From: Eledone cirrhosa | Lineage: Eukaryota | Assembly (NCBI GenBank): GCA_964016885.1 | Contig: OZ024761.1 | Span: forward strand, 31,620,001 to 31,684,000 | Reading direction: 5' to 3' | DNA: 64,000 nt | Part shown: positions 1-64,000 of the stretch, one piece after another | Position numbering within the stretch: the first letter of the stretch is position 1 | Layout of the letters: each line of letters opens with the position of its first letter | Made by a program: the position numbers and the translations under genes | Notes under the pieces: model-generated | What the model was told of the DNA's origin: nothing | The model's input: the letters and a program-made list of their open reading frames with translations, nothing else | Databases searched by the model: none

Positions 1-404
1 ATATATAATATATATATATGTATAATTGTATATATATATATCTATATATGTATAATTGTATATGTATGTATAATTGTATATGTATATATATATATATATA
101 TGTATAATTGTATATGTATATATATATATGTATAATTGTATATGTATATATATATATATGTATAATTGTATATGTATATATATATATATGTATATATATA
201 TGTATGTATAATTAAGTATGTATATGTATATATATATATATATATATGTATAATCATGTATGTATGTATATATATATTTATGTATATATATGTATATATA
301 TATATGTGTATGTATATATATATGTATGTATGTATAATTATGTATATATACACACATACATATACACGCATATATATATATATATATACATGAAATAGAG
401 AGAG

Positions 405-580
405 GAAATATCTGTTCCACCCCTGTACTGCTCTGGTACTTTATTTATCGACCTCGAGAGGAGAATGAATGACAAAGTTAAACTCAGCGGGATTCGAACT
501 CAGAGTGAAGAGATCCGGCCCGGAACACGAATGTACCGCAAGGTGTTCTAACCGACACTCTACCGACTCTGCCAAATTCT
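405..580 (-). mobile_element. Same SINE family, diverged copy
   Basis: ctggtactttatttatcgacc..gacaaagttaaactcagcgggattcgaactcaga..ctctaccgactctgcca. Confidence 0.7.
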
Positions 581-723
581 TCGTCCTCGTTGACAGTATA
601 CAGTAGACTAAATAGCAGCGTAGCGTTCTGCTATTCCTACTGTCATACTTCACCCCTCTGCAAACCATTATACAATATTTATCGATCGCTGTGGCTGGAG
701 TGACAGTCTAATTGAGTTAAAGT

Positions 724-1087
724 GTAGCTGCTGCTGTTACTACTGCTGCTGTGGTTGTTGCTGCTGCTGCTACTACTACTATTACAACTATTATTACTAC
801 TACTACTACTATTAGTAGTAGTATTACAACTACTACTACTACTACTACTACTATTAGTAGTAGTAGTATTACAACTATTACTACTACTACTTCTACTACT
901 ACTATTACTACTAGTATTACTACCACTGCTACTATTATTATTATTACTAGTACTACTACTTTTACTACTACTACTACTACTATTACTACTACCACTGTCA
1001 AAATTATTATTACTACTAGTTTTACTACTACTACTACTATTATCACTACTGCTGCTGCTACCACTAATACCACCGCTTCTGCTATTT

Positions 1088-1160
<73 letters not shown>

Positions 1161-2770
1161 CACCACGATAATACTAATAATGCTACCATTGTTGATACCA
1201 TTACTACTATAGGTGCGACTAATACCACCGCAGCTACTATTAATAATAATACTACCTTTGTTAATACTACTACTACTACTACTACTACTACTATAGTAGT
1301 AGTGGTAGTAGTAGTAGTAGTAGTACTAGTAGTAGTAGTAGTAGTGCTGCTGTTACACTGGAAAGGTCTTCACAACACTGAATAGAACGACTACATCAAT
1401 AACAACAGTGACAACGTCAGCACCAACAACACCAACAACACCAACAACACCAACAACACCACCAACACCAACAACACCAACAACACCAACAACACCAACA
1501 ACAACACCAACAACACCAACAACACCAACAACACCAACACCAACAACACCAACACCAACAACAACACCAACACCAACAACACCAACAACACCAACAACAC
1601 CAACAACACCAACAACAACACCAACAACACCAACAACACCAACAACACCAACACCACCAACACCACCAACACCACCAACACCACCAACACCACCAACAAC
1701 ACCAACAACACCAACAACAACACCAACAACAACACCACCAACAACACCAACAACACCAACAACACCAACAACACCAACGCCACCAACACCAACACCACCA
1801 ACACCACCAACAACAACAACACCACCAACAACAACAACACCACCAACAACAACAACACCACCAACAACACCACCAACAACACCAACAACACCACCAACAC
1901 CAGCAACACCAACAACAACAACAACAACACCAACAACACCAACAACAACACCAACAACACCAACAAAGATAACGACAGCAGCAACAACAACAACAATAAC
2001 AAAGACAATAACAACAATAGCGACAATAACAAAGACATCAAAAATAACAGCGACATCCATACAGACAACAACAACAACAACAACGACAGCTGCAGCAGAA
2101 ATAGCAGCAGCAATAACAACAACGATAGAGACTGCAGCAACAACAACGACAGCAGCAACAACAACGACAGCAGCAACAACAACGACAGCAGCAACAACAA
2201 CAACAACGACAGCAGCAACAACGACAGCAGCAACAACAACGATAGCAGCAACATCAACGTCAGCTAACAACAATAACGATAGTATCAACAGCAGTAAACA
2301 ACGACAGCTACAGCAACAGCAGCAACAACAACGACAGCAGCATCAACAACGATAGCAGCAACAACAACGTCAGCTAACAATAATAACGATAGCATCAACA
2401 GCAATAACAACGACAGCAACAGCAGCAACAACGACAGTAACAGCAGCAGCAATAACAACGACAGCTACAGTAACAATAACAGCAGCAACAATAACAACAG
2501 CAACAACAGCTACAGCAACAGCAGCAATAACAACAACGGCAGCTACAGCAACAACGACAGCAACAGCAGCAGCAATAACAACGACAGCTACAGTAACAAT
2601 AACAGCAGCAACAATAACAACAGTAATAGCAGCTACAGCAACAGCAGCAATAACAACAACGGCAGCTACAGCAACAGTAGCAGCAACAACGACGACAGCA
2701 ACAGCAGCAGCAATAATGACAGCTACAGCAACAGTAGCAGCCACAACAACAACAACAGCAGCAACAACGA
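724..2770. repeat. Compound trinucleotide array: (ACT)n, then (AAC/ACC)n, then (AAC/AGC)n
   Basis: Direct reading. Confidence 0.95.
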
Positions 2771-3967
2771 TTTTTTGTTTTTTTTCTTGTTTTTTTTTTC
2801 TTGTTTTTTTTTCAATCACCTAAGTGGCCCTACATACGCTACTACAACAGGTGTGGGAGTTGCGAAACTAGAGAGTCACGTGAATAGCACAACGTGAAAT
2901 AAGAGATCACATGACAAATACATCCTAACAGGGTGGCCGGATGTTTAGGTAACGGAACTTGGAAATAGGATTTTAAACAAAGAATAAAGGAATACATATG
3001 ACAGACAGACACACACACACAGATAGGTAAAACCCGACCGTTTGGTGCCACGGTCGGGTTTTTAACCTATCTCTATACCCACTCTACATCTCCCTCTGTA
3101 TTGAGTACTCTCATGATTAGTGGACTACCCGCAAACTCTCTCTCTCTGTATCTGTCTGTCTCTCTCTCTCTTCCTTTATAATGAATACCATTATAACGAA
3201 TTTTTTCAATCCCCGGCCACACGCTCGATGATGTTAGGTCGATCTCGTTATAAAGATTTTTTCGTTACAACGAATTTGTTTATATCCCGTGAATTTCGTT
3301 ATAAGGGAATTTCAGTGTGTGTGTGTGTGTGTGTGTGTTTCTTTTGAATGAAACCGTTCTAGTCCTGTAGAAGCCATTTCTATATTAAACATGATGTTTA
3401 CACTCTACTAATGCATTGAGTACCTTATTTACTGTGGTTACCCCCGAGTGAACCCGGGATAATCTTATATATATATATATATATAATAGATGGATTTCCG
3501 ATGTATGTAGAGAAGTGACCTCAGTAGAAAAAGGTACTCAATACGTTAGTAGAATATAGATATATTTATTTTATCACGTAAGTGGTTGAGTATTCCACAT
3601 ACACGTGTACTCTTAAAGTAATTCTCAGGGAGAATCAGTGCGTGACATAATATATGACAAAACTGGTTGGCCCTTCCAATTTACAGGTACAATATATCGG
3701 ACGGGCATCTACATAGGTTCTGTCTACCCAATTTCACTCACCCATTATGAGTCGACTCGAGGCTATGGTAAAGACCCTTGCTCAAGATACCCCTCAATGA
3801 GATCGAACCGGGAATTCGTGATTACGAGGCGAACCTTTGGGATAAATATCGTAATATGCCGACCTATTGGACGCAGTTTTTTCTGCCAGATCTCCTTTCT
3901 GCGTCTAATACGCCCGTATCACCGATGGGAGGCTGAACGAGAGAGGAGGAAAAGCATGGTTATAATA

Positions 3968-4462
3968 ATTTAGTTAGTATTAGTATTACTATTACAGTAA
4001 TACAATACAATTTAGTTAGTATTACTATTAGTGCTACTAATACTAACAGTAACAGTTTAGTTAGCATTACTATCAGTACTACTAATACTAAGAGTAATAC
4101 AATAGAGTTTAGTTAGTATTACTATTAATACTACTATTAGTACTACTAATACTAACAGTAATACAGTTTAGTTAGTATTACTATTAGTACTACTATTACT
4201 AACAATAATACAATACAGTTTAGTTAGTATTACTATTATTACTGCTAATACTAACAGTAATACAATAAAGTTTAGTTAGTATTACTATTATTACTAATAT
4301 TACTAACAGTAATACAATACAGTTTAGTTAGTATTACTATTAGTACTACTAATAACAACAGTAACAGTTTAGTTAACATTACTGTTAGTACTACTAATAC
4401 TAACAGTAATACAATGCAGTTTAGTTAGTATTACTATTAGTACTACTAATAATAACAGTAAT
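3968..4462. repeat. ~45-52-bp AT-rich minisatellite (tttagttagtattactattagtactactaatactaacagtaatacaatacag)
   Basis: About 9-10 degenerate copies leading into the 10-bp satellite. Confidence 0.9.
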
Positions 4463-7400
4463 ACCCAGACAATACAGAGACAATACCCAGACAATACATA
4501 GACGATACATAGGTAATACACAGACAATACATAGACAATACATAGACAATACACAGACAATACATATACAATACGCAGACAATACATAGACAATACCCAG
4601 ACAATACCCAGACAATACATAGACAATACATAGGCAATACCCAGACAATACATAGACAATACACTGACAATACATAGACAATACGTAGAATATACATCGA
4701 CAATACATAGACAATACAGGGAGAATACATAAACAATACATAGAAAATACATACACAATACATAAACAATAAATAGGCAATACATAGACAATACACAGAC
4801 AATACACAGACAATACACAGACAATACACTGACAATACACAGACAATAGACAGACAATACACAGAAAATAGATTAAGAATGCATAGACAATACACAGACA
4901 ATACATAGACAATACAGTAAAAATATATACACAATACATACACAATACATATACAATACATAAACAATACGTACTCAATACATAGACAATACAGAAACAA
5001 TACATAGACAATACACAGACAAAACATAGACAATACACAGACAATACATAAGATATACATAGACAGTACACAGACAATACATAGACAATACATGAAAAAT
5101 ATATAGACAATGCATACACAATACATATACAATACATAAACAATACGTACACAATACATAGACAATACAGAAACAATACATAGACAATACATAAACAATA
5201 CACAGACAAAACATAGACAATACACAGACAATACATAAAATATACATAGACAATACATAAACAATACATAGACAGTTCATAAATAATACATAGACAATAC
5301 ACGCACAATACATAAACAATACATAGACAGTACATAGACAATACACAACCAATACACAGACAATACATAGATAATACATAGACAATACATAGACAATACA
5401 TAGAAAATACATAAACAATACACAACCAATACACTGACAATACACAGACAATATATAAACAATGCATAGACAATACACAGACAATACATAGACAATACAC
5501 AAACAATACATAAACAATACACAGACAATACATAGACAATACATAGACAATACATAGACAATACACAGACAATACACTGACAATACATAGACAATAGATA
5601 GACAATACATAGACGATACAAAGACAATACATACACAATACATACACAATTCATAGACAATACATAAACAATACACTGACAATACACAGAGAATACATAG
5701 ACAATACATAGATAATCCACAGACAATACATAGACAATACACTGACAATACACAGAGAATACATAGACAATACATAGACAATACACAGACAATATATAGA
5801 CAATACACAGACAATATATAGACAATACACAGACAATATATAGACAATACATCGACAATACATAGACATACACAGACAATACACATACAATATATAGACA
5901 ATATATAGACAATATATAGACAATACATAGACAATACATAAACAATACATCATAAACAATACATAGACAATACACAGACAAAACATAACAATACACAGAA
6001 AATACACAGACAATACATAGACAATACGTAGACAATACACAATCAATGCACAGACAATACATTGAAAATACATAGACAAAACATAGAAAATACATAGACA
6101 ATACCCAGACAATACATAGACAATACACTGACAATACACAGACAATACATATACAATACATAGACAATACACATCAATACATAAACAATACATAGACAAT
6201 ACATAAATATACATAAACAATACATAGGCAATACATAAACAATACATAGACAATACACAGACAATACACAGACAGTACAGAGACAATACACAGACAATAC
6301 ACAGACATTACATAGACAATACCCAGACAATACATAGACAATACACTGACAATACACAGAGAATACATAGACAATACATAGACAATACACAGACAATATA
6401 TAGAAAATACATAGACAATACACAGACAATATATAGACAATACATCGACAATACATAGACATACACAGAGAATATACATACAATATATAGACAATACATA
6501 GACAATACATAAACAATACATAAACAATATATAAACAATACATAGACACTACACAGACAATACATAGACAATACATAGACAATATATAGACAATACACAG
6601 ACAATACACAGACAATACATAGACAATACACATCAATACATAAACAATACATAGAAAATACATACTCAATACATAGACAATAAATAGGCAATACATAGAC
6701 AATACACAGACAAGACACAGACAATACACAGACAATACACAGACAATACATAAACAATACATAGACAATACACAGACAATACATAGACAATAGATAAACA
6801 ATACATAGACAATACATAGACAATACATACACAATACATAGACAATACACAGACAAGACACAGACAATACACAGACAATACACAGACAATACATAAACAA
6901 TACATAAACAATACATAAACAATACATAAACAATACATAGACAATACATAGACAATACATACACAATACATAGACAATACAGAAACAATACATAGACAAT
7001 ACATAAACAATACATAGACAGTACATAGACAATACACAACCAATACACAGACAATACATAGATAATACATAGACAATACATAGAAAATACATAAACAATA
7101 CATAGACAATACATAGACAATACACAAACAATACACAAACAATACACAGACAATATATAAACAATGCATAGACAATACACAGACAATACATAGACAATAC
7201 ATAGACAATACACAGACAATACCCAGACAATACACTGACAATACATAGACAATACATAGACAATACATAGACAATACATAAACAATACATACACAATACA
7301 TAGACAATACATAAACAATACATAGATAATCCACAGACAATACACAGAAAATATATAGACAATACACAGACAATATATAGACAATACACAGACAATATAT

Positions 7401-10400
7401 TGAAAATACATCGACAATACATAGACATACACAGACAATACACAGACAATACACATAAAATATATAGACAATATATAGACAATACATAAACAATACATAG
7501 ACAATACACAGACAATACATAGACAATACATAGACAATATATAGACAATACACATCAATACATAAACAATACATAGACAATACATAAACAATACATAAAC
7601 AATACATAAACAATACATAGGCAATACATAAACGATGCACAGATAATACATAGACAATACATAGACAATAGACAGACAATACATAGAAAATACATAGACA
7701 ATACATAGACAATACATAAACAATACATAGACAATACAGAGACAATACATAGACAATACATATACAATATATAGACAATACACAGACAATACACAGACAA
7801 TACACAGACAATACATAGATAATACTCATCAATACATAAACAATACATAGACAATACATAAACAATACATAAACAATACATAGGCAATACATAGGCAATA
7901 CATAGACAATACATAGACAATACATAAACAATACACAGACAATACATAGACAATATCCAGACAATTCATAGACAATACATGGACAATACACAGACAATAC
8001 ATAGACAATACATAGACAATACATAAACAATACATAGACGCTAAACAGACAATACATAGACAATACACAGAAAATACATAGACAATACACAGACAATACA
8101 CAGACAATACACAGACAATACATAGACAATACATAGACAATACACAGACAATACACAGACAATACACGGACAATACATAGACAATACATAGACAATAGAT
8201 AGACAATACATAGACAATAGATAGACAATACAAAGACAATACATAGACAATACATAGACAATAAACAGACAATACATAAACAATACACAGACAATACATA
8301 GACAATACATAGATAATTCATAAACAATACACTGACGATACATATACGATACACAGACAATACATAGACAATAAATAGATAATCCACAGACAATGCATAG
8401 ACAATACACTGACAATACACATAGAATACATAGACAATACACAGACAATATATAGAACATACAGAGACAATACACAGACAATATATAGACAATACATAGA
8501 CAATACACAGACAATATATAGAAAATACATAGACAATACACAGACAATATATAGAAAATACATAGAGAATACACAGACAATATATAGAAAATACATACAC
8601 AATACACAGACAATATATAGAAAATACGTAGACAATATATAGACAATACATCGACAATACATAGAAATAATCAGACAATACACATGCAATATATAGACAA
8701 TACATAGACAATACATAGACAATACCCAGACAATACATAGACAATACATAGGCAATACATAGACAATACACAGACAATACATAGACAATACTTAGACAAT
8801 ACACAGACAATACATAGACAATACACATCTATACATAAACAATACATAGAAAATACATAAACAATAAATAAGCAATACATATGCAATACACAGACAATAC
8901 ACAGACAATACACGGACAATACACTGACAATACACAGACAATACACAGACAATACACAGACAATACATAAACAATACACAGACAATACATACACGATACA
9001 TAAACAATATATAGACAATACATACACAATACATATACAATACATAGACAATACATAGACAATACATAGACAATACAAAGACAATACATAGACAATACAT
9101 AGACAATAAACAGACAATACATAAACAATACACAGACAATACATAGACAATACATAGACAATTCATAAACAATTCACTGACAATACATAGACAATACATA
9201 GATCATACATAGACAATACATAGACTATACATAAACAATACATACACAATACATAGACAATACATAAACAATACATAGATAATCCACAGACAATACATAG
9301 ACAGTACACTGACAATACACAGAGAATACATAGACAATACACAGACAATATATAGAAAATACATAGACAATACACAGACAATATATAGACAATACATAGA
9401 CATAATCAGACAATACACAGACAATACACATACAATATATAGACAATACATAGACAATACATAAACAATACATAACAATACATAACAATATATAAACAAT
9501 ACATAGACAATACATAGACAATATATAGACAATACACAGACAATACACAGACAATACATAGGCAATACACATCAATACATAAACAATATATAGAAAATAC
9601 ATACACAATACATAAAAAATAAATAGGAAATACATAGACAATACACAGACAAGACACAGACAATACACAGACAATACACTGACAATACATAAACAATACA
9701 TAAACAATACATAGACAATACAGAGACAATACATATACAATATATAGACAATACACAGACAATACATAGACAATACATAAACAATACATAAACAATACAT
9801 AGGCAATACATAGACAATACATAGACAATACACAGACAATACACAGACAATACATAGACAATACATAGACAATACACAGACAATAAACAGACAAAACATA
9901 AACAATAGATAAACAATACAAAGACAATACATAGACAATATCCAGACAATTCATAGACAATACATGGACAATACACAGACAATACATAGACAATACACAG
10001 ACAATACATAAAATATACATAGACGATACACAGACAATACATAAAAAATACACAGACAATAGATAGACAATATATAGACAATACATAGCCAATATATAGA
10101 CAATACACAGACAATACATAGACAATACACATCAATACATAAACAATACATAGAAAATACATACACGATACATGAACAATACACAGGCAATACATAGACA
10201 ATACACAGACAATATGTAGACAATACATAGACAATACATAGACAATATATAAACAATGCATTGACATTACATAGACAATAGACAAACAATACATTGACAA
10301 TGCACAGACAATACACAGACAATACAGGGACAATACATAAACAATACTTAAACATACATAGACAATACACAGTCAATGTATAGACAATACACAGACAATA

Positions 10401-13400
10401 CATAAACAATATATAGTCAATACATACACAATATATAGACAATACACAGACAATACATAGAAAATACATACACAATACATAGGCAATACATAGACAATAC
10501 ACAGACAATACATAGACAATACACAGACAATACATAGACAATATATAGACAATACACAGACAATACACAGACAATACAAAGACAATACATAAACAATACA
10601 TAGTCAACACACAGACAATACATAGACAATACATATTAATACATAGACAATACGTAGACAATACATAGACAATACACATACAATACATAGACAATACCCT
10701 GACTATACATAGACAATAACCAGACAATACCCAGACAATACCCTGACTATACATAGACAATACGTAGACAATACATAGACAATACACATACAATACATAG
10801 ACAATACCCTGACTATACATAGACAATAACCAGACAATACCCAGACAATACATAGACAATACATAGAAAATACCCAGACAATACATAGACAATACCCAGA
10901 CAATACATAGACAATACAAAAACAATACACAGAGAGTACCCAGACAATACATAGACAATACCCAGACAATACATAGACAATACATAGAATATACATAGAC
11001 AATACACAGACGATACGGGGACAATTCATAAACAATACATAAACAATACATAGAAAATACATAGACAATATATAGACAATACACAGACAATACATAGACA
11101 ATGCACATCAATACATAAACAATACATAGAAAATACATACATAATACATAAACAATACATAGGCAATACATAGACAATACACAGACAATACACAGACAAT
11201 ACACAGACAATACATAGACTATACACAGACAATACATATACAATACATAAAAAATATATAGACAATACATACACAATACATATACAATACGTAGACAATA
11301 CATATACAATACGTAGACAATACAGAAACAATACATAGACAATACAGAAACAATACATAGACAATACAGAAACAATACATAGACAATATATAAACAATAC
11401 ACAGACAATACATAGACAATACACAGACAATACTTAAACAATACTTAGACAATACACAGACAATACACAGAGAATACATAAACAATACATAGACAATACA
11501 CAGACAATACATAGACAAGACACAGTCAATACATAGACAATACATAGACAATACACAGACAATACATAGATAATACATAAACAATACATAGACAATACAT
11601 AGATAATAGACAACTAATACACTGACAATACATAGACATTACATAGACAATACATAGACAATACATAAACAATACACAGTCAATAGATAGACAATATATA
11701 GACAATACATAGACAATACAGAGACAATACACATCAATACATAAGCAATACATAGAAAATACATACACAATACATAAACAATACATAGACGATACACAGA
11801 CAATATGTAGACAATACATAGGCAATACATAGACAATATATAAACAATACATTAACATTACATAGACAATAGACAAACAATACATAGACAATACACAGAC
11901 AATACACAGACAATACAGGGACAATACATAAACAATACATAAACAATACATAGACAATACACAGTCAATGTATAGACAATACACAGACAATACATAGACA
12001 ATACATACACAATATATAGACAATACACAGACAATACATAGACAATACACATCAATAAATAAACAATACATAGAAAATACATACACAATACATAAACAAT
12101 ACACAGACAATACATATCAATACATAGATAATACATAGACAATACACAGACAATACACAGATAATACATAGACAATACCCAGACAATACATAGACAATAC
12201 ATAGACAATACATGGACAATACACAGACAATACATAGACAATACACAGATAATACATAAATTATACAGAGACAATAACCTGGCAATACATAGACAATACA
12301 CAGACAATACATAGACAATACATAAACAATACCTAGACAATACACAGACAATACATAGACAATACCTAGACAATACCTAGACAATACAGGGACAATACAT
12401 AGACAATACACATACAATACACAGACAATACATAGACAATACGTAGACAATACGTAGACAATACATAGACAATACACAAACAATACACAGACAATACACA
12501 AACAATACACAGACAATACACAGACAATACACAGACAATACACAGAAAATAAACAGACAATACACAGACAATACACAGACAATACACAGACAATACACAG
12601 ACAATACACAGAAAATAAACAGACAATACACAGACAATACACAGACAATACACAGACAATACATAGACAATACATAAACAGTACACAGACAATAGATAGA
12701 CAATATAAAGACAATACATAGACAATACACAGACAATACATAGACAATACGAAGACTATACACAGACAATACATAGACAATACATAGACAATACATAGAA
12801 AATACACAGACAATACATAAACAATACACAGACATTTCATAGACAATATACAGACAATACATAGATAATACACAGACAATAAATAAACAATAAATAGACA
12901 ATAAACCGACAATATATAATCAATACACAGACAATACATAAAAAATACGTAGACAATACATAAACAATAAATAGACAAAACATAAACAATAGATAAACAA
13001 TATACATACAATACATAGACAAAACATAAGCAATACATAAACAATACACAGACAATACATAGACAATACATAGACAATACACAGACAATACACAGACATT
13101 ACACAGACAATACATAGACAATACATATACAATACATAGAAAATACATAGACAATACACAGAGAATACATAGACAATAGACAGACACAACATAGACAATA
13201 CATAGACAATAAAGAGACAATACATAGACAATACATAAACAATACATAAACAATACATAGTCAATACACAGACAATACATAGACAATACATATACAATAT
13301 ATAGACAATACACAGACAATACACAGACAATACACAGACAATACACAGACAATACACAGAATACATAGACAATACACAGACAATACATAGACAATAGACA

Positions 13401-16400
13401 GACAATGCATAGACAATACATACACAATACATAAACAATACATACACAATACATAGACAATACACAGACAATACATAGACAATACACAGACAATACATAG
13501 ACAATATATAGACAATACACAGAAAATACACAGAAAATACATAAACAATACACAGACTATAGAGAGACACTACATAGACAATATACAGACAATACACAGA
13601 CAATACAAATACAATACATAAACAATACATAGACAAAGCATATCAGTACATAGACAATACATAGAGAATAAACAGACAATACACATATAATCCATAGACA
13701 ATACAAAGACAATACCTAGACAATAGAGAGACAATACATGGACAATACACAGACAATACACAGACAATACATAGACAATACATTGACAATACACAGATAA
13801 TACATAAATTATACATAGACAATAACCGCACAATACATAGAGAATACAGAGACAATACAGAGACAATACAGAGACAATACACAGACAATACACAGACAAT
13901 ACACAGACAATACATAAACTATACATAGACAATAACCAGACAATACTTAGACAATACACAGACAATACACAGACAATACACAGACAATACATAGACAATA
14001 CATAAACAATACAGAGACAATACATAAACAATACATAGACAATACTTAGACAATACACAGACAATACATAGACAATACACAGACAATACACAGACAATAC
14101 ATAGACAATACATAGACAATACGTAGACAATACATAGACAATACACAAACAATACACAAGCAATACACAAGCAATACACAAACAATACACAGAAAATACA
14201 CAGACAATACACAGACAATACACAGACAATACACAGACAATCCATAGACAATACATAGACAATATATAGACAATACATAAACAGTACGCAGACAATAGAT
14301 AGACAATACATAGACAATACGTAGACAATACACAGACAATACATAAAAATTACATAGACAATACATAGATTATACAAAGACAATTCATAGACAATATACA
14401 GAAAATACATAGACAATACAAAGACAATACATAAGCAATACATTAACAATACACAGACAATACATAGACGATACACAGACAATACACAGACAATACACAG
14501 ACAATACACAGACAATACATAGACAATACACAGACAATAAATAAACAATAAATAGACAATAAACAGACAATACATAGACAATACACAGACATTACCTAAA
14601 AAATACATAGACGATAGACAGTCAATACATAGACAATACATAAACAATACACAGACAATACACAGACAATACATAGACAATACACAGACAATACATAGTC
14701 AATACATAGACAATACATAGACAATACACAGACAATACACAGAAAATACATAGACAATACACAGACAATGCATAAATAATAAACAGACAAAACATAAACA
14801 ATAGATAAACAATACACAGACAATACATAGACAATACCCAGACAATACATAGACAATACATGGACAATACACAGACAATACACAGACAATACGTAAACAA
14901 TACATACAGAATAGACAGACAATACATAGACAATACACAGACAATACATAAACTATACATAGACAATATACAGAAAATACATAGACAATACACAGACAAT
15001 ACACAGACAATACACAGACAATACACGGACAATATACAGACAATAGACAGACAATACACAGACAATACATAGACAATACATAAACAATACACAGACAATA
15101 GATAGACAATATATAGACAATACATAGACAATATATAGACAATACATAGACAATACACATCAATACATAAACATTACATGGAAAATACATACACAATACA
15201 TAAACAATACATAGACAATACATAGACAATACACAGACAACACATAGACAATACACAGAAAATACATAGACAATATATAGACAATACACAGACAATACAT
15301 AAACAATACACAGACTATACAGAGACAATACATAGACAATACACAGACAATTCATAAACAATATACAGACAATACATAGACAATACACAGATAATACAGA
15401 GACAATACATGGACAATACACAGACAATTCATAGACAATAACCAGACAATACATAGACAATACAAATAAAAAGCATAGACAATACATAGACAATTCATAA
15501 ACAATACACAGACAATACATAGACAATACACGGACAATACATAAACTATACATAGAAAATAACCAGACAATACATAGACAATACCTAGACAATACATAGA
15601 CAATACACAGACAATACATAGACAATACACAGACAATACATAGACAATACACAGACAATCACATAAACAATACATAGACAATATATAGACAATACATAGA
15701 CAATACCTAGACAATACACAGACAATACATACACAATACACAGACAATCACATAAACAATACATAGACAATACACAGACAATACACAGACAATACATACA
15801 CAATACACAGACAATATATGAAATATACATAGACAATACATAGAAAATGTATAAACAATACATAGACAGTACGCAGACAATACATAAACAATACTCAGAC
15901 AATACATAGACAATACACAGACAATAAATAGACAATACACAGACAATACACTGACAATACATAGACAATAGATAGACAATACATAGACGATACAAAGACA
16001 ATACATAGACAATACATAGACAGTACACAGACAATAAATAGACAATACACAGACAATACACTGCCAATACATAGAAAATACATAAACAATACATAGACAA
16101 TACATACACAATACAGAGACAATACATAAACAATTCATAGACAATACGCAGACAATACATAGATAATACACAGACAATGCATAGACAATACATAGACAAT
16201 ACACAGACAATACATAGACAATACACAGACAATCACATAAACAATTCATAGACAATACATAGACAATACAGAGACAATACCTAGACAATACATACACAAT
16301 ACATAAACAATACATAGACTATACACATCAATACATAAATGATACATAGACAATACACAGACAATACACAGACAATACATAAACAATACTTAGAGAATAC

Positions 16401-19400
16401 ACAGACAAGACATAGACAATAGACAGACAATAGACAGACAATACATAGAAAATACATCGACAATACATAGACAATACATAGACAATACACAGACAATACA
16501 TGGTCAATACACAGACTATACATATACAATACCCAGACAGTAAACAGACAATACATAGACAATAGATAGACAATACATATACAATACACAGACAATACAC
16601 AGACAATACACAGACAATACATGGACAATACACACAAAATACATTGACGATACATAGACAATACATAAATAATACATAGACAATAAACAGACAATACATA
16701 GGCAAAACATAGACGATACACAGACAATACACAGACAATACTCAGACAATACACAGACAATACATAGACAATACATAGACAATACACAGTCAATACATAA
16801 AAGATACACAGACAATAGATAGACAATACACAGACAATACACAGACAATACACAGACGATACACAGACAATACACAGACAATACACAAACAACACAGACA
16901 ATACGTAGACAATACAGAGACAATACATAAACAATACATACGCAATACGTAGACAATACACAGAAAATACACAGACAATACATAAACAATACATAGACAA
17001 TACATAAACACTACACAGACAATACATAGAGAATACACAGACAATACATAAACAATACATAGAAAATGCATAGACAATACATAGACAATAAATAGACAAT
17101 AGACAAACAATACATAAACAATACCCAGACTATACATAGGCAATACATAACAATACATAGAGAATACAAGAACAATACATAGCCAATACATACACAATAC
17201 ATAGACAATACAAAGACAATACGTAGACAATACATAGACAATACACAGATCATACATTAAACAATACATAGACAATACACAGACAATACATAGACAATAG
17301 ACAGACAATACATATACAATACATAGACTATACATAGACAATACACAGACAATTGATAGACAATATACTGACAATATATTGACAATACATAGACAATACA
17401 CAGACAATACACAGACAATACATAGACAATACACAGACAATACACATACAATACACAGACAATACACAGACAATACATAGACAATACACAGACAATACAT
17501 AGACAATACAAAGACAATACATAGACAATACATAGACAATACATAGTAAATACATAGACAATACATAAATAATACATAGACAATACACAGACAATACATA
17601 AACGATACACAGACAATACACAGACAATACACAGACAATACATAAACAATACACAGACAATACACAGACAATTCATAGACAATATACAGACAATACATAT
17701 AAAATACAAAGACAATACACAGACAATACACAGACAATACACAGCCAATACACTGACAATACACAGAAAATACATAGACAATACATAAACAATACATAGA
17801 CAATAAAAGACAATACATAAACAATACATAAACAATACATAAACAATACATAAACAATACATAGACGATACATAAACAATACATAGACAATACACAGACG
17901 ATACACAGAAAATACATAAACAATACATAGACAATACATAGACAATACACAGACAATACATAGACGATACACAGAAAATACATAAACAATACAGAGACAA
18001 TACTCAGACAATAAATAAACAATACATAAACAATACATAAACAATAGATAGACGATACATAAACAATACATAGACAATACACAGACAATATATATACAAT
18101 ACACAGACAATACAGAGACAATACGTAGACAATACACAGACAATACATAGACAATAGACAGACAATACATATACAATACACAGACAATACACAGACAATA
18201 CATAGACAATACACAGATAATACACAGACAATACATAGACAATACATAGACAATACATAGACAATACATAAACAATACATAAACAATACATAGACAATTC
18301 ATAAACAATACACAGACAATACATAGACAATACACAGACAATACACAGACAATACATAGACAATACATAGACAATGCATAAACAATACATAGACAATACA
18401 TAACCAATACATAGACAATACACAGACAATACATAAACGATACACAGACAATACATAGACAATACACAGACAATACATAGACAATACACAGACAATACAT
18501 AAACGATACACAGACAATACATAGACGATACACAGACAATTCATAGACAATACATAAACAATACATAGACAATAAACAGACAATACATAGGCAATACACG
18601 GACAATACATAGACAATACGTAGACAATACACAGACAATACATAGACACTAGACAGACAATATATATACAATACACAGACAATACATAGACAATACACAG
18701 ACAATACACAGACAATACATAGACAATACACAGACAATATATAGACAATACATAGACAATACATAGACAATACATAAACAATCCATAGACAATACACAGA
18801 CAATACATATACAATACACAGACAATACATAGACAATACACAGACAATACACAGACAATACACAGACAATACATAGACAATACATAGACAATACATAAAC
18901 AATACATAGACAATACATAACCAATACATAGACAATACACAGACAATACATAAACAATACACAGACAATACATAGACGATACACAGACAATTCATAGACA
19001 ATATACAGACAATACATATAAAATACACAGACAATAGACAGACAATACATGGACAATACACAGAAAATACATAAACAATACATAGACAATAAACAGACAA
19101 TACATAGGCAATACACAGACAATACATAGACAATACGTAGACAATACACAGACAATACATAGACAATAGACAGACAATACATATACAATACACAGACAAT
19201 ACATAGACAATACACAGACAATACATAGACAATACACAGACAATATATAGACAATACATAGACAATACATAAACAATACATAGACAATACACAGACAATA
19301 CATATACAATACACAGACAATACATAGACAATACACAGATAATACACAGACAATACATAGACAATACATAAACAATACTTAGGCAATACATAAACAATAC

Positions 19401-20850
19401 ATAGACAATACATAGACAATACACAGACAATACACAGACAATACACAGACAATACACAGACAATACACAGACAATACACAGACAATACACAGATAATACA
19501 CAGTTAATACACAGACAATACATAGACAATACATAGACAATACACAGACAATACATTGAGAATACATAGACAATACACAGACTATACACAGACAAAACAC
19601 AGACAATATATAAACAATACACAGACAATACACAGACAATACATAGATAATACACAGACAATACACAGACATTACATAAACAATACATAGACAATACACA
19701 GACAATACATAGACAATACACAGACAATACACAGACAATACATAGACAATACATAGACAATACACAGACAATACATAGATAATACATAAACAATACACAG
19801 ACAATACACAGACAATACATAGACAATACACAGACAATACACAGACAATACATAGGCAATACACAGACAATACAAAGACAATACATAGACAATACACAGA
19901 CAATACATAGACAATACACAGACAATACACAGACAATACATAGACAATACACAGACAATACACAGACAATACACAGACAATACACAGACAATACATAGAC
20001 AATACATAGACAATGCATAAACAATACTTAGGCAATACACAGTCACACATATAGACAATACACAGACAATACATAGACAATACATAGACAATACATAGAC
20101 AATATATAAACAATACTTAGGCAATACACAATCACACATATAGACAATACACGGACAATACATAGACAATACACGGACAATACACACACAATACACAGAC
20201 AATACACAGACAATACACAGACAATACATAGACAATACACAGACAATACATAGACAATACACAGACAATACATAGACAATACATAAACAATACTTAGGCA
20301 ATACACAATGACACATATAGACAATACACAGACAATACACAGACAATACATAGACAATACGTAGGCAATACACAATCACACATATAGACAATACACAGAC
20401 AATACACAGACAATACACAGATAATACACAGGCAATACATAAACAATACATAGGCAATACACAGACAATACAAAGACAATACATAGACAATACATAGACA
20501 ATACACAGACAATACATAGACAATACACAGACAATACATAGACAATACACAGACAATACATAGACAATACACAGACAATACACAGACAATACACAGACAA
20601 TACACAGACAATACACAGACAATACATAGACAATACATAGACAATACATAAACAATACTTAGGCAATACACAATCACACATATAGACAATACACAGACAA
20701 TACACAGACAATACACAGGCAATACATAAACAATACATAGACAATACACAGACAACACATAGACAATACACAGACAATACACAGACAACACATAGACAAT
20801 ACATAAACAATACTTTGGCAATACACAATCACACATATAGACAACACACA
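4460..20850. repeat. ~16.4-kb satellite of a 10-bp unit, ACAATACA(C/T)AG-type (GACAATACAY A), ~1600 copies
   Basis: Direct reading: gacaatacata/gacaatacaca registers throughout, with frequent point variants. It is the source of all CIVYVLSMYCL-type ORFs. Confidence 0.98.
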
Positions 20851-21319
20851 CAGAGAAGTGTCCATTATGTCTGCATTGTCAACCTGACCTTTTTATATAG
20901 ACAAGACGTCTATACGGTGTCAGCCTGACCCGAGTGTATATAATGATGCTATTTAGTGAATCTATTTAACCTATCTAGATACGTTAAACAATTGTTAAAC
21001 ACCTATTGTTTCTGTAACGCAGGTGTGGGGTGGTGACACTGAGTGGAGTCGTGGTTTGTCGTGTTGGTGGTGGTGGCGATGGCGGCGGTGATACAGTTGA
21101 CGTTTCACCGCTACCATGACTACCAATGTGTTTTTTTTTACCAAACTCAAGAGACACTGTTGACGTCCTTCCGCTACAACGTTATTTTTTCAAAGACGAG
21201 GTTAAACTTTGCCTTTCATCCTTACGGGTTCGATAAAATAAAGTACCTGTAATGTACTGAGTAATTGGTGACCTTTTGCCAAAATTAGAAACAGTTATTT
21301 TTTCAAATACATAATTTTT

Positions 21320-21498
21320 TCTACTTTTGGCACAAGGCCAGCAAATTCCCCAGTACATTACTGGTACTTTATTTTATCGACACCGTATGGATGAAAGGCA
21401 AAGTTAACCTCGGCGGGATTTGAACTCAGATCATAAAGGGACGTAACTATGCTGGAAAGCATGTCCGACCCTCTACCGATACTGCCAATTCACCGCCC
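21320..21498 (-). mobile_element. Same SINE family (partial + copy at ~21195-21290)
   Basis: ctggtactttattttatcgac..gatgaaaggcaaagttaacctcggcgggatttgaactcaga..ctgccaattcaccgcc. Confidence 0.8.
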
Positions 21499-21509
21499 TT
21501 TTTTCAAAC

Positions 21510-22270
21510 ACATAATGTCTCACCACTACCATGACTACCATCGTTTTTTTTTCCAAAAACTCAAGAGACGCTTTGGCGTCTCACAGCTACAACGTTATTT
21601 TTTCAAACACATGACGTCTCACAGCTACAACGTTATTTTTTCAAACACATGACGTCTCACAGCTACAACGTTATTTTTTCAAACACATGACGTCTCACAG
21701 CTACAACGTTATTTTTTCAAACACATGACGTCTCACCGCTACCGTGGCTACCAACGTTATTTATCCAAACACATGACGTCTCAGCGCTACCGTGACTACC
21801 AACTTTATTTATCCAACCACATGACGTTTCACCACTACAACGTTATTTTCCCAAACACATGACGTCTCATCGCTACCGCTACAACGTTAATTTTTCAAAC
21901 ACATGACGTCTCAACGCTACCGTGACTACCAACGGTACTTTCCCAAACATGACCTCTCACCGCTACCATGACTAGCAACGTTATTTTTTCAAACACATGT
22001 CTCATCGCTACCGTGACTACCAACGTTATTTATCCAAACACATAACGTCTCACCGATACCGTGACGTGCCAACGTTATTTTTCCAAACTCAACAGACGCT
22101 GTTGACGTCTCACCACTGCCGTGACTTCCAACATTCGTCTCACTGCTACCATGACTACCAACGCTATTTTTCCAAACTCAAGACACGCTGACGTCTCGCC
22201 GTTACCATGATTACCAACGTTTGTCTCACCGAACTACCAAAGTTATTTTTCCAAACTCAAGAGACACCCC
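21510..22270. repeat. 39/48-bp minisatellite (aaacacatgacgtctcacagctacaacgttattttttc, with or without cgtgactac)
   Basis: Homogeneous core at 21578-21735, degenerating outward. Confidence 0.9.
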
Positions 22271-22339
22271 GAAAAGTTTCTGAGCCAAAAAGGGTTCCAC
22301 GTTTGAAAAGGTTTGGGGGACCCTGCACTAAGAGGTCAC

Positions 22340-22622
22340 TCTGATATAAAACCTGTCACTTCGCTTGTATCATGTGATGTAGACCAGTTCTACTTTTTGA
22401 GTAAATGCATTCGATGTCCAGAGAATGTGATTGGCCCCGTGCAAAGCCTTTCCTCGCTTAAAAAAGTTTCAGGCATCGCTTGATATGTCACATTTTTTTG
22501 AGATGCATGTCATTGCTGGCCATAGGCAAGCCCCCAGCAGGACTAAAAAGCCACGTCCGTGATGTTCATGTTTAAGTATCAAGCGATGGCATTACCCGAA
22601 ATCGAGTTACAGCCATCATCAT
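22340..22622 (+). mobile_element. Diverged RTE-like 3' end
   Basis: gcaggactaaaaagccacgtccgt (AGLKSHVR) and the terminus cgaaatcgagttacagccatc resemble the 3' end of the 600-bp element. Followed by (CA)n. Confidence 0.5.
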
Positions 22623-23277
22623 GCACACGCACACGCACACACACACACACACACACAGACACAGACGCACGCACATTGAATGTATATAATGAATGTATAT
22701 ATATATATATTGAATGTATATATAATGTATGTATGTATATATATATATATATATATATTGAATGTATATATAATGTATATATAATGTATATATATATATA
22801 ATGAATGTATATATAATGTATATATATATTGAATGTATATATAATGTATATATATATATATTGAATGTATATATAATGTATATATATATATATTGAATGT
22901 ATATATAATGTATATATATATATATATTGAATGTATATATAATGTATATATATATATATATATTGAATGTATATATAATGTATATATATATATATATTGA
23001 ATGTATATATAATGTATATATATATATATATTGAATGTATATATAATGTATATATATATATTGAATGTATATATAATGTATATATATATTTATATATTGA
23101 ATGTATATATAATGTATATATATATATATATTGAATGTATATATAATGTATATATATATTTATATATTGAATGTATATATAATGTATATATATATATTGA
23201 ATGTATATATAATGTATATATATATATATATTGGATGTATATAATGTATGTATATATTGGGAATATATATATATATT

Positions 23278-23316
<39 letters not shown>

Positions 23317-23381
23317 GGTTGTAGGTGGTGATAGTGTTGTTGTTGTTTTGACTAAATCCTCACGGAACACAGAGAGAGAGA

Positions 23382-23445
<64 letters not shown>

Positions 23446-23767
23446 AAAATCTCGGGTCATTTCTGCTTCAGTGATCTTAGTGTTGACTGTACAGACATGT
23501 GACATCCGTCTTCTACATCCGGGTTCCATTCATTGCGCAAATATTTACACCTTTGAAATAATATTTGTTATATACACACATATATACATTCATACATACA
23601 GATATATATACACATATATACATACATACATACAGATATATATATACAGATATATATATACATACATACATATATATATATATATACACATATATACATA
23701 CATACAGATATATATATATATACACACATATATACATACATACATATATATATATATACACACATAT

Positions 23768-23810
<43 letters not shown>

Positions 23811-23849
23811 TACATACATACATATATATATATATACACACATATATAC

Positions 23850-23901
<52 letters not shown>

Positions 23902-24471
23902 ATATATACACACATATATACATATATATATATATATACACACATATATACATACATACACATATATACACATACATACACATATACACACATATATACA
24001 GGCATACACAAACGTGTGTGTGTATATATGTTCATTTTTGATAATATATTCATTATATAGACATTTGTTATGTATACATCTATAGTGCATTCTTTTATTG
24101 AATAGATATATATATGTGTATATATATATTGTGTATATATATATATACATGTATATATATATGTATGTATATATATATGTATATATATATATATGTATAT
24201 ATGTATATGTATATAAGTATGTAAGTATGTGTGTATACGTACATACATATATGTATACAGACGTACAGTAGCATGCATATATATATATATATATATATAC
24301 ATACAGGTACACATAGATATATGCACGTATCAGTTTAGCGGACGCTTATTATAACGCCGCTTTGTTCGTTTGTAAACAAACTGAACAGCCTGAATTTTTA
24401 TGCCGTACGGTGTTAAGTACATTTAAGTAAGTGCCGTACTAAGAGTGAGAAATGAAATAAGTATGTATATG

Positions 24472-24519
<48 letters not shown>

Positions 24520-24520
24520 C

Positions 24521-24588
<68 letters not shown>

Positions 24589-24590
<2 letters not shown>

Positions 24591-25185
24591 TGGCTACCAA
24601 CTCGTTTTCGAGTACGGCCACTACTTTATATCCATGTAGGAGAACTCCTACCGATGCGCTGAACGAGTGTGACTTTTTAGTCCAGCCAGCGACTTGAAAA
24701 CTCTGGTACAAACACTATACTTGTGACAATTATTGACACATAGTGCTGGGCCCATGGTACCATGTGACGACAAGTGCAGAGAGATCTCCAGATATAAAGC
24801 AATGCCTGTGCCGTGAAGCTTTTATAGTGAGCAAAGGCACTGCACAAAGCCAGTCCCACTCTCTTAACCAAGATGATATTTACCAAAAAGAAGAACAAGT
24901 CAACATCATTGGATACCATCAGGGTTGCAGGTGTTATATCAGAGTTTTCCTTCTCCTAGAATTCTGCCTTGACAAAGGCTAAGGGGTCATCTCTCCCGGT
25001 GATTTTGGATGACCATTGACACTTAAGAGCTCCTTTGGCCTTTGACAGGTTTTGTTTTTAGTCCTGCAGGATGTCCAAAGTCACCCTCCTCACCAAAACA
25101 CCTTGGTGGGGTTGCCAGTTTAGTCGCCAACGACCCGACCATGAAACAGGCTGTACTGGGATACATGTTACCAGTGGCACCAACT
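24589..25185 (-). mobile_element. ~600-bp RTE-LINE-derived non-autonomous element
   Basis: Reverse complement of the 48070-48660 copy. The 3' part encodes [25 protein letters not shown], like the RTE C-terminal zinc knuckle. (TA)n tail. Confidence 0.75.
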
Positions 25186-25196
25186 GGTGACCTGAC

Positions 25197-25243
<47 letters not shown>

Positions 25244-25281
25244 CACATATATATATATATATATATATGTGTGTATGTGTA

Positions 25282-25333
<52 letters not shown>

Positions 25334-25352
25334 CGTATGTGTGTATATATCT

Positions 25353-25384
<32 letters not shown>

Positions 25385-25438
25385 GTGTTTGTATATATGA
25401 ATGTATATATATATTGTATATATATATTGTGTATATAT

Positions 25439-25564
<126 letters not shown>

Positions 25565-25849
25565 GTATATATATACATATGAGATAACGAAGTTTCACTT
25601 TAAAATGTTTTCATTCCATACCGTGTGTGTGTGAGTGTAGACTAACCTTAACATCATAAATCAATCATAGAAAGGTTTGTCTCGGTTGTCTGTTGTGTCT
25701 CTCTGAAGTTCAAAGCCTCAGGTGAATGTTACTTGACTATTATATTCATCTGGTTACCAAGACATTTCTTAACAACCTGTCCATGTATATAGTTTCAAAT
25801 AACTGAAAATATATCAGCCACCATTGTGGTGTATCTTCTTCTTTTACTT

Positions 25850-27330
25850 CTTCTTCATATCTTCGTCTTCGTCCACTTATTTCTGAGAGAGTCGTGACAA
25901 CAGAGTCGTCAAACATTCATTCCAGCGGGTGCTGTCACAAGTAACTCAATCCCTCAATTAATCCGGCTGGATCTCCAAGCGAGACCAGAACCAGTCCGAG
26001 CTTATGGATGTTATCCAAGCATTTGTGGTAGATCTTCTTCTTCTCCTTCTTCTTCTCCTTCTCCTTCTTCTCCTTCTTCTTCTCCTTCTCCTTCTTCTCC
26101 TTCTTCTTCTTCTTCTTCTCCTTCTTCTTCTCCTTCTCCTTCTCCTTCTTCTCCTTCTTCTTCTCCTTCTTCTTCTCCTTCTCCTCCTTCTCCTCCTTCT
26201 CCTTCTTCTTCTTCTCCTTCTTCTTCTTCTTCTTCTTCTTCTTCTTCTTCTCCTTCTTCTTCTTCTTCTCCTTCTTCTTCTCCTTCTTCTTCTCCTTCTT
26301 CTTCTCCTTCTTCTCCTTCTTCTTCTTCTTCTTCTTCTTCTTCTTCTCCTTCTTCTTCTTCTTCTTCTTCTCCTTCTTCTTCTTCTTCTTCTTCTCCTTC
26401 TTCTTCTCCTTCTCCTTCTTCTTCTTCTTCTTCTCCTTCTTCTTCTTCTTCTTCTTCTCCTTCTTCTTCTCCTTCTTCTTCTCCTTCTTCTTCTTCTTCT
26501 TCTTCTTCTCCTTCTTCTTCTTCTTCTTCTTCTTCTTCTCCTTCTCCTTCTTCTTCTTCTCCTTCTTCTTCTCCTTCTTCTCCTTCTCCTTCTCCTTCTT
26601 CTCCTTCTTCTTCTCCTTCTTCTTCTTCTTCTTCTCCTTCTTCTTCTCCTTCTTCTTCTTCTTCTTCTCCTTCTTCTTCTTCTTCTTCTTCTTCTTCTCC
26701 TTCTTCTTTTTATTATTCTTCTCCTTCTCCTTCTTCTTCTTCTTCTTCTTCTTCTCCTTCTTCTTCTTTTTATTATTCTTCTCCTTCTTGTCAACGTATT
26801 CCTCAGAGGGTCGTTATGGCAGAGTTCTCAAGGACGCCTTCTAACGAGTCTTGTCAGAAGCAGCTACCTCCAATACATCCGGCTGGATCTCCAAGCGAGA
26901 CCAGAACCAGTCCGAGCTTATGGATTGTATCCAAATATTTGCCATATATCTTCTTTATCTTCATCGTCTCCGTCTACTTCGTCTTCTTCTTCCATGTCCA
27001 CTTATTCCAGGGAGAGTCGTGGGAATAGAGTCCTCAAACACTCATTCCAGAGGGCCCTGCCACAAGCAAATGACTCCTCCAATTTATCCGACTGGATCTC
27101 CAAGCGAGACCAGAACCAGTCCGAGCTCATTCATGGATGTTATCCAATTATTTACGGTATATCTTCTTCTTTATTTCTTTGTTCTTTGTCCACTTATTCC
27201 TGGGAGGGTCGTGGGGGCATGGCATAGCCCTCAAGCACGCCTTCCAGTGGGTCCTGTCAGAAGCAACTGACTCCAATTCATCCGGCTGGATCTCCAAGCA
27301 ACACCAGCCGACCTCATTGATTTTATCCAA
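25850..27330 (-). mobile_element. Four tandem ~190-bp units resembling RTE ORF 3' fragments, separated by (GAA)n tracts
   Basis: atccggctggatctccaagcgagaccagaaccagtccgagct recurs at ~25961, ~26877, ~27086 and ~27280. The minus strand gives LEIQPDELESVASDRTHWK, like RTE ..I.PD.WE..A.DR..W. Confidence 0.6.
26033..26790. repeat. ~750-bp (CTT/CTC)n polypyrimidine tract
   Basis: Direct reading. Source of the poly-L and poly-R ORFs. Confidence 0.98.
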
Positions 27331-28213
27331 CCATTTGCAGTATATACTTAATAACCAATGCTCCTATGAGATAGGATTCATTTTGTTTTCGGTCTTGTTC
27401 TGTTCTAAGAAGATATTTTTTTCAGTATGTTTACATGAGGCAGGACTTCACTTATTGCGAGAAAAGAAATATTTAATTTATATCAATGAAGTTGCTATTT
27501 AGGTTTATGTTATCGTCTGCAGTGAATATTCTTTGTGGTATATTAGAAAGATGCAATTAAGTACTTCCGGTTTATAGTCAGCAACCATTAAAAACTGTTC
27601 ATCTATTTTGAGAGGTAAATCTATAAAGAATATACTTCCTGTATATTTTCTAATGCTGTTTCCGGTACAGTACGTTAGCAAAGTACAAATGAAACATGTT
27701 TAGACTATAGAAAACCACTGTTTCCCCCGGTTTCGTCGGGATTGGGAGTGGGTTAAAGATCTATAAAATATTTACTTCCTGTCTGCTGAGAATATTACTT
27801 CTGGTATACTGACGTGAGCCAATGAAATAATTTTATTGTGAAGAGCTCCACTCTAATATGTAGTTCCTCCATGTTGGAATAAAGATTTATGAGAAGATTT
27901 TTTTCTTTTCGTTGAGAAATCAATGTCTTGTGTAGAATTATTTCCTGTCGAGAAAATTGCGAAGAAATGATGCTGTAATATTTATGAATTTGTTTACTCA
28001 TGTTGTAAAATGAAATTATTGCTACCTCAGTCAACTTATATATATATATATATTATAAGTAAATATATATATATATATATATTATAAGTAAATATATATA
28101 TATATATATTATAAGTAAATATATATATATATTATAAGTAAATATGTATATTGGGTTTTTATAGCTTAATCTGTGTTCATTTTCATGTTTCAATGTCTCT
28201 TTGTGCGTATACA

Positions 28214-28265
<52 letters not shown>

Positions 28266-28305
28266 TCTCTCTCTCTCTATATATATATATATATACACAC
28301 ACACA

Positions 28306-28356
<51 letters not shown>

Positions 28357-28416
28357 GTAATTTGTAGCTTAATCTGTGTTTGTGTGTTTTTGTGAGTATA
28401 GATGCATATGTGTGCG

Positions 28417-28448
<32 letters not shown>

Positions 28449-28460
28449 GTGTGTCTGTGT

Positions 28461-28526
<66 letters not shown>

Positions 28527-29142
28527 AGTTAATCTGTGTCTGATTTCTGTATCTGTGAGAAAGTGTGGAGAGAAGAAAGCACACAAAATTTTTATTCAAT
28601 TATTTTTACGAATTATATCATTTCAATTTAGTTCACTTAGACTGCAGCATCAACATCAACAACAACACACACTCAAGCACAAACACTTACGTACATTCAC
28701 ACACCCACATATACATAGAAACTCAACCATACTTATATAGAGATTGCAAATGTCCACAGAGATTTAAAAAACCGCCAGTGGTGAAATCCCTACTTAGACG
28801 AGAATTTAGATTCTGCTCAACTAACTTAGCAACTAGATAAGAAAATCTACAGACTGAATCTAACACTCTATTCTAATAGACTAATAGACTTAATTATGAA
28901 GGAACGCAGTGTAGGGGTTAGGGTGTTGGGCTCACGGTCGTAAGGTCGTGAGTTCGATTCCCGACCTGCGCACTGCGTTGTGTATTTGGACGTTTCCTTA
29001 GTTCACACTCTCCTGGCAAAAGAAATATAAATTGAGCTTGTAACACAACCGGCAGCATTGTCACACATTGTTAGTCTGAGAATTCTGTTAAGGAGTCACA
29101 TGTTAGTGGAATGCTCGGCCACGTACACACGCACACACACAC

Positions 29143-29177
<35 letters not shown>

Positions 29178-29198
29178 CACACTTTATATATATATATA

Positions 29199-29392
29199 GT
29201 TTTAATATAGCTGAGATTCTACAGGACTAGAACTGTTTCATTCTTTAGAAATCATCAGGAATCTCTGATGATTTCTAAAGAATGAAACAGTTCTAGTCCT
29301 GTAGAATCTCATCTATATTAAAACTTTTATACTCTGCTATGTATTGAGTACCTTACTTACTGTGGTTACCTCCGATTCAACCCGGAATAACG
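29199..29392. mobile_element. Short non-autonomous hammerhead element, family A (other copies ~3338-3466, ~33006-33064, ~43536-43690, ~44183-44372)
   Basis: Shared sequence gaatgaaacagttctagtcctgtagaag..tatattaaac..ttgagtaccttacttactgtggttacc..aacccgg. A ~126-bp palindrome (29199-29324) plus a unique tail, flanked by (TA)n. Confidence 0.75.
29213..29265 (-). ncRNA. Type I hammerhead, family A
   Basis: Reverse complement: GAGAUUC-CUGAUGA-UUUC UAAA GAAU-GAAA-CAG uucuaguc CUG-UA-GAAUCUC. Stem I is 7 bp, stem II is short. Confidence 0.75.
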
Positions 29393-29420
29393 TATATATA
29401 TATATATATATACATACACA

Positions 29421-29479
<59 letters not shown>

Positions 29480-29717
29480 TCGATCGACTTTCGTCAAATT
29501 GAACCGAGGAAATAATGTTTCCATTGGTCTTTCCAATTGCTAATTTGCTAATACTTTCTAGGTAGAAGGAGTAACGTGACATAAAGTTTCTTGCTCAAGG
29601 ACAGAATGCATCGCCCGGTCCAGGAACTCACAACCTCACGATTGTGAATCCAATTCTCTTACCACTCAGTCATGTATATATATATATATACACACACATA
29701 CACACACACAAGTAAGC

Positions 29718-29765
<48 letters not shown>

Positions 29766-29771
<6 letters not shown>

Positions 29772-29927
29772 ATACTTTGGGAGGGTCATGTTGCCAATAA
29801 GAAACACACGCACCAGTTGCTTTCACTTCAATTTATTATATATTTATAAATTTATAAATTTACAAATCTATAAATTTATATGCGTGTGTTTCTTATTGGC
29901 AACATGACCCTCCCAAAGTATAACAAT
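29766..29927. repeat. Inverted pair of a dispersed repeat end (tgttatactttgggagggtcat...), relatives at ~38941-39058, ~40850-41130 and ~41455-41580
   Basis: ~47-bp arms. 38941-39058 is the reverse complement of 29770-29880. All copies start abruptly from (TA)n. Confidence 0.65.
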
Positions 29928-29983
29928 ATCGGTTTCAACACACGATTTCAGATAAAGAATCTTGCTAAACAAATTCAGAAACG

Positions 29984-30047
<64 letters not shown>

Positions 30048-30277
30048 TCAGCGAGAATCGCATTTCGGCGGGTAGAAAAAGCGAAACGTAACGCAAATTT
30101 GAGTCATGCTGGCAAGCGCTCCATGGGCTAAAAGACTAGAGCAATAAACATAGGTTATAAAGGCCATACAAACTGAGAAGGCGGTCAAGAAGCCATTAAA
30201 CACCTAAGCCAAAAAACAAGTCAAGCTAAAGGTCAGACAAAATAAATGACATAATCATATATATATATATATATATA

Positions 30278-30510
30278 TATTTATTAAAATAACAGATTAA
30301 AGTTTAAGCAAAGAATCGCTGCTTTCACCCTTAACGGGATCTTCTGAAACGGGAGTTTCAGAAGATCCCGTTAAGGGTGAAAGCAGCGATTCTTTGCTTA
30401 AACTTTAATCTGTTATTTTAATAAATATTTGCTCTACAGTTCTTATATATTTGATATATATTTTCCTTATCGAGCCCTCTTTGGATTTTAGTCTTCAATT
30501 TTATTATTAT

Positions 30511-30515
<5 letters not shown>
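30278..30515. mobile_element. Fold-back short element (palindrome 30278-30428 plus tail), second copy at ~51520-51735 in opposite orientation
   Basis: Perfect ~70-bp arms. The tail ccttatcgagccctctttggattttagtcttca is found as its reverse complement at 51.54 kb. (TA)n flanks. Confidence 0.75.
30353..30405 (+). ncRNA. Hammerhead-like motif with CAGAAGA (U4A) core, present on both arms of a palindrome
   Basis: GAGUUU-CAGAAGA-UCCC guuaa GGGU-GAAA-GCA gcgauucuu UGC-UU-AAACUU. All three stems form, but the core is non-canonical at position 4. Confidence 0.55.
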
Positions 30516-30561
<46 letters not shown>

Positions 30562-31723
30562 CACATGTATATATAACAAACCTTGGAATTGATGGTAAAA
30601 TCCAGTACAGGGTTTCTGCGACACCTAAATCAATAATACTGTCTGCTTAAAACAATAAGCTTTTGGTAGAATGATCGAACGAGGAATATCACGTTATTAA
30701 CAGGTATTTTGTTCTGCGCCAGTGTTGTGGATGACACAGTGTTTTGTAAAAGCACCCCAGATTTTGGCAAATGAATTCACTATGTGTAAATCCATGCAAA
30801 AAATTGCATAAATAGCACAAATCGAATAAGCTCTCGACCGGGTAGTTTTTAAAATAAACTTATACAATTAATCTGTCAATAGAATTATTAACAGGTTAAT
30901 TGTAAGACTCGGGAGATTAATACAAATATAAATTCAGCGAGAATCGCATTTCGGCGAGTAGAAAAAGCGAAACGTAACGCAAATTCCGAGTCATGCTGGC
31001 AAGCATATATATATATTATCGATGGGGTCGATAAAATAAAGTACCAGTAATGCACTGGAGTCGATTTAATCGATTTCCCCTCCCCTTAAATTACTGGCCT
31101 TGTGTCTATAGTTGAAATCATATTAAAAGACCCATAAAACTTCTTATGAGAGGCAACTTCTTAGAGGGCCGGCTCAACTACACGGCTTGTGCGTCGTAAC
31201 AACAACAACATAACAAAACGCAGCATTTTACCCTTATTACCCTTTCAACCCAACTGTATAAGAATTTGAATGTGCTTGTTTCCGGTCAGTAGGGGATTTC
31301 TTTAAAACTTCCGGTTTCTATTCGTTTTAATCAGACTGCAAATAAATTTAAGTGAATTTCTTTGTTAAAATGTCTGTCGGATATATTGAAATACTGATTG
31401 TTGGTCAGATGGAGTAGATGGTGGATGGTGGTGGTGGTGGAGTGGATGGTGGTGGCGGTGGTGGAGTGGTGGTGGTGTGGATGGTGGTGGAGTGGATAGC
31501 GGTGACGGTGGTGGAGTGGATGGCGGTGGTGGAGTGGATGGTGGTGGTGTTGGTGATGGTGGCGATGGTGGAATAGGGGGTGATGGTGGTGGTGGTGGTG
31601 GAGTGGGTGGTGGTAGAGTGGGTGATGGAGGAGTGAATGGTGGTGGATGGCGGTGGTGGTGTAGTAGATGGTACTGAAATGGGTGGTGGAGTGGATGGTG
31701 GTGGTGGAGTGGATGGCAGTGTT

Positions 31724-31754
<31 letters not shown>

Positions 31755-32299
31755 CCTGCCTGTCTTTGTTTGTGTTTGTGTGTGCCTGCCTGCCTGTCTT
31801 TGTGTGTGTGTAAGTCGGTCTGTTTTCATTTGTTTGTGTGTGTTTGTGTGTGTGTGTAAGAGATTATGTGAGTGGTAGTGACAGACAAGATCTGGGCGAG
31901 GGAGAGAGAGAGATGAAGAGACAGACTGAGAAAGAGACAGTGAAATTGGAGGAGGATGGTAAGAATTAAGACTGAAAAAGGTCAGTAAATGAATATAAGG
32001 GAGAAAGAGATGGTAGTGGTAGTGGTCGGAGAGATAGTGTAGGAAGGGGAGTGGGAGAGTAGGGAGGGAAGAGATAAAGAGGTAGTGAGGTAATTCAAGA
32101 AGAAAAGGAAGAGAGGAAAAGAGTGATGATGAGATAGAAGAAAACCAACCGACAGAGAGAGAGAGAGGAGTAGAAGGGGATGAGAAGAAAAATAGACAGG
32201 ACTGAAGGAGTGAAGTAGGAGGACGAAGGAGAAAGAAAGAAAGATGGCGGTGGAGGAAGTTAAAGGGTTGCGTGTGTTTGTTGATAAAATATGAGATGT

Positions 32300-32590
32300 T
32301 TCGGTATTTGATGGAAATGTCAACGGGATCTTCAGTTCCGGAGTTTTTGGAAGAAAGAAATGAATGAGGTCTTGGAGAGGCATAAACAGTAATACTTCCT
32401 AGCTCTCTGACTGCTCTGTGGAAATGGCACTTCCTTGATGTCTGAATTTATAGTTTTTAAGTTTGTTTTCGGGGAAAGATGGCTGTCGCTTTGTTTAAAC
32501 AGTGTGAGAAGAATTGTGAAAGATGATTCCATTGTTCTGAGTTAAAAATAGAAATTGTAGGTTGATGTGTAACTCTGTAACTCTATAGTA
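32300..32590 (-). pseudogene. Highly decayed PLE GIY-YIG C-terminal fragment
   Basis: Minus-strand IKEVPFP...YCLCLSKTSFI resembles the C-terminal CNLCLSEKFTI of the 55.5 kb element. A purine-rich 3' UTR-like tract follows on the minus strand. Confidence 0.45.
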
Positions 32591-32699
32591 AGATGAGATC
32601 AATGTTAAATCTGTTTTTTCTTCACTGCCCGCAGTCTAGTTATGTCAATGGCGACGTGAATATCTTTTATAAGAAACCGGGTTAACGCGCCTTGGTGTC

Positions 32700-32965
32700 C
32701 TGGGTTAGAGAATATTTAGGGATCCCAGAACATATTCGGGTCTGGGTTAGGGTATTTAGGGATCCCAGCACATATTCGGCCCTCGGTTACGGAATATTTA
32801 GGGATCTCAGAACATATTCGGCCATGGGTTAGAAAGTATTTAGGGACCCCAACACATATTCGGCCCTGGGTTAGAGTATTTAGGGATCCCAGCACATATT
32901 CGGCCCTGGGTTACAGAGTATTTAAGGATCCCAACACATATACGGCTTTGGATTAGAGAGTATTC
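32700..32965. repeat. ~41-bp minisatellite (gggttagagtatttagggatcccagcacatattcggccct), ~6 copies
   Basis: Direct reading. Confidence 0.9.
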
Positions 32966-33061
32966 AGTGGTGATGCCTACACATACTCACGGTAAATTTA
33001 TTGAAAAATCATCAGGATGATTTCTTTTGAATGAAACAGTTCTGGTCTCATAGAAGCCATT

Positions 33062-33152
<91 letters not shown>

Positions 33153-33215
33153 GTATATATATATATTGAAAAGATAACAAGGACGATTGGTTACTCCTTC
33201 ATTACATTTATTGGT

Positions 33216-33303
33216 TGGTGACGCGCGTTTCGCCACTGATCAGCTGAAGGTTCGATCTGTATCGATCTTACCCGACTCTGTAATCCGCGGCTCGTCGGAG
33301 CCC
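33216..33303 (-). ncRNA. Hammerhead-like motif with CCGACGA (U4C) core and a long stem II insert
   Basis: Reverse complement: GGGCU-CCGACGA-GCCGC..~50 nt..GUGGC-GAAA-CGCGCG(palindrome)-UC-ACC. Stem I is imperfect. Confidence 0.55.
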
Positions 33304-33393
33304 TTGTAATGTTAGTAAAAACCTTGACACTGAAGTGAACCTAACCATCGAGTGCTCACCCGGGTGAACCTACAGAAACTCCAAGTTACACTC

Positions 33394-33448
<55 letters not shown>

Positions 33449-33530
33449 GATAAACAGGAATAACAACACAATCGGTACAGTATATGGAAGGAATATATTA
33501 GGTTAACGCTTGAAATAGCAGGAAGAGGGA

Positions 33531-33564
33531 CTTAACGTTTCGGACGCTAGTCCTTCATCAGAAG
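33531..33564 (-). ncRNA. Ultra-minimal hammerhead motif
   Basis: Reverse complement: CUU-CUGAUGA-A-GGAC uagc GUCC-GAAA-CG-UU-AAG. Palindromic AACGUU at stem III. Confidence 0.6.
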
Positions 33565-33739
33565 AAAGAATGAGAAATAAGATAGATTGAAGGGACAGGC
33601 GGGTTGGAATTGAAAAAATGTCTTTAGTCCGGGACGGTTGTTTGGGGAAGACCAACAGTCGCCCATGCATACCAGCCTTCCCTCTGCTCTCCACACCACC
33701 GACGTGGTCCAAGGGAAAGGCAATGGTCGATACAGCTTG

Positions 33740-33991
<252 letters not shown>

Positions 33992-34377
33992 CCAGCCAGC
34001 ACTGATGTAAAATATATAGTAGCAAAACTGTTAGATTAATAAGCAACACGGGGTTAATTAATCGGATACATTATAATTTATATGTTTTAAAATGGCGTTA
34101 TTTCTTTAATCCCATTACGGCTAAATTATCAATAAGATAGGTAAGTGGAAATATCTATTGTTGGGGGGTGGGGGATCCCGGCTTATTTAAGCTTGTTTAA
34201 GAGACTGCGTTTGATTTAAGAGTACTAACACATACAATCACATATACACACTCACACACACACATATATTCATATATATGTATATATATATTCATATATA
34301 TGTATATATATATTCATATATATATATATATATATTCATATTTCTGTATATATATATATTCATATATATATATATGT

Positions 34378-35878
34378 ACATGTCTGGTGGAGTGTATTTT
34401 GGTTAGCTGTCCGCGTAGAGAAGGACCTGAGTGGGCCAGTTGGATATCTAGTCCCTCTCGTCTGATAGCTCTGCGGATGGCTGTTGTTGTTTCGTCACTG
34501 AAGTGTGGGAGCTTCAGGAAGCAAGTGTTAGTGCCTCGGGTGTGGTGTCCTCTGTTCTTTCTGGCACGGTTTGTGGCGGATGTCATGTATCCGTTCAGTT
34601 TGAGTACTTCCAGGAAATGTGTGGTGTGTGTGTCTCGGTCTCTAGCGTCGGTGCATTTGTTCCGGATACGTGTTAGTTCGTTCCTTATGTATCCGAACTT
34701 AGCGCCGGCTGGGAGGGCCGATCTGAAATATACGAACAGGTCCCTGCTGGCGGCTTTTTTATAGAAGCAGGTGTGGATGTTGCCTTCCTCTGTTACCCTG
34801 AGTTGGAAGTCCAGTAGGGATAGGGATCCGCGGTCATCGGGGTGTTCCATGCTGAACTTTATACTGGCGTCCATGCTGGAGAATGTTGTGTATATTTTAT
34901 CTGCCTCCTCACGGGATGATGTAAGGATGTGTATGTCATATACATATCGGGTGAAGAAGGTATAGGAATGGCAGGTGTTGAGGGCTCGGCATTCTAGCTG
35001 GTTCATGTAGGTGATGGTCAGCAGGCCCGATAGGCTGGATCCCATGGGTAATCCTGTTGTCTGTCTGTATGTGCGGTGGTGGAAGGTGAAGTACGTGTTG
35101 TCTACTGTGAAGGACAAAAACTGGTGTATGTCCGTCGGGTGGAGGCCGTAGCAGTGGATGTCCTCTGCGACCACGCAGTCCGTCAATAAATCGACAGCTG
35201 GATGAGCGGGGACTGTAGTGTAGGGGGAGACAACGTCGAGGCTAAAGGCGTATCTATTTAGTTTAAGTTGTTCTGGCTGCAGTTGGTGTAGTCTACGTAT
35301 AACTTCGTCGGAGCTACTGACATGCCCGGGAAAGGTGGAGAGTAGAGGCTTGAGTACCTGGGAGAGGAGCCAGGAAATTTTGTATAGGGGTCCTCTATGC
35401 TAGAGACGATGGGTCTTATTTGCGTCTTAGTACTATTCTTGTGGGTCTTGATGAGGTCGTAGAAAGTGGGCAGTCTGCTATTTCTAGTGGTGTAGTTGAG
35501 CTTAACTTTATTTGGGAGTTGTCTTCTCCTACAGATATCGAACCAGATGGAGTTGGTCTGTTTTTCGATCTGGGCTGCAGTCATGCCCGGGATCTCTCTA
35601 TATAGTTCATTGTCGCTTAGGTGTTCAAAGGCTAGGTTGTTGTATGTGGCTTGAGAGATGACGCAAAACTCTTTACCTTTGTCGGATGGTAAGTATATAA
35701 GTTCCCTATTCCGTAGGTTCTACAGGGTGAGTTGTTGTGTCCTGGAGAGGTTTGGAGCTATCTTCTTCTGTTTCCGTAAGATGTTAAATACGGAATGTTT
35801 TAGCCTCGAGAGTTTTTCTTCAAGCTCGCGTTTGGCAGGCGGTGGACAGAGTGGGCGATCCAGTTGGTATATCGGGAA
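34378..35878 (-). mobile_element. Degenerate Penelope-like element RT fragment (different clade from the 55-57 kb element)
   Basis: Frameshifted minus-strand pieces: [75 protein letters not shown] (YVDD decayed), IKFSMEH..LSLLDF, FLKLPHFSD. Both ends dissolve into (TA)n/(TTCATA)n. Confidence 0.88.
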
Positions 35879-35882
35879 TATA

Positions 35883-35966
<84 letters not shown>

Positions 35967-36022
35967 TATATATATATATTCATATATATATATATTCATA
36001 TATATATATATATATATATATA

Positions 36023-36122
<100 letters not shown>

Positions 36123-36130
36123 TATATATA

Positions 36131-36166
<36 letters not shown>

Positions 36167-36251
36167 TATATATATATATATATATTCATATATATATATA
36201 TATATATTCATATATATATATATATATATATATTCATATATATATATTCAT

Positions 36252-36972
36252 ATATGTGTATAAAAAACATGAGAAGAAAGAAGAATACTGCGTGGTTGCA
36301 CATGGGTTACATATGATAAAATTAGTCCCTCATCAGTGATTTGACAACCATCATTGATATTTCATCGCATTAAAATCATATACCTCAGGTTGGTGCGAGC
36401 AATAGCTAAATAAAGCTATTGGGACAAGTAAATCGCGTAAAGCGAGTGAGACAAGTAAACAACATAGAAGGATAAAAGCAAACCGAAGATAGGAAAATAA
36501 ACAAGCAACATGGTTGTCCGGTCAGCATAATCTGGGTGGATTTCATGAGCGATCAAGATACAGACCATCCGACGTGAGTGAGATGTGAGCGAGAAGAGAC
36601 CCACACAAGCCAAACGGGAGGAAGTGAGAAGGGGAGATACAGAGAGTGAGTGAGTGGAAGTGCGAGGAAGAGGTCAGTCGAGAGAAAGTGTAACTGACAG
36701 AGGGGGCGAAAGAAGGTGAGAGAAACAGAGAGGATGGGGAAGCAGTAAGAGAGAAACGGACAAACGCAGCCGAGGTAAATATGTATAAAAAACATGAGAA
36801 GAAAGAAGTTTGCTTTCATCCTTTTATGTTGTTTACTTGTCTCACTCGCTTTACGCGATTTACTTGTCCCAATAGCTTTTTTTAGTTATTGCTCGCACCA
36901 ACCTGAGGTATATGATTTTTAATGCGATGAAATATCAGTGATGGTTGGCAAATCACTGACGAGGGACTAATT
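36252..36972. mobile_element. pLTR-like unit with direct and inverted repeats, upstream of the 34-36 kb PLE RT
   Basis: Inverted arms ~36320-36486 and ~36808-36972. Direct repeat tataaaaaacatgagaagaaagaag at ~36258 and ~36785. CTGAYGAGGG begins a truncated hammerhead core on each arm. Confidence 0.6.
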
Positions 36973-36975
36973 ATA

Positions 36976-37006
<31 letters not shown>

Positions 37007-37081
37007 TCGTATAAATATATATATATATTCATATATATATATATGAATATATATATATATATATATTCATATATATATATA

Positions 37082-37172
<91 letters not shown>

Positions 37173-37194
37173 GTATATATATATATATATATTA

Positions 37195-37230
<36 letters not shown>

Positions 37231-37286
37231 GTATATATATATATATATATATATTCGTATATATATATATATATATATATATATTC

Positions 37287-37322
<36 letters not shown>

Positions 37323-37383
37323 GTATATATATATATATATATATATATATACGTATATATATATATATATATATATATATTCG

Positions 37384-37452
<69 letters not shown>

Positions 37453-37577
37453 GTATTTATATATATATATATATATATATTCGTATATATATATATATAT
37501 ATTCGTATATATATATATATATATATTCGTATATATATATATATATATATTCGTATATATATATATATATATATATT

Positions 37578-37754
<177 letters not shown>

Positions 37755-37965
37755 TTTACGTATCGAGAAAGAGAGAAAAGGGAGAGATAGGTGATACATA
37801 TAGTTATTTGCCAAGTAGCGTATGCCAAAGGTGCTCGATACTAGTGCCGGCAGTATTAAATATTCGAAGTGTTAATATTTAGTGGGCTAGAGAGTTAGCA
37901 GAGCGTAAGCACGTGGGAAAGTGAAAAATCGGAGAATAGACCGTTAAAACATGTTTATTTAAAAT

Positions 37966-38008
37966 ATCACCTACGTACGTTTCGCCCAGTTGGGCTTCTC
38001 AAGGGCAT
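37966..38008 (-). ncRNA. Hammerhead motif with UUGAGAA (U3-A8) core
   Basis: Reverse complement: CC-UUGAGAA-GCCC aacu GGGC-GAAA-CGUACG(palindrome)-UA-GG. Stem I is only 2 bp. Confidence 0.55.
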
Positions 38009-38044
38009 AAATAATCACAAGTGTTCCTTATTCGTATATATACA

Positions 38045-38102
<58 letters not shown>

Positions 38103-38314
38103 GTATATATGTTTTGAACAGTTCTTTGATTCTTATATTTCACATAACTGCTCTGTAAATCATCTGATGTTTTTACATTGAGCTACTTAACTTACTGGTA
38201 ATAAGGTAGTAATACATTACTGCCTACCACTATTTAGGGTGTGTGTAAAATACTTACAACTGCTTAAGGTTTTGTGTTTACATAACCATAAATAGTATAA
38301 CTAATACTATATTC

Positions 38315-38358
<44 letters not shown>

Positions 38359-38436
38359 GTTTATATATATATATATATATATAATTATAATGAAATGACA
38401 GGAGGCTGGATTTGTGTAAATCCTTGAAAGGTTTAT

Positions 38437-38496
38437 TATACTATGATCATTTCAATGACCGGGTTCCGTATGAATCCGGTGATATCATCAGGTATT
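38437..38496 (-). ncRNA. Type I hammerhead, family B
   Basis: Reverse complement: AUAC-CUGAUGA-uauc ACCGG..CCGGU cauu-GAAA-UGAUCA(palindrome)-UA-GUAU. Confidence 0.75.
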
Positions 38497-38851
38497 CGAA
38501 ATATAATGCGTGAATGTAATAGATAAAATCCATGGGGCTGAAAATCGAGGACCCGAGGGCGACCGCTATCTTGCACACTCTACCTTAGCCGGTCGCCCTC
38601 GAGTGAGGGGGCTAAAGCTCACGGTGTGCTACTACCAGTCAGATAAAGGAAAACATAAAGGGATGGGAACATAAGTTACAAGACAAAAGAAAGAAAGAAA
38701 GGAAGGAGAGAGAAGAAGGGGAAGGAAGAAGAAGAGAAGCCAGGGTTAATGTCAGCTATAAGAAGAAAACTGAGCACACAACACACACACAGAAACAAAA
38801 TGGCGTAGGATAGAAGAAAGGAAAGGCACAGAAACAAAGGAAGGAATCCCC

Positions 38852-38896
38852 AGTCACTGAAGAGGTCACAGAGTGTGTGACGAAAGGACTATGACT
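38852..38896 (+). ncRNA. Type I hammerhead
   Basis: AGUCA-CUGAAGA-G-GUCACA gagug UGUGAC-GAAA-GGAC-UA-UGACU. Perfect 5-bp stem I and 6-bp stem II. Confidence 0.75.
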
Positions 38897-39210
38897 ATAT
38901 ATAAACAACTATCTGGTTGTGGAACCAACCAACCAACCAGAAATTTATAAGTTTGTAAATTTGTAAATTTATAAATTTATAAATATATAATAAATTGAAG
39001 TGAAAGCAACTGGTGCGTGTGTTTCTTATTGGCAACATGACCCTCCCAAAGTATAACCATATATATATATATATTCATATATATATATTCATATATATAT
39101 ATATATTCATATATATATATATATTCATATATATATATATATATTCATATATATATATATATTCATATATATATATTCATATATATATATATATTCATAT
39201 ATATATATTC

Positions 39211-39279
<69 letters not shown>

Positions 39280-39367
39280 TATATATATATATATATATAT
39301 ATTCATATATATATATACATTTATATATATATATATATATTCATATATATATATATATATATATATA

Positions 39368-39403
<36 letters not shown>

Positions 39404-39694
39404 TATATATACATTTATATATATACATTTATATATATACATTTATATATATACATTTATATATATACATTTATATATATACATTTATATATATACATTT
39501 ATATATATATATTCATTTATATATATATATTCATATATATATATTCATTTATATATATATATTCATATATATATATTCATATATATATATATATATATAT
39601 ATATTCATATATATATATACATTTATTTATATATATATATACATTTATTTATATATATATATACATTTATTTATATATATATATATATATATGA

Positions 39695-39721
<27 letters not shown>

Positions 39722-39726
<5 letters not shown>

Positions 39727-40140
39727 GAAATATAAGAATCAAAGAACTGTTCAAAACATTTTTATGCTTACAACTGTTTCCTCCAAACCGAGGTTTGGAT
39801 TCTTCGGAGAAATTTATTAATGAATGAACACTTATATGACCTCCTTTTCACCCAAGAGACAGACAGATACATTAATAAATTGCTCCGAAGAATCCAAACC
39901 TCGGTTTGGAGGAAACGGTTGTAAGCATAAAAATGTTTTGAACAGTTCTTTGATTCTTATATTTCATATAACTGCTCTGTAAATCATCTGATGTTTTTAC
40001 ATTGAGCTACTTAACTTACTAGTAATAAGGTAGTAATATATTACTGCCTACCACTATTTGGGGTTTGTATAAAAATATATATAACTGCAAAAGGCTTTTG
40101 TATTTACATAACCATAAATAGTATAATTAATACTATATTT
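39722..40140. mobile_element. Fold-back short element (arms ~39722-39821 and ~39870-39970, plus tail), partial tail copy at ~38108-38312
   Basis: Inverted arms each contain the CCGAAGA hammerhead. The tail is near-identical to 38108-38312. Confidence 0.75.
39881..39927 (+). ncRNA. Hammerhead with CCGAAGA (U4C) core, with a mirror copy at 39765-39811 (-)
   Basis: UGCU-CCGAAGA-a UCCAAACC uc GGUUUGGA g-GAAA-CGGUUG-UA-AGCA. Confidence 0.7.
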
Positions 40141-40167
40141 ATATATATATATTTATATATATATATT

Positions 40168-40198
<31 letters not shown>

Positions 40199-40288
40199 AT
40201 ATATATTTATATATCTATTTATATATATATATATATTCATATTTTTATATATATATATTCATATATATATATATATATATATATATTC

Positions 40289-40337
<49 letters not shown>

Positions 40338-40627
40338 TATATATACATATATTCATATATATTAATAAAAATAATGAATAAAAACAAAGAAACAGTTCCT
40401 TATATTAAAAAATTCATCATTTTACGATCGTTTCATTAATTTATCTTGACTCTGTTTTCCTGTGTTTTTCATCGAAAATATGTTGAATACATCTTCTCTT
40501 TTCATGATATTTGGATTACATTGAGTTATTCATACGGATTGGACACTACCGTATATTTTGGTAGATTTATCTACATATATATACATATATATATATATGA
40601 ATATATACATATATATATATATATATA

Positions 40628-40673
<46 letters not shown>

Positions 40674-40708
40674 TATGAATATATATATATATATATATTC
40701 GTATATAT

Positions 40709-40751
<43 letters not shown>

Positions 40752-40798
40752 TATATACATATATATGAATATATATATATATATATATTCGTATATAT

Positions 40799-40845
<47 letters not shown>

Positions 40846-41224
40846 TATATTTGGGGAGGGTCATATTTGCGTAATATTGCCAGAATTAATAACAGAACAC
40901 ACTCACTGTTTGGTTGGTTTTCGCTTCTCGCTGTCTTTTATATCTGCGATCTAACTTACTCGGTCCTCAATGTTGCCATTGACTGACCGGCGGTCAAAAA
41001 TAATACAGATACAATATAGAAACAAACACATATATATAGTTTACATAATTTACATAAATCTTTCGTTGCACATCTGCAACATCGTCAGTGGTGTTATATT
41101 CTTTGTTCCTCCTGTTGTGTTGTATGTCTACAAATATATTCATATATATATATATATATTCATATATATATATATATATATTCATATATATATATATATT
41201 CATATATATATATATATATATATA

Positions 41225-41262
<38 letters not shown>

Positions 41263-41272
41263 TATATATATA

Positions 41273-41307
<35 letters not shown>

Positions 41308-41400
41308 GTACACGTACATACATATATGTATACAGACGTACAGTAGTATGTATATATATATATATATAAATACATACATGAACACATACATGTCAAACTG

Positions 41401-41458
<58 letters not shown>

Positions 41459-41610
41459 ATACTTGGGGAGCGTCATATTGTTACAATATTGCCAGAAATA
41501 ACAGAACACTCACAGTTTGGTTTGGGTTGGTTTTCGCTTCTGTATCTTTTATATCTCCATAGTTAATTTATCTGGCAACCAATATATATATATATATATA
41601 TACACTCGTT

Positions 41611-41656
<46 letters not shown>

Positions 41657-41667
41657 TATACTCATGT

Positions 41668-41730
<63 letters not shown>

Positions 41731-41784
41731 TCGTTTGTGTGTGTGTATATATATATATATATATAAATATGTCTATACTCATGT

Positions 41785-41829
<45 letters not shown>

Positions 41830-41834
41830 TCGTT

Positions 41835-41871
<37 letters not shown>

Positions 41872-41920
41872 GTCTATACTCATGTTGTGTGTGTGTGTAT
41901 ATATATATGTATACTCATAT

Positions 41921-41957
<37 letters not shown>

Positions 41958-42126
41958 TGCTGTTGACGTGGTTGTTGTTGTCGTGGCTATTGTTGATGTG
42001 ATGATCGTCGTTGTTACCATTGTGGTTATTGTTATAGTTGTGGTTATTGTTGCTGTTGTGGTTGTTGTTGTTGCTGTTGATGTGGTTGTTGTTCTTATTA
42101 TCGTCGTAGTCATTATTATTGTGGTA

Positions 42127-42435
42127 GTTCAAATCCCGCCGAGGTTGACTTTGCCTTTCATCCTTACGGGGTCGATAAAATAAAGTACCAGTAATGTACT
42201 GAGATAATTGCTGGCCTTGTGCCTATAGTAGAAATCATTATTATTATAAAGTACCAGTAATGCACTGGGTAATTGCTGGCCTTGTGCCTATAGTAGAAAT
42301 CATTATTATTATAAAGTACCAGTAATGCACTGGGTAATTGCTGGTCTTGTGCCTATAGTAGAAATCATTATTATTATAAAGTACCAGTAATGCACTGGGT
42401 AATTGCTGGCCTTGTGCCTATAGTAGAAGCAATTA
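42127..42435 (+). mobile_element. tRNA-derived SINE with a tandemly repeated ~65-bp 3' module (4 copies)
   Basis: B-box GTTCAAATCC, body gaggttgactttgcctttcatccttacggggtcgataaaataaagtaccag, and the repeated module aaagtaccagtaatgcactgggtaattgctggccttgtgcctatagtagaaatcatta. Confidence 0.8.
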
Positions 42436-42890
42436 TTATTGTGGTAGTTGCTGTTGTTGTTTAACTCATTTTTTAAAAGAAAGAGGCGACGAAATGTCAG
42501 AAAGGTTAAAATGTCGGATAGAAAGATTTGCGACATTTGCTTTTGTTTCTCTGCTCTCTGGGGTCAACTTTGCCTTTTATCCTTACGGGGTCGATAAATA
42601 AAGTACCAGTCTAGTACTGTGGTCGATACTTCCTCTGTATATCTTTCTCACTTCCTCCTTATCATACACACACACACACACTCTTTCTCTTTTCTTTCTA
42701 TCAATCTTTCTTTCTCTCTCTTTCTCTCTCTCTTCCTTTCTTTCTTTCTCGCTTTTTCTCTCTTCCTTTCTCTCTTTTTCTCTCTTCCTTTCTCTCTTTT
42801 CTCTCTTCCTTTCTCTCTCTTTCTCTCTTCCTTTCTCTCTCTTTCTCTCTTCCTTTCTCTATCTTTCTCTCTTCCTTTCTCTCTCTCTCT

Positions 42891-42926
<36 letters not shown>

Positions 42927-43121
42927 CTCCTCCTTCCATCATACTCCAAACCGCCATTTCCGCTTTAGCTCGGTTTTACCTTCAATTCTCTCATTTCCTA
43001 CAACAGTTCAGTTTTAATTTCCTCTCCTCTTCTTCTTTAATTTCCTTCATGTTTCATCCTCATCATCACGTACACCATCATCACCATCGTATACACACAT
43101 ATGTATGTATGTATATATATA

Positions 43122-43514
43122 CGAGGGTAATCCCAAAAGTAAGGTCTCCAAAGCGATGGGGACGCAGAGAAACTGTTGGTATGGCTGTTGCCAACACTGT
43201 TGTGATTGGTGCTTCCTTCACTCTCAAACAAACATGCGTGCGCTTCGCTGTGATGCTCAATCTTGGCTTGGCAGCCGTTGAGAATGGAGCTCCCGTTGAA
43301 CGCTACCGCCAAGTGCGAATTTCGCGCAGTTATTATATAGAGGGCAATCCCAAAAGTAAGGTCTCCTTCCGAAGAAAACATGCGTTAAGGATCGGCGGAT
43401 CACTGTGGATGCTGTCTGCATTTTGGTTCCTGAGGTTTCCCGAAGCACCATCCACAGGATTTTTAACGAAAAGTTGCAATATCGAAGGAGACCTTACTTT
43501 TGGGATTGCCCTCG
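43122..43514 (+). mobile_element. Internally deleted mariner (Tc1/mariner) element with three TIR copies
   Basis: TIR cgagggtaatcccaaaagtaaggtctcc / ggagaccttacttttgggattgccctcg flanked by TA, with an extra left TIR at ~43339. Transposase remnants MELPLNATAKCEFRAVI (ATG 43284) and DRRITVDAVCILVPEVSRSTIHRIFNEKLQYR. Confidence 0.88.
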
Positions 43515-43619
43515 TATATATATATATATGAGTGAGTCCCGGGTTCAATCTTTGGTAACCACAGTAAGTAAGGTACTCAATATTAGTAGAGTGTAAGCAT
43601 CATGTTTAATATAGAAATG

Positions 43620-43669
43620 GCTTCTACAGGACTAGACCTGTTTCATTCAAAAGAAATCATCAGGAAAGC
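43620..43669 (-). ncRNA. Type I hammerhead, family A
   Basis: Reverse complement: GCUUUC-CUGAUGA-UUUC uuuu GAAU-GAAA-CAGG ucuagu CCUG-UA-GAAGC. Confidence 0.72.
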
Positions 43670-43862
43670 TTTCGAAGCCATTTCAATATTATATAGGATA
43701 TATAAATAATCTATAAATAATCAAGTGAGTCATGAATTCTGGCCAACCCTGTATATATGTATGTGTGTGTGTGTGTTAAGTTATATTGGAGTTTATCAAT
43801 ATATATCCTGGTAAAGTTTATATATATATATAGTTATGTAATAAACAACATAAGATAATTAT

Positions 43863-43924
43863 TTCATTTACCAGTGGTTTCTTGAAGGCAGATATTTATA
43901 TCTGTCTTCAGTCGTCAGAATGAA
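43863..43924 (-). ncRNA. Type I hammerhead
   Basis: Reverse complement: UUCAUU-CUGACGA-c UGAAG ACAGAUAU aa AUAUCUGC CUUCA a-GAAA-CCACUGG-UA-AAUGAA. 6-bp stem I and long stem II. Confidence 0.8.
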
Positions 43925-43948
43925 TAAATAACATGGTGTTTTTATTAA

Positions 43949-43993
<45 letters not shown>

Positions 43994-44195
43994 AGACGGT
44001 CTGATCGAACCTATATATGAAGTCTTATAGTATACAGTTATATAACTGCTATAGATCAGTCAAAATGTCAATATGATCAATCCTCCGAAACGATCGTAAG
44101 ACTATGATATGAATAGGTAAAATAACTTGACGTTGTTGTTATTATTTTCATTGTTAAATTAATATCAAATATATATATATATAATATAGAAAAGT

Positions 44196-44242
44196 CTTCT
44201 ACAGGACTAGAACTGTTTCATTCGGGAGAAATCATCAGGAAG
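44196..44242 (-). ncRNA. Type I hammerhead, family A (degenerate mirror copy at 44244-44288 +)
   Basis: Reverse complement: CUUC-CUGAUGA-UUUC uccc GAAU-GAAA-CAG uucuaguc CUG-UA-GAAG. Confidence 0.7.
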
Positions 44243-44469
44243 CCTGATGATTCAGCCCGAAAGAAACAATTCTAGTCCCGTAGAAGCCATTTCTATATTG
44301 AACATGTATACCCTATATATTGAGTACCTTACTTACTGTAGTTACCTCCGATTGAACCCGTGATAAACTTATCTATCTATATATATGTATATATATATAT
44401 ATACAATAAGTTGAAAAAAATGAAAACGAAATTTCATTTCTCACTCTTAGTATGGCACTTACTTAAATG

Positions 44470-44521
44470 TAAGTATGTATGTATACGTATATACATATAT
44501 GTATACAGACGTACAGTAGCA

Positions 44522-44583
<62 letters not shown>

Positions 44584-44776
44584 CATACAGGTACACATAC
44601 ATATATGCACGCATCAGTTTAGCGGACGTTTATTATAACGCCGCTTTGTTCGTTTGTTTGTCAACGTTTATTATAACGCCGGTTTGTTCGGTTTGTTGAC
44701 AAACAAACGAACAAAGCGGCGTTATAATAAACGTCCGCTAAACTGATGCGTGCATATATGTATGTGTACCTGTATG

Positions 44777-44815
<39 letters not shown>

Positions 44816-44870
44816 GCATGCTACTGTACGTCTGTATACATATATGTATGTACGTATACATACATACTTA
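44470..44870. repeat. Fold-back repeat (arms ~44470-44665 and ~44696-44870), related single copies at ~24220-24450 and ~41310-41350
   Basis: gtatacagacgtacagtagcatgc..catcagtttagcggacgtttattataacgccgctttgttcg and its reverse complement. Confidence 0.75.
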
Positions 44871-44998
44871 CATATATATATACACATATATATATGTGTG
44901 TGTATATGTGTGTATGTATGTGTGTGTGTGTGTGTGTGTATACATGTATATGTGTGTGTGTGTATATATATATATATTTATACATATATATAATATAT

Positions 44999-45071
<73 letters not shown>

Positions 45072-45332
45072 ATATATAAGCTGATGTACTTATTCACGTG
45101 ACTGCATCAACCAACCAAACTTCACTCATATATGGAAACCCCCGAAACCCCCCTTTGTTTGAAGAACTTTGTAACGCGAACTGGCGCGAAATTTATTATA
45201 CTTATTCACCAACCAACCAAATTACTTCTCTAAAAAGGCGGCATTTCGAGCCCCTTTTTTCAATATAAAACAAGTAACATTCAAAGACCAACCAGATGTG
45301 AGAAAAACCACAGACACCCCATCTCAACTCTA

Positions 45333-45370
45333 TTTTTTGAAAAGCAGAAGAACTGCGAAACCGGTAAAGG
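45333..45370 (+). ncRNA. Hammerhead with UUGAAAA (U3-A8) core, family C
   Basis: UUUU-UUGAAAA-GCAG aagaa CUGC-GAAA-CCGG(palindrome)-UA-AAGG. Confidence 0.65.
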
Positions 45371-45435
45371 AACCAAATAAATATATATTTTTTTTAAAAA
45401 AGATTCCAGTTGCATTTTCTATTTCATCTTTTTTT

Positions 45436-45492
<57 letters not shown>

Positions 45493-46199
45493 TAACAAGT
45501 ACTCCTTTATTCAGCGTTCTTACAATCCTTTGATGTGATATCTTATCTCCAAAGTTACTACAATGAATTCTTTAGCTCTTGTTTTCTTTTCTCTTTCCTC
45601 TGTTCGGATCCTTCCACTTTGTCAGCCATTTTTACCCTTTCATGTCCACACACAATCCCTTAATTTCTTCTTTTTCTTCTGATTTCTTTTTCTTCTTATT
45701 TCTTTTTCTTCTTTTTTCTTATTTCTTTTTTTCTCTTTTTCTTATTTTTTCTTTTTTCCTGTTCTTTTTTCTTCTTTTTCTTCTTTTCTCCTCCTTCTTT
45801 TCTTCTTTTCCTTCTTCTTTTCCTTCTTCTTTATCTTCTTTTCCTTCTTCTTTTTCTTCTTTTCATTCTTCTTTTTCTTCTTTTTCCTTTCTTCTTCTTC
45901 TTTTCGGCTTCTTTTTTCTTCTTTTCCTTTTTCTTCATATTTTATTTCATTTCCTTATTTTTTCTCTTTTCCTTCTTCTTCTTCTCACTTCAATGTATTT
46001 GTGAAACTCTACCAAAGATGGTGTTTTTCACCATAAACGTTTTAATTCTATATAGATTATTTCTATCTTTGTTCTAAAAAACTGATACTTTTCACCTCAG
46101 CACAATAGTTTCATTGAAGTCCTATCGTTCCTGCCATCTTGGCTTCAGTATTACTTTTATTATATATATTTATTTTATTTTATTATTGTTATTAATATT

Positions 46200-48069
<1,870 letters not shown>

Positions 48070-48660
48070 GCTACTGGTAACATGTATCCCAGTACAACCT
48101 GTCTCATGGTCGGGTCGTTGGCGACTAAACTGGCAACCCCACCAAGGTTTCTTGGTGAGGAGGGTGACTTTGGACATCCTGCAGGACTAAAAACAAAACC
48201 TGTCAAAGGGCAAGGGAGCTCTTAAGAGTCAATAGCCATCCAAAATCACTGGGAGAGATGACCCCTTAGCCTTTGTCAAGGCAGAATTCTAGGAGAAGGA
48301 AAACTCTGATATAACACCTGCAACCCTGATGGTATCCAATGATGTTGACTTGTTCTTCTTTTTGGTAAATATCATCTTGGTTAAGAGAGTGGGACTGGCT
48401 TTGTGCAGTGCCTTTGCTCACTATAAAAGCTTCACAGCACAGGCATTGCTCTATATCTGGAGATCTCTCTGCACTTGTCATCACATGGTACCATGGGCCC
48501 TGCACTATGTGTCAATAATGGTCACAAGTGTAGTCTTTGTACCAGAGTTTTCAAGTCGCTGGCTGGACTAAAAAGTCACATTCGTTCAGCGCATCGGTAG
48601 GGGTTCTCCTACATGGATATAAAGTAGTGGCCGTACTCGAAAACGAGTTGGCAGCCACCA
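48070..48660 (+). mobile_element. ~600-bp RTE-derived element, copy 2
   Basis: Near-identical to the copies at 24589-25185 (-) and 48944-49561 (+). Confidence 0.78.
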
Positions 48661-48664
48661 TATG

Positions 48665-48733
<69 letters not shown>

Positions 48734-48830
48734 GTGTATATATATATATATGTGTATATATATATATATATGTATATGTATATATATATATATGTGTATA
48801 TATATATATATATGTATATATATATGTATG

Positions 48831-48881
<51 letters not shown>

Positions 48882-48943
48882 GTATATATATGTATGTGTG
48901 TGTGTGTGTATGTATATATATGTATATATATATATATGTAGTA

Positions 48944-49561
48944 GTTGGTGCTACTGGTAACATGTATCCCAGTACAACCTGTCTCATGATCGGGTCGTTG
49001 GCGACTAAACTGACAACCCCACCAAGGTTTCTTGGTGAGGGGGGTGACTTTGGACATCCTGCAGGACTAAAAACAAAACCTGTCAATGGGAAAAGGAGCT
49101 CTTAAGAATCAATGGCCATCCAAAATCACCGGGAGAGATGACCCCTTAGCCTTTGTCAAGGCAGAATTCTAGGAGAAGGAAAACTCTGATATAACACCTG
49201 CAAACCTGATGGTATCCAATGATGTTGACTTATTCTTCTTTTTGGTAAATATCATCTTGGTTAAGAGAGTGGGACTAGCTTTGTGCAGTGCTCACTAGCT
49301 TTGTGCTTTGCTCACTATAAAAGCTTCACGGCACAGGCATTGCTTTATATCTGGAGATCTCTGATCTCTCTACACTTGTCGTCACATGGTACCATGGGCC
49401 CAGCACTATGTGTCAATAATTGTCACAGGTGCAGTGTTTGTACCAGAGTTTTCAAGTCGCTGGCTGGGCTAAAAAGTCACACTCGTTCAGCACATCGGTA
49501 GGGGATCTCCTACATGGATATAAAGTAGTGGCCGTACTCGAAAACGAGTTGGCAGCCACCA
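48944..49561 (+). mobile_element. ~600-bp RTE-derived element, copy 3
   Basis: Head-to-tail with copy 2 across a TA/TG microsatellite. Encodes [26 protein letters not shown]. Carries small internal duplications. Confidence 0.78.
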
Positions 49562-49563
49562 TG

Positions 49564-49601
<38 letters not shown>

Positions 49602-49801
49602 TATGTATGTATGTATATATATATATATATAAATATATGTATGTATAAATATATATATATATAAATATATGTATGTATGTATAAATATATATATATATAA
49701 ATATATGTATGTATGTATAAATATATATATATAAATATATGTATGTATGTATAAATATATATATATAAATATATGTATATATATATATAAATATATGTAT
49801 G

Positions 49802-49839
<38 letters not shown>

Positions 49840-50067
49840 TATGTATATATATATATAAATATATGTATGTATATATATATATATAAATATATGTATGTAT
49901 ATATATATATAAATATATGTATGTATATATATATATAAATATATGTATGTATATATATATATAAATATATGTATGTATATATATATATAAATATATGTAT
50001 GTATATATATATATATATAAATATATGTATGTATGTATATATATATATATATATAAATATATGTATG

Positions 50068-50102
<35 letters not shown>

Positions 50103-51049
50103 CTATATGTATGTATATATATATATAAATATATGTATGTATATATATATAAATATATGTATGTATGTATATATATATAAATATATGTATGTATATATAT
50201 ATATATATAAATATATGTATGTATATATATATATATATAAATATATGTATGTATATATATATATAAATATATGTATGTATGTATATATATATATAAATAT
50301 ATGTATGTATGTATATATATATATAAATATATGTATGTATATATATATAAATATATGTATGTATGTATATATATATATAAATATATGTATGTATATATAT
50401 ATATATATAAATATATGTATGTATATATATATATATATAAATATATGTATGTATATATATATATATATAAATATATGTATGTATATATATATATATGTAT
50501 ATATGTGTACGTATATATGTATATATATATATATATAAACTTAAGAACATTAACAAAGAGAGGACAAGACAACGAACGACAAACAATTGTTTTAAGGGGA
50601 AACCTTCAAAATACAAACGAAGGACACAGAACTCGATTCTCATCGTCCGTTGAGGTGGACTTGGGCAGTTTTGACCCCTACCAAGTTACTGCTAGATCGA
50701 TCGGGGTCACAGCGTCTGATACAACCCAAACGCTGTCCTGTGGAGTAAGAGACGAGGAACAAAACATTACTTTATAGCAACTAAGCTACAACAAGTACAC
50801 ACAGAATCTTATGTGACGTCAAGGAAAAAGTGTGGTGCCTCTTATAGCACAAGAGTCATGAATGAAAAAGAAAAAGAGAAAGGAAGATTAGAAGAAAATA
50901 AGATATTATATATATATATATATAGGCGGCCAACCAGTCTGGAAACAGCTGGTCCTAACCGCCTTCGGGTCTTAAACATTTCTCTCTGCTTTTCAGCCTC
51001 TTGGATTGTGTTTACTATTATTCCTTTATTATATAACTTTTATGCAATT

Positions 51050-51109
51050 AACACCTGATGATGTCACCAGGATCCTACGGAACCTGGTCATTTAAATGTG
51101 CATAGTGTT
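51050..51109 (+). ncRNA. Hammerhead family B copy with GAAA mutated to UAAA
   Basis: AACAC-CUGAUGA-uguc ACCAGG..CCUGGU cauu-UAAA-UGUGCA-UA-GUGUU. The downstream flank also resembles the reverse complement of 38390-38437. Confidence 0.65.
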
Positions 51110-51169
51110 TGCTATAATAAATCTTTGAAGGAATTTCACCAGTCCAGGCTCTTGTCATTTTACTCAATA

Positions 51170-51208
<39 letters not shown>

Positions 51209-51259
51209 AAAATGAGGTTTTTTATTTTAAAAAAATGAGATGTCCTACAGAGATGAAAG

Positions 51260-51484
51260 TATAAGGAAAAGAAATCGAAAATGCAGCTGGAATCTTTTTA
51301 AGAATATTAATTTATGTCCTTTACCGGTTTCACACTTCTTATGCTTTTCAAAAGTGAGACAAACCAAAAACCCTCCATCTCAATTATACTTTTGAAAAGC
51401 ATAAGAACTGTGAAACCGGTAAAGGAAATATATAAATATTCTTAAAAAGACTCCAGCTGCATTTTCGATTTCTTTTCCTTATAT
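51260..51484. mobile_element. Fold-back short element, family C (single-arm copy at ~45300-45440)
   Basis: ~95-bp inverted arms around a ~30-bp spacer, each arm holding a U3-A8 hammerhead. Confidence 0.72.
51389..51424 (+). ncRNA. Hammerhead with UUGAAAA (U3-A8) core, family C, with a mirror copy at 51319-51354 (-)
   Basis: CUU-UUGAAAA-GCA uaagaac UGU-GAAA-CCGG-UA-AAG. Confidence 0.62.
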
Positions 51485-51570
51485 ATAAATATGTATATGT
51501 AAATATATATATATATATAAAGTAATAATAATAAATGTGAAGACTAAAATCCAAAGAGGGCTCGATAAGG

Positions 51571-51610
<40 letters not shown>

Positions 51611-51736
51611 TTAGAGCAAATATTTATTAAAATAACAGATTGAAGTTTAAGCAAAGAATCGCTACGGGTTAAGCAAAGAAGGGTGAAAGCAGCGATTCTT
51701 TGCTTAAACTTTAATCTGTTATTTTAATAAATATAT

Positions 51737-51928
51737 AATTGTTTCTACGTTTGGCACAAGGCCAGCAATTACCTCAGTGCATTACTGGTACTTTATATTA
51801 TCGACCCCCGTAAGGATGAAAGGCAAAGTTAACCTCGGCGAGATTTGAACTCGGATCATAAAGGGCCGTAACTCTATGCTGCAAAACATGGCGTCCGATC
51901 CTCTACAGATACTGCCAATCCACCGCCA
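51737..51928 (-). mobile_element. Same SINE family, full-length copy
   Basis: Matches the 21.3 kb copy end to end. Confidence 0.8.
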
Positions 51929-52123
51929 TTTTAATATGATATATATATATATAATGTATGTGTGTTTATATTATATTCTTTTTAGGGTGAACGCACGAGC
52001 CTTACGGGTTACGTTGCTGGGTTCACAATAGAAAATAAAAGGTTCTGAATTCGATTTCCAGAATTTTTTTCCTTTTTATAGTTTTTAATCGAGCTCTCAT
52101 TTTTGTTTTTTCTTCTTTTTCAG

Positions 52124-52177
52124 ACGTTTGTAAAATTGTGTTGCATGAGAGTGAAATTTTTCAAAAAGAAGTTTGAG
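52124..52177 (+). CDS. Voltage-gated proton channel (Hv family, Hv3-like), exon encoding end of S2 and the S2-S3 linker (TFVKLCCMRVKFFKKKFE)
   Basis: Strong acceptor (ttttgtttttttcttctttttcag) and donor (GAG|gtaagg). 54 nt, phase 0/0. Peptide aligns by eye with human Hv1 IIFKLFVFRLEFFHHKFE and joins in frame to the next exon. Confidence 0.9.
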
Positions 52178-52236
52178 GTAAGGGTTCGTTTTCTTTCTAT
52201 TCAATTTGAAAAATTTGATGTCGTCTTTGTTTAAAG

Positions 52237-53384
52237 CAGAGGTCGGCATCTTCATTGCCTCCACGGGCCGGACCGAGTATTAATGACGGATAGGGGGCCG
52301 GACGAAGGCCATAAAAGAATAATTATGGAAAATTACACAAGCTAAAATTTAATCACGACTGTTAACACTTAAAAATAATTTATATTAACCACAGATGAAT
52401 GTAGTAATGCGACGAATTTTTAATTGTGTTTTTGCTGACAAAGGTTTCACATCCGGTTAGTGGTGGACATTAGGTGGAGTGAATCAGTGGTGGTGTGGTG
52501 GACATTAGGTAGAGTAAATCAGTGGTGGTGTGGTGGACATTAGGTGGAGTGAATCAGTGGTGGTGGACATTAGGTGGAGTGAATCAGTGGTGGTGGACAT
52601 TAGGTGGAGTGAATCAGTGGTGGTTTGGTGGACATTAGGTAGAGTAAATCAGTGGTGGTGTGGTGGACATTAGGTGGAGTGAATCAGTGGTGGTGTGGTG
52701 GACATTAGGTGGAGTGAATCAGTGGTGGTGTGGTGGACATTGGGTGGAGTGAATCAGTGGTGGTGTGGTGGACATTAGGTAGAGTGAATCAGTGGTTGTG
52801 TGGTGGACATTAGGTGGAGTAAATCAGTGGTGGTGTGGTGGACATTAGGTGGAGTGGATCAGTGGTGGTGTGGTGGACATTAGGTGGAGTGGATCAGTGG
52901 TGGTGGACATTAGGTAGAGTGAATCAGTGGTGGTGTGGTGGATATTAGGTAGAGTGGATCAGTGGTGGTGTGGTGGACATTAGGTAGAGTGGATCAGTGG
53001 TGGTGTGGTGGATATTAGGTAGAGTGGATCAGTGGTGGTGTGGTGGACATTAGGTGGAGTGAATCAGTGGTGGTGTGGTGGACATTAGGTAGATCGGATC
53101 AGTGGTGGTGTGGTGGACATTAGGTGGAGTGAATCAGTGGTGGTGTGGTGGACATTAGGTGGAGTGAATCAGTGGTGGTGTGGTGGACATTAGGTGGAGT
53201 GAATCAGAAGATTTGTGGAAGAATGTAACAGCGGGACTTTTACTGTATTCGAAAGTCTCGTCTCTCATATTACAATAAATTTAAATTTTAAATAAACAAC
53301 TCATTGGACATTAGTTCTCGCGAACCGGTCAAAATCCCTTCGCGGGCCGCATCCGAGCCGCGGGTTGTAGGTTGCCGACCCCTG
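52237..53384. mobile_element. Non-autonomous hAT (Charlie-like) element carrying a minisatellite
   Basis: TIRs cagaggtcggca / tgccgacccctg, subterminal gggccg motifs, 8-bp TSD gtttaaag / gtttaagg (7 of 8 match). Confidence 0.85.
52459..53207. repeat. 35-bp (with 30-bp variant) minisatellite tggtggacattaggtggagtgaatcagtggtggtg, ~22 copies
   Basis: Direct reading. Confidence 0.95.
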
Positions 53385-53469
53385 GTTTAAGGGAAAGTGG
53401 TTTGATTTGAGACGATATATTAAAATTAAAACAGCCACATCGTGGAAAAACACAAATAAAAACTGGTAA

Positions 53470-53890
53470 TAGTGGTTTCTGATATAAGTACAAGGTCAAC
53501 ACTTTTAGGAGAGGGGAAAGTCGATTAAATAGACCCCAGTATGTTACTGGTACTTTATTTTATAGAATCATTATTATAATAATTGTTTCTACTTTTGGCT
53601 CAAGGCCAGCAATTATCCAATGTTTTACTGGCACTTTATTTTATCGACCCCGTAAGAATGAAAGGCAAAGTTAACCTCGGCGTCAAAGCATGGCGTCCGA
53701 CCCTCCACCAATACTGCCAATCCACCGAATCCTTATTATAGTAAGCAATTATCCCACTGTTACTTTATTTTATCGACCCCGTAAGGATGAAAGGCAAAGT
53801 TAACCTCGGCGGGATTTGAGCTCAGATCATAAATGGTAAATGGCCATAACTCTATCCGACCCTCCACCGATACTGCCAATCCACCGCCCT
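53470..53890 (-). mobile_element. Cluster of three SINE copies or fragments immediately upstream of the S3-S4 exon
   Basis: Three occurrences of (t)actttattttat. Two complete heads ending ctgccaatccaccg at ~53727 and ~53887. Confidence 0.78.
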
Positions 53891-53924
53891 AACAATTATT
53901 ATAATAATTATTATTATTTTGCAG

Positions 53925-54063
53925 GTTTTTGATGCGTTTATTGTGATCGCTTCTTTCGCCCTGGATTTTGTGTTCCTGGACAGCCAATGGTATGAGACGG
54001 GTAAAGATGCAAGTACTATTCTGGTTTTGTTGCTCCCTTGGCGCGTCGTTCGGATAGTAAACA
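53925..54063 (+). CDS. Hv channel exon encoding S3-S4 (VFDAFIVIASFALDFVFLDSQWYETGKDASTILVLLLPWRVVRIVN)
   Basis: ttattttgcag acceptor, A|gtaagt donor, 139 nt (phase 0/1). Matches Hv1 S3 (ILDAVVVVVSFILD) and S4 (LLILLRLWRVARIIN), with Leu-Pro in place of Arg-Leu (LPWRVVRIVN). Confidence 0.95.
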
Positions 54064-54292
54064 GTAAGTGAAACATACAGCGTCTCTTGTTGTTGTTACA
54101 CACTCGTGTGTGTGTGTTTATGTCTGTGTATATATATAATACTTTTCTCTTTCCCTTCATCTACCTACATATTTATCTATCTTTCTGGCAACCAATCAAT
54201 CTATCTTTCTATCTATCTACCTAATCATTTATCTCTCTCTCTATATATATATATATAATATAAGATCAAAAGATGGTTAAAAGAGTTCCAAG

Positions 54293-54363
54293 TATTTTAT
54301 TATGCGCATTTCAAAAACAAATATCATCATGAGATGATATCTGCGTTTTCATCAGATAAAATA
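54293..54363 (-). ncRNA. Minimal type I hammerhead ribozyme in PLE pLTR (intact core)
   Basis: Reverse complement: UAUUUUAU-CUGAUGA-long stem II (GAUAUCAUC/GAUGAUAUU)-GAAA-UGCGCA(palindrome)-UA-AUAAAAUA. Stem I is 8 bp. Confidence 0.88.
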
Positions 54364-55510
54364 GGGATACATGATATGAAGGTTAAAAAACACTTGTGAA
54401 TAGTGAAGTTTTAAATCAACATATGAAAAATAATTTAAGATTGATGTATGAGATTGGGAAAAAGTGATGGGGGTGGAAAAGGTAAGGAAGAGGAGGAGAT
54501 GAGAGTAAAGAATGGTGGGGAGGAGTATAAGAAGGAAGGATGAGAGAGGAGGAGAGATGGGTGATAGAGAGAGAGAGATAGCCTTTACAACTGAGAAAAA
54601 TATATATTGTCTCACAGAGAGAAGTTAAAAAGCCGTTGGAAGATAATAGATAATTTAAAAGAATTTGAAATTAAAAGTTGATGAAGAGAAAAAAAGGGGT
54701 TAAGAATAATATTAAATTAAGGTTTGTATATTGAAGGGTTTAATAATATGTGCGAGGAAAAGAAATTGTTAATATGTATTATTAAAATAAAAATATTAAT
54801 GTTATTAAGGATATAATGTGAACAGAAGTAGAAGTGTGGATGAGTTATGAATTTAGAGGAATTAGTTAGTGTTTAAGTTTGTTTTTATGTAATGTAATAT
54901 GTGTGCGTAATATATGTAAATAGTTTGTTTAAAAATGAGCGCAGAAAGCAAAGAAGAAAAGAATGTTTAAGGAAGAAAATATTTAACATCAAAATATATA
55001 TGTTTACGAAATATTTTCTAATGGTAATAATATAATATATTAAAGGAAATTAGTTAGGGTTTAAGTTTGTTTTTATGTATTGTAATATGTAAAAGTCAAA
55101 CGAGCATGAAAGGAAGAGATAAGGAACTTAAGGAAGAAAAATCTAACGTCAAAAAATGTTTGTTTACGAAGGACTATTAAAGGTAATACTATAATGTATT
55201 TAAAAGATAGTAATAATTTTTATGGCCAATGATATGAAGAAAGATGGAAGAGTGGATATGTTGTGGTGTGTAATAATAAGAATTGAGAAGTAGTTAGGAA
55301 GAAAAAGTACAGATTAGAGGTTAGAAATTACAAAGAGAAAGAAAAGAGGAAGAAAGGAAAGTGATAAAGAGGAATGATATTGAATGAGTAACTTGTATTA
55401 TATAATATATAATAAATAATATTGAAATAAGGTAGAAAGATGGGTATATTTTAATAAAATATATATAAGCCTTTGAGAAAAAGGATTTTAAACTAGTAAA
55501 GTATTAGATA

Positions 55511-57019
55511 TTAGCTGTATACTTTATGGAATGTTCTGTGGAATTTATGCAAGCAGAGAGAAAATAAATCAGTGCGTCTATTTATTATAGAATCTAAATT
55601 AGATATAATGGTAAATTTCTCAGATAGGCAAAGATTACACGTTCTGGATAGGGAGGCATTCAAGTAGGGAGAGGCAGAACAAACTTTCCTCCAAAGGATG
55701 TTATAGTTAATATTTTTGTCTTTCAAGGACCATATGAGTTCTGAGAGTGCCGTGTTAGTTCTTTTAAGTTGGTATCTAAAAGACGAATCGTGATGATAAA
55801 ATCTCACTTTGAATGAGGTGGAAGTGGAACCGAAATAGGTAAAGGAATTGGTATCAGTTATAACCTTACATTCATAGACTAAGTTTTTTTCAAGACAATG
55901 GTTATTGAGAGGACATTTAGTCTTAACAGGGCAATTACAATTGCGATTAGAGAAATTAACAGAGTTATTAACAAGTGACCTAGTGTTATGTATAGGAGGA
56001 ATTGGATTGGAGAAGTTATTTACGATAGGAATAATAGTTTCCTGATTTAGATTGGTATTATGAACATTCAACGAAGTTACGTTTGACGTCGTATTTGAGT
56101 TTGCAGAATCTAGCCTAGAGTTAACAATGACGTCGGGAGTACTACTGCTATTATTATGACACTTAGTGTTGGAAGGATGTGATTTAATATTTAATATTTT
56201 ATTGTTGTGTTTAGAGATAATGTTGGAGATGTTGGTGGAATAGGAAAAGTTTATTGTATGTTTGTTAAATATTTTACTATAGATATGTGAGGGAGGGAAG
56301 CATTTATCTAAGGCCCTAAAGAATAGTTTAGGAATATTATTATTAATAGAAATATAGAAAGGAGCATTATACCAGATTATATTTTTGTATCTAGGTCTTT
56401 TATTTAAGTTATTGGAATGATCATAATTAATTATTTTACTGTAAGACCTTCTAGGATTGGTTTCTTTATTGTATTTAATTTTATCAGGATAACCGGCTTT
56501 AGAAAGCGCATTATTATAGTAATTGGCGTTAGCATCAAAGATATTTTTATTAGAGGATAGGTTTGAGATTCTTTTTCCAATATTACTAACTATAGCATTT
56601 TTAATGTTAGTGGGATGGTTAGATTTAAAATTAACATAATTTAGATTCTCATTGTTTTTATGGTAAGGGTATTATAGGCCAGTGTCAAGATTAAGGGATA
56701 TATCCAAGAAGTTAGCTAGTTTGACGTTGTTATCAAATTCGATTTTAAGGTTATGTTGCTTAAAGAGATCACGTATATTGTTCTTAATAATATTAAGGTT
56801 AACTAAATTGCAATTTAAGATAGTAAAAAGTCCATTGTCACGATAAATTCCACCGCGAAGTTGAGGAATTATCCGATTTAAAGAATTCAAAATAAAAATA
56901 CCAATCAAATCAGTCAATTGCGATGAATCAGAAGCACCCATTGTGATATCAAAGTTGTTGGAGGTATCAGCTCTAGTCCAGTATTCATTGTTGAATTCTA
57001 AGATGGTTTTTCCTCGCAC
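55511..57019 (-). pseudogene. PLE RT-thumb-GIY-YIG ORF remnant (Naiad-like)
   Basis: My translation gives one continuous frame broken only by TAA at 56672-56674. Motifs: FDITMGASDSSQLTDLIG, GIYRDNGL (YRDD degenerated to YRDN), FLDISLNL, SNHP, IIWYNAPF..KCFPPSH..KIFNKHT, CNCPVKTKCPL (CxCx5C), VYEC..YFGST..FKVRFYHH, CNLCLSEK. Confidence 0.9.
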
Positions 57020-57409
57020 ATATTATTAAACCCTTCAATATACAAACCTTAATTTAATATTATTCTTAACCCCTTTTTCTCTTCATCAACTTTTAATTTC
57101 AAATTCTTTTAAATTATCTATTATCTTCCAACGGCTTTTTAACTTCTCTCTGTGAGACAATATATATTTTTCTCAGTTGTAAAAGCTCTCTCTCTCTCTA
57201 TCACCCATCTCTCCTCCTCTCTCATCCTTCCTTCTTATACTCCTCCCCCGCCATTCTTTACTGTCATCTCCTCCTCTTCCTTACCCTTTCCAACCGCCCC
57301 CTCCCTCACTTTTTCCCAATATCACACATCAATCTTAAATTATTTTTCATATGTTGATTTAAAACTTCACTATTCACAAGTGTTTTTTAACCTTCATATC
57401 ATGTATCCC

Positions 57410-57480
57410 TATTTTATCTGATGAAAACGCAGATATCATCCCATGATGATATTTGTTTTTGAAATGCGCAAAATAAAATA
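57410..57480 (+). ncRNA. Hammerhead copy in inverted pLTR, cleavage triplet mutated (UA to AA)
   Basis: tattttat-ctgatga-...-gaaa-tgcgca-aa-ataaaata. Same as the 54.3 kb copy except for loss of the conserved U16.1 and one loop base. Confidence 0.75.
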
Positions 57481-57605
57481 CTTGGAATTCTTTTAACCAT
57501 CTTTTGATCTTATATTATTTATACTCCAGTCCTACAAACTGTAGAGTGCTACTTATCCGATATTTGCATTGTTTTATTGTGCTACAATAAAACTCACCTC
57601 CTACA

Positions 57606-57650
<45 letters not shown>

Positions 57651-57846
57651 AAATAAATGTAATCTGAGTTTTTCGAATATTAATAATAATATTCGATTCG
57701 TTTGCAATTGTGTAGACAGCCCCCTTTTTAAAGCCATGTCAGTAGAATGAGCCCCTCATTCCTGCTCCTGTGTTGGCATGTAAACAGAACTGTAGACACC
57801 AATGTTTCTGGATATCACCCTTCATCAGTGCAGTTCACCTGCCAAC

Positions 57847-57890
<44 letters not shown>

Positions 57891-57939
57891 GCCTGTAACT
57901 ATCGACCTCTCTACCTAACTATTTATCTATCTACCCTCC

Positions 57940-58425
57940 TTCAAAAACGATGGAGAGGCCGTTTTCCTATGTGTTATGGCTATGGTGAAAAAGGTTATAT
58001 GGTGGACTAGGTTAAAAGGACTGAGGTCAGACACCTTTCTCTCCGGCGAGCAACTGATTCGTTTTTTTAAATATCATTTTGGAAGAAGAATCAGGATGGA
58101 GAGAGAGGTGCTGTACCCCAGCAAATTTTATAAAAGGTGGGTGAATGTGGCAAAGATGGCCCGAGTGGTTGGGCCTTCTCTCTATATGTAGGTTGAGGAA
58201 AAAGAGGAAGAGAGGAAGGGAGTACTCACTCTTGGAGCTCCTGGAGATGAGTGTAGTACATTTTTTCGAGGTGTGTACAACCCCTGTGTAACGCCTTCCC
58301 CCTATTGGGGATTTCAATTGTTATTTGTTATTTTATTAATAGTTTTATTTTCATATACCTGTATATAAACTCCCCATTTGTATTTGTCCCCTTATTTTGT
58401 GTCCTTGTGGCTAATAAAGAAATCT
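57940..58425 (+). mobile_element. 3' end of an L1/Tx1-like LINE
   Basis: ORF end MAMVKKVIWWTRLKG...FYKRWVNV* resembles the Tx1 ORF2 C-terminus. T-rich 3' UTR ending AATAAAGAAA, then (TCTA)n. Confidence 0.55.
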
Positions 58426-58447
58426 ATCTATCTATCCATCTATCCAG

Positions 58448-58563
58448 GTTTCCTTATGACTGTCAACAGGAAACACCACATAGAAATAATGACTGTAAGA
58501 AAATCCAAGAAGAAAGCAGACATGAAAATCATTAAATTACAGGCACTGATAAACGAAATCACA
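58448..58563 (+). CDS. Hv channel exon, post-S4 and coiled-coil-like region (S)FLMTVNRKHHIEIMTVRKSKKKADMKIIKLQALINEIT
   Basis: ctatccag acceptor, ACA|gtaagt donor, 116 nt. Phase 1/0 is compatible with the previous exon (A+GT=Ser). Open frame with an amphipathic helical pattern, as expected after S4. Confidence 0.85.
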
Positions 58564-58597
58564 GTAAGTAGTCGGAATTGAAACATTCATTAGGACT

Positions 58598-59612
58598 AAC
58601 ACTACTGTACTATACTGTACTGTACTATACTGTACTGTACTATACTGTACTGTACTGTACTGTACTACATTATACTATACTGTACTGTACTGTACTATAC
58701 TATACTGTACTCTACTTACTGTACTGTACTGTACTGTACTGTACTGTACTACATTATACTATACTGTACTATACTGTACTGTACTATACTGTACTGTACT
58801 GTACTATACTATACTGTACTCTACTGCATTGTACTGTACTGTACTGTACTGTACTGTACTACATTATACTATACTGTACTATACTGTACTACATTATACT
58901 ATACTGTACTATTATATCATACAACACTATACTATACTACATTACACTATATTACACCACACTAGAGTACACTACACAATACTATACTATAATAGACTAT
59001 ACTGTATTATACTTCACTACACTGTACTACACAACACTATACTATATCATACTACACTATAATACACTACACTATACTACACTACACTATGATATTCCAC
59101 GTTACACTATACTGTACTACACTACACTACACCATTCTACACCATTCTACACCATACTACACTCTACTACACCATACTACACCATATTACACCATACTAC
59201 ACTATACTACACTATACTACACTATACTACACTATACTACACTACACTACACTATACTATACTATACTATACTACACTATACTACACTATACTACACTAC
59301 ACTACACTATACTATACTACATTATACTGTACTATACTACACTACACTCCACTACACTCCACAACACCACACTACACCACACTACACTATACTCCACAAC
59401 GCCACACTACACCACACTACACTACACTCAACAACACTACACAACACCACACCACACCACACCACACTACACTACACTACACAACACCACACCACACCAC
59501 ACCACACCACACCACACCACACCACACCACACCACACCACACCACACCACACCACACCACACCACACCACACCACACTTCACCAAACCACACTACACCAC
59601 ACTAAACTACTC
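58598..59612. repeat. Pentanucleotide array grading CTGTA/CTATA to CTACA to CCACA
   Basis: Direct reading. Fills the intron between the third and fourth visible Hv exons. Confidence 0.95.
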
Positions 59613-59643
59613 TACATTCACGTATATTTTCCTTTTCTTCCAG

Positions 59644-59716
59644 CGAGATGTAGAGTTACTTGTAGCGCTAAGCAGAAGCCGCGGAGCCCCGGAGCATGAA
59701 ATAACTGCGTGTCTTT
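59644..59716 (+). CDS. Hv channel exon, C-terminal region RDVELLVALSRSRGAPEHEITACL
   Basis: ttttccttttcttccag acceptor, T|gtaagt donor, 73 nt, phase 0/1, in frame with the previous exon. Complex-sequence island between two satellites. Confidence 0.75.
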
Positions 59717-59929
59717 GTAAGTATTTTACAGACGAAACTTTATTGAATTCAGACAGAAGAACCAAATTGATTGGCCGAGTCGTTAAAACAGAGGTTCTTA
59801 AAGGGGTCGTAATAAATACCACAAGGCACTTTGTACAATATTTTAATTATTCAGCCAATCCACTCTGTCGTTTGTTCTTTAATGTTTTGAATCTTTTTAG
59901 TCTTTTTTTTTTCTTGTAAATGTGTTTCG

Positions 59930-62900
59930 CTACACCACACTACACTACAATACACTACACGACACTGCACTACACTACACTACACCATACCATACTACAC
60001 AACACTACACTACACTACACTACATTACACAACACCATACCACACCACACTACATTACACAACACCATACCACACCACACTACATCACACTACACTACAA
60101 TATACTACACTGCACTCCACTCCATTACACTACACCACAATACACCACACTACTCTATACGATACTACACTATAATATACCACACTACAATATACTACAC
60201 TGTTCTACAACACATCACACTACACAACAATATACTACACTGCTCTACATTACACCACACTACACTACAATATACTACACCACACTACACCATATTACAC
60301 TACACTACAATATACTACACTGCTCTACATTACACCACACTACAGAACAATATACTACACTGCTCTACATTACACCACACTACACAACAATATACTACAC
60401 TGCTCTACACCACATCACACTACACTACAATATACTACATCACACTACACCACATCACACTACACTACAATATACTACACCACACTACACCACATCACAC
60501 TACACTACAATATACTACACTGCTCTACATTACACCACCCTACACTACAATATACTACACTGCACTACACCACATCACACTACACTACAATATACTACAG
60601 TGCTCTACATCACACTACACTACAATATACTACACTGCACTACACCACATCACACTACACTACAATATACTACACTGCTCTACATTACACCACCCTACAC
60701 TACAATATACTACACTGCTCTACACCACATCACACTACACTACAATATACTACACTGCTCTACATTACACCACACTACACAACAATATACTACACTGCTC
60801 TACATTACACCACACTACACAACAATATACTACACTGCTCTACACCACATCACACTACACTACAATATACTACACTGCTCTACATTACACCACACTACAC
60901 TACAATATACTACACTGCTCTACACCACATCACACTACACTACAATATACTACACTGCTCTACATTACATCACACTACACAACAATATACTACACTGCTC
61001 TACATTACACCACACTACACTACAATATACTACACTGCTCTACATTACAACACACTACACTACAATATACTACACTGCTCTACAGCACATCACACTACAC
61101 TACAATATACTACACTGCTCTACATTACATCACACTACACAACAATATACTACACTGCTCTACACCACATCACACTACACTACAATATACTACACTGCTC
61201 TACACCACATCACACTACACTACAATATACTACACTGCTCTACATTACATCACACTTCACAACAATATACTACACTGCTCTACACCACATCACACTACAC
61301 TACAATATACTACACTGCTCTACACCACATCACACTACACTACAATATACTACACTGCTCTACATTACACCACACAACACTACAATATACTACACTGCTC
61401 TACACCACATCACACTACACTACAATATACTACACTGCTCTACACCACATCACACTACACTACAATATACTACACTGCTCTACATTACACCACACTACAC
61501 AACAATATACTACACTGCTCTACATTACACCACACTACACTACAATATACTACACTGCTCTACATTACACCACACTACACTACAATATACTACATTGCAC
61601 TACACCACATCACACTACACTACAATATTCTACACTGCTCTACATTACACAACACTACACTACAATATACTACACCACACTACACCACATCACACTACAC
61701 TACAATATACTACACTGCTCTACATTACACCACACTACACTACAATATACTACACTGCTCTACATTACACCACACTACACTACAATATACTATACTGCAC
61801 TACACCATATCACACTACACTACAATATACTACACTGCTCTACATTACACTACACTACAATATACTACACTGCTCTACATTACACCACACTACACTACAA
61901 TATACTACACTGCACTACACCACATCACACTACACTACAATATACTACACTGCTCTACATTACACCACACTACACTACAATATACTACACTGCTCTACAT
62001 TACACCACACAACACTACAATATACTACACTGCTCTACACCACATCACACTACACTACAATATACTACACTGCTCTACACCACATCACACTACACTACAA
62101 TATACTACACTGCTCTACATTACACCACACTACACAACAATATACTACACTGCTCTACATTACACCACACTACACTACAATATACTACACTGCTCTACAT
62201 TACACCACACTACACTACAATATACTACATTGCACTACACCACATCACACTACACTACAATATTCTACACTGCTCTACATTACACAACACTACACTACAA
62301 TATACTACATCACACTACACCACATCACACTACACTACAATATACTACACCACACTACACCACATCACACTACACTACAATATACTACACTGCTCTACAT
62401 TACACCACCCTACACTACAATATACTACACTGCACTACACCACATCACACTACACTACAATATACTACAGTGCTCTACATCCCACTACACTACAATATAC
62501 TACACTGCACTACACCACATCACACTACACTACAATATACTACACTGCTCTACATTACACCACCCTACACTACAATATACTACACTGCTCTACACCACAT
62601 CACACTACACTACAATATACTACACTGCTCTACATTACACCACACTACACAACAATATACTACACTGCTCTACATTACACCACACTACACAACAATATAC
62701 TACACTGCTCTACACCACATCACACTACACTACAATATACTACACTGCTCTACATTACACCACACTACACTACAATATACTACACTGCTCTACACCACAT
62801 CACACTACACTACAATATACTACACTGCTCTACATTACATCACACTACACAACAATATACTACACTGCTCTACATTACACCACACTACACTACAATATAC

Positions 62901-64000
62901 TACACTGCTCTACATTACACCACACTACACTACAATATACTACACTGCTCTACAGCACATCACACTACACTACAATATACTACACTGCTCTACATTACAT
63001 CACACTACACAACAATATACTACACTGCTCTACACCACATCACACTACACTACAATATACTACACTGCTCTACACCACATCACACTACACTACAATATAC
63101 TACACTGCTCTACATTACATCACACTTCACAACAATATACTACACTGCTCTACACCACATCACACTACACTACAATATACTACACTGCTCTACACCACAT
63201 CACACTACACTACAATATACTACACTGCTCTACATTACACCACACAACACTACAATATACTACACTGCTCTACACCACATCACACTACACTACAATATAC
63301 TACACTGCTCTACACCACATCACACTACACTACAATATACTACACTGCTCTACATTACACCACACTACACAACAATATACTACACTGCTCTACATTACAC
63401 CACACTACACTACAATATACTACACTGCTCTACATTACACCACACTACACTACAATATACTACATTGCACTACACCACATCACACTACACTACAATATTC
63501 TACACTGCTCTACATTACACAACACTACACTACAATATACTACACCACACTACACCACATCACACTACACTACAATATACTACACTGCTCTACATTACAC
63601 CACACTACACTACAATATACTACACTGCTCTACATTACACCACACTACACTACAATATACTATACTGCACTACACCACATCACACTACACTACAATATAC
63701 TACACTGCTCTACATTACACTACACTACAATATACTACACTGCTCTACATTACACCACACTACACTACAATATACTACACTGCACTACACCACATCACAC
63801 TACACTACAATATACTACACTGCTCTACATTACACCACACTACACTACAATATACTACACTGCTCTACATTACACCACACAACACTACAATATACTACAC
63901 TGCTCTACACCACATCACACTACACTACAATATACTACACTGCTCTACACCACATCACACTACACTACAATATACTACACTGCTCTACATTACACCACAC
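59930..64000. repeat. 40-bp satellite (cacactacactacaatatactacactgctctacattacac) built from 5-mers, running off the window end
   Basis: Direct reading. Diagnostic variants recur at a 1870-bp offset. Confidence 0.97.

Follow-up and report, generated by a model that had tools for sequence, protein, structure and literature searches.

An octopod gene for a candidate unconventional voltage-gated proton channel with a glutamate filter and a two-arginine sensor

Gene structure and splicing

The window analysed here, a stretch of 64,000 nucleotides (G000:C22:31620001-31684000), carries four exons of a spliced gene, named A to D, and parts of the two introns that flank them (Table 1). Each exon has an AG acceptor and a GT donor, and together they splice in frame and without a stop codon to give a 127-aa peptide, exactly as the sequence-only reading of this DNA had described them. 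Mollusc proteins match exons A-D in order in tblastn searches, exon B at 85-92%, and aligning the joined peptide to the Haliotis protein P0004 gives a score of 494, where the maximum of 200 shuffles is 67.

Table 1. Features of the gene inside and outside the window; positions without a contig name are those of the window
Feature	Position	Strand	Location	Content and evidence
S1 exon	C22:31562115-31562239		58 kb upstream of window	Glu at human D112 position; E119 and D123 equivalents
1343-bp (1.3-kb) exon	C22:31576049-31577391		upstream	Most of the ~425-aa S1-S2 loop, most of S2
Intron, in-window part	1..52123	+	window	Total intron 94.7 kb
Exon A	52124..52177	+	window	S2 end and S2-S3 linker; AG acceptor, GT donor, tblastn
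Exon B	53925..54063	+	window	S3 (D174, D185 equivalents), S3-S4 loop, S4 with LPWRxxRxxN
Exon C	58448..58563	+	window	Post-S4 helix, predicted coiled-coil region; acceptor confirmed by contigs
Exon D	59644..59716	+	window	Post-S4 helix end
Next intron, in-window part	59717..64000	+	window	After exon D
650-bp exon	C22:31685481-31686130		just past window	Ends at GT donor

The sequence-only reading had asked for junction support, and this was obtained for the B-C junction, which the read-based check covered through a single stretch, exon B plus short flanks. Contigs from three of three RNA-type runs leave the exon B donor and pass directly into exon C, matching its first 30 bases; the runs represent three related organisms and three studies, their RNA status being a guess of the search tool, and among the listed runs with the exon B stretch none is recorded as RNA. 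The contig of a fourth run continues past the exon B donor into the intron. All five of the differences listed in the relatives' contigs are synonymous third-position changes, and a second copy, on contig C508, has exons identical to those of the window gene.

No exon for S1 or for the main part of S2 was found within the window by tblastn with 14 homologues; the absence of S1 had already been pointed out from the window alone, and both exons sit upstream. Judging from order, phase and homology, the S1 and loop exons probably belong with the window exons across the intron of ~95 kb, and in full-length orthologues S1 with its Glu and the rest of the protein lie in a single chain. The 1343-bp exon also encodes Met at the F150 position and the E153 equivalent, and the 650-bp exon encodes a conserved hydrophobic helix, an acidic tract, a poly-Ala stretch and conserved C-terminal blocks. 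The frame is intact over these seven exons and encodes 833 aa, of which 280 or more follow S4. The search for an earlier N-terminal exon found none. The last exon also escaped a motif and score scan, which covered ~106 kb downstream as well as 50 kb of C508, and a genome-wide degenerate pattern; since the contig ends 104 kb past the last exon found, the latter result is no evidence of absence. The orthologues terminate in a conserved stretch of 12 residues, with TQV(T/S)(Y/H)L as the C-terminus in eight of the ten examined, which we take to fit a class I PDZ-binding motif.

Transmembrane region and channel residues

Hydropathy peaks at S1-S4, together with a profile that aligns to Hv1 S1 and S2-S4, indicate four transmembrane helices and no pore domain. 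In the model of an orthologue the pLDDT is about 85-95 across the S1-S4 helices and the post-S4 region forms a continuous helix; a further, moderately hydrophobic helix (1.66) follows the coil at low model confidence. A family profile search of the PDB gave human Hv1 (HVCN1, 5OQK; E 6e-24) and mouse Hv1 (E 6e-21) as best matches and no voltage-sensing phosphatase (VSP) below E 0.01, while a fold search with the full-length orthologue model gave nothing at E <=0.001 and weak voltage-sensor matches, the top one being Ci-VSP (E 0.07). Pfam matched none of the single exons and called no domain, and no phosphatase, in the orthologues P0004 and P0005; because these orthologues escape Pfam too, its silence is uninformative for the window gene.

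Relative to human Hv1, the window protein keeps the equivalents of V109, E119, D123, H140, E153, D174, V178, D185, W207, R208, R211 and N214, and it also retains Ile177. The changed positions are D112 (Glu), F150 (Met), R205 (Leu) and 206 (Pro). Its S4 motif is thus LPWRVVR, in which Leu-Pro replaces the first arginine (R1, R205) and the next residue, leaving two S4 arginines; the two-arginine LPWRxxR sensor without R1 that had been proposed for a mollusc Hv therefore holds for this octopod, on the translation of exon B and with Hv1 as best PDB match. The S1-S2 loop has about 425 aa, versus about 10 in human Hv1, and ranges from 165 to 596 aa across the clade. The S3-S4 region is far more uniform, with 43/46 identities to the abalone, Solemya and Babylonia orthologues in the best rows, and S1 shows 28-32/43 to gastropods and Solemya, again in the best rows. 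Glu occupies the filter position in all 12 clade members in which S1 was seen. Phe is present at position 150 in 44/44 rows of the RxW type and in none of the 105 PW rows that have a residue there.

Chaves et al. require four transmembrane segments, Asp or Glu in S1, the S4 Trp and at least two Arg in an Hv candidate (PMC10911540), and the window protein has all four features, the linkage of its S1 exon being inferred. The sequence-only reading had expected an S1 Asp and named its absence as a refuting observation; Glu was found instead, which does not refute a proton channel because either Asp or Glu is an accepted Hv filter. With LPWRVVR and Met150 the protein falls outside the conventional Hv1, Hv2 and Hv4 types (RxWRxxR/K with Phe150). 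It does show the features of the broad Hv3-type family, described in a 2023 review as xPWRxxR, a very large S1-S2 loop and a large intracellular domain (PMC10377628), in its S4 motif, its loop and the length of its post-S4 region. The filter Glu and the S4 Trp separate it from voltage-sensing phosphatases, the non-conducting relative Ci-VSP lacking both the acidic filter residue and the Trp. In TMEM266 the filter position is presumably occupied by a non-acidic residue, and the acidic filter of the window protein argues against this assignment; the sequences retrieved included no recognisable vertebrate TMEM266, and TMEM266 is absent from the tree.

Phylogeny and relation to AcHv3

The phylogenetic analysis comprised a FastTree survey of 212 rows, 57 of which were left out because they were partial, and an IQ-TREE run with 50 hand-picked rows, which included P0009, P0010 and P0014, close gastropod relatives of XM_013090418, in place of that sequence itself. 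The window protein falls inside the PW clade (support 93/90), and AcHv3 of Aplysia (XM_005094218; P0107 in the tree) belongs to a clade apart from that of the window protein (100/99). A tree constrained to group the window protein with AcHv3 is worse by 132 log-likelihood units and is rejected (AU p 1e-45). From these sequences, the Glu-filter proteins form a separate pan-molluscan clade comprising the octopod, gastropods, a protobranch and heterodont bivalves. Five Hv genes were found in the genome, versus four listed for O. bimaculoides; among the paralogues, one on contig C3 bears Asp and lies on the AcHv3 side of the tree, and the 80 kb that precede the S4 exon of the neighbouring PW paralogue yielded no S1 exon. 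Protein searches returned no named octopod protein of the window gene.

The Aplysia californica counterpart is XM_013090418 (LOC101852977), listed as a putative Hv in the supplement of the 2023 review (PMC10377628), whose excerpted passages make no remark on its Glu. By eye, it shares the Glu filter, near-identical S3-S4 and post-S4 regions and the same conserved loop flanks, whereas the loop differs in length and content.

The description of AcHv3 in the sequence-only reading is borne out in print: this LPWRxxR channel is H+-selective, gates with ~60 mV per e-fold and leaks (PMC10911540). It resembles the window protein in LPWRxxR without R1, a non-Phe residue at 150, a long S1-S2 loop and a post-S4 coil, but it has an Asp filter, Thr at V109 and Leu at F150 in place of Glu, Val and Met. 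With identities of 21/46 in S3-S4 and 18/41 in S1 it is a distant paralogue, and its hydrophobic gasket is less well kept. For the shallow gating, the AcHv3 authors prefer an explanation by the LPWRxxR motif itself, and they discuss that single Arg-to-Ala changes cause no leak in Hv1 (PMC10911540). The main text of that paper has no match for F150 or phenylalanine, and the text of its supplement none for the motif or accession sought, although Figs S2, S11 and S12 may show cephalopod clade members.

Proposed function and alternatives

The reading that we prefer, with a probability of about 0.5, is that the window gene is a spliced octopod unconventional Hv whose product is likely proton-selective, with shallow voltage dependence, and partly open at rest. 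The insect channel EtHv1 (Extatosoma tiaratum) has a natural Glu filter and retains H+ selectivity (PMC8804609), and the window protein, which shares the Glu, is therefore probably a proton-selective channel as well. EtHv1 differs in its small size and canonical build, with F101 as gasket residue and an S4 sensor of the usual type, and its Glu is inferred to be of unrelated origin. Both EtHv1 and D-to-E mutants are H+-selective, with faster and more negative activation (PMC8804609). In the proposed mechanism, a protonatable filter would arise from pairing of the Glu with the first remaining Arg, the loss of R1 and the proline kink would lower the gating charge as in AcHv3, the Asp-to-Glu change would make the channel open at more negative voltages, and the post-S4 helix may mediate dimerisation. 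The outcome would be a slow proton conductance driven by the pH gradient, not an acid extruder with sharp gating. If the protein is proton-selective, it is rather likely to be weakly gated or leaky. The leak itself is an extrapolation from a distant paralogue with a more degraded gasket, and is less certain because the gasket is better kept here.

This gasket (V109, I177, V178) is also an argument for a proton-selective channel that closes properly, with two arginines giving reduced but real voltage gating and no closed-state leak, which we consider unlikely. In human Hv1, F150 couples to R2/R3 and D112, and hydrophobicity rather than size at position 150 sets activation (PMC9646954); Met, too, is hydrophobic. 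Neither F150A nor V109T alone makes human Hv1 leak, whereas double changes do (PMC6754559, Table 1), so that F150M alone was dropped as a cause of leak, and AcHv3 carries the additional V109T change. Against proper closing, the window protein has the very motif in which the AcHv3 authors see the more likely source of shallow gating. A non-conducting or barely conducting voltage sensor, acting as a TMEM266-like regulatory subunit, receptor or scaffold through its large glycosylated loop and conserved S3-S4 loop, is unlikely in our view. The near-invariance of the S3-S4 loop from octopod to gastropods, the size range of the S1-S2 loop and the presumed PDZ-like C-terminus of the orthologues would suit such a role, as might the combination of Glu, Met150 and Pro. 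However, the acidic filter is kept in all 12 clade members with S1 seen while Ci-VSP lacks it, and AcHv3 was once similarly suspected of being non-conducting and proved to conduct.

The original proposal of a cephalopod AcHv3 orthologue with an S1 Asp has LPWRxxR and the long S1-S2 loop in its favour, but is now very improbable: the Glu, the separate clade, the rejection of the constrained tree, the matching Aplysia XM_013090418 and the Asp-bearing C3 gene on the AcHv3 side together refute it. Least credible of all is a pseudogene or a chance chain of exons. The first and last exons and a named octopod protein were not found, but the open frame over seven exons, the synonymous differences and the identical exons of the C508 copy speak against this reading, and the B-C splice in three organisms contradicts it.

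Implications for the Hv family

We found no recording of any member of the Glu clade in the literature searched, and the Hv4 paper (FEBS J 2023, 290:3436) or an announced Hv3-family manuscript may name the subfamily. A further, doubtful possibility is that this subfamily is gated mainly by pH, or by a ligand of the conserved extracellular loops, and not by voltage; it would then be a very conserved molluscan subfamily in which a Glu filter and a two-Arg sensor kinked by proline occur together with Met at the charge-transfer position and an extracellular loop of mucin-like character. If this is true, the subfamily would offer the first natural experiment on the combined effects of filter length and of the loss of R1 and F150.

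The Glu-filter proteins are, as we see them, a candidate subfamily of a known kind and not a new kind of system. According to the 2023 review, one xPWRxxR channel (AcHv3) and one channel with a natural Glu filter (EtHv1) have been recorded so far (PMC10377628), and the AcHv3 authors left open whether the S4 motif or a breached gasket causes the leak (PMC10911540). Specific residues to test follow from the absence of F150 in every PW-type protein examined and from the Thr that AcHv3 also has at V109. Since the Glu clade combines xPWRxxR and the Glu filter with a gasket better kept than that of AcHv3, a recording from one of its members would separate these two causes.

Gene structure

The four exons (A–D) proposed by the sequence-only reading exist, with GT-AG boundaries and an in-frame join that yields the peptide as it was given; they are absent from the ORF list because they are too short for its 90-aa cut-off. 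All four align in order to mollusc homologues, and the joined peptide scores 494 against P0004, the abalone (Haliotis) orthologue, with 200 shuffles reaching at most 67. In the PDB, exon B alone picks out both of the Hv1 structures, at E 0.003 and 0.005, and its protein search yielded 14 proteins out of 25 candidates at 85–93% identity, the named ones being exclusively from gastropods and bivalves. At the B–C junction, contigs from three presumed RNA runs, of three organisms and three studies, break at the B donor and resume at the start of exon C, while the contig of a fourth run continues from exon B into the intron. The listed base differences are all synonymous and at third positions (5/5), and one contig carries 1502 bases 5' of exon B, which is long enough to hold exon A and the loop exon and to reach into the S1 exon.

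Searching the 3.0-Gb genome, where the window occupies C22:31620001-31684000, with P0004 located three exons outside the window, and the resulting seven exons have compatible phases throughout and an open frame of 833 aa. The first and last exons of the gene were searched for and not found. The intron directly before exon A spans 94.7 kb, and a 13.8-kb intron in the part of the gene preceding exon A contains a 200-N gap. Only one S1-like exon was found in the 254 kb searched with 22 homologues. A second contig, C508, duplicates the region in long collinear blocks that are 93–99% alike; the window exons are identical in both copies, and the contig is most simply a second haplotype. An exon of an Hv paralogue in this genome is 96% identical to Octopus proteins, which marks the source as an octopod.

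Tandem repeats make up 58% of the window, and its satellite arrays generate spurious long ORFs. The intron between exons B and C holds a mobile element, whose frames resemble, by eye, the reverse transcriptase and GIY-YIG portions of Penelope-type retroelements; Pfam gave no match to these frames.

Coordinates of the exons, repeats and Hv genes (C, contig; w, window)
Feature	Position	Strand	Details
S1 exon	C22:31562115-31562239		P0004 search
Loop-plus-S2 exon	C22:31576049-31577391		1343 bp; P0004 search
Exon A	w 52124-52177		AG acceptor, GT donor
Exon B	w 53925-54063		AG acceptor, GT donor
Exon C	w 58448-58563		AG acceptor, GT donor
Exon D	w 59644-59716		AG acceptor, GT donor
Further exon	C22:31685481-31686130		P0004 search
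Mobile element	w 54250-57523		intron B–C; ~516-bp inverted terminal repeats
Inverted terminal repeats	w about 54250-54761, 57008-57523		95.6% alike
Element frames	w 55511-57022	minus	interrupted by stop
Reverse-transcriptase frame	w 34314-35719	minus	Pfam RVT_1 E 2e-10; fragmented; in 95-kb intron
Microsatellite/minisatellite arrays	w 4000-20900, 52459-53208, 58600-59605, 59950-64000		long, degenerate
Second PW-type Hv gene	C22:31103000-31126754 (31.12 Mb)	minus	~550 kb from window gene; L003, L012, L057, L065, L066
Third PW-type Hv gene	C3
Conventional Hv genes	C20; C4

Key residues and predicted structure

In the family profile aligned to human Hv1 (5OQK, E 6e-24), the proton filter D112 is replaced by Glu and F150 by Met. 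The window protein retains the equivalents of V109, E119, D123, H140, E153, D174, D185, W207, R208, R211 and N214, and has Leu-Pro at positions 205-206. Glu at the filter is found in 12 of the 12 members of its clade with S1 seen; among the 109 rows with the unconventional xPWRxxR motif (PW-type) and an S1 residue, isoforms included, Asp occupies the filter in 96 and Glu in 13, of which the one beyond these 12 is a Solemya paralogue from a different clade. Phe150 is kept in 0/105 PW-type rows, whereas it is kept in 44/44 conventional (RxW) rows, isoforms being among the rows.

The S1-S2 loop comprises ~425 aa, with 42% Ser/Thr/Asn, 21 N-glycosylation sequons and conserved flanks. The AlphaFold model of the abalone orthologue (mean pLDDT 64) is confident for four helices and an unbroken S4-coil helix, with low confidence at the loop centre and tail; a fold search with it returned voltage-sensor matches only, all non-significant.

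Phylogeny and Hv genes of Eledone

An IQ-TREE analysis (50 rows, 193 columns) places the window protein with nine Glu-bearing proteins of gastropods, Solemya and heterodont bivalves (support 93/89), and this group with its Asp-bearing sister, the long-branched scallop protein P0102 (Argopecten), has support 100/97. Limited protein searches gave no named member of the Glu clade from oysters, mussels or scallops. The Aplysia channel AcHv3 (P0107, LOC101855857), the orthologue first proposed, lies in another clade of 18 rows (100/99), and a constraint uniting the window protein with AcHv3 and the three nearest relatives of that channel, a group picked after the tree was seen, was rejected (AU p 1e-45). 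The gene is real and its family was assigned correctly, with the wrong orthologue. Aplysia XM_013090418, from the available part of the supplement of a review (PMC10377628), shows, by eye, the same Glu-bearing S1 and a near-identical S3-S4; Aplysia therefore possesses both genes.

Five Hv genes were found in this genome, two conventional and three PW-type. The C3 gene has an Asp filter and falls on the AcHv3 side, not as direct sister of AcHv3. The second C22 gene corresponds to P0093 of O. vulgaris and, on inspection by eye, to Aplysia XM_013086351, whose clade has Asp at the filter and Gln at E119. Also on the AcHv3 side, P0028 (O. bimaculoides LOC106869300) aligns with Gly at E153 and Cys at V109, which may reflect either the true sequence or the way the gene was modelled. 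The S4 LPWR occurs in the annelid Owenia (P0022, P0101, P0104), the nemertean Tubulanus (P0088) and a nemertean sequence in the available supplement of PMC10377628. The accessible text of that review states that the proline is missing from annelids and nemerteans; judging by these sequences, it may be older.

Predicted function

According to the accessible portions of the sources cited in this paragraph, AcHv3 is H+-selective and leaky, with an e-fold conductance change per ~60 mV; its authors place it probably in intracellular membranes and do not decide between S4 and the gasket as the cause (PMC10911540). Glu at the filter retains selectivity, with faster or left-shifted activation (PMC8804609; PMC10377628), and F150 is coupled to R2, R3 and D112 (PMC9646954). 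In human Hv1, F150A or V109T singly cause no leak and double gasket changes do (PMC6754559 Table 1). AcHv3 combines Thr109 with Leu150, whereas the window protein has Val109 with Met150; a tight H+ channel, to be weighed between that retained Val and the Leu-Pro in S4, seems rather unlikely to us. A sensor or scaffold without conduction, to be set against the retained filter carboxylate, is unlikely. We give a probability of about 50% to an H+-selective, weakly voltage-dependent channel, partly open at rest and likely dimeric, as the window protein would be.

The broad xPWRxxR family has already been described, with up to eight members per bivalve and a manuscript in preparation, in the available text of PMC10377628, which names EtHv1 as the sole natural Glu channel tested. 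A literature search that covered few subscription papers, and the accessible parts of its sources, yielded no recording from the Glu clade and no mention that molluscan Hv can have Glu at the filter. By its sequence, the window gene belongs to the unconventional Hv type as a variant with a Glu filter, and encodes a putative channel.
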